A stretch of DNA of 64,000 nucleotides from the NCBI GenBank assembly GCA_002269645.1, contig NIVC01001566.1:72346-136345 (forward strand), given 5' to 3'. Each line of letters opens with the position of its first letter. Within the stretch, counting starts at the first letter, position 1. The notes beneath the pieces are model-generated. The model was not told the origin of the DNA, ran no database searches, and saw only the letters and a list, made by a program, of their open reading frames with translations. Positions 1 to 64,000 of the stretch are shown here, piece by piece. Source of the stretch: Macrostomum lignano (taxonomy: Eukaryota). A program made the translations under genes and the position numbers.

Positions 1-530
1 GCTGGCCAAAAAGCGTCCTGGAGTCACGAGAGTCATTTCAGAATAGTTGCAGGTAACGCAAATAAGATAGGAAAGAAGCGACTCTACCGGTAGACGATTC
101 TAAAACGACGAGTTGTCACGGTACAAGTCGTCAAAAAGTCGTTTAAGAGTCGCCCAGTTTGAGACGTTTGATTGTCTGCGGCTCTTACCCACCTCCCAAC
201 TCTGGGGCGGTTCTATAACGCCTTTAGGGGCCGTAAAGTCGAATCTCAGGCGTGCTATAGGGTCGCTGCAGCATCACCAAGCATCTGCGTCATTTATGAA
301 TTAGAAGCGCATTTTGGATTTATCATATAACAACTCCATTTAGTCTACTTGAGTTAGTATAGAAAACGACTATTGCAGAACGAGTTTTTCACGATTCTAC
401 AACTCACGTGACGCGCTCGTGACTCAACAGTCGTCTCTCCATCGCATCACAGTCGTTAAAAAGTCATAAGAGTCGTCCCAGAATCACTTGTTAATTCTTT
501 TCAATGACTAGCGATTCTTGTCATGGTAAC

Positions 531-848
531 GGGGTAAAACGGAAGTAGCTTTGTCAGGGAGACTGGGTAGAACGGAAGTAGCTTGTCCGGGAGACGGGGT
601 AGAACGGAAGTAGCTTGTCAGGGAGACGGGGTAGAACGGAAGTAGCTTGTCAGGGAGACGGGGTAGAACGGAAGTAGCTTGTCAGGGAGACGGGGTAGAA
701 CGGAAGTAGCTTGTCAGGGAGACTGGGTAGAACGGAAGTAGCTTGTCAGGGAGAGAGGGTAGAACGGAAGTAGCTTGTCCGGGAGACTGGGTAGAACGGA
801 AGTAGCTTGTCAGGGGTAGGGGGTAGAACGGAAGTAGCTTGTCAGGGA
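531..848. repeat. Tandem minisatellite, 32-bp unit, about 10 copies
   Basis: Unit GGTAGAACGGAAGTAGCTTGTCAGGGAGACGG. AGAACGG recurs at 569, 601 and 633. No unique spacers. Confidence 0.95.
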
Positions 849-1822
849 GTGACTGCATTTCACTGGCCACTTATATTATATGCACTCAGGTGCACGAGTT
901 CAGCCACTGTACCAAGCATATTAATCATACATAATATCATAATTTTTGCTTTCAAACAACCTCGCGCACGAACAAGTTCGATATACATATATAAATCCTA
1001 ATTTGAATCTTTTCAGAAAATTTCTGGAACTCAATTCTAACTACGATTGTGCACATGAACATGTAATAGTAAGTAATAATATAACAGTAATACGATAAGC
1101 CTCATACTCATGATGAGGCTCTAGGTTATTCTTGACGAGATCGAATTGGCGAGCTGATCGAAGGCAGGAGTGGGAAGGGGGAGACGAGAGGGAGAGAGAG
1201 AACAAGGACCAGTTCAAGGAGCAATATCTTCTAGTTTCCATCTCGCCTCCTCCCTAACTGTATAGGACGGCATTGGATATCCCCAATATATCCTATATAG
1301 GCTACAATTAGTTTCTCCACCCCCAAATGCGGGGGCGAAACTGGCCCGCCCCTCATCAAGAAGCTGGATCTCTGGAATGCAGCTATAGTGACTCAGTGGG
1401 CCAGACTTGCGCATACAATATATTTACAGTAAAGTTAGTTATGACTGGAGCCTCCTGAATGGCCATGATGGAACACTTTGCCGACAATTCTCCTAGCCGG
1501 CACTGAACTGGAGAAAAAGCTTTCCTTTTTTCAAAGGTCGACAAGCGCCAAAGTAGCAGCAGCAGCAAAGACAGCCGCTATTTTCTATCTTGCAGCGCTA
1601 GCAGGCAAACCAAATTAGACGCTTCTCCATCAGCTGTCATCCGAGCATGCATGCGCAGCACACGAGCGGCCATACAGTACCCGGTACAGGACAGCGGAGT
1701 GGCATTTCCGATGCGTTTGTCTTCGAAAGCAGAGTTGCTAATATTTTATCGAGCTGGATAGATTTTTGATTTATCATTACTTAAGTACACTGTGTACTAA
1801 AACTGTGTGAACGCTAGCCTAC

Positions 1823-1903
1823 CGCGTATCTGTCCTCGAACGCCTGCTTGAACTCGTCCATGCCGCGCGTGATGTCGAACACCGTCATACGACGGGCGTC
1901 CAT
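1823..1903 (-). CDS. Possible first coding exon of an unidentified gene (MDARRMTVFDITRGMDEFKQAFEDRYA)
   Basis: ATG at 1903, 27 protein-like codons with GC-rich third positions, then a GTAGGC donor-like site at 1822. Downstream exons not resolved. Confidence 0.3.
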
Positions 1904-2312
1904 TATTTTCCTTTTTTGTGTCGATCCCTTCCCTCCCGAGAAGGGAGACGGTTGTATATTTATGCTACACCTGGAGGCGAAAATGAAATCATAAAGCTGT
2001 CCAATCTGCGAACGAGTCGGCTGTGCCGGTCTAATTTAGGTCAGCACAAACCCATATGTACAGAGAAGATGCTTGTTACTCTACTGGCTACTGAGCACGC
2101 CAAAATTAAGTAGCAATTAAAGTGCATTGTTTGAACAGTATAATTTCATTTTTTCGCTCAATTTCCTTAATCAAATAAGCCGAATTGGTTGTAATTTTTT
2201 GAAACAACTTCAGTTTTATTATCATCAGACTTTAATGATTTCGCAATAGAAGAAACGCAATTGCAAGGATCGCCGACAAAAAAATGACAACAAAAATGCC
2301 TACAGTTGGAAG

Positions 2313-3980
2313 TTAGTTGGGTAGCGCCAGGCGCCAGACTAGCGCCATATTTCGCGCCGACTTGTCCACCAGCCAGCGGCCCCACTTGTGCTCCTGGCCG
2401 AGGCCGGCCGCCAGCCTCAGTTCGTCGCCTCCATCATCATCAGGCTCCTCATCTGCTGAGGCTGGCCAGAAAGCCAGCTGATTGACAAAGCCGGCAGCCG
2501 GCAGTTCGAGCAGCCGGCTCAGCGTCATGCCAGAGGACCCGGGCTGGGCGGCCACGCGCCAAAGGCGCACCAATCCGTCCCAGGAGCCGCTGGCCAGCAG
2601 ATCCGCATTCTTCACGGCGGCCAGAGCCGTCACCCAGCGGTCCGGGCCGTGCGCCGCCGCCACCTTGGCCACTGGCCGCTTCTTCTGCATCGACCACAGG
2701 CACAGGCTGCCGTCGCCTTGACCGCTGGCGAATACCTGCTCCGTAACCATGGCAACGCATTCGCAGCTATTCGGCCCGCCGCCGGGCGGCAATTCGAACA
2801 CTAGCTGAGACTCTTCGGCCAGTTTCCATAGTCGCAGAGACTTATCCGGGCCGCCGCAGCTGATGCAGCGGTCCAGGCGCATGGCATCCAGTCCCAGTAC
2901 GGGGGCGCTGTGACCGAACAGGGCCTCAATGAAGCCCAGGCCGCAGTCTGGCGCTCCGCCCAGGCCCCAGTGCCGCACCGTCTTGTCGTGCGAGCCGCTG
3001 AACAGATGCAGCCCGCCGCCGCTGCCGGATCCAGGCGCCCGCCTACGATATGCCAATGCGTTGACGGCCGCCCGGTGACCGCGGAACTGGTGCACCAGCT
3101 GCAGGCTGTCGGCCTGCCACACCAGCACGAGGCCGTCGGCATCGCCGGTGGCCAACCGGGTCTGATCGGAGCTCAGCGCCATGCACAGCACGTGGCCGCG
3201 GTGCAGAACGGCGCCGTCCGCCTCCGCCAGCTGCTGCTCAGTCTTGGCCTTCGGCTTGGACTTTAAGGAATGCCGGCAACGCTGCCGGAGGCCGCCCGGC
3301 ACGTGGGCTACTCGGCGAAGATGCCGACGCTCGCTGTCGCCGTCTTTGATCAGCACAGCTTGCAGAGACCAGCGCGCCACGGAACCGTCCTTGCTGGCGG
3401 TGTACAGAGAATTGTCGCCGAGCTGCACGCAGGTGACAGCCAGGCGGTGCCAGTTCTTTGCCAGACTGACGCTGCTGCTAGCGGCGTCGGCGGCAACGGC
3501 GGCTCCCTCGGCGACGATGGCATCGGCGAAGCTGGCGCGCAGGCGGCCGGCCCGTCGGAGATTCGCCGACTGCAGCCGGGCGCTGACCGCGCCGGTCACG
3601 TGAGCCTCCTCGTCTTCGTCATCATCATCTTCATCCTCGTCGCCATAGCCAAGTCGTTCGGCTTCGCGCGCTTTCAACTCGCCGATGAGCTGCTGGGCCA
3701 GGCGCACTCGGGCCTCCTGCGGCGTCTCCAGCGCGTTGTCGTCGTCGTTCATAGCGGCGCTGTCCAAGTCGGCGGCGGTGGCGACATTGACGGGTTCGTC
3801 AAATTCCGATTCGCTGGTGATTTCCTCTTCAGCTTTGACCTTTTCGGGTCGCTTCTTCTGCTTTTTCGACGCCTGTTGAGACTTGCCGTTGATGCCGGGC
3901 GCAGCGGCTGCCGCAGCGTAACGCAAGCGTTTCGCAACGGAGATCTTTGCCGGCTTTGTCCGTTTGGTTGGATTCGGCAT
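2313..3980 (-). CDS. RRP9: U3 snoRNP-associated WD40 protein (RRP9/U3-55K), single exon, 555 aa
   Basis: Basic/acidic N-terminus (ETPQEARVRLAQQLI), WD40 repeats (GHRAAVNALA, LFSGSHDKTVRHW, IEALFGH, LASGSWDG) and the RRP9-type C-terminal GQEHKWGRW motif. Confidence 0.93.
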   Translation of the reverse strand: MPNPTKRTKPAKISVAKRLRYAAAAAAPGINGKSQQASKKQKKRPEKVKAEEEITSESEFDEPVNVATAADLDSAAMNDDDNALETPQEARVRLAQQLIGELKAREAERLGYGDEDEDDDDEDEEAHVTGAVSARLQSANLRRAGRLRASFADAIVAEGAAVAADAASSSVSLAKNWHRLAVTCVQLGDNSLYTASKDGSVARWSLQAVLIKDGDSERRHLRRVAHVPGGLRQRCRHSLKSKPKAKTEQQLAEADGAVLHRGHVLCMALSSDQTRLATGDADGLVLVWQADSLQLVHQFRGHRAAVNALAYRRRAPGSGSGGGLHLFSGSHDKTVRHWGLGGAPDCGLGFIEALFGHSAPVLGLDAMRLDRCISCGGPDKSLRLWKLAEESQLVFELPPGGGPNSCECVAMVTEQVFASGQGDGSLCLWSMQKKRPVAKVAAAHGPDRWVTALAAVKNADLLASGSWDGLVRLWRVAAQPGSSGMTLSRLLELPAAGFVNQLAFWPASADEEPDDDGGDELRLAAGLGQEHKWGRWLVDKSARNMALVWRLALPN

Positions 3981-6068
3981 TGTTTTGTAATTACAAAAAG
4001 CCTTACAGAATTAATAAATAACTCAAAAAGAATTACAGGCGGCTGGTTGCGTTGCCAAGCCGGCAGATTGAATCACAGGTGGCAGTTGGAGGCTGGAAAT
4101 ATCAGTTGTTTGCATCATTCATATATACTTTCAATCAAGGCTATTCTGTAAGACTTTTTTGTTTACTCAACATCTATATCACAAAAAGTGTAGGCAGCGC
4201 ATTGACCCCCATTGAGATTTCGCCAAGATAACTGTCGGCTAGAAGCCAATTGACATTGCCCAATCGGCGCCGTTAAACTTCCATTACAGAAGCAAGGCGC
4301 CTAATTGAGGCCGCCTGACTTAGTAGATTCACTCTCTGACAGAGTTGGTCCGGGGAGTTTGTCCCAGGGTAATACAGGGGCTACAGAAGAGCCCGTTGAG
4401 TGACCCCGATGCTTAGCCGCAACCACCTACACTGATCTAAGTGCCTACACAGCTATTTATACCCGCTACGAATGGTCTTCAATTTAATGAAAACCTAATT
4501 TTCGTAAGGTGAGCAACAATAAAGCTATAAATCAAAAGTGGCCATCATTTTTTTGCGAATAACAAGTTAATACAGTTTAAGATAGTTTAAGATTACATCC
4601 TTCAAAATTTATCAATTTAATTTATAAAAATTTACGCTCGCACCTCACCCAAAACTAGCAAATAAGTGAGAGATAAAAAGCTAAACTATAGATCATACTA
4701 CTTACACTAAGTAGGGGAATTGCGTATACAAATAAAAAATTGCACATAATTTCTACGAATTTACAAAAATGAAAACACCTAATTCCTCTACAAGGCACAA
4801 GGATTATATGTATTTTGATGGTATTAATCTACATTTAGGTAAATTAATATTTCAGTTATAATAACCATTACGTTTAAGAACTGCCTACGATAATATTGAA
4901 GGTTTTACTATCAATCAAAGTTACTGAAAATAGGAATGTCTGTCATCAGACAGCTGAACTCAGTCCGTTTCGCTGACCCCTGAGCTGAACAAGCACACTG
5001 ATACGTACGCAGTCACACAAGGGTGTACAGCGGCACCTACTTTCTCATCGACAAGCATGTACATGTACACTACACGCAGCGAATCGGGGTGAGAGGTTGT
5101 GGCCGCGTGCGGATTCAAGCCCGGGGACTATACCCACTCAAACAGCTGACAAGCATGAACATGACGAAATGCAAATGAGAGCACAAGACAAGAGACAGGA
5201 GACAGGCTCTCACCATAGCGGAGGAATCTTCCGCTAAAAATCCGTTATTAGCTGCCAAGGCCAAATTCCTGCGACTGCCGCTCGGTCGCAGACTGCTGCG
5301 TCTCTGTCCACCGGACACTGGGGCCAGCATCTCCTCTTTATTTAGAGCTATATAGAAGATTATAAGACCTTTGGGAAAAGGGGAAGTCGTAAAGAAAGTA
5401 TCGAAATTCAACACCTCTCCAGGGGCAAATGGGATATTGAAATTAGATGCTAGCGCGCGCAGCAAGGGAACGGCAGATCAAATATAGCGCTGCCGCCTTA
5501 GAATATTTAACATTTTGCCTCCGCCGCTGGATAGCTAGCGGCAAGAAAACCAAGGATGGAAAGTTCGGCGAACGGGAGAGACGGGAGGGGGAGAACTCCT
5601 AAGCCAAGCCAATAGAATCTGTTGCGATCTATAATGGTGAACACCAGCTGCCTTACCTTCAGCTTCTAGAGCCTAATCTACCCTACCCAGCCAAAGACGC
5701 TGCAAAGGCCCATAGTCTCGCATTTACCGACTAACTAAAAGAATTGCGCAGTCAGGATGAAAAAAATGGATGACGACTGTTGGAGGCCGCGGTGTACAGC
5801 AACGAAGAAACTATGTACCTAATACTCGAACTTATCTAATTTGCCTGTTGCCAGCAAGACACCCAAGTGTCTGCTGCGAACCCTACGCTGAATGGTGAGG
5901 GAGGAATCGAGATGGCAGCTGTTGCAGTACCTGTGCGCTTGTTATATTTTTATATTGGTGACAACTGGCTGCAAACACTTGAAAGTTGCTGCAAACTGTG
6001 CATCCATTTCTGCGAATATTCTACTGTTAAACTGCTGGCTTAAAATCTCAAAAGTAAATACCTGTTTT

Positions 6069-6418
6069 ATCGCCATGTCAAGCCATTAAAGACTCGGAAT
6101 ATCAAGCCACTAAAGAATTGCCATGTCAAGCCATTAAAGAATCGGCCATGTCAAGCCATTAAAGAATCGGCCATGTCAAGTTATTAAAGAATCGGCCATG
6201 TCAAGTTATTAAAGAATCGGCCATGTCAAGTCATTAAAGAATCGGCCATGTCAAGTTATTAAAGAATCGCCATGTCAAGCCATCAAAGAATCGCCATATC
6301 AGACATAAAAGAATCGCCATGTCAGACATAAAAGAATCGCTATGTCAGACATAAAAGAATCGCCATGTCAGACATAAAAGAATCGCCATGTCAGACATAA
6401 AAGAATCGCATGTCAACT
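6069..6418. repeat. Short tandem array with a 23-25 bp unit, related to the large 23-bp satellite
   Basis: GCCATGTCAAGCCATTAAAGAATCG (period 25 at 6121/6146) grades into GCCATGTCAGACATAAAAGAATC (period 23 at 6301/6324). Confidence 0.9.
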
Positions 6419-7735
6419 ATAAGACTCATTGAATCGCTAAGATGCTCATGAAGGATTGCTGAGTCATCAAGGCTTAGGAGATGTTGCTTATGAAGAGTTG
6501 CTGAGATGTCAAGGCAGGGGGGCATTGCTAAAATACTGTAGCTCATGGAGAGTCACTCAGATGCTTTGAGCCAAATCTCATAGGGGGTCTGATATCTTTG
6601 GATTTCAGATACCTGGCTTTCAGGACAGATGCATTTTGCTTTACATATATTTTTTCTTAAAAATTTAAGTGACTTTACAAGGTTAAAACCTATATGTAGT
6701 TTATTTAAAAAATCCTTCCTTTGTTGTTTCCCCAATGGGGGCAAGATAGCTAATCTTAGCTATAACTAACTAAGTCCAACTTTAATGCATATGCTGTCAA
6801 TGGAGCAAAATATATAAACTTAAAGTTTTCATGTTTTGTGAAAGAAGATTCATTTTAATTTTCCAAGACTATACTAAAAATTCAAGCTAAAAAAACAAAA
6901 AAAAGTGCAGAAATCAACAAAGTTTTGCCATTAAGGTAAAAAATTAAGACAAGACAAAATAAAAAAGTTAAAACTAATGACTAAATAATAATGGGCTTAT
7001 ATATAAATACTACCTCTCATAAATATTTAGGTTTAACTAAAAACTATACCTATAAAGGATTTGCTAGCATAAGTAACTTTATACAAAATGAAGCAATTGC
7101 TAGCTTAATAAAAAAAACTAATAAGCATAACCATATCACAATTGTCATGATTGTTAAGATGTATAAATATTGTATTTAGCTTTATAAATTTAGGATTTAT
7201 AAATATAATGCATTTTAATGGTCTATAGTGTTCATTTTTTAATAAAAAAGCTATGGTTATATTAGAGCTTCATCTGAATGTTGAATATGCCTTTTAACTA
7301 CTTTATTAATACCAATAAAATATTAATCAACATAGACAAGCATATGGTATTATGAGCTAAGTTACATATCAAAATGAAATTTAATTGTCATAATAGACTA
7401 AGACCAAAAATCAAGTGCTTATTTATTTTTCATCATTAAAAATAAAATCTATAAAATCATTTATAGTCCTACTTTGCTATTGTAAGCAACCTTTTATTAT
7501 TTGAGGTAATTAAACTAGTAAATTAGCTTGAATATATAATAAGATTGAGAGTAATATAATAGAGGCCAGAAGGTGTCCCAAAAAGGTTGATTTTTAACTG
7601 TCTGCTCCTATTTCCTAGCAAGTGCATATGCTAATAGTCAATAATAAAAGTTTTGTTTCCTGCATTTTTGATTTTGATTGGTGCTTTTATTCATGAGCAA
7701 CAGCATTTAAAACTGGCTGAAATTGCCATTGCAAG

Positions 7736-7947
7736 TGTTGCGTATTGCTATGACTCTTGCAAAGTATAGACTTTTACTTTGAAAATAGTCTATGGTTTAT
7801 GCGACGCGATACAGTACTCTCCTTTGTTTGCTAAGCTTCAAATCTTTTCATTTAGGAGCACAAGACCCTAGGAGCGCGCTGCCGCTAAAATATAGCTTAA
7901 TTTCAAACTACCATAATTCATTGACTTGGCGTTCCTCAAACAAAACA
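7736..7947 (+). repeat. 5' LTR (212 bp)
   Basis: TGTTGCGTATTG...CAAACAAAACA. Differs from the 3' LTR at 2 adjacent bases (GACTCTTGC vs GACTACTGC). Confidence 0.97.
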
Positions 7948-7960
7948 TGGCGACGAGGAT
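7948..7960 (+). promoter_or_regulatory. Primer binding site, complementary to the 3' end of tRNA-Ser(GCU)
   Basis: TGGCGACGAGGAT immediately after the 5' LTR. It is the reverse complement of ATCCTCGTCGCCA, the animal tRNA-Ser(GCU) 3' end as recalled. Confidence 0.8.
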
Positions 7961-8008
7961 AAAAAGCAACTGAGGGTCAAGGAAAATTCCGCACCTGCTG
8001 CCCTCAAA

Positions 8009-11000
8009 ATGGCTCAGTCAATGGAGTACCGTCTTGGTGAGATGCCACTTTCTTACCCAGAGATAGAACAATACTTCAAACGACTTCTGTTCTACCTGGA
8101 GGCAACTGAGAAGAATGAGCAAGCTAAAGCAGTCCTACTGGCTACCTGCGGTGAATCTGCATTCAATCTGGTGGAGGAGCTGATAAAACCAGAAGACATC
8201 ACCAAGGCCGGTGTTACGTTCAAGTCGATTCAGGACACTTTGCTCGAGCACTTCAAACCGAAAGTTCTGCTTCATTATGAGCGACATGTGTTCCATTCTA
8301 CTGTTCAAAAGGACGCGGAGAGCATTACAAATTTCGTTGCACGGCTCAAGCAACAGGCGAACAAGTGCCAATATGGTGAATTGCGCGAAGACCTGATCCT
8401 GTCTCAGTTCATCTTCGGACTTCGTAGTCAGAATCTGTGGCAAAAACTGCTATCCAAAGGCACGCTTGAGCTTAATGATGCTATTCAAGAGGGACTCATG
8501 ACCGAGTCAATTGCAACTGCTACAGACAAACCAGAAACTATCGCTAATGTGCAGAATGCTGGGACATTCTCGAGACCAAGAAGCTGCAGTGCCCAACGCT
8601 CTGTCTCATTCAAGCAACCTCAGGGACATCTGCATAATCAGTCGAGCGGCAAACCTAAAGGTAAAACGGCTAAGTGTCACACCTGTGGGAAATCGGGACA
8701 TCTACGATCAGCATGCAGGTTCCGAGAAGCCAAGTGCCATAAATGCGGCAAGGTAGGACATCTAGCTACCGTGTGCAGATCAAAGGCTATGAACGCAATC
8801 CAACGAATGCCAAGCTGCAGCCCTTCACCAGGGAACACTAGCTCTTACCATCTGGAACTCATTCATGCGGTTAGACAGCCAAAAACGGGTTACTCAGATC
8901 AGTGGTTTGTTTGGTGTCGTCTAGGAAAAACCGAAGTCAACATGCTTGTGGACACCGGCAGCCAAGTAACCGTGGTTCCGGATCAAATCGCCAAGAGCTC
9001 AGGCTTAGAGTTACAGCCAGTCAGCCAAAAACTAAGATCTTACGGAGGTTTTCAAGCTACGGTCACTTCTGTCATCTACGGGGCAAAGCTACAGGTTATT
9101 GGTGGCAAGTCTGCTTCAGAAAACATCTACGTCGGTCATGATACAACAGCTATTCTGGGCATGAACTTCATACCGTCCCTAGACCTAGTGCGAATGGATC
9201 AAGCGGTTCGAGTGTCGAATGAACACAAGTGCCTACCAGTCGTCCGAGATCAAAACTCAAACTTCATTGCCAGCTTTCGCTTACGTTCGGGTGTGAGTAT
9301 GGAAGGCATGCGATTTCCTGCTCGCTCACTTCCTTTCTCCATGAAGTCTATGGTAGAAACCGAACTAAGAAGACTTCTTGCTTCAGGAATCATCTATTCA
9401 GTCAAGAATCCTACTGTTGCAGCGCCAATAGTCCCAGTGGTCAAGCCCGAGGGATCAGTAAGACCTATTCGACTGTGTGGCGACTACTCTATGACGCTCA
9501 ATCGTCTTATTGACGTGGACAAGTACAGGTTTCCGAAAATGGAGGAGATCCTGGCTAAGATTCCCAACGCTAAATTCTATACGGTCCTAGACTTAGAACA
9601 GGCCTTCTTACAGGTGGCTCTATCCCCTGAGAGCCAAGAGCTCACATGCATTTCTACTCACATGGGATTCTTTGCATTCAGATATCTACAATTCGGGATT
9701 TCCGCGGCGCCTCTAATATTTCAGGAAATCATGGACGAAGTTCTTCGGGATGTACCATTTACAGCCTCATATCAGGATGACATCATTATTGGGACTCCTG
9801 AGGATTCAGCCGAAAAACACATGCAGCTGGTTCGTCAAGTCAAGGATCGTTTGGCAAACTGCGGGTTCAAGATTAACCAGAGAAAGTCTCAAGAATGTCG
9901 TAGAGAAGTTCGATTTCTTGGCTTCATTTTGCGCGATGGAGGCATGCACCCCGACCCAGCACGAATGGAGGCGTGGAAGAGGTTACCATATCCAAAAGAC
10001 AAAGACCAACTGCGCAGCGCTCTGTGCACCTTCCGACACTATGGCGTCTTCTGCAAGAACTTTTCAATGATTGCACGACCGTTATATCAGCTGCTGAAGA
10101 AAGGAGTTCACTGGAGTTGGCATGGAAAGCAGTCTGAGGCATTCGACAAGCTTAAGAGCATTATTGCAGGCGGTGTGATAACCGCATACGACATTACGAA
10201 GCCGTTGTACTTGATTTGTGACGCCTCTAAGGATGGCCTCGGGTACGTTCTAGCTCATGATCCAATGCAAAGACAGGTTGTCTGGCTAGGCAGCCGAGTC
10301 CTGACTCCAGCGGAGAGCAACTACGCTAACATTGAGCGGGAGGCGTTAGCAATCGTCGAAGGGACCAGATACTTTTATCAGTACCTCGCGGGTCGAAAAT
10401 TTACCATCATTTCTGATCACCGACCGCTTCAGTACATATTTAATCCGAACAAGGTCTCCGAGCGAGTTTCAGCAAGGATTCAGCGATGGGCATTACTGTT
10501 AAGAGCTTACGATTACAATGTGATGTACGTCAAGGGTGAAAAGATGTACGCTGCAGACACTTTGTCTAGACTTCCATTGCAGTCGGACTCAGCGGATCAG
10601 AAGATCAACCTCCTAGAAATCAATGCACTGGAGGGTTTCGGAAACTCCGAACAGCTACTGCAGAGGATCGTGCGAACTAAAGATTACAAGTTGGACATGC
10701 TCAAGAAGTACATTCAAGACGGCTGGCCTGCTTATACACCACCAGCTATGCTGCCATATGCATGCAATAAGTTGGAATACACACTCCAAAATGGAGTGAT
10801 TTTCAAAGGATTGCGCATCGTCCCACCCTCTAGCCTGAGAAGCGAAATTCTTCAGATGCTTCACGAGGACCACCCGGCATCGTGAGGATGCTACGTCTAT
10901 CCAGACAGTACTTCTGGTGGCCCGATATAGATGCTCAAATCAATGCATTCGTTCAACGTTGTGTTCAATGCCAGCTACATGCTAGGAAAAGAAGCAATGC

Positions 11001-11865
11001 AAATCTGTCGTCATGGCCGGAGACAAAAAGTTTCTTCGAGAGAGTTCACGTTGACATCGCTACTTTCAAAGGTCAACGCTTCCTTGTCCTGGTTGACGCA
11101 TTTTCAAAATGGGTAGATGTACAGTCCGTGCCGTCAATGAAAGCATCCATTGTCATCAGTGAGCTGAGAAAAACGTTCAAGTATACCAGATTGCCGAAAA
11201 ATCTGGTTTCGGACAATGGTGGAACTTTTGTGGCAGAAGATTTCGTTACTTTCCTGCAAGAGAACTACATCGTCCACACACTTACTCCCCCAGGACATCA
11301 TCAGTCCAACGGTCAGGTGGAGAGAGTCATTGAAGAATTGGAGTTTTATTTAAGAAAGTTAAACGCTGGTGCCAATCTTTCTGAGCTGGAAAGGCATTTA
11401 GCAGGATTCTGCCTGTTTCAGAATACGACTCCTCACTGCAATGGATCAATTCCGGCACTTCTGGTGTTTCAGCAGTCGCCCCGAACACGTCTATCAGCCG
11501 TTTGTACAGAGAGGACGAGGCCGGTTCAAGAGCCAGTTCCTGTTTTCGTGCGTGTGGAGCACAAGGAGCAACGGGTCCCCTCTGAGCTGAAGTCTACAGT
11601 TGGTACAAATACTTTCCGAGACGCAGAAGGACGACTAGTGCACCAGTCCGATGCTACTGCTCGTACAGAGGAACTACCGATTGATGATTCGAAGCAGTCT
11701 GGGATCACCCCTCGTGATACTGATGCAACTACGTGCCAAGACAGTGCTACGACAAGTCCAATGCGCCATGCAATGCAGTCGCCTAGGCACAAGGAACACG
11801 GTGTGCTCGAGTTCCGTAGGAGCACGCGAGTCAGGCGACCTCCGGAACGATTGACTTATTACTGA
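8009..11865 (+). CDS. Gag-Pol polyprotein, broken by a 1-nt deletion near 10876 in the integrase zinc finger
   Basis: CCHC x2 (CHTCGKSGHLRSAC, CHKCGKVGHLATVC), protease LVDTGS, RT YQDD, RNase H DASKDG...EREAL, integrase HEDHP(G)IVRM...CVQC and D-D-E core (HVDIA, VSDNG, VERV). ORFs 8009-10885 and 10882-11865 join if one G is restored. Confidence 0.93.
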
Positions 11866-11914
11866 ATTGCTTGAGGTGTAACTTTGAACTGCACTGTATA
11901 AGCATCGGTGGGAG

Positions 11915-12126
11915 TGTTGCGTATTGCTATGACTACTGCAAAGTATAGACTTTTACTTTGAAAATAGTCTATGGTTTATGCGACGCGATACAGTACTCTC
12001 CTTTGTTTGCTAAGCTTCAAATCTTTTCATTTAGGAGCACAAGACCCTAGGAGCGCGCTGCCGCTAAAATATAGCTTAATTTCAAACTACCATAATTCAT
12101 TGACTTGGCGTTCCTCAAACAAAACA
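11915..12126 (+). repeat. 3' LTR (212 bp)
   Basis: Direct repeat of 7736-7947. Confidence 0.97.
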
Positions 12127-12659
12127 AATGCCACATGGGCAAATGCCATAAATAAGAAGTGTATTTCTTATTTTGATTGATTTAAAAAGTTGTAACAAGT
12201 TTTGCACAGTTTTGTATTAGAATTCAACCTTTTGGGACACCTTTTATAATTTATCAACTAGTTAATTTAGCTCTTAATAGCTTTGCCATCTTCATAAATT
12301 GCTTAAAAATGTATATATAACAAAAATTGGCTTTACAGAAACCCCAGTGTAGTGTAGAAAATATAAGTATAGATAGAGATAAATGGTGGCAATGTGGTAT
12401 AAAAATACTACAATATTGAAAAAATTTGCCAACATTGTGTGATATACCTAAAACTTAAACTGTATCTAATTAAAAATTAAACAAAAACTATTGTTGATTA
12501 TTAATAGATAATTAATAATAAGCATCCTAACTTTGAATAATAACCTTAGTCTCAATTAGTAATTTGCCAGAGCCCAATGCCAATGCAATAAATTAAGCCT
12601 ATTTTCATTTTTTTCAATTTATATACATGTAAAAACCTACTTATACCATAGCATAGAAT

Positions 12660-13402
12660 ATACATGTGCAACAGTTAGCCAAGTCAGCCAATCTGGCTGA
12701 CCAATTTGATAGCCAACCAAGGTAAGTTGCAAAAATGCCCACCCAAATAAATATCCCAAGTAGTACTAAGTACATGACAAGGCATTTTGCCTTAATAAGA
12801 CAAAATTGTCTTAGTTGTTTTGTCATAGTTACTCTTGCCATTTACCCAAAGTTGTATTAATTTTGCTTTAGGGTTTCTTTTACATGTAAGTTGCATTCTT
12901 GGCCAAAAACTACTGTAACGAGTCCGGTATATTTAATATTACTAGCGAAGAGAGAGTATTAGCAACGTATATCAATGGTTCAGCAGATACGTCTGTCAGT
13001 CCTGGACGATTTACTATACTCGGAGCATAAGAAATCTTACTGTCTTAGTATGAATGCGTACACTGGTGATTGGCTCTGATTATAATTATTGTATCTCACG
13101 TACATGCTAGGTTGATCTACGTCCCAGGCTGCCACACGCTTACAGAAAAAGACTAGAACTTACATGTTAAAATTATGAGTCGCATTTCTTGGAAACGGAA
13201 ACCAAATTAACAAAATACGTAATATTAAACCCTAGAATAAATTACGCACGTAATCTAAACAGCTAAGGATTTGAATAAAGTTAAAATACACCATATAAAT
13301 AAACTAGATTCGAATTACAGAATTTCCAAACCGTTACACTACATTACATTTTTGTTAAAACAAGTTGCATGGCCGACCAAATTTTGGAGGTTGCACATGT
13401 AT
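12660..13402. mobile_element. MITE-like element interrupted by a solo LTR
   Basis: Terminal inverted repeat ATACATGTGCAAC (12660-12672) / GTTGCACATGTAT (13390-13402), which includes a possible TA target site. An uninterrupted relative lies at about 60414-60700. Confidence 0.75.
12914..13338. mobile_element. Solo LTR, 425 bp
   Basis: Termini TGTAACG...CGTTACA with a 4-bp duplication CTAC (12910-12913, 13339-13342). The homologous empty site GGCCAAAAACTAC-GTCGCATTTTTGTTAAAAC is at about 60635-60666. Confidence 0.85.
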
Positions 13403-15229
13403 GGCATAGAAACAACTTTAAGGTTATATTATAAACAAAATACACATAAGTATATTTATTTATACATAAGTAAAGGGCATAAGGTGGTCCATAACTTGAA
13501 AGAATTTTTATTTTATTTTCCAACACTATATATTATTTTATTTTTTATATAATATCATCAAAAAAATTGCTTATCTAACCTACTTGCTGATCCAAATAAA
13601 GAATATAATCTAAAGAAAGAAAAATCCAACATTTAGTGCTAAGATTAAGAAATTAAATAAATCACATTATACTATTATCATTATCAGGTTTTTATTCTTT
13701 CTTTAATTTAATGTGCTACCTTGAGAAAAATATCCTCTACTCCATTACTATGTTATATATGTTTTAATCAAAGTGATCTAGACAAAATTTTATTGGTTTA
13801 TAAAAAATGGGCTTATTTTGATAATATTAAATGCAACTTTAAAAAATAAATAATAAATTCTTGTTTTTATGGTAGGTTTACTTATTCTTCATTTCAAAAG
13901 AATAGACATAAACATTTAAACAAAATTATGAATATAAAGATAAAAAAGTTTAAAAATTCAATGGTGGATTTAGAGAGAAGACATTCAGGGTGCATATCCC
14001 CTAGGCCTTGCCTTAGGGTTTTAGTCACTTTGTCTACTACCAACTTGTCTACTGACAGCTTGTCTACCAAAATACATACAACTAAGCTCACTTATGATGG
14101 CAATCTTATTAAATCTGAAACCATTTTTATTTTGTTTTTTTTATAAAAAAACCTTATTTTATTTCCTCTAAATCTGTAAATATTATTCTAAACACTTAAC
14201 AATTAAAATATATAGAAAATTAGTATACGTCTAACAAAGTAATTAATTTAAGAATTGAATATGAAGTGTCTTTATAAATGAAAATGTATCAATTACACTT
14301 ATCTATTTGAATAATTTTATTAATATTAGATTATACTGACTCCTCTTTTCTACTTTTCAGATAAAGCCAACTTGTCTGCAAGTTGATAAGTTGGTAATAT
14401 ACAAAGTGACTGAATTTGGCCCTAAGCCTTTTATTATCCATTGAGTTATAATTTTTGTATTTTTATATAGAAAAAAAACATTGTGTATATATACATGCAT
14501 AATAATATACATGTGCATATATTTTATTAACAGTGTTGAACACTAATAATGAAAATCTTAACTTCTGTTAATGGCAAAAGTGTAAGCATTAAAACAAAAA
14601 ATCTTAACTTATTAACTCTAAATTCCATTAAGTTAACTAAAAGTCAACTGATAATTGTTACCAAGCATTAATCCATTAAAGTTAACATAAAAAATACAGA
14701 AATCTTGCACTTTTTTCAAACAGACTTTTATAATATATTGTCTTTGCTTTTCCACCTTTTTAGGCAAACACAAAGGTCATCTAAGAGATTTACAAACTAA
14801 AAAATTAATAAATAATAATTTTTAAATGTGTATGCATAATACTACTAAAAGTAAGCATATAGTAAAAGATATAACTTGTTTATTTGAAATTTAAAAGCTA
14901 ATTAGTTAATAATAAAATAGATTATTATTTTATTGTTACAATTTACAACAAATACAAAGGTTGTTTCAATATTAACAAGCACAGCAGAAAGTTACGAAAG
15001 ATTTGGAAAGAAGTAAATCAAAGTGATCCATGCTCATGTGCAAGTAATGTTATAACTTTTTATAAGACATATTTTTATTCTTTCTTTGCATCTTTGGTCA
15101 TTGAAATTGCCATTAACATTGATGATGAGTTTGTTGTTAACTTACAAAATTATTAATGCAAATTTGTTAATCCATTAGTGCAGTCTTTAACAGGATTAGA
15201 AATGTCTAGACACCCAGTCACAGTACCAT

Positions 15230-15902
15230 CCTAGACAACAAGCTCGCAGACTTTTTTCCAAAGAAGGCACAACTAGACGGCAACCACCATCTAATAAGGT
15301 TACCCATTCCTAGGTTGCAAGTCACCTGCCATATCAACAAGTGGCTCCACCAGCCAGCAACACCAGCTTTACTAGAACAGCTATACCAACTCCAAGCAAA
15401 CCAGCTCTGCTATGTCTAGGGCCTAACTTAAACAAGAAAGTCTCTAAATATCTAATTTAACAAAACCAACCTTAGGGAGATATGCATAGTCCTAACTAGC
15501 CATGGTTTCTTCTAGAGACATCTTGTTGCAAACCAATTGCCCTCCTACCTATCTTTTTTGTGGCATAAGAGAGGAGACTGGAAACTGTGGAGCATCATGT
15601 TACTTGCTCTTACTTTAATAAGGCGTGGCATAAATACCTCAGCCATCCTCAGTGGATGGACAAGCTGATAACCACCCTGGACAATAGGCCCTATCCATGA
15701 CCTTCGTGCCTTTGTCTAGGACTCCAGCTGGATGAGAGTTGCCGATGCCTCTATTGCAAACCTGCCAACTACTGGCAGGGGCTAGCATACTCCCAAGGGA
15801 AGGTTAATCCTAAAACTCTTTTACCTTAGGTTGCAATAGGGACCTTGCAGCCTATTTGCAGTGCCTGCACCCCCTATCAGTAGTAAGTAAGTAAGTAAGT
15901 AA
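15230..15902 (+). pseudogene. Degenerate 3' fragment of a non-LTR retrotransposon
   Basis: Decayed HGFF*RHL and ETVEHHVTC (C-terminal CCHC-like) codons, ending in a (TAAG)n tail at 15884-15902. Boundaries approximate. Confidence 0.5.
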
Positions 15903-17313
15903 TCCATTAGTGCAAAAAATCCTAATAGCAGTCTGTTAATGACTTAGGCCTGCTGTTAATAAAAATCTTAATGCTTATTAACTCTTATTAATGGATTAAC
16001 ATAAATTTAATAATGGACTGGTGCCCAACATTGTTTATTAATCTGCCCCCCATTCAAAATTTTCTAGATCTGTACCTGTAGATATGTATATTTTAATGTC
16101 ATACATAGGGGCCTTATTAAATTAATAGACACCAAATACTAATAGGCCTAGTATAGTTCTAGTGGCAACGCAAGTGGCTCAACCTATTTTCCAGATTGCA
16201 GGTGGCGGCAGCAGGCCTATGGCAATATGATAGAATTAAAACATCTAGTCTCTAAACGAATGAAGAGTAGACAATTGTATAACACTAAATTAAAATAAAG
16301 GAAAGTTATTAAAAAGACCAATTGTCATTTGAGTTAAATTGAATGCATGCAGGCAGGCGCAACGCAAGAAAATTTTGAGTAGGGGCCTGCATTTGTATAC
16401 TGTATACATAGACTTTAATCTACATGATCTACCTTAATCTCATAATTTCATGATAATTTATATAACCCATAGAAAAAAATCTATTTCTCTGCCTGCGGCC
16501 TGCCCGCTTGCCGGTGCCGGCGCTTGGGGACGCCTCTAAATCCTCTAACTGTGTACAGTGACAGTAACTCGGCTCTCTTTCTGTTTTGGATCCCATTTCT
16601 TCTTTCTCTTTGGGTCCTTTTCGTCTTTTGACAGTTCATATCCGAATACGTGAACTACTACAAATCAGAGTCCAGACCATGTGTGGGTTCCCCGACAGAT
16701 ATTCACCCGACAGATATTTTTTCTTCGGGCAGATAATTCAAACAAAAAATGAATTTATGTTTCGGGATACATTTCTTACTCTGACGCCATATTCAGCTTT
16801 AAAAATTTGTAAGCAGAATTTTTCTGACCCAAAGAATAAAAAATTGGCATGAATGCAAAGTGTGTCAAAAGACGAATTCATTGGCACCCCTAACAAACAC
16901 ATTTTGGAAGCAAATATCTCGGGAAATACAAACGGGAATCATGTGTCTAAGATGTCATTGCAAAGCTGAGACATGCGTCAAGAAGTGATAAAAGTTTCAG
17001 AGCAAATGATTGAAGCATTGAGACGCAGCGATAAATCAAAGTTTTTGTTGATCAACGATCTTCAACCAAGATAAACCAAAAAGCACAGCATTTGAAAAAC
17101 TATTTCCATACTTTTAACTTTCTGCAAAAATTGTACTCAGTTTTGCGAGACGTAATAGATAAAGTTGGGGGAGGGTTCAACTTCTCACTGCTGCTGTGTA
17201 TTGGAGGGTTGATTTAGATTGACTGACTGACTGTGAAATCAGTTGCGCAATGAATTGATTCAATTAGTTCAATATTTTTATCAGTGCCTTTTAACACAAA
17301 CCTGTGCGTAGTT

Positions 17314-17343
17314 CTAACCCTAACCCTAACCCTAACCCTAACC
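17314..17343 (-). repeat. Interstitial (TTAGGG)n tract inside a Helitron-like unit; equivalents at 20163-20196, 22757-22786, 25166-25189 and 28227-28256
   Basis: 4-6 CCCTAA units, always after TGTGCGTAGTT. Confidence 0.95.
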
Positions 17344-17429
17344 AATGAATCCGGAGAGTTGAGTTGTTTGACGGAAAAAATTCGATTGAGTCCAGTTTAG
17401 CGGAGACGATTTCAATGTTTTAATTTTGA

Positions 17430-17740
17430 CGAAGAGGATTTCTGTTTCGTGGAGAGGATTTCGATGGTGTTCAGTTTCGTGGAGAGGATTTCGATGGCGT
17501 TCACTTTCGTGGAAAGGATTTCGATGATGTTCAGTTTCACGGAGAGGATTTCGATGATGTTCAGCTTCACGGAGAGGATTTCTGTTTCGCGGAGATAATT
17601 TATGATTGATTTCTGTTTTATGGAGACCATTTTGATGGATTTAAGTTTCAAGGAGAGGATTTCGAAGGAGTCCAGTTTCACGGAGAGGATTTCGATGGTT
17701 TTCAGTTGCACGGACAGGATTTTTCTGCTTCGCGGAGAGG
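17430..17740. repeat. Degenerate 30-bp tandem repeat, present in each array unit
   Basis: GAGAGGATTTCGATGATGTTCAGTTTCACG variants. Also at about 20280-20560, 22870-23040, 25270-25570 and 28330-28490. Confidence 0.9.
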
Positions 17741-17769
17741 ATCTTGATGGATTTGGCATCTTCAATCAG

Positions 17770-18830
17770 TCAGAGAAGAGAGTAAAGAGAAGAATGAAAA
17801 GAGAAGAGAGATGAGATGATAGAAAACAGAGTAGAAATGAATGGAGAGATTAGACATGACAGATGGAAGAGAAGAGGGGAGTAAGGCGGGAACGAAGGAA
17901 GAGAAAAGAGAAGAGGAGAGAGGAGATGAAGGGAGAGGATATGAGAGAGGAGATATGAGATAGCAGAGAGGAGACAGGAGAGAAAAGAAAGGAGGGATAA
18001 GAGCGTACAGAGGCAAAAAAAGAGAGGAAAGAGAGAAGAGAGGTGAGAGGTGAGAGGTGAGAGGAGAGAGATGAAAGATCAGAGATCAGAGATTCAAGAG
18101 AAGAAAGTAGTGAGGAGAAAGAAGAGGGTAAAGATAAGAGTGCAGAGAGGAGAGAAACGAGAGGAGACAGGTGATAGAAAAGAGTGTAAAAAACAGGATA
18201 TAAGAAAGGAGAGGGTGAGAGTGAGAGCATATAGGAAAGTGTAAAAGGGGAGAGAGAATAGATAAGTGAGTAGAGAAGAGATATGAGAGAGGAGAGAGGA
18301 GAGATTAGAGAAGAGATGAGGGGAGATAAGAGGAGAGAAGAGGGAATGGAGAGGAGAGAAAAGAGAGGAGAGGAGACAGGTGATGCAGTAGAAAGGGAAG
18401 AAAGATGGTAGATAAGAAAGGAGAGGGTGAGAGCGTATAAGAGATACGAGTACTGAAAGCAGAGAGAAGAGAGAAAAGGGAAGAGAGAAAGTAGAGCGGA
18501 GACGATAGATAAGTGAGTAGAGATGAGATATGAGAGAGGAGAGAAAAGGGGAGAGATAAGAGAGAAGATATGAGAGTAGACAGGAGAGGGTACAGACGAA
18601 AGGCGAGGGAGAAGAGATAAATAAGGGAGTAGAGATGAGATATGAGAGAGAAGAGATAAGCGAGAAGAGTAGGAATAGAGGAGAGAGAGAAGCGAGAGAA
18701 GGGAGAGAGGAGGGAGAAGAGAGATGAAAGATCAGAGAGGAGAGAGATGAAAGTGTAGAGAGGAGTAATTAGTGAGGAGAAAGAAGAGAGTAAAAATAAA
18801 AATCAGAGCGCAGGGCGCAAGAGATGAGAG
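17770..18830. repeat. GA-rich polypurine tract; equivalents at about 20585-21295, 23070-24005 and 25605-26640
   Basis: Strongly purine-biased GAGAG/GAGGAG runs on the + strand, with homologous blocks shared between units. Confidence 0.95.
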
Positions 18831-21800
18831 ATGGGAGTTGATAGATTGTAGAGGATTTGGAGATGATTTGGAAGATGGGATTCAATTCATTGAATTTCAG
18901 CTGATAGGAGTTCTTCCCCTTCAGAATTCCGGTGATGGGAGTTCTTCCCCTATCTCCTCCGAAGGAGGAGTTCCACTCGTCTATATACTAAAGCTGACGT
19001 CGTGGTCCGGTGGTAGGGTGGGCCGGTGGGCCGGGTTTGTCGACGATCTCCTCCTAGGATTCTTGCAACTCAACTTTCAAACCGGTACCAAAACATGTCA
19101 AATGTCCCGACGATGCTACAATTTAAAATTCATTTTCAAATTTCAATTTTAAGTGCTTCAAAAAAGCAGAAAACAGCACAAACCAGACAGCCAGATGTCT
19201 ATATATCGCATTCCATGGACTTCCTTCCACTTGACGCTATTTTGTATGGTTGCGCCACAACTTTTCTCCTATCTCTGCAGTGTATTTCATTTCAGCTGGG
19301 GGAGGGTCGCCGGCACTTGAGAATTGGCGGCCTACTTGCTCAGTGTTAAAAAGGGGTGGAGGTGCACACTGCGCGAGAATGGATGGCTTGATTTTTTAAC
19401 TCATCACAGAGTGTACATTGCGCTCTGCAAGTAAGAAACGGGAAAACTTGCACCTTAATTTCTGCTTTTAATTTTCAAGCTACAGAAAAGTGAATCACAC
19501 CGTTGGAAAGAGTTTGAAAAACTGAACAGAATGGTATAATTTTCTGTTCCGAAATCTCAACTGCATCAGAGCAATTTGTCATAGAAAATTTCTTGATTTC
19601 AATTTGTCAACCCTGGCTCACTGGCTGACTTTATAGATAATTGCGCAATGATATGGCTACTGATAAGTTTTCCTGCCTTTCAATGGGCAGTCCTGTGTAT
19701 TTGTTGGACATTGAAATTCAATGCATCATCTTGCAAGCAGGCAGTGAACGTACACTCGATACTTCAATGCTATAAATCAGACAGTTTCAAACGCTAACTG
19801 TTCCTCGAGTTTTAAACTTTGAGAGGAGAAACTTATATTGCTGGCAAGATCTTGCAACGCTGAGTTCGGGGATATAAGTTGTTTGATTTAAATATGAAAA
19901 GAAAAAGCACAGCATTTGAAAAACTATTTCCATACTTTTAACTTTCTGCAAAGATTGTACTTTAATCTGCAAAGATTGTTGGGGGGAGGGTTCAACTTCT
20001 CACTGCTGCTGTGTATTGGAGGGTTGATTTAGATTGCGCAATGTTTTTGTTAACTTTACCTGAGGCTGATACTGACTGACTGTGAAATCGGTTGCGCAAT
20101 GAATTGATTCAATTAGTTCAATATTTTTATCTGTGCCTTTTAACACGAAGCTGTGCGTAGTTCTAACCCTAACCCTAACCCTAACCCTAACCCTAATGAA
20201 TCTGGCGAGTTGAGTTGTTTGACGGAAAAAATTCGATTGAGTCCAGTTTAGCGGAGACGATTTCAATGTTTAAATTCTGACGGAGAAGATTTCTGTTTCG
20301 TGGAGAGGATTTCGATGATGTTCAGTTTCACGAAAGGATTTCCATGGTGTTCAGTTTCACGGAGAGGATATCGATCATGTTCAGCTTCACGGAGAGGCTT
20401 TCTGTTTCGCGGAGATAATTTATGATTGATTTCTGTTTTATGGAAACAATTTTGATGGATTTAAGTTTCAAGGAGAGGATTTCGAAGGAGTCCAGTTTCA
20501 CTGAGAGGATTTCGATGGTTTTTAGTTGCACAGACAGGATTTTTGCTTCGCGGAGAGGATCTTGATGGATTTGGCATCTTCAATCAGTCAGAGAAGAGAG
20601 TAAAGAGAAGACTGAAAAGAGAAGAGAGAAGAGATGATAGAAAACAGAGTATAATTGAGTGGAGAGATTAGACATGACAGATTGGAGATGATAGGAGAGA
20701 GAATAGATGAGGGATAAGAGCGTAAAGAGGCAATAGAAGAGAGGGGAGAGTAGAGGAGAAAGAAAGAGTGAGATGAGGAGATGAGGGATGAGAGAGCAGG
20801 GGAGAGAGGAGACAGGAGAGAGTACAGACGAAAGACTAGGGAGAAGATATAAATAAGGTAGTAAAGATGAGAGGAGAGAGAGGAGAGAGAAGCGAAAGGA
20901 GAAGAGAGTGAGGAGAGAGGAGAGAGATGAAAGGAGCAAGGAAAGGAGAAAAGAGAGAATGGAGAGAATAGAAAAGAGAGAAGAGAAGAGACAGGGGATA
21001 GTGAAAAGGAGGAAGAAAGATGGGAGACAAGAAAGTAGTGTCAGAGCGTATATGAAATATGAGAAATGAGAGCAGAGAGAAGAGAAAAGATAAGAGAGAG
21101 AGAGGGTTAAGAGAGACGATAGATAAGTGAGTAGAGATGACATATGAGAGAGGAGAGAAGAGGGAGAGATAAGAGTGAAGAGAGGAGACAGAAGACAGGA
21201 GAAGGTACAGACGAAAGACGAGGGAGAAGAGATAAACAAGGGAGCAGGGGTAGAGATGAGATGAGAGAGAGGAGAGAGGAGATATGAGAGACTTGAGAGT
21301 CTTTGAGCTATGGTCTTTGAAAGATTTTGTAAAGAATTTGGAGACGATTTGGAAGATAGGGTTAAAGACATGGAATTTCAGTTGATGGATATTTCAGGGA
21401 ATAGAATTCCGGTGATGGGAGTTCTTCCCCTTTCTCCTCCGAAGGAGGAGTTCCACTCGTCTATATACTAAAGCTGACGTCGTGGTCCGGTGGTAGGGTG
21501 GGCCGGTGGGCCGGGTTTGTCGACGATCTCCTCCTAGGATTCTTGCAACTCAACTTTCAAACCGGTACCAAAACATGTCAAATGTCCCGACGATGCTACA
21601 ATTTAAAATTCATTTTCAAATTTCAATTTTAAGTGCTTCAAAAAAGCAGAAAACAGCACAAACCAGACAGCCAGACCAGATGTCTATATATCGCATTCCA
21701 TGGACTTCCCACTTGACGCTATTTTGTATGGTTGCGCCACAACTTTTCTCCTATCTCTGCAGTGTATTTCATTTCAGCTGGGGGAGGGTCGCCGGCACTT

Positions 21801-24271
21801 GAGAATTGGCGGCCTACTTGCTCAGTGTTAAAAAGGGGTGGAGGTGCACACTGCGCGAGAATGGATGGCTTGATTTTTTAACTCATCACAGAGTGTACAT
21901 TGCGCTCTGCAAGTAAGAAACGGGAAAACTTGCACCTTAATTTCTGCTTTAAGGTTGGGAAGATTGGAAATTATCCGAGGTCGGCTATAGGCTATTTTAA
22001 TTCTGAAATTTTAATTTCTAAGATCCTCAAAAAAAGCAGAAAACTGCCTTTTTGACCCCCAATAACCTTCTTTTGCTACTCTGCCTGGGGCTTCAGCCAG
22101 TTTGTAAAAATAGCCACCCCAACCTCCGCCCGCGGGCCGCTGTGTATTGAGGGGTGGTGGGTGCGCGTGTTCTGCGTTCAATGCAAATAAAACCCCCGCG
22201 AGTTGAGGGGTTGAGTTAAATTTAATGATTCCCCCGGAACGGGGGGGTTGGGCTTGGGCTGAGTGTACATAGCTGTTGTAAACAGATAGAACTGTGCCGA
22301 GATTCAATTGGTTTTATTATCGGCCCTGTGTATTAGCTGGGCAGTGAATTTCAATGAATAAACTTGCGAGCTTCTCTAGCAAGCAGTTGGGAAATCGGTA
22401 AATTTCAAACGCTAACTGTTCCTCGAGTTTTAAACTTTGAGAAGAGAAACTTATATTGCTGGAAAGATCTTGCAACGCTGAGTTCGGGGATATAAGTTGT
22501 TTGCTTTAAATATGAAAAGAAAAAGCACAGCATTTGAAAAACTATTTCCATACTTTTAACTTTCTGCAAAGATTGTACTCAGTTTTGCGAGACGTAATAG
22601 ATAAAGTTGGGGGGAGGGTTCAACTTCTCACTGCTGCTGTGTATTGGAGGGTTGATTTAGATTGACTGACTGACTGTGAAATCAGTTGCGCAATGAATTG
22701 ATTCAATTAGTTCAATATTCTTATCAGTGCCTTTTAACACAAACCTGTGCGTAGTTCTAACCCTAACCCTAACCCTAACCCTAACCAATGAATCCGGAGT
22801 TGAGTTGTTTGACGGAAAAAATTCGATTGAGTCCAGTTTAGCGGAGACGATTTCAATGTTTTAATTTTGACGGAGAGAATTTCTGTTTCGTGGAGATAAT
22901 TTATGATTGATTTCTGTTTTATGGAGACCATTTTGATGGATTTAAGTTTCAAGGAGAGGATTTCGAAGGAGTCCAGTTTCACGGAGAGGATTTCGATGGT
23001 TTTCAGTTGCACGGACAGGATTTCTGCTTCGCGCGGAGAGGATCTTGATGGATTTGGCATCTTCAATCAGTTAGAGAAGAGAGTAAAGAGAAGAATGAAA
23101 AGAGAAGAGAGATGAGATGATAGAAAACAGAGTAGAAATGAGTGGAGAGATTAGACATGACAGATGGGAGAAAAAAGGGGAGTAAGGCGGGAACGAAGGA
23201 GAGAGAAGAGAAGAGGAGAGAGGAGATGAGAGGGGAGATATGAGATAGCAAAGGGATACAAGAGAGATAATAGGAGAGAGAATAGATGAGGGATAAGAGC
23301 GTACAGAGGAAATAGAAGAGAGGGAAGAGTAGAGGAGAAAGAAAGAGTGAGATGAGGGGATGAGGGATGAGAGAGCAGGGGAGAGAGGAGAGAGAAGAGA
23401 GGAGAAAAGAGGGGAGAAAGGAGAGAGAAGCGAAAGGAGAAGAGAGAGAGGAGAGAGGAGAGAGATGAAAGATCATAGATGAGAGAGTTAAGAGAGGAAA
23501 GTAGTGCGGAGAGGAGAGATGAGAGATGCGATGAGAAGAGATGCGTGAGAACATAAGAGAGAAGAGATTAGAGATTAGAGATTAGAGAAGAGAGGGGAGA
23601 AGATGAAAGGAGCAAGGAGAGGAGAAAAGAGAGAATGGAGAGGATAGAAAAGAGAGAAGAGAAGAGACAGGGGATAGTGGAAAGAAGGAAAGAAAGATGG
23701 GAGACAAGAAAGTAGAGTGTGAGAGCGTATTTGAGATATGAGAAATGAGAGCTGAGAGAAGAGAAAAGAGAAGAGAGAGAGAGGGTTAAGAGAGACGATA
23801 GATAAGTGAGTAGAGATGATATATGAGAGAGAAGAGAAGAGGGAGAGATAAGAGAGAAGAGAGGAGACAGGAGACAGGAGAGGGTACAGACGAAAGACGA
23901 GGGAGAAGAGATAAATAAGGGAGTAGGGGTAGAGATAAGATGAGAGAGAGGAGAGAGAAGAGAGTCACGATAATAGCGAAGAGAGTAGAGAGGAGATATG
24001 ATAGACGTGAGAGTCTTTGAGCTATGGTCTTTTAAAGGTTTTGTAAAGAATTTGGAGACGATTTGGAAGATAGGGTTCAAGGCATGGAATTTCAGTTGAT
24101 GGATATTTCAGGAAATGGAATTCCGGTGATGGGAGTTCTTCCCCTTTCTCCTCCGAAGGAGGAGTTCCACTTCTTAATACTAAAACTGGTGCGTTGTTTG
24201 TCTGTGTGTGTGTGTGTTTGTTGGATATCTCCTCCTAGAATATCTATCTATATATACTAAAGTTGACGCGT

Positions 24272-24303
<32 letters not shown>

Positions 24304-27300
24304 ATTTCGACAACTCCTCCTTGAATAGTGGCAACTCAGCGTTGAAACTTATATGGGAAGATTGGAAATTATCCGAGGTCGGCTATAGGCTATTTTAATT
24401 CTGAAATTTTAATTTCTAAGATCCTCAAAAAAGCAGAAAACGGCGGTCTTGACCTTTGATAATCTTAATTGTCCCCTCTTTCTGCTTGGAGCTGAAAATT
24501 TGCATGAATTTCAAGTGATTGCGCCACAACTTTTCCCTATCTCTGCAGTGTATTTTCTCTCCAGTGGGGGATGGGGCGTTCTAAATGGCTGCCTGTGTAC
24601 AATCGGACCCTGGCTCACTGGCTGACTGTATAGACAATTGCGCAAAGATTTGTGTTCTAATTTTCAATAGGCAGCCCTGTGATTTTGTTGAACCTTGAAA
24701 TTCAATGCATAAACTTGCGGGCCTCTTTAGCAGGCAGTGAACGTACAATTGATATTTCAATGCTTTAAATCAGAAAGTTTCAAACGCAAACTGTTGCTCG
24801 AGTTTTTAACTTTGAGAGAAAAAATTAATATTGCTGGAAAGAACTTGCAAAGCTGATTTCAGGGATATAAATTGTTTGCTTTAAATATGAAAAGAAAAAG
24901 CACAGCATTAAAAAAACTATTTCCATACTTTTAACTTTCTGCAAAAATTGTACTCAGTTTTGCGAGACGTAATAGATAAAGTTGGGGGGAGAGTTCAACT
25001 TCTCACTGCTGCTGTGTATTGGAGGGTTGATTTAGATTGCGCAATGTTTTTGTTAACTTTAACTTAGACTGATACTGACTGACTGTGAAATCGGTTGCGC
25101 AATGAATTGATTCAATTAGTTCAATATTTTTATCAGCGCCTTTTAACACGAAGCTGTGCGTAGTTCTAACCCTAACCCTAACCCTAACCAATGAATCCGG
25201 AGTTGAGTTGTTTGACGGAAAAAATTCGATTGAGTCCAGTTTAGCGGAGACGATTTCAACGTTTTAATTTTGACGGAGAGGATTTCTGTTTCGTGGAGAG
25301 GATTTCTGTTTCGTGGAGAGGATTTCGATGATGTTCAGTTTCACGAAGAGAGGATTTCGATGATGTTCAGTTTCACGAAGAGAGGATTTCGATGATGTTC
25401 AGCTTCACGGAGAGGATTTCTGTTTCGCGGAGATAATTTATAATTGATTTCTGTTTTATGAAGACCATTTTGATGGATTTAAGTTTTAATGAGAGGATTT
25501 CGAAGGAGTCCAGTTTTACGGAGAGGATTTCGATGGTTTTCAGTTGCACAGACAAGATTTCTGCTTCGCAGAGAGGATCTTGATGGATTTGGCATCTTCA
25601 ATCAGTCAGAGAAGAGAGTAAAGAGAAGAATGAAAAGAGAAGAGCGATGACATGATAGAAAACAGAGTAGAAATGAATGGAGAGATTAGACATGACAGAT
25701 GGGAGAGAAGAGGGGAGTAAGGCGGGAACGAAGAGGGAGAGAGAAGAGAAGAGGAGAGAGGAGATGAGAGGGGAGATATGAGATAGCAAAGGGAGACAAG
25801 AGAGATAATAGGAGAGAGAATAGATGAGGGATAAGAGCGTACAGAGGAAATAGAAGAGAGGGGAGAGTAGAGGAGAAAGAAAGAGTGAGATGAGGGATGA
25901 GAGATGAGAGAGCAAAGGAGAGAGAAGAGAAGAGAAAAGAGGGGAGAAAGGAGACAGGAGAGAGAGCAGACGAAAGACCAGGGAGAAGATATAAATAAGG
26001 TAGTAGAGATGAGAGGAGAGAGAGGAGAGAGAAGCGAAAGGAGAAGAGAGTGAGGAGAGAGGAGAGAGATGAAAGATCAGAGATGAGAGAGTTAAGAGAG
26101 GAAAGTAGTGAGGAGAGGAGAGATAAGAGATGCGATGAGAAGAGATGCGTGAGAACATAAGAGAGAAGAGATTAGAGATTAGAGAAGAGAGGGGAGAAGA
26201 TCAAAGGAGCAAGGAGAGGAGAAAAGAGAGAATGGAGAGGATATAAAAGAGAGAAGAGAAGAGACAGGGGATAGTGGAAAGAAGGAAAGAAAGATGGGAG
26301 ACAAGAAAGTAGAGTGTGAGAGCGTATATGAGATATGAGAAATGAGAAGCAGATAGGAGAGAAAAGAGAAGAGAGACAGAGAGGGTTAAGAGAGACGATA
26401 GATAAGTAAGGAGAGATGACATATGAGAGAGGAGAGAAGAGGAAGAGATAAGAGAGGAGACAGGAGACAGAAGTGAAGAGGAGAGATATGAGAGAAGAGA
26501 GGAGACAAGAGACAGGAGAGGGTACAAACGAAAGACGAGGGAGTAGAGATAAATAAGAGAGTAGGGGTAGAGATGAGATGAGAGAGAGGAGAGAGAAGCG
26601 AGTCACGATAATAGCGAAGAGAGGAGAGAGTAGATATGAGAGACGTAAGAGTCTTTGAGCTAAGGTCTTTGAAAGGTTTGTAAAGAATTTGGAGACGATT
26701 TGGAAGATGGGATTCAAGACATGGAATTTCAGTTGATGGATAATTCAGGGAATGGAATTCCGGTGATGGGAGTTCTTCCCCTTTCTCCTCCGAAGGAGGA
26801 GTTCCACTCGTCTTAATACTAAAACTGGTGCGTTGTTTGTCTGTGTGTGTGTGTGTTTGTTGGATATCTCCTCCTAGAATACTTGCAAGTCAGCGTTGAA
26901 ACTTATGTGGGAAAACTGCAAATTTTCCGAGGATGGCTTTAGGCTATTTTAATCTTTTATTTTTACATTTTAAGATCCCTAAAAAAGCAGAAAACGGCAA
27001 TTCTGACCTTTGATAATCTTAATTGTCCTCTCTTTCCGCTCGGAGCTGAAAATTTGCATGAATTTTGAGTGATTACGCAACAACTTTTTCCTATCTCGGC
27101 AGTGTATTTTCTCTCCAGTGGGGGGATGGGGGCGTTCTCAGTGGCGGCGTGTGTACACTTGGACCCTGGCTCACTGGCTGACTGTATAGATAATTGCGCA
27201 ATGATTTGGCTACTGATAAGTTTTCTTGCCTCTCAATGGGCAGCCCTGTGTATTTGTTGGACATTGAAATTCAATGCATCAGCTAGCAAGCAGGTAGTTA

Positions 27301-28576
27301 ACGTACACTCGATACTTCAATGCTATAAATCAGACAGTTTCAAACGCTAACTGCTCTTCGAGTTCTAAATGTTAAGAGAAGAGACTTATACTGCTGAATA
27401 GATCTTGCAACACTGAGTTCGAGGATATAAATTGTTTGCTTTAAATAGAAAAACTAAAAGCACAGCATCAAAAAAACTATTTCCAGACTTTTAGCTTTCT
27501 GCAAAGATTGTACTCATTTTGGGGTTCAATGGGCGTTCGACCGACCCCCCAACAGTTGGGGGTTCAATTTCTAACTGCCACTGCGTAGTGGAAGGGGGTC
27601 GGGCGCTGTGTACTGGAGGGTTGATTTAGATTGCGCAAACTTTTTGTTAACTTGAACTGAGACTGATACTGACTGACTGTGAAATCGGTTGCGCCATCAA
27701 TTTGTTTTATTATCTGTGCCTTTCAATAGGCTGCCCTGTGAAGTTTTGGACATTGAAATTCAATGCATAAACTTGCGAGCCTCTTTAGCAGGCAGTGAAC
27801 GTACACTCGATATTTCAATGCTTTAAATCAGAAAGTTTCAAACGCAAACTGTTGCTCGAGTTTCTAACTTTGATAGGAGAAACTTATATTGCTGGAAAGA
27901 TCTTGCAACGCTGAGTTCGGGGATATAATTTGTTATCTTTAAATATGAAAAGAAAAAGCACAGCATTTAAAAAAAACTATTTCCATGCTTTTAATTTTCT
28001 GCAAAAATTGTTCTCAGTTTTGCGAGACGTAATAGATAAAGTTGGGGGGGAGGGTTCAACTTCTCACTGCTGCTGTGTATTGGAGGGTTGATTTAGATTG
28101 CGCAATGTTTTTGTTAACTTTAACTGAGACTGATACTGACTGACTGAGAAATCGGTTGCGCAATGAATTGATTCAATTAGTTCAATATTTTTATCAGTGC
28201 CTTTTAACACGAAGCTGTGCGTAGTTCTAACCCTAACCCTAACCCTAACCCTAACCAATGAATCTGGAGAGTTGAGTTGTTTGACGGAAAAAATCGATTG
28301 AGTCCAGTTTAGCGGAGACGATTTCAATGTTTTAATTTTGACGGAGAGGATTTCTGTTTGGTGGAGAGGATTTCTATTTCTCGGAGGGGATTTTGATGAA
28401 TGTCAGTTTCACGGAGAGGTGTTTGATGGAGTTCTCTTTTACGGAGAAGATTTCGATGATGTTCAGTTTCGCGGAGAGGAGTTGGATGATGGGATTCAGG
28501 GAATGGCATTTCAGGGAATGGAGTACCGGTGATGGGAATTCTTCCCCTTTCTCCTCCAGAGGAGGAGTTGGCCTCG

Positions 28577-29280
28577 TATATACTAAAAATGAAAATCTTG
28601 CTTGCTTGTTTGCTTGCTTGTAATCGATTAGAGAAAAAATGGCTTAACCGATTTTCATGAGACTTGCACTGTTCGATCAGAAATTTTCCCGTGACGGTAC
28701 ATGCATCGTGGCTAAGAAATTGCTCGATGCTAAAGGCATTAAATATTCGAAAAACATGCTTTTTTGCAAAGGTCAAGCAAACTTTTCGACTTGAAATGCA
28801 TTGTAAGAATGCTAGAGAAAAAACTGACTGGTTGAATTCTGATTCTGAAATAGATTGCATCATCACTGAATTGTAACTCCGACTTGAATTGAAAATGTAG
28901 TGTGGAAGCGTAGCACCAGACTTGATTTAAATTGCGTAACCATATTGTTAACTGATACTGACTGACTGAGAAACTGATTATGTCATAACTGCCTCGTGTG
29001 ATTTACTCTATGCTTGGATTTTAAAGTGTTGAATTATATAAGTGCAAAATTTGATGTTATCAAAACGATGAGAGCTAGCCTAGAGGTGAACAAACTGAAC
29101 TGCCAAATGCAGCGACGATGGTTCGAATTTTCATAGAGTATAATTTTTTTAATTAAAGCTTTTCAACTTCATGAAAACTAAAAGACTTTTTAAAAAGAAG
29201 CGCCATGTAAAAAATCGTAAAAGCGTTATATAAAAATCATAGAAGCGTCATGTAAATAATCATAGAATCGCCATGTAAAA
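28577..29280 (+). repeat. Helitron-type 5' segment, duplicated near-identically at 32045-32760
   Basis: TATATACTAAAAATGAAAATCTTGCTTGCTTG... occurs twice, offset by 3468 bp. Confidence 0.93.
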
Positions 29281-32030
29281 ATCGTAAAAGCGTTATATAA
29301 AAATCATGGAAGTGTAATGTAAAAATCATAGAAGCGTCATGTAAAAAATCATAGAAGCGTCATGTAAAAAATCATAAAAGCGTCATGAAAAAATCATAGA
29401 AGCGTCATGTAAACAATCATAGAAGCGTCATGCAAACAATCATAGAAGCGTCATGTAAAAATCATAGAAGCGTCATGAAAAAATCATAGAAGCGTCATGT
29501 AAACAATCATAGAAGCGTCATGCAAACAATCATAGAAGCGTCATGTAAAAGTCAAAAAAGCGTCATAAAAAATCATAGAAGCGTCATGAAAAAATCATGG
29601 AAGCGTCATGAAAAAATCATAGAAGCGTCATGTAATAATCATAGAAGCGTCATGCAAAAATCATAGAAGCGTCATGAAAAAATCATAGAAGCGTCATGTA
29701 AAAATCATAGAACCGTCATGCAAACAATCATAGTAGCGTCATTAAAAATCATAGAAGCGTCATGCAAACAATCATAGTAGCGTCATGTAAAAATCATAGA
29801 AGCGTCATGCAGACAATCATAGTAGCGTCATTTAAAAAATCATAGAAGCGTCGTGTAAACAATCATAGAAGCGTCATGTAAAAGTCAAAATAGCGTCATA
29901 AAAAATCATAGAAGCGTCATAAAAAATCATCGAAGTGACATGAAAAAATCATAGAAGCGTAATGTAAAAAATCATAGAAGCGTCATGAAAAAATCATAGA
30001 AGTGACATGAAAAAACCATTAATGCGTCATGTAAAAAATCATAGAAGCGTCATGTAAACAATCATAGAAGCGTCATGTAAACAATCATAGAAGCGTCATG
30101 AAAAAATCATAGAAGCGTCATGTAAAAAAAGCATAAAAGCGTCATGTAAAAAATCATAGAAGCGTCATGTAAACAATCATAGAAGCGTCATAAAAAAACC
30201 ATAGAAGCGTCATGTAAACAAGCATAGAAGCGTCATGTAAAAATCATAGAAGCGTCATGTAAACAATCATAGAAGCGTCATGTAAAAATCATAGAAGCGT
30301 CATGTAAAAAAATCATAGAAGCGTCATGTAAACAAGCATAGAAGCGTCGTGTAAAAATCAAAGAAGCGTCATGTAAACAATCATAGAAGCGTCATGTAAA
30401 CAATCATAGAAGCGTCATAAAAAAACCATAGAAGCGTCATGTAAACAATCATAGAAGCGTCATAAAAAAACCATAGAAGCGTCATGTAAACAAGCATAGA
30501 AGCGTCATGTAAACAATCATAGAAGCGTCATGTAAACAATCATAGAAGCGTCATGTAAAAAATCATAGAAGCGTCATGTAAACAATCATAGAAGCGTCAT
30601 GTAAAAAATCATAGAAGCGTCATGTAAACAAGCATAGAAGCGTCATGTAAACAAGCATAGAAGCGTCATGTAAAAAATCATAGAAGCGTCATGTAAACAA
30701 TCATAGAAGCGTCATGTAAAAATCATAGAAGCGTCATGAAAAAATCATAGAAGCGTCATGTAAACAATCATAGAAGCGTCATGCAAACAATCATAGAAGC
30801 GTCATGTAAAAATCATGGAAGCGTCATGAAAAAATCATAGAAGCGTCATGTAAACAATCATAGAAGCGTCATGCAAACAATCATAGAAGCGTCATGTAAA
30901 AGTCAAAAAAGCGTCATAAAAAATCATAGAAGCGTCATGAAAAAATCATGGAAGCGTCATGAAAAAATCATAGAAGCGTCATGTAAACAATCATAGAAGC
31001 GTCATGCAAAAATCATAGAAGCGTCATGAAAAAATCATAGAAGCGTCATGTAAAAATCATAGAAGCGTCATGTAAACAATCATAGTAGCGTCATTAAAAA
31101 TCATAGAAGCGTCATGCAAACAATCATAGTAGCGTCATGTAAAAATCATAGAAGCGTCATGCAGACAATCATAGTAGCGTCATTTAAAAAATCATAGAAG
31201 CGTCGTGTAAACAATCATAGAAGCGTCATGTAAAAGTCAAAATAGCGTCATAAAAAATCATAGAAGCGTCATAAAAAATCATCGAAGTGACATGAAAAAA
31301 TCATAGAAGCGTAATGTAAAAAATCATAGAAGCGTCATGAAAAAATCATAGAAGTGACATGAAAAAACCATTAATGCGTCATGTAAAAAATCATGGAAGC
31401 GTCATGCAAAAATCATAGAAGCGTCATGAAAAAATCATAGAAGCGTCATGTAAAAATCATAGTAGCGTCATGTAAAAATCATAGAAGCGTCATGTAAAAA
31501 ATCATAGAAGCGTCATGTAAACAATCATAGAAGCGTCATGTAAACAATCATAGAAGCGTCATGTAAAAAATCATAGAAGCGTCATGAAAAAATCATAGAA
31601 GCGTCATGTAAACAATCATAGAAGCGTCATGCAAACAATCATAGAAGCGTCATGTAAAAATCATAGAAGCGTCATGAAAAAATCATAGAAGCGTCATGTA
31701 AACAATCATAGAAGCGTCATGCAAACAATCATAGAAGCGTCATGTAAAAGTCAAAAAAGCGTCATAAAAAATCATAGAAGCGTCATGAAAAAATCATGGA
31801 AGCGTCATGAAAAAATCATAGAAGCGTCATGTAATAATCATAGAAGCGTCATGCAAAAATCATAGAAGCGTCATGAAAAAATCATAGAAGCGTCATGTAA
31901 AAATCATAGAACCGTCATGCAAACAATCATAGTAGCGTCATTAAAAATCATAGAAGCGTCATGCAAACAATCATAGTAGCGTCATGTAAAAATCATAGAA
32001 GCGTCATGCAGACAATCATAGTAGCGTCAT
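29195..32030. repeat. 22-24 bp satellite array 1
   Basis: Unit AATCATAGAAGCGTCATGTAAA(C/A), roughly 120 copies. Confidence 0.98.
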
Positions 32031-32664
32031 ACGAGTTCCACTCGTATATACTAAAAATGAAAATCTTGCTTGCTTGTTTGCTTGCTTGTAATCGATTAGA
32101 GAAAAAATGGCTTAACCGATTTTCATGAGACTTGCACTGTTCGATCAGAAATTTTCCCGTGACGGTACATGCATCGTGGCTAAGAAATTGCTCGATGCTA
32201 AAGGCATTAAATATTCGAAAAACATGCTTTTTTGCAAAGGTCAAGCAAACTTTTCGACTTGAAATGCATTGTAAGAATGCTAGAGAAAAAACTGACTGGT
32301 TGAATTCTGATTCTGAAATAGATTGCATCATCACTGAATTGTAACTCCGACTTGAATTGAAAATGTAGTGTGGAAGCGTAGCACCAGACTTGATTTAAAT
32401 TGCGTAACCATATTGTTAACTGATACTGACTGACTGAGAAACTGATTATGTCATAACTGCCTCGTGTGATTTACTCTATGCTTGGATTTTAAAGTGTTGA
32501 ATTATATAAGTGCAAAATTTGATGTTATCAAAACGATGAGAGCTAGCCTAGAGGTGAACAAACTGAACTGCCAAATGCAGCGACGATGGTTCGAATTTTC
32601 ATAGAGTATAATTTTTTTAATTAAAGCTTTTCAACTTCATGAAAACTAAAAGACTTTTTAAAAA

Positions 32665-35600
32665 GAAGCGCCATGTAAAAAATCGTAAAAGCGTTATATA
32701 AAAATCATAGAAGCGTCATGTAAATAATCATAGAATCGCCATGTAAAAATCGTAAAAGCGTTATATAAAAGTCAAAAAAGCGTCATAAAAAATCATAGAA
32801 GCGTCATGAAAAAATCATGGAAGCGTCATGAAAAAATCATAGAAGCGTCATGTAAACAATCATAGAAGCGTCATGCAAAAATCATAGAAGCGTCATGAAA
32901 AAATCATAGAAGCGTCATGAAAAAATCATAGAACCGTCATGTAAACAATCATAGTAGCGTCATTAAAAATCATAGAAGCGTCATGCAAACAATCATAGTA
33001 GCGTCATGTAAAAATCATAGAAGCGTCATGCAGACAATCATAGTAGCGTCATTTAAAAAATCATAGAAGCGTCGTGTAAACAATCATAGAAGCGTCATGT
33101 AAAAGTCAAAATAGCGTCATAAAAAATCATAGAAGCGTCATAAAAAATCATCGAAGTGACATGAAAAAATCATAGAAGCGTAATGTAAAAAATCATAGAA
33201 GCGTCATGAAAAAATCATAGAAGTGACATGAAAAAACCATTAATGCGTCATGTAAAAAATCATGGAAGCGTCATGCAAAAATCATAGAAGCGTCATGAAA
33301 AAATCATAGAAGCGTCATGTAAAAATCATAGTAGCGTCATGTAAAAATCATAGAAGCGTCATGTAAAAAATCATAGAAGCGTCATGTAAACAATCATAGA
33401 AGCGTCATGTAAACAATCATAGAAGCGTCATGTAAAAAATCATAGAAGCGTCATGAAAATATCATAGAAGCGTCATGTAAACAATCATAGAAGCGTCATG
33501 CAAACAATCATAGAAGCGTCATGTAAAAATCATAGAAGCGTCATGAAAAAATCATAGAAGCGTCATGTAAACAATCATAGAAGCGTCATGCAAACAATCA
33601 TAGAAGCGTCATGTAAAAGTCAAAAAAGCGTCATAAAAAATCATAGAAGCGTCATGAAAAAATCATGGAAGCGTCATGAAAAAATCATAGAAGCGTCATG
33701 TAATAATCATAGAAGCGTCATGCAAAAATCATAGAAGCGTCATGAAAAAATCATAGAAGCGTCATGTAAAAATCATAGAACCGTCATGCAAACAATCATA
33801 GTAGCGTCATTAAAAATCATAGAAGCGTCATGCAAACAATCATAGTAGCGTCATGTAAAAATCATAGAAGCGTCATGCAGACAATCATAGTAGCGTCATT
33901 TAAAAAATCATAGAAGCGTCATGTAAACAATCATAGAAGCGTCATGTAAAAGTCAAAATAGCGTCATAAAAAATCATAGAAGCGTCATAAAAAATCATCG
34001 AAGTGACATGAAAAAATCATAGAAGCGTAATGTAAAAAATCATAGAAGCGTCATGAAAAAATCATAGAAGTGACATGAAAAAACCATTAATGCGTCATGT
34101 AAAAAATCATAGAAGCGTCATGTAAACAATCATAGAAGCGTCATGTAAACAATCATAGAAGCGTCATGAAAAAATCATAGAAGCGTCATGTAAAAAAAGC
34201 ATAAAAGCGTCATGTAAAAAATCATAGAAGCGTCATGTAAACAATCATAGAAGCGTCATAAAAAAACCATAGAAGCGTCATGTAAACAAGCATAGAAGCG
34301 TCATGTAAAAATCATAGAAGCGTCATGTAAACAATCATAGAAGCGTCATGTAAACAATCATAGAAGCGTCATGTAAAAATCATAGAAGCGTCATGTAAAA
34401 AAATCATAGAAGCGTCATGTAAACAAGCATAGAAGCGTCATGTAAAAATCAAAGAAGCGTCATGTAAACAATCATAGAAGCGTCATGTAAACAATCATAG
34501 AAGCGTCATAAAAAAACCATAGAAGCGTCATGTAAACAATCATAGAAGCGTCATAAAAAAACCATAGAAGCGTCATGTAAACAAGCATAGAAGCGTCATG
34601 TAAACAATCATAGAAGCGTCATGCAAACAATCATAGAAGCGTCATGTAAAAGTCAAAAAAGCGTCATAAAAAATCATAGAAGCGTCATGAAAAAATCATG
34701 GAAGCGTCATGAAAAAATCATAGAAGCGTCATGTAAACAATCATAGAAGCGTCATGCAAAAATCATAGAAGCGTCATGAAAAAATCATAGAAGCGTCATG
34801 TAAAAATCATAGAACCGTCATGTAAACAATCATAGTAGCGTCATTAAAAATCATAGAAGCGTCATGCAAACAATCATAGTAGCGTCATGTAAAAATCATA
34901 GAAGCGTCATGCAGACAATCATAGTAGCGTCATTTAAAAAATCATAGAAGCGTCGTGTAAACAATCATAGAAGCGTCATGTAAAAGTCAAAATAGCGTCA
35001 TAAAAAATCATAGAAGCGTCATAAAAAATCATCGAAGTGACATGAAAAAATCATAGAAGCGTAATGTAAAAAATCATAGAAGCGTCATGAAAAAATCATA
35101 GAAGTGACATGAAAAAACCATTAATGCGTCATGTAAAAAATCATGGAAGCGTCATGCAAAAATCATAGAAGCGTCATGAAAAAATCATAGAAGCGTCATG
35201 TAAAAATCATAGAAGCGTCATGTAAAAATCATAGAAGCGTCATGTAAAAATCATAGAAGCGTCATGTAAAAAATCATAGAAGCGTCATGTAAACAATCAT
35301 AGAAGCGTCATGAAAAAATCATAGAAGCGTCATGTAAAAAATCATAGAAGCGTCATGTAAACAATCATAGAAGCGTCATAAAAAAACCATAGAAGCGTCA
35401 TGTAAACAAGCATAGAAGCGTCATGTAAAAATCATAGAAGCGTCATGTAAACAATCATAGAAGCGTCATGTAAACAATCATAGAAGCGTCATGTAAAAAT
35501 CATAGAAGCGTCATGTAAAAAAATCATAGAAGCGTCATGTAAACAAGCATAGAAGCGTCATGTAAAAATCAAAGAAGCGTCATGTAAACAATCATAGAAG

Positions 35601-36250
35601 CGTCATGTAAACAATCATAGAAGCGTCATAAAAAAACCATAGAAGCGTCATGTAAACAATCATAGAAGCGTCATAAAAAAACCATAGAAGCGTCATGTAA
35701 ACAAGCATAGAAGCGTCATGTAAACAATCATAGAAGCGTCATGTAAAAATCATAGAAGCGTCATGAAAAAATCATAGAAGTGTCATGTAAACAATCATAG
35801 AAGCGTCATGCAAACAATCATGCATGCAAACAACTCATGGACAGATTCATCATGTAAACAATCATAGAAGCGTCATGTAAACAATCATAGAAGCGTCATG
35901 TAAACAATCATAGAAGAGTCATGTAAACAATCATAGAAGCGTCATGTAAACAATCATAGAAGCGTCATGTAAACAAGCATAGAAGCGTCATGTAAACAAG
36001 CATAGAAGCGTCATGTAAAAAATCATAAAAGCGTCATGTAAAAAATCCTAAAAGCGTCATTTAAAAAATCATAGTTGCGTCATGTAAAAATCATAGAAGT
36101 GTCATGCAAACAATAATAGAAGCGTCATGGTAAAATCATAGAAGCGTCATGCAAACAATCATAGAAGCCTCATATAAAAACTAATGAAAGTGTCATTTAA
36201 AAAATTAAGAAGAATAATGGAAGAATAAAAGAAGCGTCATGTAAAAATCA
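32665..36250. repeat. 22-24 bp satellite array 2
   Basis: Same unit, roughly 150 copies. Confidence 0.98.
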
Positions 36251-37081
36251 AAAGAAGCGCCATGTCAGACATGAAAGGTGTCATATAAAAATTAAATGAA
36301 GCTATAGTACAGTGCTGTGCTGGGGAGAATTACTGAGACGTCAAGGCTCACAGAGAATAACTGAGATTACAGGTGGGGGGGGGGTTTCTGAGATGTCAAA
36401 GCAAAAGTCAGAAGCTACTTCAAAGTTCATGTACTTTACTCAATTTTTATTACATTCATTGTTGGCTCGCCACAGGGGGGGCGCTGATAGAAGCAGAGTC
36501 ATGTAAAAAATAAAAGTAGCACTATGTATACATATAAGAAAAGTCATGTCGAAGTTAAAAGATTCATTTGGGAATTGCTACAATGTCAAAGCTTGGTGGA
36601 AATCGTTATAGTGCTGTGATTCTTAAAGAAGGAAACACTAAAATGCCAAGGCTTAGGGGAGAAGAATTGCTGAGATTTCAAGGCTTTAGGTTGGGTTAAA
36701 GTTAGGTTTAGGTCAGGTGTGGGTTGAGGGTTATATTTTATCGGGTTTCAAGGTTAACAGGGGATTTTTTTAGATTTCGAGATTTATGGGGGGCATCGCT
36801 GACATGTCAAGGCTTACGGGGGAATAGCTGAGATGTCAAGGCTCACGGGGGTATAAATGAGATTTCAAGGCTAAAGTCAGAAGCTACATGTAGTTTAATG
36901 AAAACTTTTTATTACATTTTTTGTTGGCTCCTCAGGGCTCACTGATAGAAAAAGCATAATGTAAAAAATAAAAGAAGCTTCATGTCGAAGCGAAGAGATT
37001 CATTTGGGAATCCCTACGAGGGAATCGCTATAACGCTGTAGTAGTGCTATAATGACTCAGAATTACTGAAATTTCAATGCT

Positions 37082-37482
37082 TTAGGGTTAGGTTAGGGTT
37101 AGGGTTAGGGTTAGGCTAGGGTTAGGGTTAGAAGGTTGACAGATTTTTTTAGACTTCAAGGCTTATTTGGGGCATCGCTGAGATGTCAAGGGGGGAGTTG
37201 ATTTGTTAAAGCTTGTGGGGGGAATTACTGACATTTCAAGGCTTACAAGGGACTTCTGAGGTATATTGCAAAGAGATGCTACATGTAGTTTATTACAAAA
37301 CTTGTACTGTATTTTTGGCTCCCTAACGCTAAGATACTAAGCTAAAAAATACTACTAGCTCTTCACAAACTTATGCAGATGTCAGGCTGTAGGGTTAGTG
37401 TTAGGGTTGGTATTAGGGTTTAGGTTTAGGGTTAGGTTCAGGGTTATTGCGTTAAGATTCGGGTTAGGGTTAGGGTTAGGGT
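37082..37482 (+). repeat. Degenerate (TTAGGG)n tracts near the 3' end of the satellite-bearing unit
   Basis: TTAGGGTTAGGTTAGGG... at 37082-37131 and 37390-37482. Confidence 0.9.
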
Positions 37483-37759
37483 AGCTTATAACTTGGCTCA
37501 TTTAGCTTATTAAAAATGTTTATCATGGAAGCATCATGCAAAAATAATGGAAGCGTCATGCAAAAACAATGGAAGCGTCATGCCAAAAATCATAGAAGCA
37601 TCGATCATGCAAAAACTCATGGACAAAATATTGAATTTAGGGTTTTGGTTAGGGTTAGAATTTTGACAGGAGATTTTTTTAAGATTTCAAGGCTACATGT
37701 AGCTTATTAAAAATACGTGTATTGCATTTCTTTGGCTCCCCAACGGGGGGCGTAGATTG

Positions 37760-38760
37760 CTAGTGACCATCTAAATCCGGTGTAGTATTTTTCTCCATGT
37801 CCAGTACCTTGGTTACGGCGTCGCTGCACTTCTTTAGCACCTTGTCACGTCTGATTGAGAGATATCGGCGAACGGTTTTTTCGCACTTCTGGCCAGTTAT
37901 CGCCATGATGTCGGCCATGGAATGTCCAGCTGCTTCTAAGTCGCACACCCTGCTGACTCTAAAATATTGGGCAAACGGTATTACACAATTGTAAGCATCT
38001 TGAGGCATTGCCTAAAGGCTAAATTAAGCTACACCTTTGGCAAAGGAGATTTACCTGATGCAGTGGTTGGTGTAAACTTTGGATAGCTTGGCCTTCCCAC
38101 TCAGCGTCTTCATAAAGTTGTTGAGATAGTTTACGCCTCTCTTCTGCTTAGCACAAAACCGCCGTGCTCCAGTCGGCGAATTTCTTAGCGGTCTTGGGAA
38201 CAGAGAATTAATTGTCCTTCGTTTCACCAGGCAGGAGAGACAAATACTCATCTAATTGCTGTGTCAAATATCCTGGCCTGCTTGATTTCGACGTCTCTTT
38301 TGGCTTTCGCCGGATCAGCTGTCCTGTTCTTGGTCTTCGACAATGATAGTGCGTAGTACATCCTTCCGTCTGAGTCGCTTTTCTTCTCTAACCAATCCTT
38401 TGTCTCCAAGCTCGCAAGGTGCTCTGTGCCTCGTTCTCCCAGTCCGTACAGCAGCCGAAACAGCATCTCGTCCTGTATAACTTCGGCAGTTGAGCGGTCA
38501 AAGTAAAGACGCAGCTTTTGCATGTCTCCTTCCTCAATTGGAGGAAATGGTCGAACCTGACCTCCTGAGGATTGCCACTCACGGACTTTGAACCGCAGTA
38601 GACGATTAGCTCCGGAAAATTCTTCTCCGCTAAGAATGTTAATGTTGAGTCCCGCAATCATTGTCAAATAGCGTTGGATTCCAGCACGTATGCAGACTAT
38701 ACGCGCACTCGTGATCTAGGCGTTGCTGAATTTAGCACACTCGTGCCCCCACCCATTATC
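37760..38760 (-). pseudogene. Crypton-like (DUF3504-type) tyrosine recombinase, decayed, with a 96-bp spliceosomal intron
   Basis: Motifs IRAGIQRYL...INILSGEEF, GERGTEHL, NSLFPRP and YTNHCIR|VSRVCDLEAAGHS...IMAITGQK...RRY. A GT-AG intron at 38054-37959 restores the HxxR motif. Two frameshifts near 38210-38255 and an in-frame stop near 38717. Confidence 0.8.
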
Positions 38761-39519
38761 CTGAGTTCCGACCTTCGTCTAACCACCCATTGATTGAATC
38801 TTGAATGTTTCAATCCAAAAAATAGAATCAATTCACGTTGGTGACAATTAATTTTTAAGACAAGAAAAGCGCTTTGTAAAAACACCATTCCCCTATCCAG
38901 TGGTATGATACATAATGCGCGTAACACGTTATATTTCCCATAAAGATGTGATCATGTGCCTTGGTTTACGTCCCACGCCCACAGGCCAACACTAACTCGT
39001 ATAATGCGTTTTGTAAAATTTTGTAAAATTTTGTATAGTCTGGAAAATTATGTCATTGATTTTTCACGTGCTTGTCCTTTATAAAATAAAACTTGTTTTT
39101 TTGCTGATGAATTCTTATCATGCTTTTAGGTCAACAAGAGTCAAAATTTGCAGTTATAACTTGCAAATGCTGAAAATGCAATGCAAACCTACGTCTGCTG
39201 CCCTTATAGGCAGAACCGCAAAATTCAACTATATTCTTACTGCAGAATTTGCTGAGTCACGCTCAACCCTCTGAAGCTCTTTCAGTGCCGGTGTGGAATT
39301 CCCTTTTCAGTGTACATTTATCGTTGTACACTGATGGACTGCCGCTATTGGCTGGCCGCGACAAGCCCCGCACCCCAAAAGATAGACAAACTCTGCCCCC
39401 AAACTTTCAGTATTCAGTCTACCCCGCGAAAAGCTCTCTGCCTAAATTAGGACCATAGCTCGCGAACTGTTAAAGCATTTCTCTCGTTTCGCCAAACAAG
39501 CTTTGCAAGTTGCTAAATC

Positions 39520-39810
39520 ATGCCAGGACCCGCTGCCAGTGCCACGTCTGTCGGTGCAGGACGGACCCCGTCGAAGGCCGTGTCGCCGCGAGGTGCCGCC
39601 GGCGGCGGCGTAAGACAGCGCAAATCTACTGGCAGTTCAACGGCCACGTCAACCAGGCGATCAACGCAGAACAATGCCAGCATGTGGCGCTTCTACACCG
39701 AGGACTCGCCTGGCATCAAGGTCGGCCCCGTCCCAGTCCTAGTCATGAGCCTGCTATTCATTGCCAGCGTCTTCATGCTGCACATCTGGGGCAAGTATAC
39801 CAGGGCTTAA
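39520..39810 (+). CDS. SEC61B: Protein transport protein Sec61 subunit beta, single exon, 96 aa
   Basis: [41 protein letters not shown] matches the highly conserved Sec61-beta C-terminus. Confidence 0.97.
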
Positions 39811-40607
39811 TTTGGCGCAATCATTCATCATTAATGATCTGCAATTCAGCGGCAGGGGTTACCTGGTTGCGTCAACTTGGTTACCTGACTTGGTTAGTTT
39901 CTCGCGGATGTTGACTATTTTAACAATGCTTTAGTAAAAATTTCTTGTTGTTGCATTAGCCATTGCTGAGCTCACACTTACTCAAATTTTCTGAAAGCAT
40001 ATTCTATGAACTGATTTGCATTCATTTCTCGAAATTGTTTTGTTTCTGCTCTGCCTCTGAGACTGACTCTGTTATATTCATGCAAAACAATGTGGGCTTT
40101 GTTGAGCTGAGTTCCTTCTTTGTAATAAATAGGAATTTTAATAAGTCTATTCTAAACTAAATGCCCCACCATTGGCATTAGCCTCTTTAAGTTAAGACCA
40201 TTATTAAAGTACATTACATTTACAAAATCAATTTATTCTTATAAAATTCCTATTATGGTCTGTGTCACTGTGTTCCAAATATAGTCCAAGTAAAGCCATT
40301 AACTTTTAATATTTAATGTACTAATAAGTCAATAAAAACATCTTGTAAGCCAAGGTAAATTATAAGTTTTGACTGTTAAAATTATTGCACTATTTGCTCT
40401 TTAAATTTACCCTAGAACTGTTGACTATGTTAATGAGCTGTCTTATTCACTATCTTGTACAAACAGAAGTACATGAATAAATTATACTTAATTAGCAGTG
40501 AACTATTAAACTATAAAGTACATTCATCATATTGATCTTTCATTTGTTTTCATTTACTTATTTAAATGCTTATCAAGTAATAAAAATCTGTTTTTCTCAA
40601 TACAGAT

Positions 40608-40990
40608 TCTTTTACCTTCCAGAGAATCCCCTTCTACCTTATAGAGAATCCCCTTTTACCCTGTAGAGAATACTCTTCTACCCTGTAGAGAATCCCCATT
40701 TACTCTGTAGAGAATCCCCCTTTACCCTGTAAAGAATCCCCTTCTACCCTATAGAGAATCCCCTTTGACCTTGTAGAGAATCCCCCTTTACCCTGTAGAG
40801 AATCCCCCTTTACCCTGTAGAGAATCCCCCTTTACCGTGTAGAGAATCCCCCTTTACCCTGTAGATAATCCCCCTTTACCCTGTAGAGAATCCCCCTTTA
40901 CCCTGTAGAGAATCCCCCTTTACCCTGTAGATCAGAGAACCATCTTTGACCATGTAGAGAGATCTCTTTTACCCTGTTGTGAATCCACTT
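40608..40990. repeat. Tandem minisatellite, 22-bp unit
   Basis: TAGAGAATCCCCCTTTACCCTG, period 22 (40801/40823), about 17 copies, degenerate at the edges. Confidence 0.93.
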
Positions 40991-41619
40991 TTACCATACC
41001 ATGTACAGAATCCCCTTGAATAATTCATGAAGATAGTCCTTCTTTTACCCAGTCTATAGTATCTCTATACCCTGGACAATCTCCCTTATCCATTCGAGTC
41101 AAGAATCTTTTTTTGTATGCATTAGAGACTTTCATCACGCAACTATAACATCGCTATTGCATAGAAAGTTAGAAAAAAGTTATAGCATATATTTTCGCTC
41201 CTCCTACTGAACAGTAGTGATAGTGGGCTGCTACAAATTTTACGAGCAAACAAACATTTTCGTGTTGAAAATAAACATGTAAACTTTGAAAAAATATAGC
41301 TGAACATACAGTACTCTTGTGAAATGCAATGTGTGTGCATGTGCGAGCTTATGGATCTGAATGCAGTACATGCACATCACATAAACCGCAACATAATGCA
41401 GGTTGTTGCTTGTAAGCTTGTGTAACTTTAATAGCACGCAGCAAATAGTTCTTTGACAAAAACTATGGACTTTACTAATCACAATAATTCCGATGAACTT
41501 AATCCTAAAAGAACCAATTTGATCAATGGGAGCATCTCCGCTTGCATGTACTTTTACTTGCATACTGTACCGGTACATGTAGACAACAACAACAAAATAC
41601 GTTGTCAGCCGGTCAAGCG

Positions 41620-44150
41620 AGAGTCAGTCATGAGAGGAAAGGGCAGAGTCACAGAGCACGTTTCAGGGCCTAGGCGTAAACGTTAGGCCGCACCACCGGC
41701 AGTGTCCGGGGCGTCGGCATCAGCCAGCAGGCAGTCGACGAAATGCCCAGTGCACGCTCCTGTCCCCGCTTACCTGCACCGTCTGCGGACAGTAAGACGA
41801 CTCGGCGCGGATGATACCGCCTGCCAGCTGGAATCGCCGACGGCGCAACAGTTCGCTGGGAATTGGGATAGGCTGGTGCGGCGATAGAGTGCCGCATTGG
41901 TGAGGTGCTCGCTGGGACTGCAGGACAGCCCTCACAGAACGGAAAGCAGCCCAGGCAAGTCTGCGGCGACTTCACAGATCCTCGGGAACGTCAGGGCACC
42001 AGACCGCCGAGGAAATTAAAACGAACTGCTGACAGTAAGTGTGGAAGCTTCCTCACCTTCGGGAAACCATCAGCGTCTCAGCAGAAAATCGCAGCCTCGA
42101 TGTCTATAGCTGGCGCGCGCAAAGCACGACGGTCTTCTGAGTGTTGAACCACCAGGCCGACGATCGCCGCAAAGCTTACCCTGCCTGTCTAGCTGGCGCT
42201 GGGCGCCCTCGACGGTCGAGGACAGCAGGGCGAGATCATCAGCGTAGCCACGCACGCTATAAGCCGCCTCTCTGGTTGGCGTCAACCCACGCGTCTCTGC
42301 AGCAGGAATAGGTCGTCGTCATCAGAGGGAAGAGTGGTCCACAGCTCTTCAAGGCCGTCCGGTGTCAACAGAACCCATGCAGTCAAGCACCAGGAAGAAC
42401 AGGAGCGGCCCAAGCGCAGCTCCTTGAAGCACCTCAGAGGATGTCTCAAAGACATCCGACAGGCCGTCCGGTGTCAACATGCAGCAGCGCTCCGTGTCAT
42501 GATATTGCGCCATGACGGCGGAAATCAGCTGCTCTGGTACGTTGTACGCACAAATCACCATTGGGAGCACGGCCCTCACAACCGAGTCAAAAGCCTTTCC
42601 CGAAGTCAATAAAGAGAGCAATAGGGTTCGACTGCGCTTAATTCCTCGATGATTTGGCGAAGAGCCAGGATCTGCGCCACTGTGCCGCGATGGTGCCGGA
42701 ACCCGTTCTGCTCAGGCCGCAAATACGGATCCAGCTGCAACCGCGATACCAGCATCCGATTAAACAGCTTCGGAGCGCAGGACTGCAGGCGGATGCCTTG
42801 GTGCTCTTCAAGCCGTGTGGTGTCCGGCGTCTTCAGAATAGCGACGATTTTCGCCGTGGTCCACTTTTTGGGTGTTGCCTCACCGAAAAGCACTAGGTTC
42901 ATCACACTGGCGACCTCGCTGGCCACACAGTGGAGTCGCAGCACCTTGATGTTTACCTCGTCCGGACCCAGCGCTTTTGCCGCCCGGAGTCTTTAGGGCG
43001 AGCATCACAACGTCGGATGTGTTGGCTGGGGCTACGCTCGTACATTGAAGCTCTTCTCTGCTGGCAAAAGCAGCTTCAGATCGCTTGGCAGCGCGGAGGC
43101 GGCGGCGAGTTGACAATGGCGGCGAAGGACTCGCGCAGCACATTTCTGTGCTCATCCGGAGTGTCGCCAGCCAGATTGAGCGGGATGTGCCAGAGCCTCC
43201 TCCGCCTCGCGAGTTGGCCGAGTGCTCAGACGGAGCAGCTCTCCAGCTCTGCCCTCGATTTCTGAATCGCAGGGTTCTCCTGTCTGGCCGGCTGCCTACG
43301 TTCGGCCGGTCGCATCAGCGGAACTGCTTGCTTCGTCGCGGCTCTAACCGCGGAACAATTACCTCCGTGCAGTCGGCGCGCCCGCACCTGTCGCCAAGCG
43401 CGCTGACAAAGGCGCTAGCAAAATAACTACGCGTCTGGGTGTCCTTGAGTGCATGCACGGTAGTAGCGCCGCGGTTGCCACTTCGGCGGACGGTAGAGCA
43501 GATCACATACACACAGAATGAAGACGTGGAGCCGATGGTCGGACCAGAGAGCTAGCATGCGTGATGGTGCGGCTGTCGACGGCGCGGCGGGGCTCGCGAA
43601 GACGCACAAGCACGTAATTGAGCTGTGCCTGCCTCCGCGTCGCATTTCATTGCCCCGCTTGCAGCCCACGAGGGTCGCGAGCCTGCCGGGTGGCTTGCAG
43701 AAGTGGGTGTTGGCCGACACTATGTCCTGCCTCTCCAGGAAGTCCCCCAGCGCTCCGGTGATGTCGTTCTCGCCCGGTGTCACCAACAGCGACCTCTCAG
43801 ACCTACGCAAAACTGCGTTCAGGTCTGAATGGACGATCATTGTGTTCACGCTGCGCCGTCTCCTTCCCCTGCGCTGCGCCGCGCCCAGGTCCTCACAATG
43901 AATTCCCGGGTCGGCCCTGATGGACACCTCAATTGCAGTGCGATAACGTTCGCAGCTTAAGTCAAGCGCTACCATATGTAGCTGCGCCAGCAGCCCTCTC
44001 CACCAAAGCGGCCTTGAGAGTGCGGCAGTTCAGCGTCCCGAACTGAAGTGTGCCCTGTGGTACGGTTCAGCCTCATGTTCCCTGGCGCCATCCAGAATAT
44101 CCGCATGGGCCAGCAGCAACTCGGCGGGCAGCACCTTGCCGACCTCGTCA
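41620..44150 (-). mobile_element. Degenerate RTE-like non-LTR retrotransposon (APE endonuclease + RT), boundaries approximate
   Basis: FGTLNCRTL, SANTHFCKP, KLFNRML, EQNGFR...QILALRQIIEE, KAFDSV, VLQG and YADDLALL, spread over several frames with many frameshifts. Confidence 0.85.
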
Positions 44151-44469
44151 GTGCAAATAGAAGTTTACAACATACTTACTTATAGAGTAAGTCTGGAACA
44201 TAGACTATTGTCATGTAAAGGTAACGTGAAGGAGTCCTCAAGTATGCTCTTAAAGCCAAACATTATAACCTCTCTCTCACACTAGTGAAGGAACAGAAAA
44301 AGGAAAAAATCCCCAAGATCCCCTAGGAACTTTGGCTTAAAGTAAGCCACTCTGGGGCGAGTCTAATGACTCTTTCGGGACCGTATAACCCGTATAAAAC
44401 GAAACGGTCACAAAAAGGGGCTGTTACCGTGTTTTTTACCGTTACGGTCACCAGTTACCATTTTTTACC

Positions 44470-45155
44470 GTATTTGTGACTGTTTAGTTCAGGGTCACCA
44501 GGTGACTGTTCAATGTTACCGTACTTTGTGACCGTTTTGTTTAGGGTAACCCTGTGACTGTTCATAGTTACCGTATTTTGTGACCGTTTTGTTTAGGGTC
44601 ACATGTTACCGATCAATGTTACCGTATTTTGTGACCGTTTTGTTTAGGGTAACCATGTGACCGTTCAATGTGACCGTATTTTGTGACCGTTTGTTCAGGG
44701 TCACATGTTACCGATCAATGTAACCGTATTTTGTGACCGTTTTGTTTAGGGTAACCATGTGACCGTTCAATGTGACCGTATTTTGTGACCGTTTTGTTTA
44801 GGGTCACATGTTACCGATCAATGTGACCGTATTTTGTGACCGTTTTGTTTAGGGTAACCATGTGACCGTTCAATGTGACCGTATTTTGTGACCGTTTGTT
44901 CAGGGTCACATGTTACCGATCAATGTGACCGTATTTTGTGACCGTTTGTTTAGGGTCACATGTTACCGATCAATGTGACCGTATTTTGTGACCGTTTTGT
45001 TTAGGGTCACATGTTACCGATCAATGTGACCGTATTTTGTGACAGTTTTGTTTAGGGTCACATGTTACCGATCAATGTGACCGTATTTTGTGACCGTTTT
45101 GTTTAGGGTAACCATGTTACCGATCAATGTTACCGTATTTTGTGACCGTTTTGTT
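44470..45155. repeat. Left subterminal tandem array, 50-51 bp unit built from GTGACCG/GTTACCG motifs
   Basis: GTGACCGTATTTTGTGACCGTTTTGTTTAGGGTCACATGTTACCGATCAAT repeated about 13 times. Confidence 0.95.
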
Positions 45156-45532
45156 CTGTTGTGGAGTTTACTACTTGTCGCTTTCTACCAACTGTTGTCG
45201 TCTTCACTGCATAATAGGCTGCTACTATGTTGCTTAATTTGAGTGCGGCGTGACGCACGTGTTATTGTTGCCTGAATTTTTACTTTACAATTTTACAGAG
45301 TAGCCTCTCCTGAAATAGGTCACATGGATACCCAGTTATATATAGTTAGGTATGGACAAGTGATAGTTATGAATAGGGAAGCAAATTTATTACCTATGCC
45401 CAGGGATACGTTCTCTTTCAAATCAGTATATAAGGAGAAGTGACGGTAACCCACGAAGCAACTGACTAATTTCTCATGAACGTTTGCCACTTTTGCAGAG
45501 GATAAGAATCATTAAGAACAAAAATCTCTATC

Positions 45533-46652
45533 ATGGAAGACCAGCAACGCCGCGCCATTATGAATCGTTTAAGAGTGAAACGATTTCGAGAACGCAAGAC
45601 AGTGCAGCTTCTATTTCAAAGGCGACAACAGTGGTTGCAATCTGGAACGACTGCAATGGGCGCCGCCATTGGAAATCCACAGACGAATCGTGGTAATAAG
45701 CGCCGTCATCCAGACGACGACATCGGTAGCGAAGGTACTCCACAACCGCCATCTACCGGCGAAGCTACTTCACAACCGCCATCTACCGGCGAAGCCTCCA
45801 CCAGCGAAACTGCCAGTGAAGCCGGCGATGCCAGCGAAGCTACCGAAAGCTCTGCCAGCGAAACTGCCAGTGAAGCCGGCGATGCCAGCGAAGCTACCGA
45901 AAGCTCTGCCAGCGAAACTGCCAGTGAAGCCGGCGATGCCAGCGAAGCTACCGAAAGCTCTGCCAGCGAAACTGCCAGTGAAGCCGGCGATGCCAGCAAA
46001 GCTACCGAAAGCTCTGCCAGCGAAACTGCCAGTGAAGCCGGCGATGCCAGCGAAGCTACCGAAAGCTCTGCCAGCCAAGCACCTAGCGACGATGCCGAAT
46101 ACAGCGATGACGGTGACGGCGATGATTATGATTCAGACGACGCTAAACTGCGTAACTTTTGCCAGTTGGCCGCCTATCCTGGCGCTACTGTCCGGCGCAG
46201 CAAATAGTGCGGCATCGGTTTGTCCATCGTGTGCACCACTGTGCGCCAATGGCTTTAACTGGCCAGCAGCCTGGATCGACATGGCGTCAGACAAAGCTGC
46301 AGAAAAAGCTGTGGTGGTCGACATGCTGCAGCGAGTGGCCAAGCAGCTACCGGCACGGGCCGAGGAGCCCAGCAAGATACACCGCTGCCGCATTGTCATC
46401 ACGACAATGATTGCGTACCTGGCGCAACAAAGATCAAAAGGCGCCAGCCATGGTGACACGCCCGCTGAGGCGCAAAAGGCAATGGCCAACTGCCTGCGCA
46501 TGATGTGCGATCGATATGGCCAAACTGTACTGGAGTCCGGCGAGGCGGTGCAACGGTCCGCCAACGGGCCGCCGGTCGCCGTAGTGTACGGCAAAGCGGC
46601 GTGGTTTCGCGAGATGTCTCGGGCGGAGGCCAGCTTTTGGAAGGCCGCCTAG
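45533..46652 (+). CDS. Cargo ORF A: basic N-terminus, 54-bp Ser/Ala/Glu repeats and acidic tract; possibly spliced or frameshifted into a second helical segment
   Basis: ORF 45533-46207 (RVKRFRERK, five ASETASEAGDASEATESS-type repeats). A protein-like continuation (MASDKAAEK...FWKAA) ends at 46652 in another frame. TATATAAG lies at about 45427. Confidence 0.55.
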
Positions 46653-47742
46653 ACCGCCCGCGTCGTGCCGGAGCCCGAGCCGCTGTCCGCTCGCCGTTAT
46701 AGGCCGCGTGGTGGTCGCTCTACCCGCCTGCGGCGATTGTTCACCGCCATGGCTGCACTACTGCATAGCCGACCGGTCTGCGCCTTCGGCATGGCGGACG
46801 CCACTTTGGCAATTTTACTGCAGTATTGGGACATGTCCAGTTAGACCTATATAGGTGAAATTTCAAAGAGCATCCGAGGTGTGGCCAAAAGTTAACGAGA
46901 ATGTAGAATTGAACGTCTCGAATATTAAACTTAAAAAACAAAATAATTGCCTAGAATAGTAGCATCATCTCTATAATACACTTCATGAAACAGCCATTGG
47001 CTTTTTAATTAAATAATACATCGTAAATAGTAATAATAAATAAAATTAAATAAATGAATAAAATAATATTAGTAAATAGTAAATAGTACTTAAATAGTTC
47101 CAACTGTTCAATAACACATTCACGTTACACTTTTGGCCACGTCTCGTAGTTTAACGGCCAGCCAACACAGCTGCATTTATTTTGCCAGCGCCATTTATTT
47201 TGGCGATGACGCATTAATGCGCAGATATTTTTCTACCGCTGCCGCTTGACAGTCTACGCCTGTTAAGTCGTCAGCGTATGTTATTTATATATATGGCCAT
47301 ATATGGCAATGACGCATTAATGCGCAAATATTTTTCTTCCACAGCTTTTATTGTTCTTTCACACTATGTTCTTCCAATTATTAACCTAAGTAGTACTAAT
47401 ACTACCGTGTATGTACTGTGTGTTGCAATTAATATTCATAATTCTACTACTACTACTAATAATAATACATATAGCCCGGTGGCCGCAAGGTTGCTGCAAG
47501 TTATGCGGCGCCTATTTTGGTCAATTCTTTACTATTACTCTGGTCACAGCTGCAGTGTGTGTGTGTGTTGCCTCCTTTGGAGTAACTAATATAAGCGTAC
47601 AGGAAATATGCAGACTCTTCCCTATAGCCCGTTTGCGTACGCAGCTGTTGCTTTCATTCTGATCTGAAGCTTCAAAATTTTAAACTTTTTGCATCTTAAC
47701 GCCTTGCAGCTCCGTACCTGTCCGAGTTTCTTCCCATCGTCG

Positions 47743-48537
47743 ATGTCGGATCACTGGTCTCACGCCGCAACATGCGAAATCTGCAAAGCGCTGGTTCACG
47801 AGAACTGGGCCTTGAGAGCGGAGGTGGAGCGCCTGCGTAGCGGACGACCGGGTTCGCCTGTGTTCGATACCAGCCGCAACGTGCGCTTCCATCGGGCTAT
47901 CGTGCGTTCAGATGTAGTGCCCAGCACTCAAGTGACAAAGTCCGCATGGCCGTTCAAGGACACTCGCTACAGCGATATTGCCGCCAACCAGGCGCGTGAC
48001 TGTGCGCAAGTCTGCGAATCGGAGACTATGGGCCCCGAGAGTCTGCATCACTGGTACGCCGACAACCAGGCGAGTCGGCGTCAGCTGAATCAGCCGGCCG
48101 CGCAGCTGGACAGTGAGGATGAGCAGCAGTCGCGTGACGGGCCTTTGGCAATGTCCACTGAAGCCATTCAAACCGGACCGGCTCAAATGGTGTTGTCGGA
48201 CAGTTTCATAGCAGACTATAACCGACTGCCTGAGGCGAGGATTCCGCAAAACTGCGTTTTTAAGGCTCGAAAGCGGGATGAGCGCATGCAGCTCGAAGCG
48301 CACTGCTGCGTTCAATGCGAGGGTTGGTTTGCCAACCTATCGCCGGAGACGAAGAGGAAACGCCTGCAGGCGGCTGGCCGTCATCGGTCCAACCAACCGA
48401 GGCCAAACTACGACCCCAATTTTTTCCGCATAGAAATGCCGGACACACCCCCAGAGGCACCAATCGATGCGATGAAAGTTGGTAAGCGTCGTCGCAAACC
48501 TCTACAACTAAGAGGTCCGGAACCTCGCAATAATTAG
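47743..48537 (+). CDS. Cargo ORF B: mini CtIP/Sae2-like protein, 264 aa from the first ATG
   Basis: RKRDERMQLEAHCCVQCEGWFANLSPETKRKRLQAAGRHRSNQPRPNYDPNFFRIEMPDT aligns without gaps to the CtIP C-terminal domain as recalled ([21 protein letters not shown]...[25 protein letters not shown]). N-terminal CxxC plus short coiled coil. Confidence 0.8.
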   Translation: MSDHWSHAATCEICKALVHENWALRAEVERLRSGRPGSPVFDTSRNVRFHRAIVRSDVVPSTQVTKSAWPFKDTRYSDIAANQARDCAQVCESETMGPESLHHWYADNQASRRQLNQPAAQLDSEDEQQSRDGPLAMSTEAIQTGPAQMVLSDSFIADYNRLPEARIPQNCVFKARKRDERMQLEAHCCVQCEGWFANLSPETKRKRLQAAGRHRSNQPRPNYDPNFFRIEMPDTPPEAPIDAMKVGKRRRKPLQLRGPEPRNN

Positions 48538-48953
48538 ACAAATAAAGTGATGAAGGACTGCGCTACATCACTAAATTTCTAACCGTACTTAAAAACCGCA
48601 CGTCTGCTATGTGTTTTGGTATAAAACTTTTTCTCGCTCACGACTGCGCTACATCACTAAATTATTACTAACGGTATTTTAAACCGTCCGACATACGTCT
48701 GTCAAGCCGTTGTTCCATTCATTTCAAATGTACCATTGATCACCTTTAATCTTAGTACCTTGTGTAAAACACGGACTAACACTAAACTATAGTTAAACTA
48801 AACTAAACTAGCTAGTACTAGTACCTGCACGCTAAACACGGACTAACACTAAACTAGCAGCTGCACGTTTTTTCTACTATATCTGTACTTTGTAACACTC
48901 AGATTAAACTACATCCTCATTTGCAGCACTGCAGTATTACAATAGAAACCAAA

Positions 48954-50684
48954 ATGCCCAAACCAAGTGACGCTACTACAAAGCCAAAAGAGAAAGGCAG
49001 CAAAACGGGCGCCAAAGGGTCGCGAAAGAGGCCCATCGAGACGGAGCCAAACAATGAAAAAGCGGTAAAAAAGCGCAACAGTAAGTCCAACTTAGCCTCC
49101 GCCGCTGCTAGCGCTACTTCCGCCACTGGCGCATCCACTAATGCTGATGGCGCTTCTATCCCCGCTGGTGCTTCTACCGCCGCTGGTGCTACTGCCGCCG
49201 CTGCAGCTGGCGCATGCGCTAACACTGATGGTGCTTCTACTCCCGCTGGTGCTTCTACCGCCGCTGGCGCGACTGCCGCCGCTGCAGCTGGCGCATGCGC
49301 TAACACTGATGGTGCTTCTACTCCCGCTGGTGCTTCTACCGCCGCTGGCGCTTCTAGCACCTCTGCGACTGGCGCCGGTAAAAAGCCAGCTTCCGGTGGC
49401 CCAGCAGCATACCGCTACTGGGTATTTGAATATGCGCCGGAAGACGGCGGTCGGCTTGGAGTCTATGCCGACAAGTGTGTTGTTACTGACGGCTCAGTAG
49501 ATTCGAGCAAACTGTCAGTTGACGATGATGTCACCATTAGACCGGGAAAGACCGCCAATAGTAAGGCGTACCGCGTGCGAATATGCAAAGGGCCATACCG
49601 CACAAAGGCGGCTGCAGAAGCCGGTGCCAGTGCCTGTCAAGCGGTACACAGGCCGGGTGGCATTAACATGCCTAACGGTTGCGCCACCTGCCAGGCGCTC
49701 AGGCATGAGGTTTTAAACCTCCGGACATCCGCCGAATTGGCGCAGCAGACTGCCGACGGCTACAGGGAAAGCCTGCAACGGCAGAATGAAGACCTGGCCA
49801 AAAGACTCGAAGACGCTGAATTTGAGCGCAATGAGTACAAAGAGAAGTATGAAAGTGCAGCCAATAGAACACGCGAGTTGGAGTGCCAACTCGAGTACGC
49901 ACAGATCGGTGCTAATCCTTCAAGTTCTGCTGAACAATCGGTCGGTGTTCTCGCCAAATATGCTACGGTGTTGCAGGACGCCGTGTTTTCCGCCATCGGC
50001 GTTCTGCAAGGTGCGGTTTCGCAGGATATCGTAGTAGATTGCGTTGCTGACACGATCAGCAGCAGCAGTACGACTGCTGGTGGTGGCGCTTCTGCGGCCG
50101 CCTCGTCTGCAGCTCCGTTGCTGGACGACATGGACCTGCGCGCTCAGATCCGAATGTCGTCAGTGAATCAGCGGAAACGTGAGCCCGAGACGAGGTCCTT
50201 GACAGCGCGCTGTCCCGACGTCGTCGTGTCGGCCACCGACTACGCAAAGATAAAGAATGCCGTGTCCGCCTATGTCAAGGGAGGTTACAGGAGTACCGAC
50301 GCAGATAAATTGCTTCGGACCTTGTACTTAGCAATTTTCACGGACGACGAGCTGACGACCTGCTCTTACACGGGACGTAGGTCGACAAAAACTGGTCCGC
50401 CACCAAAGGCGGAAGTGTCAAAGAGAAAAAAATTCGCCATTAAGGCGTTTATTGAAGGCCTGCAGTTGCCCAACCAAATTCCGGAGAGAAAGTATGCCGG
50501 CGTGTTTAAGCGCACTGGATTCTGTATTGCGCGAAAACTACAAAAATCGCTCAAATTGGCACCCAGCGGAAATGAGGTGGCGACGATCGACATCGATGCC
50601 GATGATGAGGACGCCAACGTTGGCGACAACGGAGATCACAATGACGACGAAGCTGCAGCCTCTCATCCATCTGCAAATCCATGA
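48954..50684 (+). CDS. Cargo ORF C: coiled-coil protein with a probable C-terminal BEN domain, 576 aa from the ATG at 48954
   Basis: Basic NLS-like start, 81-bp Ala/Gly repeats, CxxC plus a long coiled coil, and LLRTLYLAIFTDDELTTCSYTG...KFAIKAFI, which resembles BEN helices. Confidence 0.65.
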   Translation: MPKPSDATTKPKEKGSKTGAKGSRKRPIETEPNNEKAVKKRNSKSNLASAAASATSATGASTNADGASIPAGASTAAGATAAAAAGACANTDGASTPAGASTAAGATAAAAAGACANTDGASTPAGASTAAGASSTSATGAGKKPASGGPAAYRYWVFEYAPEDGGRLGVYADKCVVTDGSVDSSKLSVDDDVTIRPGKTANSKAYRVRICKGPYRTKAAAEAGASACQAVHRPGGINMPNGCATCQALRHEVLNLRTSAELAQQTADGYRESLQRQNEDLAKRLEDAEFERNEYKEKYESAANRTRELECQLEYAQIGANPSSSAEQSVGVLAKYATVLQDAVFSAIGVLQGAVSQDIVVDCVADTISSSSTTAGGGASAAASSAAPLLDDMDLRAQIRMSSVNQRKREPETRSLTARCPDVVVSATDYAKIKNAVSAYVKGGYRSTDADKLLRTLYLAIFTDDELTTCSYTGRRSTKTGPPPKAEVSKRKKFAIKAFIEGLQLPNQIPERKYAGVFKRTGFCIARKLQKSLKLAPSGNEVATIDIDADDEDANVGDNGDHNDDEAAASHPSANP

Positions 50685-50892
50685 GTCGAAGTGTACCAGA
50701 CTGAAATGCAGCCATTTCGGGCATTTTATTATTTACTGGGCTTTTTCTGATCTTATCGGGAATAATGAAAGAAAATGGAGAGAGTGGGAGGGAGAAATTT
50801 GTGTATGCAACATATCATTGTGCTAAACTAAACAAAGCTAAACTAAACCTAAACGTCGCAGTACAATGGGTTTCTAAAACTGCTTAACTTTT

Positions 50893-51467
50893 GGTCGCGC
50901 ACTTCTGCGATGTCCCACTAATTCTAGTTCTTTTTGGCGCACTTCTGCGATGTCCCACTAATTCAACTAGTTCTTTTTGGCGCACTTCTGCGATGTCCCA
51001 CTAATTCAACTAGTTCTTTTTGGCGCACTTCTGCGATGTCCCACTAATTCAACTAGTTCTTTTTGGCGCACTTCTGCGATGTCCCACTAATTCAACTAGT
51101 TCTTTTTGGCGCACTTCTGCGATGTCCCACTAATTCAACTAGTTCTTTTTGGCGCACTTCTGCGATGTCCCACTAATTCAACTAGTTCTTTTTGGCGCAC
51201 TTCTGCGATGTCCCACTAATTCAACTAGTTCTTTTTGGCGCACTTCTGCGATGTCCCACTAATTCAACTACTTCTTTTTGGCGCACTTCTGCGATGTCCC
51301 ACTGATTCAACTACTTCTTTTTGGCGCACTTCTGCGATGTCCCACTAATTCAACTAGTTCATTTTGGCGCACTTCTGCGATGTCCCACTAATTCAACTAG
51401 TTCATTTTGGCGCACTTCTGCGATGTCCCACTAATTCAACTAGTTCATTTTGGCGCACTTCTGCGAT
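50893..51467. repeat. Tandem array, 43-bp unit, about 13 copies, inside the transposon
   Basis: GGCGCACTTCTGCGATGTCCCACTAATTCAACTAGTTCTTTTT, period 43 (50941/50984). Confidence 0.97.
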
Positions 51468-51644
51468 CGCTATGTACCATATAATAATGCATTTTAATAA
51501 TAGCGCGCTTTGCGTATATAAAGCTTAATTGCCGCAATTACTGGTTACTTCACATCTAATATATCACTGCTGATTTGTATTCCTGTTACTTATTTGCACA
51601 TTATTATACTGTTGGTCGATAGTCAGAAAAAACACACAAGATCA

Positions 51645-52320
51645 CAAAACGGTCACAAAATATGGTAACAGTAAACAGTAACATAGTTACCCTAAGCAAA
51701 ACGGTCACAAAATATGGCAAAAGTAAACAGTAACATAGTTACCCTAGGCAAAACGGTCACAAAATACGGTCACATTGAACGGTCACATGTGACCCTGAAC
51801 AAACGGTCACAAAATACGGTCACATTGAACGGTCACATGTGACCCTGAACAAACGGTCACAAAATACGGTCACATTGAACGGTCACATGTGACCCTGAAC
51901 AAACGGTCACAAAATACGGTAACATTGAACGGTAACACGTGACCCTGAACAAACGGTTACAAAATACGGTCACATTGAACGGTAACACGTGACCCTGAAC
52001 AAACGGTCACAAAATACGGTCACATTGAACGGTCACATGTGACCCTGAACAAACGGTCACAAAATACGGTCACATTGAACGGTAACATGTGACCCTGAAC
52101 AAACGGTCACAAAATACGGTCACATTGAACGGTAACATGTGACCCTGAACAAACGGTCACAAAATACGGTCACATTGAACGGTAACATGTGACCCTGAAC
52201 AAACGGTCACATATATGGTAACTATGAACGGTATCATGTTACCTTATTATCATGAACATGAACGGTCACAATAAACGGTCACAAGCATTACAGACCACGG
52301 TAACAAGTGGAACGGTCACA
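51645..52320. repeat. Right subterminal tandem array, 50-bp unit, reverse complement of the left array
   Basis: GACCCTGAACAAACGGTCACAAAATACGGTCACATTGAACGGTCACATGT, period 50. Confidence 0.95.
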
Positions 52321-52429
52321 GCCCCTTTTTGTGACCGTTTCGTTTTATACGGGTAAGGACTCTGGGGACGAAGAGTCGTATTTGAGGCGTGCTTGAGTCT
52401 CTGTCAAATGATTAGTGTAAAGAAACTAT

Positions 52430-52635
52430 ACATGTAGCTTCTGACCTCAGCCTTTGTATCTCAGCAATTCCCCCCGAGACTTGACATCTCAGCAATCCCC
52501 CCCCCAAGACTTGACATCTCAGCAATCCCCCCCCAAGACTTGACATCTCAGCCATCCCCCAGACTTGACTTCTCAACAATTCCCCCCCCCCTGGCCCCAA
52601 GACTTGACATCTCAGCAATCCCCCTCAAGACTTGG
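52430..52635 (-). repeat. Short repeat cluster of the GCTGAGATGTCAAG family, also at about 6450-6530 and 36330-37260
   Basis: GACTTGACATCTCAGCAATCCCCC repeats and TACATGTAGCTTCTGAC, the reverse complement of GTCAGAAGCTACATGTA at about 36876. Confidence 0.8.
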
Positions 52636-53081
52636 ATCTTTTTTGGATCTTTTTTTCTTTCATTTATTCGTTTAGTACGTTTTTTGCTTTAATTGAAAGG
52701 ACCGGAATGTTTTTAATTGATTGCGAAAACTATTTGTAGTATAGCAACTTGTACAGAAAACAATGTAATGAAAATCAGAAACTGAACAACTAGATTCTTG
52801 TTGGTCCAGAATATTAGAATATTATAAGGATATAGGGGGTCCATTAGTGCTGAGAAACATTGAAGACTGAAGCTCTACAAGCATGTAAATGTCTTTCCTT
52901 CTTCTCAGCACGAGTATTATTAGAGGCTGGAAATTATAATTTCTAACCAAAGATCCATCTATTCATTTCCCGTCAGTGCACACCTTTCCGACTCTCAGCT
53001 TGTGCAACCTAGCTGTACGTGTAGAGGTTGAGACACATATATTTGCTCGATCAAAAATGTCAAAGGATAATCTATTCATAG

Positions 53082-53498
53082 CTACGAGCATCTCGAGGAG
53101 CTCGCCGCTGCCCCAACACCGTCGCCGCCCTTGCCGACGGCGTCTGCATTGACCAGCCGAGCCAGCTTGGAGTCGTCGTCGACAATCTCAGCGGCAATCA
53201 TGACGTAGGACTTCAATGGCAGCAGGCCGGACTTGACCATGCCGCGCAGCAGGAACACCTCCTTGCGAGCTTGGCGCGACAGTTCGCTGGGTATTTCGCC
53301 GAACAGCTCAGAGTCGATGATGCTGGAACAGCGCGTTGTTGATTGACGTCGCCTCTGTCGCTCTGGTCGGGCTTTGCTGCTGACCGCGGCGAAGTCAGCG
53401 TCGTTCGCCGTTGCGCCGCCAGCGGGTCCCGAAGACATTGCAATATCGGGAGAGTACAGCAGATCAGCGTCCAACTTGGCGCAGCAGCACTGGCCCAT
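53082..53498 (-). CDS. Small uncharacterised protein (138 aa) starting MGQCCC, a candidate myristoylation/palmitoylation signal
   Basis: GC-rich ORF. A polypyrimidine tract plus AG acceptor lies upstream at 53636-53635. It could instead be an internal exon. Confidence 0.5.
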   Translation of the reverse strand: MGQCCCAKLDADLLYSPDIAMSSGPAGGATANDADFAAVSSKARPERQRRRQSTTRCSSIIDSELFGEIPSELSRQARKEVFLLRGMVKSGLLPLKSYVMIAAEIVDDDSKLARLVNADAVGKGGDGVGAAASSSRCS

Positions 53499-54581
53499 GC
53501 CTTTTTGGAGTGAAATTTCGGCTCGATTGTGTTTGGCATGCGACAGGAGCTGAGCGGGCGAGACCTTCCCACTGCATGGCGATTTAATCCGTGCGGACGA
53601 TCCCCCCCCCCTGCTTTGGCCAATGACTGACAGGCTGAAGAGAAAGAGGAGCAAGCTAGAAGGCCCTATAAGATATCGTGGAGATAAAAAAGAAAAAGCA
53701 AATATAGCTATAGGTTAGCTGAGGTGGCTGCATGGAATGGAAGGCAAAAGGTAATAATTATGGGGGCTTAATGCATGCATCGGGTTCTGTTGCGAAGTCA
53801 GGTGTAAGGCTCGGGCAGTGTGCGGGATGTTGTAGCCTTTGAGAGCTCAACTTCGACACGAAATAGGCGTGTGGCTGTTCGACAACAAGACGGCTAAATG
53901 ATGTTTGAGGAGCTGAGTCTGAGCTGCTACAGAGGAAAAATCTCAAGGCCTTTTGTCCATCATCACTGGCTCAATCTGCAGCAAAATCTCCTACTGACAT
54001 ATGTATGTGTTACCCGCCCGGCCCCGATCCTTTAATTTGTGTAGCTATTGCAATCGCAGCAAGATTTTGCTCACGCAAAATTTGGGATGCTGCAAGCGCC
54101 TTTTCAAAACTGAAGGCGCAACTCAAGCATATCAGGTAAGTACAGGTGACAGGTCTAATCACTGTATGCGGCTTCGGAGATCCGACGGTCAAGTTCTATG
54201 CACACACATTCTACATGTACGCATGCCTCTCGTGATGTCCGCAAATGCAATCGATACAGTACTCGTAAACGCGTATTGCAATATGCACTGTACACCCAAT
54301 ATTGACTAATAAATATAATATTCAACTAACACAGTCCAAGACAAAAAGACGCGGGAAATTTTAAAGGCACGTTTTACCGAAAAAAATACATTATGGGAGA
54401 AGGCTTTCATTTTCTCAGCACAAAAAGCTTTTGATAGGAGTCAGACCCAATGTTCATCCTTTGATATGTCTTGCCATTCTTATAGCTCTGCTATCTATTG
54501 ACATTCATAAAGCTTTTCGTTAAGAAAATTAGGATTCGATGCCTCCTAAACCTGACTCATAAATTTTCCAACAAACGTATA

Positions 54582-55669
54582 CTGGGTTGTGCAAAAATGT
54601 AATGTTAGAAAAATGTTTGTTAATATGAATTAAGCGTGTTTCTCAGAACTATTTGAATCTGACGTCGCCTGAAAGATTTCTATATAAGCTCTCAATTGAT
54701 ACCCACTCTTGACTCAATTCACTTCCAGCTGTGTGAATTGTCTGAGAAAAGAAAACAGATTGAACTCTTAGTTTGCGCCGGAAAGAGTAATGAAGAAATC
54801 TCCAAGCTGGATGTTCAACTGTGACCGTCTAGGAAGTGAAAAAGCTGATTTCTGACGGAGAAAGCTTGGAGAGGCGTGCAGGATCTGGCCGGCCAGCAAA
54901 ACTTGACCTGAATGCTGTCAAGGAGCAATTTGAGGACAATCCGACTGCCTCCATAAGCAGCGTGGCCAAGCAGAACAGCGTCAGTCTGTCAACAATGTCA
55001 AGAACAGTGAAAAGAGCTGGTGGAGTTTCTCTGCGACCATCACTGCACCACACCACCAAGCATCCAGCAGCATCAGTCATGATGCTCGGCATTGTTGCTT
55101 CAAATGGTGCTAAGATGCCACCAGTGTGTTTCGACCAGGGCTACAGACTGCATGGATGCAGCACGTTACAGGCAGATCCCTGATCAGGAAAGTGCTGCCC
55201 TGATACGGAGCATCTGCCCAGATGAAAACTATACGTGTTTCAGCATGATGGGGCGCCTGCACACACGGCAAATGCTGTGCAGAACTGCATTATATTCCTG
55301 GAAACTACTTGAAATTCAGGCCTAAAAAATTCTGGCCGCCACAGATTCCGGACACCAATCCGTTGGACTAACAGCATCTGGTGACATATCTCCAGCCAGG
55401 CCTACACGCCACCCAAATGTGGACGCTCTGAAGGCTGCTGTTAATGCAGTGTGGACTGAGATGGACAAGGAGTACATCATCAAGGTGTGCTCCAGCTTCG
55501 GGGCCGTGTGGAGCAGGTCATCAGCGCTGAAGGCGGCTACATTGATTGAACACACTCGTTAGACATTAGGTTACATTGTGTTGTTTTAAAAAGTTATAAT
55601 GCTAACGAATAAAAAGATAATTGCATTCGATGATAAACTGATTCACATTACATTTTTTGCACGACCCGG
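54582..55669 (+). mobile_element. Tc1/mariner element with a decayed, internally deleted DDD-type transposase
   Basis: TIRs CTGGGTTGTGCAAAAATGTAATG / CATTACATTTTTTGCACGACCCGG flanked by TA. Transposase remnants GSGRP, HDGAPAHTA, WPP and PDTNPLD. Confidence 0.92.
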
Positions 55670-55885
55670 TAGTTTTCCGTCCTGTCTGAGTAGCCTTTTC
55701 TCGTATTCTGTTAAGCTAGCTGTACATAAGATTCTAATAGCTAAAGTATTTTAAAGAATATTTTATTCATGTCTTGACTTACTCGTAGCTGCAGGGGGCG
55801 TCCGGCGTATGCAGCGAGGAGGCGGAGGAGACCGCCCATTCCGCTAGCACCTGGCGACCAATGACTTCCATTGAAGTGATGTCGC

Positions 55886-57440
55886 TCAGGGGGACCCGTC
55901 GGTCTCGCCTGCAGTGCGGTCCTCCTCACCAACGGTGGGGAAGAACTCAGCTCGTCCCGTGTCCCTGAGGTACCGGGCGAGCAGCGGGATGCTCTCGGGT
56001 TTGCAAACGTCGGAGAGAACCAGGTTTGGCCCGAGGTGAGTGAGCCTGGCCCTGGTGAAAACCTGGCAGTGGCAGATAAAATGCTCGGCGTTTTCACTGC
56101 CTGAGCGGCAGAAGGGGCACCGCTCTTCGGGTACTTGGCCCTGAAGGAAGTGGTGGCGAGAGAAGCAGCCATGCCCGGAGAGGGCCATGCTAACTGCTCT
56201 GAGGTCTCTGCGGTTGAGCCTGAGGAGGGCTCTACGCAGGAGAGGAGAAGGGCAGGGGACGGCCGCACGGGATTGCCTACAATTCCGGGTGTCGTGCCAC
56301 CTGCGGAGATGCTCGGAGTCAGTCCAGCGCTTAACGCGGGAGTTGATCACCGAGGCGGGGATGGAGGCTCCCGGGCCCGGCCCCAGCAGCGCGCCGGCGG
56401 AGCCAGCCTTGGCCAGCAGGTCAGCGCGCTCGTTGCCGAGGAAACCGGCGTGGCCCGGGATCCATCTGAGCTCCACTGGTTGCCTTGCGCAAGTCCATTG
56501 AGCTGGGTGTTGCAGTCCAGGACGGACCTGGAGCTGGTGGTGCTGCGGCAGAGGGCCCGAAGGGCTGCTTGGCTGTCAGAGTGAAAAATAAATTTCCGAC
56601 CGCTAAGCTGCCTTTGGCGCAGCTCTGCCGCGCAGGAGCTGATGGCAAGCACCTCGCTCTGAAAAACACTGGAGTTGAGCCCAGTGTGCTGGGAGTAGCT
56701 CCACACCACTTCTCCCTTGAAGAATACGCAAGCTCCGAAGCCTGAAAGACCATGCCTCATAGAGCCGTCAGTGTAACAGTGGACTTCAGCATCGCTCCAG
56801 CTGTCACTCGACTCGTGTCGAGGCTGAATAGTGACCTTATACCTTTGGCTCAGGAGAAGGGTGGCTGGGATCGAGTCCGTGAGGATATTGAGCCCGCCAC
56901 ACTCCTCGAGAGCCTTCAGGCAGAGGTCAGAGTGCGGGATAAGCGACCGCTTCTTAAAGGCCCGCACTTTCCTGAAGGCCACCCCAGCATCCAGAAGACG
57001 CCGGGTGCTCTACGCCGTCTCTCCTTTGATATAAAAATCACATCCTCTGCAATGAGCAGCTCGAACCGACGGGACGCGGCGTAGTCAATGGGGTTGACTA
57101 GCGCGTCGCAGACTACTGGGGCATCGCCTGGGAAATAGGCAGATGCTGCCAGCACAGGTTTATTGGGAATGAAGTTATTGATTTGAACAACACAGATGTC
57201 CCCAGTCGAGAGATTAGGTCTCATCCATGCCTCAAAGGCTTTAGCAGCAAAGACCAGAGACCTTGGACGAGGCTGAGTGCCCGCCATGCAAAAACAGTGG
57301 TAGCCAGATGGCACATTATTTGGCTTACCTTTAGTCATCCAGGGCTCCTGCACGACGACCAGGCCCGGAAGCTGTTGCTCTGTCGTGCGCATCAGGTTGA
57401 CTGACGCCGCCACGCAGTGCTGGGTATTGATCTGCAGACA
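55886..57440 (-). pseudogene. LINE ORF2 remnant: APE N-terminal half fused to RNase H and zinc knuckle
   Basis: CLQINTQH...VVVQEPW...ASAYFP, then YTDGS, VFQSEVLAI, FHSDSQAAL, WIPGHAG..GNERADLLAK and CPFC...AEHFICHC. No RT motifs in between; junction near 57040. Confidence 0.88.
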
Positions 57441-57635
57441 CCAGGTAGCCGCTGGCCTCAGTGCAGATCGGGTGTTGCAGTCGCCAGGAGTTCCTCCTCC
57501 TCCTCGGCGCTCACCAGCTTCGGGCCGGGGTCGCCGGTGTCCATAGGCTCCTCTTCAGCAAAAGGCCCCCGATTGGTCGGAAGGCAATAGGCAGCGTTCG
57601 CCGCCCTTCGCCCACCGGCCACGGGGTCCTCCGCT

Positions 57636-58886
57636 TCAGACTGGCCCAATGCCCTGGAGCAGCCAGCCGCCTGGGCAGGCGGGTCCGTCTCCAGTCGGCC
57701 CTGCCCCGAGGGGTTGGGCCCAGCTGGGACGTCCCCACCCTCCCTGGACGAACTCTCGCCTCAGCTGGGTGATTTTGGCGGTACGAACTGCCTCAGCTGC
57801 GCGCTGGTTCAGGCCGCGCCGCTTGGTGCTGCGCGTCGGGCGTCGGTCACCTCCGCCCTCAGCAGCGCGTTCAGCTTTACCCGCGCGGCCGTGCTGCCGG
57901 GCGGGGCGGTTTGCTTTGGCAGCCGGAGCAGAAGCTCCCGCCTCTGCCCCGGCCGCCTCCGCATCCCGCCCGCCCTGCTCACTGCCACGGGGAGGGTCGG
58001 CCTCATAGGAGCGGATGCGCAGCTTCCAAAGGCCGACGTTGACGAAGCTGCCGTGTGGATAGCGCCTCATCCAGGCGTCCGATAGCCCCAGGATGGCTGT
58101 GAAGCCAGTGCCGTCGGTGCGCTTAAGGGTGTCATGCACCACTAGGCCCGCGGCGGGAAGCTCTCGGTTGACTGCTAGCAGTCCTTTCCGGAGCTCGTCA
58201 GCAGAGGTAACGACGCTCCTGGCCGGAACCCAGATTCGATGCCTCTTGGTCCGGGGGTGCTCGTCCTCTCTGCAGAAGGCTAAATTGAGGTCCCAGCTCT
58301 GCTCGGGCAGCAGCTCAAGGAGCCGCCGACCCGAGTCAGCATCACTGGGCCAAATGAGAAGGCACGAGTCCCTCGTCGCATTCGAATGAATGTTCAGAGG
58401 CGTGCCCTTCAGAGTTTGCTTCCACAGGAGGCCATCAACGGTACCTCTCACCTGCTTCAGCTGGTCGGGGGACAGGCGCGCGTCCTTCCCCAGAATGACA
58501 ACCGCCGGTTGCCTCTTTGCCGCATCAGCGTAGGAGGCCCGGGGGTCGGTGGAGCCTTCTTCAAGTGGGCTGTCCACCCTCCCGGCTGCATCGGCCTCCC
58601 TATCCTGGGCAGGGACTTCAGTGGGCTCGAGGCCCTCTTCCGCCACCGCCCCAGATTGGGAAGCTTCCACTGCCGCGGGCCGTTGGCCCCTGGCGCCGGT
58701 TAGGCTTCCGCCCTCCTTGGCCCGCCTCGCCTTGTTAAGTCGACGGCGGGCAGCTCCAGAGGTGGTGCTCAGCTGCTTGGCAGCTGGAGTAGCCGGTGTC
58801 TTGTTGGAGGCACCGCTCAAAGTTGGCTCTACGGGTCTCGCCGAGGCGTCCCCGATGGTAGCAGGTGGTATGGCCGCGGAGTCCAC
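57636..58886 (-). CDS. LINE ORF1 (gag-like nucleic-acid-binding protein), probably with frameshifted ends
   Basis: 416-aa ORF (SGAARRRLNK, SYADAAK) directly upstream of ORF2 within the TSD-bounded element. Confidence 0.75.
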   Translation of the reverse strand: MDSAAIPPATIGDASARPVEPTLSGASNKTPATPAAKQLSTTSGAARRRLNKARRAKEGGSLTGARGQRPAAVEASQSGAVAEEGLEPTEVPAQDREADAAGRVDSPLEEGSTDPRASYADAAKRQPAVVILGKDARLSPDQLKQVRGTVDGLLWKQTLKGTPLNIHSNATRDSCLLIWPSDADSGRRLLELLPEQSWDLNLAFCREDEHPRTKRHRIWVPARSVVTSADELRKGLLAVNRELPAAGLVVHDTLKRTDGTGFTAILGLSDAWMRRYPHGSFVNVGLWKLRIRSYEADPPRGSEQGGRDAEAAGAEAGASAPAAKANRPARQHGRAGKAERAAEGGGDRRPTRSTKRRGLNQRAAEAVRTAKITQLRREFVQGGWGRPSWAQPLGAGPTGDGPACPGGWLLQGIGPV

Positions 58887-60070
58887 GGCCCCGCCGAGGC
58901 CGGAGGCACTGTGTCATCCACAGCCGGTTGCAGAAGCCGGTTGCTAGAAGCCATTGGCTGGAAGTAAAAAGATGGAACTTTCTGCAGAACACAGGCAAAG
59001 AGCCGCAAGGTCGCAACCCCAAACCAAGCGGCAGGCCCCCAAAAAGCAAAATACCACCCTGCGGGGGGACCCAAAAGCGCAAGGGGAACCGTTAGCGACC
59101 AGACTACTCCCTGGCCAAGCGTCCATCAGCACGGAGTTACTCTGGGACATTAGAGGGTGCGTTTATATGGTCACACCAGGACCCGGCACCAACGAATCAG
59201 CTCTGCAAGGCCCAGGAAGGCCTGCCTTAACACCCACGGGACGAGTACCCTTCGAAGTGCGCCTTGCAAGGTGAAAATCAGGAGACAGAGTCTCTTGAGC
59301 TATCAGCCCGCCAGGGGAGGTAGGTGTGAGCATCGCTGGCCGTGATAGAGGCCATACCAGTCTCATACTGCACAGATAGTTCACCACGCCATTGCGTGCA
59401 GGACCCGGGTCCTGTGGGCAACAGCCTCGGCTTTTATTCATGTCGGATGTTAAATCCTAATAACTACAACTAGCTAAAGCTATTGAAAATAAAATATATT
59501 TAACAATTTTGTGAAATTTTTTGCTTTTACAAACATTTAACAGCAGTGACAAAACAAGCATTTGTTTTTTTGCTCATATTTGCCACATATTTAACTGCTG
59601 TTTGACTGAAAGATTCCTAGAATAGAAGTGAGCGTTATCAAATTTAGGACTAGCTAGTACAAGTAGCGATAATATAATCAACAGTATAGCCCTGCACCTT
59701 AATTATTAGTCATTTTAATAGAATCCTGTTTGCTTAGGCCGAAACATTTTGTTTCATGCAAAAGCATCAGGGGTCTCCATGGGTCCACCATTGTTATTGT
59801 ATATAATTGTTCCATACCTACTACTACTACTTTAGCTACTAGTAGTGGTAGTACTAGTACTAGGCTATAATATTGGGACCAGCAGCCTACCACAGGCCAC
59901 AGCTGCAGCTGGACAGCATAGCTTATCTAAGAAAATTATTTTGGCCATTTTACAAATATAGGCCCCTAGCCTAATGTACCAGTATATGAATAAAAGAATG
60001 AAACATGCCTATCATGGCCATGAATGGATTGTAGTCTTCATCAGTGGCAGATTTAGGGAAGAGGCGCACA

Positions 60071-60176
60071 GCACAGGGCACATGCCCCCATTGAATTAGA
60101 ATTTTTCTATGTATACAATAATGTATTTTTTATTAAAAAAGAAAAATTCTAATTCAATGGGGCATGTGCCCTGTGC
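60071..60176. repeat. Short foldback: about 35-bp inverted repeat around an AT-rich spacer
   Basis: GCACAGGGCACATGCCCCCATTGAATTAGAATTTTT ... AAAAATTCTAATTCAATGGGGCATGTGCCCTGTGC. Confidence 0.9.
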
Positions 60177-60413
60177 TCATACAATATCCCTACAACAATG
60201 TATGCAATAATGTATTTTTTATTAAAAAAAGAAAAATTCTAATTTAATGGGGGCATATATATATGTACTTTAATAATCTGTGTTTCCCATTTAAAATTTT
60301 CTGGATCTATATCTAGATTTCATATTAATTTCAAATCTCAAGCAAAGACCAGCAATCCTCTAGTTTTGTATGTTTAATTATTTTATGAAAAATAATGATA
60401 TTCTTAGCTATCA

Positions 60414-60700
60414 TACATGCGCAATAGTTGGCCAAGTCGGCAAATCCGGCTGACCAATTTGGCAGCCAATCAAAGAAGTTGCAAAAATGCCCACCCAAAA
60501 AAATACCAAAGTAATAGTACTAAGTAGCTGACGAGGCATTTTTACTTAATAAGTAAACTCCTAGTTACTCCTCCCATTTACCCAAAGTTGCATTAATTTT
60601 GCTTTTGGTTTTTTTACATGTAAATTGCATTTTTGGCCAAAAACTACGTCGCATTTTTGTTAAAACTAAGTCACATGGCCAACCAAATTTTTGTTAGTTA
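60414..60700. mobile_element. Second, uninterrupted and diverged copy of the 12660-13402 MITE-like repeat
   Basis: Shared blocks GGCTGACCAATTTG, GTTGCAAAAATGCCCACCCAAA, CATTTACCCAAAGTTG and GGCCAAAAACTAC. Confidence 0.8.
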
Positions 60701-61140
60701 TTGCAAGTTAAAATTTCTATCAATACTAATAGATATAGTCTAAACCTATTGTTATTATGCTAGGCTTAATTGACTAGGTTTTTTGGCTTGGCTATTTATT
60801 AGTATTAGTTATTAATTAATTAATTAATTAAAAGTTCTAATAAAATAGGTTAGCCTAGCTATAGTGCATTGAAAATTAAAAATGTCTTATTGATATATTA
60901 GGTTTTATCTAGATAATCTTAGTTGTAAAAAAATGTATTTTAAGTTTACTATTATTTATAGTAACTCTCCCTTTTATCCCTTTTATCCCTTTCTTCTCTC
61001 CCCTTTATCCCTTTCTACTCTCCCTTTATCCCTTTCTACTCTCAATTGAGATATCTCTACTTCTTGTCTTCTCATGCCATATTGGAGCAGTTGCTCACAA
61101 CAGCAGGCTCAGTGCAGCTGAGCAAGCTAGTCTCAGCGGG

Positions 61141-61410
61141 ATGTGCAGCAGAGAGGATGAGCCTCTGCGCATAGCCGGCAACCTGTGCCAACTGTGCTCA
61201 TTGGGCCTGCTCTGCTCCAGCCTGCGGCGATGCCCCGGCGCTCGCTCGGCCTTGGGACTGTCGGTTAATTCGCAGATTTTGCTGGCAGCGGCGCTGACTG
61301 CCCGCAGCAGTTGCTGCTGCTGCCACGGATGGCCAGCAGATGCTGCGGTAGTGGCGGCCAGTGCAGTGGAACTGCTGACTGTGATGCTCGTGTGGATGGT
61401 CGCTCTTCAG
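61141..61410 (+). CDS. Exon 1 of a divergent KDEL receptor (ERD2)-like gene
   Basis: LRIAGNLCQL...LGLSVNSQILLAAALTAR is collinear with KDELR FRFLGDLSHL...AGISGKSQVLFAVVFTAR. It ends CAG|GTTGGT in phase 0. Confidence 0.75.
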
Positions 61411-61459
61411 GTTGGTAGCGGAAATTAGCAATTAGAAAACGGTGTTTTTCGGTGAAAAC

Positions 61460-62582
61460 GACTGACTGACTGACTGACTGACTGACTGACTGACTGACTG
61501 ACTGACTGACTGACTGACTGACTGACTGACTGACTGACTGACTGACTGACTGACTGACTGACTGACTGACTGACTGACTGACTGACTGACTGACTGACTG
61601 ACTGACTGACTGACTGACTGACTGACTGACTGACTGACTGACTGACTGACTGACTGACTGACTGACTGACTGACTGACTGACTGACTGACTGACTGACTG
61701 ACTGACTGACTGACTGACTGACTGACTGACTGACTGACTGACTGACTGACTGACTGACTGACTGACTGACTGACTGACTGACTGACTGACTGACTGACTG
61801 ACTGACTGACTGACTGACTGACTGACTGACTGACTGACTGACTGACTGACTGACTGACTGACTGACTGACTGACTGACTGACTGACTGACTGACTGACTG
61901 ACTGACTGACTGACTGACTGACTGACTGACTGACTGACTGACTGACTGACTGACTGACTGACTGACTGACTGACTGACTGACTGACTGACTGACTGACTG
62001 ACTGACTGACTGACTGACTGACTGACTGACTGACTGACTGACTGACTGACTGACTGACTGACTGACTGACTGACTGACTGACTGACTGACTGACTGACTG
62101 ACTGACTGACTGACTGACTGACTGACTGACTGACTGACTGACTGACTGACTGACTGACTGACTGACTGACTGACTGACTGACTGACTGACTGACTGACTG
62201 ACTGACTGACTGACTGACTGACTGACTGACTGACTGACTGACTGACTGACTGACTGACTGACTGACTGACTGACTGACTGACTGACTGACTGACTGACTG
62301 ACTGACTGACTGACTGACTGACTGACTGACTGACTGACTGACTGACTGACTGACTGACTGACTGACTGACTGACTGACTGACTGACTGACTGACTGACTG
62401 ACTGACTGACTGACTGACTGACTGACTGACTGACTGACTGACTGACTGACTGACTGACTGACTGACTGACTGACTGACTGACTGACTGACTGACTGACTG
62501 ACTGACTGACTGACTGACTGACTGACTGACTGACTGACTGACTGACTGACTGACTGACTGACTGCTGACTGACTGACTGACT
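61460..62582. repeat. Near-perfect (ACTG)n microsatellite, about 280 units, in the KDELR-like intron
   Basis: One interruption near 62564. It fills most of intron 61411-62617. Confidence 0.99.
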
Positions 62583-62617
62583 GGACTAACCGTACTGTAC
62601 TCAACCGATCTCTCCAG

Positions 62618-63151
62618 GTGATCTCCCAGCAGCGCGCCATCGCGGCTGCCTCCGGCCCGCTGCTGTTGAGGCAGTTCGCCTCGGCCCTCCTAGCCGTACC
62701 GTCGGCCGGCCTGGCCGCGTTGGCCTGTCGCGAGTTCACCCCGGCTGAGCTGTTGCGCTCCTTCGGCGTCTACCTTGAATCGCTGGCGCTGCTGCCGCAG
62801 CTGTTCCTCTACTCTGCCCAGACTGAGGACTCTGAAGCTGCGGCCTCCAGTTCGCGTCTGCTCAGCGTGCTCAGGCCGCGCTACCTGCTGGCTTTGCTGG
62901 CTTACCGCGCCTGTCACGGTGCGCACTCGCTGATGGAGCTGCGCCGGCTGTTCGGCGGATCCCCCCACAGCGCGCCAATCGGCATCGCCCTGCCAGACAG
63001 TCTGGAGGCTGCGGCCGGCTGCTTGCAGACCCTGCTGCTGCTGGACTTTGCCGGGTTTATTATCGGGCTGATAGGCGGTGAGGGCGGCTGCCGCTGCCTC
63101 GCATCGAAGCTGCGCGTAGTGGGATTTGAGATGATTGGGATATGGGATTGA
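62618..63151 (+). CDS. Exon 2 of the divergent KDEL receptor-like gene
   Basis: Branch point GACTAAC at about 62584, acceptor CTCCAG|GTG in phase 0. FTPAELLRSFGVYLESLALLPQLF, YLLALLAYR and GCLQTLLLLDF match the ERD2 family. Confidence 0.8.
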   Translation: MISQQRAIAAASGPLLLRQFASALLAVPSAGLAALACREFTPAELLRSFGVYLESLALLPQLFLYSAQTEDSEAAASSSRLLSVLRPRYLLALLAYRACHGAHSLMELRRLFGGSPHSAPIGIALPDSLEAAAGCLQTLLLLDFAGFIIGLIGGEGGCRCLASKLRVVGFEMIGIWD

Positions 63152-63555
63152 GAGGGGGATGTGGGATTTGAGAGTGGGATATGGGATTTGATAGTATGAT
63201 GTGGGATATGAGAGTGGGATATGGGATTTGAGAGTGGGATATGGGATTTATGATTGGATATGGGATTTATAATTGAGATATGGATTTGATAGTGGGATGT
63301 GGGATTTGAGAGTGGGATGTGGGATTTGAGAGTGGGATATGGGATTTGAGATTGAGATTTGGTATTGGGATAATGGGATTTGAGAGTGGGATGTGGGATT
63401 TGAGAGTGGGATGTGGATTTGAGAGTGGGATATGGGATTTGAGATTGAGATTTGGTATTGGGATAATGGGATTGAGAGTGGGATATGGGATTTAAGATTG
63501 GGATATGGAATTGTAGAGTGGGATATGCGATTTCAAATTGGAATATGAAATCCAT
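63120..63555. repeat. Degenerate ~20-bp G-rich tandem repeat
   Basis: GGGATTTGAGAGTGGGAT(A/G)T variants. Confidence 0.9.
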
Positions 63556-64000
63556 GTTTTTGTGTATGATTAATTTCTGAAATTAATATCTGGTTCAATC
63601 TGTGATTATATTAGAATATGTTAGTTAGGTCTTGTGCTTTAAGATCTTCATGCAAGATTAAAGCAAAATCAAGGCATTTGTATATTTGATGTCTATTTAA
63701 CTTTCTTTTTATTGCCACTATATAGTGTAAGGCTGTTTAATGTATTTTCATGTTCCATTTTGCTAGGTTGAAATCATCTGAATAAATCAGTTTTTGTTTA
63801 TCTTTTAACTATCGTACTTATAGCTGTGGATTTCAATATTCTTTTTCGATTTATTGCCAGCGAATCTCTTAATTTGCTTTTTTGATTAATGTTTTTGTCT
63901 CTAGCACAGGAAATTCGCAGAGCGTCATCATTCGTTTAACTGATTGATCCTTTTATTAGTATTCGAGTTTGTGTTGCTTTCTATGAATATTATTATTACA

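Follow-up and report, generated by a model that had tools for sequence, protein, structure and literature searches.

How did a stretch of DNA that is bounded like a transposon, and that encodes no recognisable transposase, come to lie in the genome of Macrostomum lignano, and what moved it there? The stretch is found in the end of contig NIVC01001566.1, the 64-kb window analysed here, to which all positions refer unless another contig is named. Our reading, to which we assign a probability of roughly 70%, is that it belongs to a young, low-copy and recently mobile class II (cut-and-paste, TIR) family with a foldback-like build, which has no recognisable transposase and is moved in trans. M. 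lignano is a model for transgenesis and regeneration, and to our knowledge its DNA transposons are essentially uncharacterised.

A single insertion with exact ends

The element and its borders are as follows.

44389-52353: the element, 7965 bp, with CCC...GGG termini
44386..44388, no strand: left copy of the target-site duplication (TSD), TAA, from the empty-site comparison with L005
44389..44424, plus strand: left 36-bp terminal inverted repeat (TIR), CCCGTATAAAACGAAACGGTCACAAAAAGGGGCTGT, with one inward-pointing ACGGTCAC site at position 17
52318..52353, minus strand: right 36-bp TIR, complementary to the left TIR at 36/36 positions
52354..52356, no strand: right TSD copy, TAA, from the empty-site comparison with L005

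The termini read 5'-CCCGTAT...ATACGGG-3', and the 36-mer CCCGTATAAAACGAAACGGTCACAAAAAGGGGCTGT has two exact copies in the 64-kb window (0 mismatches), where shuffled sequence leads one to expect 0. A search for an empty site, as suggested in the preliminary description of this locus, returned an intact one at a duplicated locus on another contig (L005), whose flanks are about 97% identical to those of the window on both sides. This site reads gggaccgtaTAAggactctgggg, with one TAA (gtaTAAgga), and the whole 7965 bp are missing from it. Since the empty site keeps a single TAA, the whole 7965 bp represent one insertion.

Two duplicated contigs (L002, 9022-13193; L003, 8257-12289) share a second insertion, which is independent of the first and has flanks that differ from those of the window. 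CTA borders it on either side as the TSD, in L002 and in L003 alike. The target contexts are A-TAA-G in the window and A-CTA-T in L002/L003, and the TSD is 3 bp long at both independent insertions (TAA, CTA; n=2). With its TIRs, its constant TSD length of 3 bp and its empty site, the element is a class II transposon. What had initially been observed is borne out in full: the perfect 36-bp TIRs, the TAA duplication, the mirrored arrays and the three co-oriented open reading frames were all confirmed. The initial interpretation is borne out in part. The expectation of a consistent 3-bp TSD agrees with TAA and CTA at the two insertions. The locus is also a single mobile unit, as had been argued, rather than two short elements around host DNA, since L005 lacks the complete 7965 bp and since ends and interior recur together at the second locus. 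However, a strict TWA target, which the window copy had suggested, does not agree with the CTA on both sides of the second insertion in L002 and L003 (n=2).

Mirrored arrays of candidate binding sites

Tandem repeats occupy both ends of the element and part of its interior.

44467..45155, minus strand: subterminal array of the left end, 13.5 copies of a 51-bp unit with three ACGGTMAC sites in each
51647..52243, plus strand: subterminal array of the right end, 11.9 copies of a 50-bp unit, mirroring the left one
50897..51467, no strand: internal 43-bp tandem array, x13.4, its copy number varying among three copies of the element

The subterminal arrays form inverted-repeat arms of up to 154 nt with 90-97% complementarity. 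The 13-mer AACGGTCACAAAA occurs 27 times against 0.07 expected, every copy lying within the two ends, and 38 and 34 sites of the ACGGTMAC type lie in the terminal 800 bp on either side. Each end thus has about 35 ACGGT(C/A)AC sites, with three in a unit, and many of them form the palindrome GGTCACATGTGACC; seven units of the left array bear the palindrome GGTMACATGTKACC, and the 14-bp palindrome is present in fourteen units. Nearly all sites face the opposite way to the TIR copy, the exceptions being that copy itself and, at position 57 of the left end, one further site that points inward. Neither the TIR nor the array unit was matched in metagenome contigs (0 matches). The arrays probably offer a sequence-specific DNA-binding protein a high-density platform from which it would pair the ends.

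Four open reading frames and an internal deletion

Between the arrays lie the following features.

45533..46207, plus strand: ORF1, 224 aa, with a basic N-terminus, five 18-aa acidic Ser/Glu/Ala repeats and an Asp-rich tail
45801-46075: 54-bp DNA repeat encoding the acidic repeats of ORF1
46281..46652, plus strand: ORF1b, a possible 123-aa helical protein, GC3 0.71 (host-like)
46653..47742, no strand: AT-rich spacer (41% GC) in which the palindrome CGCATTAATGCG occurs twice, at 47210 and at 47313
47743..48537, plus strand: ORF2, 264 aa from ATG, with a short N-terminal CxxC-helix and a CtIP/Sae2 C-terminal domain at aa 153-260
48954..50684, plus strand: ORF3, 576 aa from ATG, with a basic N-terminus, Ala/Ser/Thr-rich 81-bp repeats and a small beta region
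ORF3, C-terminal parts: a CxxC and long coiled coil, a four-helix region with a weak BEN match, and an acidic tail

ORF1 encodes an acidic repeat protein, as the preliminary description had it. In two transcript-derived GenBank models, PAA66355 and PAA55211, it makes up the 5' part. The GenBank models on these loci derive from a transcriptome assembly (PMC5730564), and through these transcript-derived models the element loci are shown to be transcribed. ORF1b has no family match in Pfam and nothing significant in a PDB sequence search. It is possible that the spacer downstream of it acts as the promoter region of ORF2.

ORF2 is homologous to the C-terminal domain of CtIP/Sae2, which substantiates the earlier suspicion that the element carries a repair factor. 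A word-indexed search with ORF2 found nothing; an exhaustive HMMER search gave 42 matches, all on the C-terminal 100 aa. The Pfam SAE2 profile is matched by 22/23 aligned sequences (ORF2 and 22 matches) at E<=0.01, the score of ORF2 itself, 18.1, lying just below the curated cut-off of 19.8. All seven invariant CtIP/Sae2 residues are retained (R181, L184, C189, C192, R213, H214 and R215), and the domain carries the CxxC and RHR...P.TP...F/W motifs by which the CtIP/Sae2/Ctp1 family is recognised. The comparison with the host CtIP-like protein gives an E value of 3.7e-27, and among all relatives the host gene Mlig004387 stands closest (56% identity, E 7e-36, shared derived motifs). Outside the C-terminal domain, the N-terminus of ORF2 has no similarity to the host CtIP N-terminus and no match to CtIP_N (the N-terminal tetramerisation coiled coil), and a PDB sequence search with ORF2 gave nothing significant. 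The frame is open over 264 codons, with a saturated pS of 0.71, a dN of 0.40 and a dN/dS of about 0.2. Judged by its sequence, ORF2 stems from the host CtIP gene lineage and is a paralogue of the CtIP/Sae2 C-terminal domain that has diverged but stayed intact. In comparison with the host gene, these values show its catalytically relevant C-terminal motifs to have been retained under purifying selection. ORF2 has the appearance of an old gene under constraint, not of a fresh capture. No transposon-borne CtIP/Sae2 homologue came up in a narrow literature search, and a search on CtIP transduplication gave nothing relevant.

ORF3 is an orphan, a predicted coiled-coil protein that matches BEN only weakly. 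Searched whole or without its low-complexity part, it has no relatives beyond its own 90% cluster among 5.8 billion proteins; none turned up in a scan of viral contigs, and a PDB sequence search gave nothing significant. UniProt names the cluster 'BEN domain-containing protein', and the preliminary description had likewise placed a chromatin or DNA-binding factor here; however, the BEN assignment stays below the Pfam threshold (15.2 bits vs a cut-off of 23.2, E 0.025, half of the profile covered). ORF3 was modelled with AlphaFold from its single sequence, once over 402 aa and once over its C-terminal 141 aa, and with pLDDT values of 46 and 50 these models are too poor to bear on the BEN assignment. 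They depict a coiled coil and a small helical domain of four helices, the latter at a pLDDT of about 50. Foldseek returned no match with E<1 for these models against the PDB; the BEN domain of NACC1 ranked 8th for the low-pLDDT model, at a non-significant E of 2.6. A literature search on BEN-domain transposons gave nothing relevant. ORF2 and ORF3 have in common a motif of 15 aa, C-x2-C-[KQ]-A-L-x-H-E-x3-L-R, placed ahead of a helix. A BLASTP comparison of the two proteins for paralogy is not significant, and this motif is all that remains.

The window copy (7965 bp) is the most complete one seen, and the copies diverge by 0.2-1.3% in their unique parts. ORF2 is present in the window copy only. 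The L002/L003 copies, which are without ORF2 and ORF1b, carry a 3.1-kb internal deletion whose junction lies at a 12-bp microhomology and is identical in both.

46179..46190, plus strand: left 12-bp microhomology of the L002/L003 deletion, CTGGCGCTACTG
49264..49275, plus strand: right 12-bp microhomology of the L002/L003 deletion, CTGGCGCGACTG

The GenBank model shows an 'intron' at this place, which could suggest a spliced, RNA-mediated version of the element. This we rejected: the boundaries are not GT...AG and form a 12-bp direct repeat, CTGGCGCNACTG, which points to a microhomology deletion at the DNA level.

Proposed mobilisation in trans and its alternatives

No transposase family was matched by the four ORFs or by the six-frame translations of 45151-51700 (Pfam, E<=0.05), in line with the missing DDE motif reported at the outset. 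Because of this result we read the element as non-autonomous, which is the most likely state of the window copy. Each end presents a 36-bp TIR followed by some 0.6-0.7 kb of 50-bp units in mirror orientation. In the mechanism that we propose, a transposase supplied in trans would recognise the TIRs, cut the target with a 3-nt stagger and paste the element. The arrays might be bound by the transposase itself or by the element's own coiled-coil/BEN-like ORF3, either of which could pair both ends, by analogy with TnpA on the subterminal repeats of En/Spm or with the Myb-like protein of Harbinger. ORF2 may steer the processing and repair of the double-strand breaks left by excision, perhaps towards resection and a homologous gap repair that would restore the donor copy. 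The ORFs could be either passive cargo or the family's own long-kept genes.

It is conceivable, though unlikely, that the element is autonomous and that one or more of its own orphan proteins (ORF3, ORF1/ORF1b) excise and integrate it by machinery outside current profile libraries; the CtIP-like ORF2 might take part by bringing in the host Mre11 complex. The element is young and has kept every ORF intact, ORF3 is without relatives outside its own cluster, ORF2 retains nuclease-cofactor motifs, and ORF2 and ORF3 have the CxxC-containing motif in common, all of which would suit such a scenario. However, no catalytic fold or motif is detectable, ORF3 being a predicted coiled coil with a small helical domain; copies that have lost ORF2 and ORF1b are deletion derivatives of a kind normal in trans-mobilised families; and perfect TIRs together with regular 3-bp TSDs usually mark the work of a DDE transposase.

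Somewhat less probable still is a composite, in which host genes happen to lie between two short foldback- or MITE-like elements, each independent of the other, and are moved jointly by them. There is a precedent in amphioxus, where palindromic Zator-1 elements (33-bp TIRs, TAA/TTA TSDs) can move intervening host DNA (PMC12905397), and ORF2 is of host origin. Against this, the window holds two TIR copies only, one at each outer tip, and no further copy at the inner edge of either array, even with 6 errors allowed; the two arrays are mirror halves of one element; and at the second locus these ends again enclose this interior.

We consider it very improbable that the element is a self-sufficient transposon of an undescribed type, in which a BEN-like ORF3 would bind the roughly 70 ACGGTMAC sites and pair the ends, and the mini-CtIP would recruit or activate host Mre11-Rad50-Nbs1 to make or process the breaks. 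If this were true, mobility would rest on a hijacked repair nuclease, not on a conventional DDE transposase. The faintest candidate is a piggyBac-superfamily element with an atypical target, for while CCC...GGG termini are characteristic of piggyBac-like elements, the empty site (gtaTAAgga) has no TTAA, the TSDs are of 3 bp rather than 4 bp (TAA, CTA) and no frame of the six matches DDE_Tnp_1_7. The piggyBac and composite readings, and an assignment to Tc4, were rejected on target-site and TIR-count data.

Its exact ends, clean empty site and 3-bp TSD make this validated, recently mobile element a point from which to look for an endogenous active transposase; in M. lignano such an enzyme would be a useful tool and also a mutagen to watch for. 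The wider point is ORF2, a transposon-borne and selectively maintained CtIP/Sae2 homologue. CtIP/Sae2 is what licenses the resection of DNA ends and the decision between homologous repair and end joining, and the repair of excision breaks has long been assumed to govern the gain in transposon copy number. If ORF2 serves the element, this would be a direct case of a cut-and-paste transposon that manipulates how its own excision breaks are repaired. The dense, regular arrays offer a convenient system for testing end pairing by accessory DNA-binding proteins.

Comparison with known systems

In En/Spm, TnpA is a DNA-binding protein on the subterminal repeats and TnpD is the separate transposase, and the logic proposed here is the same, with a DNA-binding protein from the element itself on the repeats and the transposase as a protein of its own. 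The M. lignano element also resembles En/Spm (CACTA, CMC) in its 3-bp TSD without strict sequence (TAA, CTA), in the dense short-motif arrays in inverted orientation at both ends and, with regard to dSpm, in the existence of internal-deletion derivatives. However, its termini are CCCGT, not CACTA/CAC, no frame encodes a TnpD- or TnpA-like protein, and its arrays are far longer and more regular, with some 35 sites per end. By the features that define CMC elements, it has the 2-4 bp TSD and the subterminal arrays, but neither 5'-CAC(TA) termini nor a CMC-type DDE transposase.

PIF/Harbinger and Zator elements have in common with it the 3-bp TSD (TAA in the window) and a palindromic, foldback-like architecture that carries non-transposase genes, and its TIRs are close in length to those of Zator-1 (36 bp vs 33 bp). 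PIF/Harbinger and Zator ends usually start with G, whereas the M. lignano ends start with C; moreover, the second insertion is at CTA, not TWA (n=2), and six-frame Pfam searches found no DDE_Tnp_4, Zator transposase or Myb/SANT-like ORF. The superfamily may be CMC, PIF/Harbinger or a Zator-like one, and the CCC termini point to none of these in particular. In amphioxus, Zator-1 elements flank, and apparently carry, a host-gene copy in the sex-determining region (PMC12905397).

Mirrored tandem-array ends around a unique, gene-bearing middle are also the hallmark that it has in common with foldback elements (Drosophila FB/FB-NOF, Galileo, C. elegans Tc4), as is the variation in array copy number between copies. 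TSDs are of 9 bp in FB and 7 bp in Galileo. Tc4 inserts into CTNAG and duplicates TNA (PMC11071193), a rule that the M. lignano targets ATAAG and ACTAT fail.

Finally, the presence of host-lineage coding sequence, the CtIP C-terminal domain, inside a TIR transposon recalls Pack-MULEs, and accessory genes are likewise carried by C. elegans Turmoil-1 (PMC2572040) and by fungal transposons with TET/JBP (PMC12730594). Unlike the products of transduplication, ORF2 does not appear to be a recent fragment: with 44% protein divergence and saturated synonymous sites, it is intact and motif-complete.

Structure and setting of the element

The 7965-bp element (44389-52353) is a genuine terminal inverted repeat (TIR) transposon that is foldback-like, gene-bearing and most likely non-autonomous. 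Its termini are formed by the 36-mer CCCGTATAAAACGAAACGGTCACAAAAAGGGGCTGT, present at 44389-44424 (+) and 52318-52353 (-) without a mismatch and found nowhere else in the window with up to three mismatches allowed (nor in shuffled sequence). The terminal sequence is CCCGTATAAAA and both tips are bordered by TAA. Between the TIRs lie tandem arrays and open reading frames, the latter separated by AT-rich spacers of 37-41% GC:

44467-45155: left subterminal array, 51-bp unit x 13.5 (Tandem Repeats Finder)
45533-46207: ORF1, co-oriented with the other ORFs
46281-46652: possible ORF1b, co-oriented with the other ORFs
47743-48537: ORF2, co-oriented with the other ORFs
48954-50684: ORF3, co-oriented with the other ORFs
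50897-51467: 43-bp x 13 tandem array downstream of ORF3
51647-52243: right subterminal array, 50-bp unit x 11.9 (Tandem Repeats Finder)

The two subterminal arrays are mutual reverse complements, with arms as long as 154 nt that are 90-97% complementary. Each TIR carries one ACGGTCAC at position 17, counting inwards from the tip, and is followed inwards by about 35 ACGGT(C/A)AC sites, three per unit and opposite in orientation to the TIR site, while the palindrome GGTCACATGTGACC recurs, perfect or near-perfect, in fourteen array units. The preliminary description, made from the sequence alone, had reported perfect 36-bp TIRs, a TAA duplication, opposed subterminal arrays and three co-oriented ORFs; this structural description is exact, ORF1b being a possible addition, and the accompanying interpretation is largely right. 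A further 12-bp palindrome, CGCATTAATGCG, occurs twice (47210 and 47313, 103 bp apart), each time inside a duplicated 42-bp segment of the AT-rich spacer upstream of ORF2, and may have a regulatory role.

The 64-kb window reaches to the end of the 136,345-bp contig NIVC01001566.1 (assembly GCA_002269645.1). What surrounds the element is unremarkable for a flatworm genome: a WD40 gene without introns, a Ty3/gypsy element, large satellites and a Sec61-beta gene. The Ty3/gypsy-type retrotransposon (8009-11865) is apparently intact, with a gag-protease-RT-RNase H ORF (958 aa) overlapping an integrase ORF (327 aa). It is followed by a macro-repeat at ~17000-28500 (period ~2.5-2.7 kb, 80-95% identity, strong GC skew of 0.3-0.49), whose repeated minus-strand ORFs of 160-260 aa have no Pfam match, and by a large satellite at 29196-36265 with about 300 copies of the 22/23-bp unit AGAAGCGTCATGTAAAAATCAT at 80-85% match. 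Beyond the element, a GC-rich block at 55741-58886 (-), reaching 62% GC, contains several overlapping minus-strand ORFs and may be a degraded retroelement, since one of these ORFs holds an RNase H fragment (E 4.6e-5).

An empty site and a second insertion

The Sec61-beta protein, whose gene lies at 39520-39810, 4.6 kb upstream of the element, is also encoded on NIVC01001708.1 (locus L005). This locus aligns at ~97% to 40609-44388 and resumes at 52354, and the two alignments share exactly three bases: its sequence gggaccgtaTAAggactctgggg is the uninterrupted target, with a single TAA and 0 of the 7965 bp. Large blocks of at least 95% identity are duplicated in the M. lignano assembly, a consequence of the karyotype of the line that was sequenced (PMC5730564). 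L005 is therefore a second copy of the window locus, duplicated or homeologous, at which the element never arrived or from which it was precisely lost. The 27-29-bp minisatellite ATCTCAGCAATCCCCCCAAGACTTGAC immediately to the right of the insertion comprises about 5 units in the window (52458-52589) and 66 at the duplicated locus (L005 15424-17238).

PAA66355, the GenBank model for the window copy, shares its 90%-identity cluster with two other proteins, encoded at loci L002 (NIVC01002788.1) and L003 (NIVC01001309.1), where the element ends are also present (L002 9022-13193, L003 8257-12289). The flanks of L002 and L003 are 97-98% identical to each other outside the element and different from those in the window; the two loci represent a single older insertion, later duplicated along with its surroundings. 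Both carry CTA as target-site duplication (TSD) on either side. Two independent insertions are thus accompanied by 3-bp duplications (TAA, CTA), each with a chance expectation of about 1/64. The element is thus one mobile unit rather than two end elements around host DNA, being absent in its entirety from the empty site and having the same ends at the second insertion. The duplication length expected from the window copy recurs, and TAA and CTA together do not fit a strict TWA target rule, which weakens the TWA inference.

Deletion derivatives, transcription and age

The copy at L002 and L003 is missing window segment 46191-49275. The deletion junction, the same at both loci, falls within a direct repeat of 12 bp (CTGGCGCTACTG at 46179-46190, CTGGCGCGACTG at 49264-49275) and joins ORF1 in frame with distal ORF3 (PAA55211, 657 aa), with loss of ORF1b, ORF2 and the start of ORF3. 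Classically, cut-and-paste elements give rise to defective derivatives through internal deletions bounded by microhomology. PAA66355, which models the window copy (BOX15_Mlig024753g1; 45533-50684), is likewise an ORF1-ORF3 chimera, whose non-canonical 3-kb 'intron' has ends that coincide with the microhomology deletion and which leaves out four of five 54-bp repeats; this model probably reflects transcripts that came from deleted copies and were placed on the full one. Because the gene annotation of the assembly is transcript-derived and transcripts overlapping annotated repeats were left out (PMC5730564), the family is transcribed and its interior is absent from the repeat library of that study. 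The three copies diverge by only 0.2-1.3% in unique segments, differing mostly in array copy number, and so the family was active at around the time at which duplication separated the paired contigs, and also later. The L003 copy looks like a decaying one: the ORF1 repeat region is frameshifted, the annotation covers no more than the distal 338 aa (PAA69591), and the ORF3 part has 8 private substitutions versus 0 in L002.

ORF2 encodes a CtIP homologue

An exhaustive HMMER search with ORF2 returned 42 matches (E<0.001), vertebrate RBBP8 among those named, and in every one residues ~153-260 of ORF2 align with the very C-terminal end of the matched protein. When ORF2 is aligned with 22 of these matches, 22 of the 23 sequences fit the Pfam SAE2/CtIP C-terminus (E<=0.01) and six match CtIP_N; the seven invariant columns (R181, L184, C189, C192 and R213-H214-R215) are all kept in ORF2. 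What had been proposed as a repair factor is a CtIP paralogue. The nearest relative comes from M. lignano itself: the gene Mlig004387 (PAA54340/PAA88737; 56% identity over 108 aa, pairwise E 7e-36), which has three exons, sits among ordinary genes and has no element motifs in its vicinity. The two proteins share derived states that other CtIPs lack (HCC, WFA, G-RHR, NFFxIEMPxTP and a lost RGY extension), and ORF2 therefore stems from the Macrostomum CtIP lineage. Their similarity is limited to the C-terminal domain; at its N-terminus ORF2 has a short CxxC-helix that bears no relation to the coiled coil of the host protein.

At 60% nucleotide identity, with a saturated pS of 0.71, a dN of 0.40 and a ratio of ~0.2, the split between ORF2 and Mlig004387 is old. 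Neutral decay along the ORF2 branch would be hard to reconcile with these data: that the frame has stayed open for 264 codons despite saturated pS, at such a ratio, argues that the protein has been useful to its carriers.

The remaining frames and the search for a transposase

ORF1 begins with a basic N-terminus and continues with acidic repeats of 18 aa, in keeping with the acidic protein initially proposed, and ORF1b has a host-like GC3 (0.71) and no family match in Pfam and sequence searches. Database searches with ORF3 led to PAA66355 and to no relatives outside that protein's own cluster, labelled BEN domain-containing in UniProt. The Pfam BEN match is sub-threshold (15.2 bits, E 0.025, aa 463-509 of the 587-aa frame); in a single-sequence structure model only a 75-residue coiled coil is confident, the BEN-like region forms four helices at pLDDT ~50-70, and fold searches were uninformative. 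The BEN assignment is therefore plausible but unproven. ORF2 (CEICKALVHENWALR, 47773-47817) and ORF3 (CATCQALRHEVLNLR, 49680-49724) have in common the motif C-x2-C-[KQ]-A-L-x-H-E-x3-L-R, standing before a helix or coiled coil in both; this may point to a shared oligomerisation or zinc module, but the similarity is not significant by BLASTP.

Neither the four ORFs nor six-frame translations of 45151-51700 with stops masked (E<=0.05) matched any transposase, integrase or nuclease family in Pfam, in agreement with the earlier failure to find a DDE motif. Exons of useful length from any known DDE superfamily should have shown in these scans; the element may hold an enzyme of a very divergent or novel kind.

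How the element might move

The element is a TIR-bounded unit that inserts with a 3-nt staggered target cut, yields deletion derivatives and is transcribed, without a known transposase. It is unlikely that it is self-sufficient through a hijacked repair nuclease. We infer that it is mobilised in trans by a hypothetical partner. By analogy with En/Spm, in which TnpA binds subterminal 12-mers, and Harbinger, in which a Myb-like protein binds subterminal motifs, the ends are probably paired by an oligomerising, sequence-specific DNA-binding protein, many copies of which would be loaded onto the ~70 ACGGTMAC sites. ORF3 would be the obvious candidate within the element, given its coiled coil and putative BEN domain; short palindromes are the typical targets of BEN domains. 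We also infer that the mini-CtIP encoded by ORF2 acts on the double-strand breaks left by excision. CtIP/Sae2 is an activator of Mre11 and the factor by which breaks become committed to resection. A copy supplied by the element could tip the balance towards homologous repair of the gap, with the sister chromatid as template, so that the donor copy is restored and there is a net gain. The 12-bp-microhomology deletion at L002 and L003 is the kind of product expected of aborted resection-dependent repair, but is suggestive only.

Comparison with known systems

In Repbase, a non-autonomous element is assigned to an autonomous family by its TSD length and by having identical terminal bases 1-11 (PMC4455052). 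No superfamily agrees with the element on every test. CMC fits in TSD length, non-specific target and subterminal arrays, but the element lacks a CAC terminus. The TAA of the window copy suits PIF/Harbinger and Zator (amphioxus Zator-1 has 33-bp TIRs and TAA/TTA TSDs; PMC12905397), whereas the CTA of the second insertion does not, and the element has neither a transposase nor a Myb-like ORF. The CCC...GGG ends recall piggyBac, but the TTAA target rule of that superfamily is not followed. Tc4, which targets the TNA in CTNAG (PMC11071193), is at odds with the second insertion. Foldback elements are alike in architecture and unlike in TSD length. The most unusual feature of the element is that, as a transposon, it carries a constrained CtIP homologue.

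Follow-up and report, generated by a model that had tools for sequence, protein, structure and literature searches.

DNA transposons depend on the double-strand-break repair of their hosts. Gene-carrying (transduplicating) non-autonomous DNA transposons are represented by the Pack-MULEs and by the gene-capturing CACTA and Helitron elements, and the cargo of the Pack-MULE type consists of recently acquired fragments whose nucleotide identity is high. Among class II elements, internal-deletion derivatives arise by abortive gap repair; Ds from Ac and the deleted P elements are examples, with one internal deletion and a junction in a short direct repeat. Foldback-type elements such as Drosophila FB and C. 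elegans Tc4 have long inverted arms of tandem subrepeats around a variable centre, and internally deleted and longer variants coexist. Members of the CtIP/RBBP8-Sae2-Ctp1-COM1 family are found at host loci and generally have S/T-P at the position of human T847 and yeast S267, the CDK phospho-acceptor position of CtIP/Sae2. Small Ctp1-type members exist (S. pombe Ctp1 has approximately 294 aa), and MRX-Sae2 processes the hairpin-capped breaks that long inverted repeats give rise to, as well as those at some sites of transposon excision. To our knowledge, no CtIP/Sae2 transposon cargo has been described, and eukaryotic mobile elements with their own regulator of a repair pathway are essentially undescribed. 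No CtIP- or Sae2-carrying transposon came up in our literature searches, in line with the original prediction made on this DNA, which knew of no such element.

We analyzed a window of 64,000 nucleotides from contig NIVC01001566.1, which belongs to Macrostomum lignano assembly Mlig_3_7 (GCA_002269645.1); one of the ORFs in the window has an exact match there. The window holds a TIR/TSD-bounded transposon of 7,965 bp (44389 to 52353) carrying a CtIP-like gene, ORF2. Like the Pack-MULEs and the gene-capturing CACTA and Helitron elements, it appears to be a non-autonomous element with a host-derived coding interior. Unlike Pack-MULE-type cargo, ORF2 is a complete, constrained ORF with saturated dS in an animal host. 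The reading that we favor, and hold to be probable, is that this copy is the long form of a non-autonomous foldback-like TIR transposon with an old, constrained CtIP paralogue, that two shorter copies elsewhere in the genome (L007 and L008) are deletion derivatives of it, and that the loss of the CDK site from its product is lineage-wide. The ends of the element are as follows.

44386 to 44388, unstranded: left TSD, TAA, from the empty site L006 with its single TAA
44389 to 44424, plus strand: left TIR of 36 nt, a perfect terminus match to the right end (CCCGTATAAAACGAAACGGTCACAAAAAGGGGCTGT)
44389 to 45163, plus strand: left arm, consisting of the terminus and 13.5 copies of a 51-bp subterminal tandem repeat
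50897 to 51467, unstranded: 43-bp tandem array of 13.4 copies, inside the right end of the element
51635 to 52353, minus strand: right arm, with about 12 copies of a 50-bp subterminal repeat and the 36-nt terminus (52318 to 52353)
52354 to 52356, unstranded: right TSD, TAA, from the comparison with the empty site L006

The inverted arms, approximately 0.7 kb each, are built from these 50/51-bp tandem repeats, and the 51-bp repeat of the left arm is rich in ACGGTCAC/GTGACCGT motifs. The 23-mer CCCGTATAAAACGAAACGGTCAC has exactly two occurrences in the window, at 44389 and 52353 and in opposite orientations, with 0 expected by chance. Beyond the TIRs, the flanks showed similarity no higher than shuffled controls, and neither an outward extension of the TIRs nor a longer TSD (ACTCTGGGG) scored better than shuffles. 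The empty site was found at L006 (NIVC01001708.1), a duplicated locus approximately 97% identical to the insertion locus, which aligns at 96.9% identity up to 44388 and resumes at 52354 with an overlap of exactly TAA. L006 lacks the whole 7,965 bp and has a single TAA at its positions 15320-15322. The inverted 23-mer, the TAA at both ends and the empty site bear out the TIR/TSD-bounded element of the original prediction, and the element inserted into one of two duplicated genome blocks with approximately 97% identity. Three element copies were recovered at two independent sites (contigs NIVC01001566, NIVC01002788, and NIVC01001309); at the second site, that of L007 and L008, CTA flanks the element on both sides.

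A Pfam scan of the open segments of the element gave no match to a transposase family in any of them. With no recognizable transposase, the element would have to be moved in trans; it is probably non-autonomous, or its own enzyme is unrecognizable. The TAA duplication suggested PIF/Harbinger, a group with a TWA (TAA/TTA) TSD, a DDE_Tnp_4-type transposase and a Myb-like partner ORF. This assignment was rejected because the second insertion site has CTA, not TAA; moreover, no transposase or Myb-like match was found. The long arms of tandem subrepeats and the coexistence of longer and internally deleted variants are shared with FB and Tc4, whereas FB has a TSD of 9 bp and the M. lignano element one of 3 bp (TAA, CTA). 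The foldback likeness is one of architecture only, and the element offers no transposase for a comparison with MULE/Phantom or Tc4-type enzymes.

The CtIP-like gene and its domain are located as follows.

47743 to 48537, plus strand: ORF2, CtIP/Sae2-like, 264 aa (ORF, phmmer, Pfam, alignment, and AF2 model)
48208 to 48522, plus strand: SAE2/CtIP C-terminal domain, aa 156-260 of ORF2 (tblastn and alignments)

ORF2 is intronless, with its ATG at 47743 and a stop codon ending at 48537, and its frame stays open over 289 codons, longer than any other open run in that part of the element. Its approximately 105 C-terminal residues align with the family motifs R-x4-R-x2-L, CxxC, RHR, NF(F/W), and P-x-T-P/Q. 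The CxxC (C189/C192, nt 48307-48318) stands within R..ER..L..HCCVQC, the RHR is R213-H214-R215 (nt 48379-48387), and ORF2 also has PNFF (N226-F227-F228) and PDTP (P233-D-T235-P236). The CxxC, RHR, NF(W/F), and P-x-T columns are invariant or nearly so in 44 aligned sequences, and their order is conserved in ORF2. Indeed, all the family-invariant residues (R, R, L, C, C, RHR, and the P preceding the Thr at the T859 position) are retained, with three substitutions at commonly conserved residues (a V replaced by A ahead of RKR, a C by A ahead of G/S-RHR, and a P by R).

Searched exhaustively with phmmer, 1.84 billion representatives returned 42 matches at E ≤ 1e-3, all of them between aa ~150-260 of ORF2 and the C-terminal end of the matched protein. 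The best match was the M. lignano host protein (E 3.7e-27), vertebrate CtIP was matched at E 1.8e-7, and the source databases name some of the matches RBBP8 or Ctp1. Ten matches were scanned with Pfam, and eight of the nine from outside M. lignano pass SAE2, three of these also passing CtIP_N. Judged from these matches and alignments, the homology of ORF2 to CtIP/Sae2/Ctp1 is far beyond chance. An intact 264-aa ORF, the C-terminal motifs and a family domain in a small protein, all read from the sequence in the original prediction, are thus found where it had placed them. The Pfam check that it had proposed gave a divided answer: the SAE2 model (PF08573) matches aa 203-235 of ORF2 (18.1 bits, E 0.0057), but just below its gathering score of 19.8 bits. 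The syntenic host orthologue scores merely 13.4-14.3 bits, so this cut-off does not discriminate in the Macrostomum lignano lineage. A word-indexed homologue search with ORF2 gave 0 matches where the exhaustive phmmer search succeeded, and a word-indexed search with a three-sequence flatworm profile also gave 0, though the protein P0001 was in the collection.

In the AF2 model of ORF2, aa ~180-240 have a pLDDT of 80-95, most of aa 40-140 fall below 50, and the one N-terminal helix (aa 12-32, 21 residues) scores 66-80. For an N-terminal coiled-coil domain, there was no Pfam CtIP_N match and no PDB sequence match, and no solved structure of a CtIP C-domain came up by sequence in the PDB. The predicted layout, with an N-terminal helix, a disordered middle and a folded C-terminal domain, resembles that of the small Ctp1-type CtIPs, in which a short N-terminal helix is likewise combined with a linker that is disordered. 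ORF2 differs from the family members at host loci in lying in a transposon and in having no CtIP_N match.

The canonical host CtIP, whose existence the original prediction had proposed to check, was found as Mlig004387g1/g2, which at both of its loci sits between acetyl-CoA synthetase and EMP24 genes. It has three exons, in contrast to the intronless ORF2, and an N-terminal coiled coil (approximately 55 aa in the host protein P0043). By tblastn, ORF2 and host exon 3 share 55.6% identity over 108 aa (E 2e-32), and the domain identity to Mlig004387g1/g2 is 54-56%. The N-terminal 150 aa of ORF2 are unrelated to the host protein, and no M. lignano protein in the searched collections resembles ORF2 beyond the C-domain. 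Over 103 codons, dN was 0.40 and pS 0.71 (saturated), for a dN/dS of approximately 0.18 or less, a value that sums both lineages and has a saturated dS. Relative to the outgroup P0002, the ORF2 lineage had 11 changes and the host lineage 7, suggesting that the ORF2 domain evolved about as slowly as that of the host gene. ORF2 is probably an old, divergent paralogue of Mlig004387.

ORF2 could also be a decaying relic, a non-functional remnant still open by chance; its absence from the annotation, the single known copy and the three lost commonly conserved residues are what this explanation can draw on. We regard it as very improbable, given that the 289-codon frame is open despite saturated synonymous divergence from the host gene, that every family-invariant residue is retained on a branch about as long as the host gene's, and that ORF2 has a start context and a poly(A) signal. 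With its small-Ctp1 layout, its invariant residues kept and its slow domain evolution, ORF2 is instead most likely a working protein, one that would still engage Mre11-Rad50(-Nbs1) via its C-domain and either stimulate the complex or compete with the host CtIP.

Four ORFs lie on the same strand in the element interior (ORF1, ORF1b, ORF2, and ORF3). The three besides ORF2 are listed here together with a segment specific to the long copy.

45533 to 46207, plus strand: ORF1, 224 aa, with a basic N-terminus and acidic 54-bp coding repeats
46191 to 49274, plus strand: long-copy-only segment of 3.1 kb, absent from L007 and L008
46281 to 46652, plus strand: ORF1b, 123 aa, of no recognizable family
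48954 to 50684, plus strand: ORF3, 576 aa (Pfam)

ORF3 has a K/R-rich N-terminus, 81-bp Ala/Thr/Gly coding repeats and a coiled coil, as well as a weak BEN-domain match (aa 452-498, nt 50307-50447, E 0.025); the annotated product is a ‘BEN domain-containing protein’ in UniRef. A CxxC-x-AL-x-HE motif had seemed to be shared by ORF3 and the ORF2 N-terminus, but BLASTP showed no significant similarity. The 3.1-kb segment contains ORF1b, ORF2 and the N-terminal 107 codons of ORF3, and it is bounded by a 10-nt microhomology, GGCGC(T/G)ACTG. L007 and L008 share one insertion and a single deletion junction at GGCGCTACTG. In these short copies, the first 219 codons of ORF1 (to nt 46189) run on in frame into ORF3, and the fusion is intact in L007, where it is annotated as a transcribed gene. 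Both also have the 43-bp tandem array. The original prediction had assigned the CtIP-like gene to the TIR element; it does lie inside the TIRs of the window copy, but it is not a constant component, being present in one of the three copies recovered.

Across the 1,616 nt that they share, the three copies have identities of 99.3-99.8%, with private changes of 3 (window copy), 0 (L007), and 8 (L008, 6N:2S), which form an unresolved star. With this star and unequal rates, divergence could not be used to polarize the long and short forms. The direction from long to short is suggested by the repeat structure at the junction and by ORF3: the long-specific DNA provides the in-frame N-terminus of ORF3 itself, and the 3′ end of the segment holds an old tandem copy, 80% identical, of the adjoining shared DNA. 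L007 and L008 would then be internal-deletion derivatives that lost the 3.1 kb, including the CtIP-like gene, at the 10-nt microhomology. This resembles Ds and the deleted P elements, with two differences: the ‘full-length’ M. lignano form is still without a transposase, and the deletion in L007 makes an intact in-frame ORF1::ORF3 fusion.

The opposite polarity would make the gene a recent passenger, the 4-kb short form being ancestral and the 3.1-kb segment copied into this one element out of a host locus without annotation, perhaps through template switching in gap repair; ORF2 would then be a hitch-hiking host paralogue without a role in the transposon. Two of the three copies are without the segment, the junction microhomology is as in template switches, and the window copy and L007 differ at only 3 of 1,616 nt. 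Furthermore, the short form inserted before the L007/L008 blocks were duplicated, and the long insertion is absent from the duplicated block L006. However, the 3′ end of the segment is not foreign, and a fresh capture would not bring the ORF3 N-terminus or an old, diverged tandem unit. Nor does any M. lignano protein in the searched collections offer a source for ORF2 outside its C-domain, and the zero private changes of L007 beside the 6N:2S of L008 mean unequal rates, which make the small distance between the window copy and L007 an unreliable clock. We therefore consider such a capture unlikely and prefer the deletion of the segment from a long form.

GenBank treats the element interior as a host gene, Mlig024753g1. 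This annotation fits a reading with no mobile element at all, in which ORF2 is an ordinary worm CtIP gene merely bracketed by repeats. We examined whether ORF2 could lie inside a real intron of Mlig024753g1 and rejected this, as the annotated ‘intron’ has a non-canonical GT..CT junction with microhomology that equals the short-copy junction. The annotation pipeline mapped de novo transcripts with BLAT at ≥80% identity (PMC5730564). The ‘intron’ is best read as a mapping artefact of a short-copy transcript, and Mlig024753g1 is really a transposon ORF whose ‘intron’ is the deletion junction of other copies. The bracketed host gene is refuted by L006, which is precisely without the 7,965 bp and has one TAA, and by copies with the same TIRs at another site; we give it practically no chance. 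In addition, the canonical CtIP lies elsewhere, so the sole CtIP homologue between repeats that the original prediction had named as a counter-finding is not what the genome holds.

The original prediction had read PNYD at the T847-P position and T-P at the T859-Q position, and the alignment agrees: ORF2 has N-Y-D-P, without S/T-P, at the former and D-T-P at the latter. The site is otherwise near-universal, with S/T-P in 41 of the 44 aligned sequences and in 40 of the 41 from other organisms. Both host CtIP copies are also without it (V-Q-A-P, in PPVQAPNFF), and the absence of a T847-type CDK site is, on this alignment, a Macrostomum lineage trait common to the host gene. Its loss is therefore not special to the transposon. 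The T-P at the T859 position is likewise common to the host gene and many invertebrate CtIPs. Since this T-P is itself a minimal proline-directed kinase site, and since the host gene is in the same state, the ‘cell-cycle-uncoupled’ regulator of the original prediction does not follow.

A role in transposition, as suggested in the original prediction, has also to be weighed. ORF2 could act as an accessory factor that recruits or activates MRN at hairpins or transposase-blocked ends, or that biases repair of the excision gap toward HR, by which the element would be copied back; alternatively, it could serve as a dominant-negative decoy. The domain is constrained inside a mobile element, the element has long inverted arms, and MRX-Sae2 acts on hairpin-capped breaks; a 21-residue helix without a CtIP_N match could alter oligomerization, as a decoy would need. 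Yet a deletion derivative without the gene also inserted and persisted, the argument from CDK uncoupling fails, and the element has no transposase of its own. Indeed, insertion of L007 and L008 without the CtIP-like gene indicates that insertion does not require the gene in cis. We find an accessory role rather doubtful. It is just as much a long shot that the long form kept its own CtIP-type Mre11-Rad50 cofactor over the long term, to act on the element's intermediates or to skew donor-site repair. As possible intermediates, we noted hairpins at the long inverted arms and protein-blocked or gapped ends. Should a cofactor acting on these intermediates prove true, it would be the first transposon-encoded end-resection factor. 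If ORF2 acts on MRN, it would provide a natural experiment on a CtIP C-domain without the CDK switch, and a way into the choice of repair pathway in a flatworm that regenerates and is ready for transgenesis. The case is a clean one: the empty site proves insertion, the host gene is separate, and the cargo domain appears as constrained as the host's.

ORF2 is found neither in the GenBank annotation nor in a 15-billion-protein collection, and exact-product look-ups gave none for ORF2 (264 and 282 aa), ORF1, ORF3, or one neighboring ORF. The published M. lignano annotation removed transcripts overlapping repeats (PMC5730564), so the absence of ORF2 is weak evidence against its expression. Trans-splicing is common in M. 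lignano, as are polycistronic precursors (PMC5730564), and the following signals were located around ORF2.

47208 to 47326, unstranded: motif that contains CGCATTAATGCG, a perfect palindrome, within the AT-rich region 5′ of ORF2
47704 to 47709, plus strand: TTGCAG, acceptor-like, a candidate trans-splice site 33 nt 5′ of the ORF2 ATG
48541 to 48546, plus strand: AATAAA poly(A) signal, starting at the fourth base past the ORF2 stop

The TTGCAG hexamer also precedes ORF1, where the acceptor-like site ends at 45498, and ORF3. The palindrome-bearing motif is present in two copies 103 bp apart.

The window holds a mobile transposon with terminal inverted repeats (TIRs; 44389-52353, 7,965 bp) that carries an intact CtIP-family ORF (ORF2) with a constrained C-terminal domain, in a genome that also has a separate host CtIP. 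As originally predicted, ORF2 encodes 264 aa from an ATG at 47743 to a stop codon ending at 48537. All sizeable ORFs of the element are on the plus strand, between two inverted arms:

44389-45163: left inverted arm, 36-nt terminus and 50/51-bp units
45533-46207, + strand: ORF1, basic N-terminus followed by acidic repeats
46281-46652, + strand: ORF1b
47743 (ATG) to 48537 (end of stop), + strand: ORF2, CtIP-like, 264 aa
48954-50684, + strand: ORF3, K/R-rich N-terminus, Ala/Thr/Gly repeats, a coiled coil and a weak BEN-domain match
51635-52353: right inverted arm, 36-nt terminus and 50/51-bp units

The 36-nt termini of both arms are identical (CCCGTATAAAACGAAACGGTCACAAAAAGGGGCTGT) and are followed by 12-13.5 copies of the 50/51-bp unit, with many ACGGTCAC motifs; the similarity between the arms ends abruptly at the termini. 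A Sec61-beta gene lies 4.6 kb upstream, and contig NIVC01001708.1, in a duplicated block (L006), also codes for its product. The alignment of L006 to the window (96.9% identity) runs to position 44388 and resumes at 52354, with a 3-base overlap in L006. Base by base, it reads ...GGGACCGTA-TAA-GGACTCTGGGG..., and the window ...GGGACCGTA-TAA-[7,965 bp]-TAA-GGACTCTGGGG.... L006 thus has the classic form of an empty site, and the target duplication is 3 bp. Its state could also reflect precise excision, and the element is mobile under either reading. The identical termini, the TAA on both sides and the single TAA in L006 confirm that ORF2 sits inside an element bounded by TIRs and target site duplications (TSDs). 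The presence of L006 is explained by the 180 Mb of the Mlig_3_7 assembly found in duplicated blocks at ≥95% identity, which stem from extra large chromosomes of the DV1 line (PMC5730564). Right beside the insertion site (52449-52635), a 29-bp tandem repeat, ATCTCAGCAATCCCCCCCCAAGACTTGAC, is present in about five copies in the window and extends over about 1.7 kb in the duplicated block (L006 15490-17200); a related inverted copy was seen at window 36788-36892.

The sole Pfam match of ORF2 was the proposed SAE2/CtIP C-terminal domain (PF08573, aa 203-235), a weak match (18.1 bits, E 0.0057) falling narrowly below the gathering score of 19.8 bits. A word-indexed search with ORF2 returned no homologues. 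An exhaustive phmmer search against 1.84 billion representatives gave 42 proteins at E≤1e-3, and in all 42 ORF2 residues ~150-260 paired with the extreme C-terminus of the target. Ten matches were scanned with Pfam, and eight of the nine from outside M. lignano passed SAE2, three of these also having the CtIP N-terminal domain (CtIP_N). Several matches carry source names such as "DNA endonuclease RBBP8" or "Ctp1 C-terminal domain-containing". In the alignments, ORF2 retained all the family-invariant columns (R176, R181, L184, C189, C192, R213-H214-R215 and P233), which together with the 42 matches upholds its proposed C-terminal identity. Judged by homology, ORF2 is a real CtIP/Sae2/Ctp1 family member. 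An AlphaFold2 model built from the family alignment has an N-terminal helix of only 21 residues (aa 12-32), a middle part of low confidence that is presumably disordered, and a C-terminal domain modelled with confidence (pLDDT 80-95 over aa ~180-240). ORF2 has no CtIP_N domain, and its layout is that of the small Ctp1-type proteins.

The top phmmer match of ORF2 was an M. lignano protein, P0001 (PAA54340.1, BOX15_Mlig004387g2; E 3.7e-27, 54% over 108 aa). Its cluster mate P0043 (Mlig004387g1, 481 aa, partial) has an extra N-terminal coiled coil of ~55 residues. These host proteins scored 13.4-14.3 bits on Pfam SAE2, further below threshold than ORF2. Mlig004387g1 and g2 have three exons each, are located on two different contigs, are both flanked by an acetyl-CoA synthetase gene and an EMP24/GP25L gene, and differ by a dS of 0.007. 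They are the ordinary host CtIP gene in its two duplicated blocks, so that a canonical CtIP separate from the transposon copy has been located. The second-closest relative of ORF2, P0002, is a 315-aa CtIP from a JGI/IMG metagenome contig (1603 bp), with an N-terminal coiled coil, the T-P kept at the position of human T847, and a K-R-R-R-x-P-L tail shared with the M. lignano proteins. Another flatworm is its probable source, and it serves well as an outgroup.

Similarity between ORF2 and the host genes is confined to the C-terminal domain, encoded within the last host exon, and at the DNA level a single 56-nt stretch of 80% identity is left. Over 103 aligned codons, dN was 0.40 and pS 0.71, which is saturated, making the dN/dS of about 0.18 or less an upper-bound style estimate only. 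With P0002 as outgroup, 11 changes fell on the ORF2 lineage and seven on the host lineage; three commonly conserved residues are replaced in ORF2 (V to A, C to A, P to R). These comparisons indicate that the ORF2-host duplication is very old. Because the ORF2 domain has evolved since then about as slowly as that of the host gene, ORF2 probably specifies a functional protein, or did so until very recently, and this constraint is the main evidence for it.

The residues originally reported at the positions of human T847-P (N-Y-D-P) and T859-Q (D-T-P) match the sequence. In a 44-sequence alignment, S/T-P occupied the T847 position in 41 sequences (40 of the 41 CtIPs from other organisms); it was lacking in ORF2 and in both host copies (V-Q-A-P). 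Since the host copies lack it too, loss of the canonical CDK site is, by this alignment, a property of the Macrostomum lineage and not of the transposon copy. T-P at the T859 position is frequent in invertebrate CtIPs and occurs in the host gene; the one retained by ORF2 is a possible proline-directed site. The suggestion that ORF2 is specialized by being uncoupled from the cell cycle is therefore not sustained. Resection control in M. lignano may depart from the textbook CDK switch. The host genes without the T847-type S/T-P are found at L003 10001-13072 (Mlig004387g2) and L004 10001-13315 (Mlig004387g1).

ORF3 retrieved P0044 (PAA66355.1, BOX15_Mlig024753g1), a BEN domain-containing product of 616 aa annotated at the window locus, whose gene (45533-50684) lies wholly within the transposon. 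Exon 1 corresponds to the beginning of ORF1 and is joined to ORF3 from nt 49275. The implied 3.1-kb intron (46190-49274) spans ORF2, has non-canonical GT..CT ends and shows GGCGC(T/G)ACTG microhomology; a second annotated gap takes out four 54-bp coding repeats. The 90% cluster of P0044 has two further members on other contigs, which led to two short copies:

L007 9022-13193: short copy
L008 8257-12289: short copy

Both are complete element copies of ~4.0-4.2 kb; they share the termini and arms of the window copy and, over 1,616 nt in common, match it at 99.3-99.8% identity. Window segment 46191-49274 is absent from each, and tblastn found no ORF2 sequence in either. Their junction is identical, ...CCTGGCGCTACTG/CCGCCGCTGCAG..., and in L007 the ORF1::ORF3 fusion is a single continuous 657-aa ORF. 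The "splice" of P0044 coincides exactly with this junction, so the annotated intron is best accounted for by a transcript of a short copy having been aligned to the long one; the annotation pipeline mapped de novo transcripts by BLAT at ≥80% identity (PMC5730564). The L007 and L008 insertions have identical flanks, with CTA on each side, and surroundings 97-98% identical: they represent a single insertion that both duplicated blocks carry. We thus count at least three copies and two independent insertions, with one copy carrying the CtIP-like gene; copies were reached through annotated proteins, making the number of long forms and of ORF2 a lower bound. The coding parts of L007 and L008 differ by 0.5% (8/1616), and the flanks of the two blocks by ~1.4-1.5% mismatches. 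L007 has an intact 657-aa ORF and no private change; in L008 the annotation contains just a C-terminal ORF of 338 aa. Either selection acting on the BEN-type ORF or gene conversion between copies may lie behind this pattern.

By sequence divergence, private changes (three in the window copy, none in L007, eight in L008) do not show which of the two forms is older; those of L008, six non-synonymous to two synonymous, are consistent with its truncated ORF. The structure of ORF3 is more informative in this respect:

49113-49193: 81-bp coding unit -2, long-specific segment
49194-49274: 81-bp coding unit -1, long-specific segment
49275-49355: 81-bp coding unit 0, present in long and short forms

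Units -1 and 0 are identical at 79 of 81 positions, and unit -2 shares just 80% identity with them. The in-frame start and K/R-rich N-terminus of ORF3 are also in the long-specific segment. This segment might be recently captured foreign DNA, but such a capture would not bring along an in-frame tandem copy, old and diverged, of the sequence adjoining the insertion point. Conversely, a one-step deletion between GGCGCTACTG of ORF1 and the matching unit end would yield the short form, and shortened class II elements usually arise through such deletions, by abortive gap repair. Because the ORF3 start and the old unit -2 lie in the long-specific segment, the long-to-short direction is clearly favored. 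The CtIP-like gene would then be part of an older, more complete form, and the family would be able to insert without this gene in cis.

No transposase family was matched by ORF1, ORF1b, ORF2, ORF3 or any other open segment of the element, which is therefore non-autonomous or has an unrecognisable enzyme. With TSDs of TAA and CTA, an assignment to PIF/Harbinger is not supported. The element can be classed no further than as a foldback-like, non-autonomous class II transposon. TTGCAG acceptor-like hexamers at 45498, 47709 and 48926 precede the ATGs of ORF1, ORF2 and ORF3 by 25-45 nt, and an AATAAA begins at the fourth base past the ORF2 stop. Trans-splicing affects 38.8% of M. lignano genes and polycistronic precursors are made; the GenBank annotation deliberately left out transcripts overlapping repeats (PMC5730564). 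The ORF layout would be compatible with separate trans-spliced cistrons, in a polycistronic unit processed by spliced-leader (SL) trans-splicing inside the transposon. In an AT-rich region ~450 bp upstream of ORF2, GACGCATTAATGCGCA, with the perfect palindrome CGCATTAATGCG, occurs twice, 103 bp apart (47208-47223 and 47311-47326), and resembles a binding site for a dimeric transcription factor. In the same element, ORF1 opens with a bZIP-like basic stretch, RRAIMNRLRVKRFRERK.

Because ORF2 kept all family-invariant residues, its protein probably still contacts Mre11-Rad50 via the C-terminal domain. It could either activate MRN or compete with host CtIP. The known biology of MRX-Sae2 makes a role in transposition attractive, whether on arm hairpins, on blocked ends or in HR-mediated refilling of the donor site. 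Such a role nevertheless seems unlikely: a deletion derivative has persisted without the gene, although the product could act in trans. DNA transposons with captured genes have been described, among them Pack-MULEs and CACTA or Helitron captures, and this element likewise carries gene cargo. What is unusual is that it resides in an animal, that its cargo is a complete, constrained ORF and not a fragment, and that the gene comes from the very pathway on which transposons rely. Full-text literature searches found no description of a CtIP- or Sae2-carrying transposon.

The window corresponds to positions 72346-136345 of contig NIVC01001566.1, in the same orientation; papers citing GCA_002269645.1 identify this accession as the Mlig_3_7 assembly of the flatworm Macrostomum lignano. 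The window is rich in repeats, and other features were recorded outside the element:

2313-3980, - strand: WD40 ORF, 555 aa, recorded verbatim on NIVC01001566.1 (GCA_002269645.1)
7734-12126: Ty3/gypsy LTR retrotransposon, 214-nt LTRs 99% identical

The Ty3/gypsy element is young, and its ORFs (8009-11865) encode gag-protease-RT-RNaseH and integrase. The duplicated block lacks it, its flanks meeting there at L006 3615-3617, and the blocks thereby differ in a second insertion polymorphism. Satellite and tandem arrays totalling about 20-21 kb, strongly GC-skewed, occupy ~16700-37760 and include a higher-order repeat of ~3.5 kb at 28.5-36.3 kb; their counterpart in the duplicated block is only ~1 kb (L006 7176-8216).
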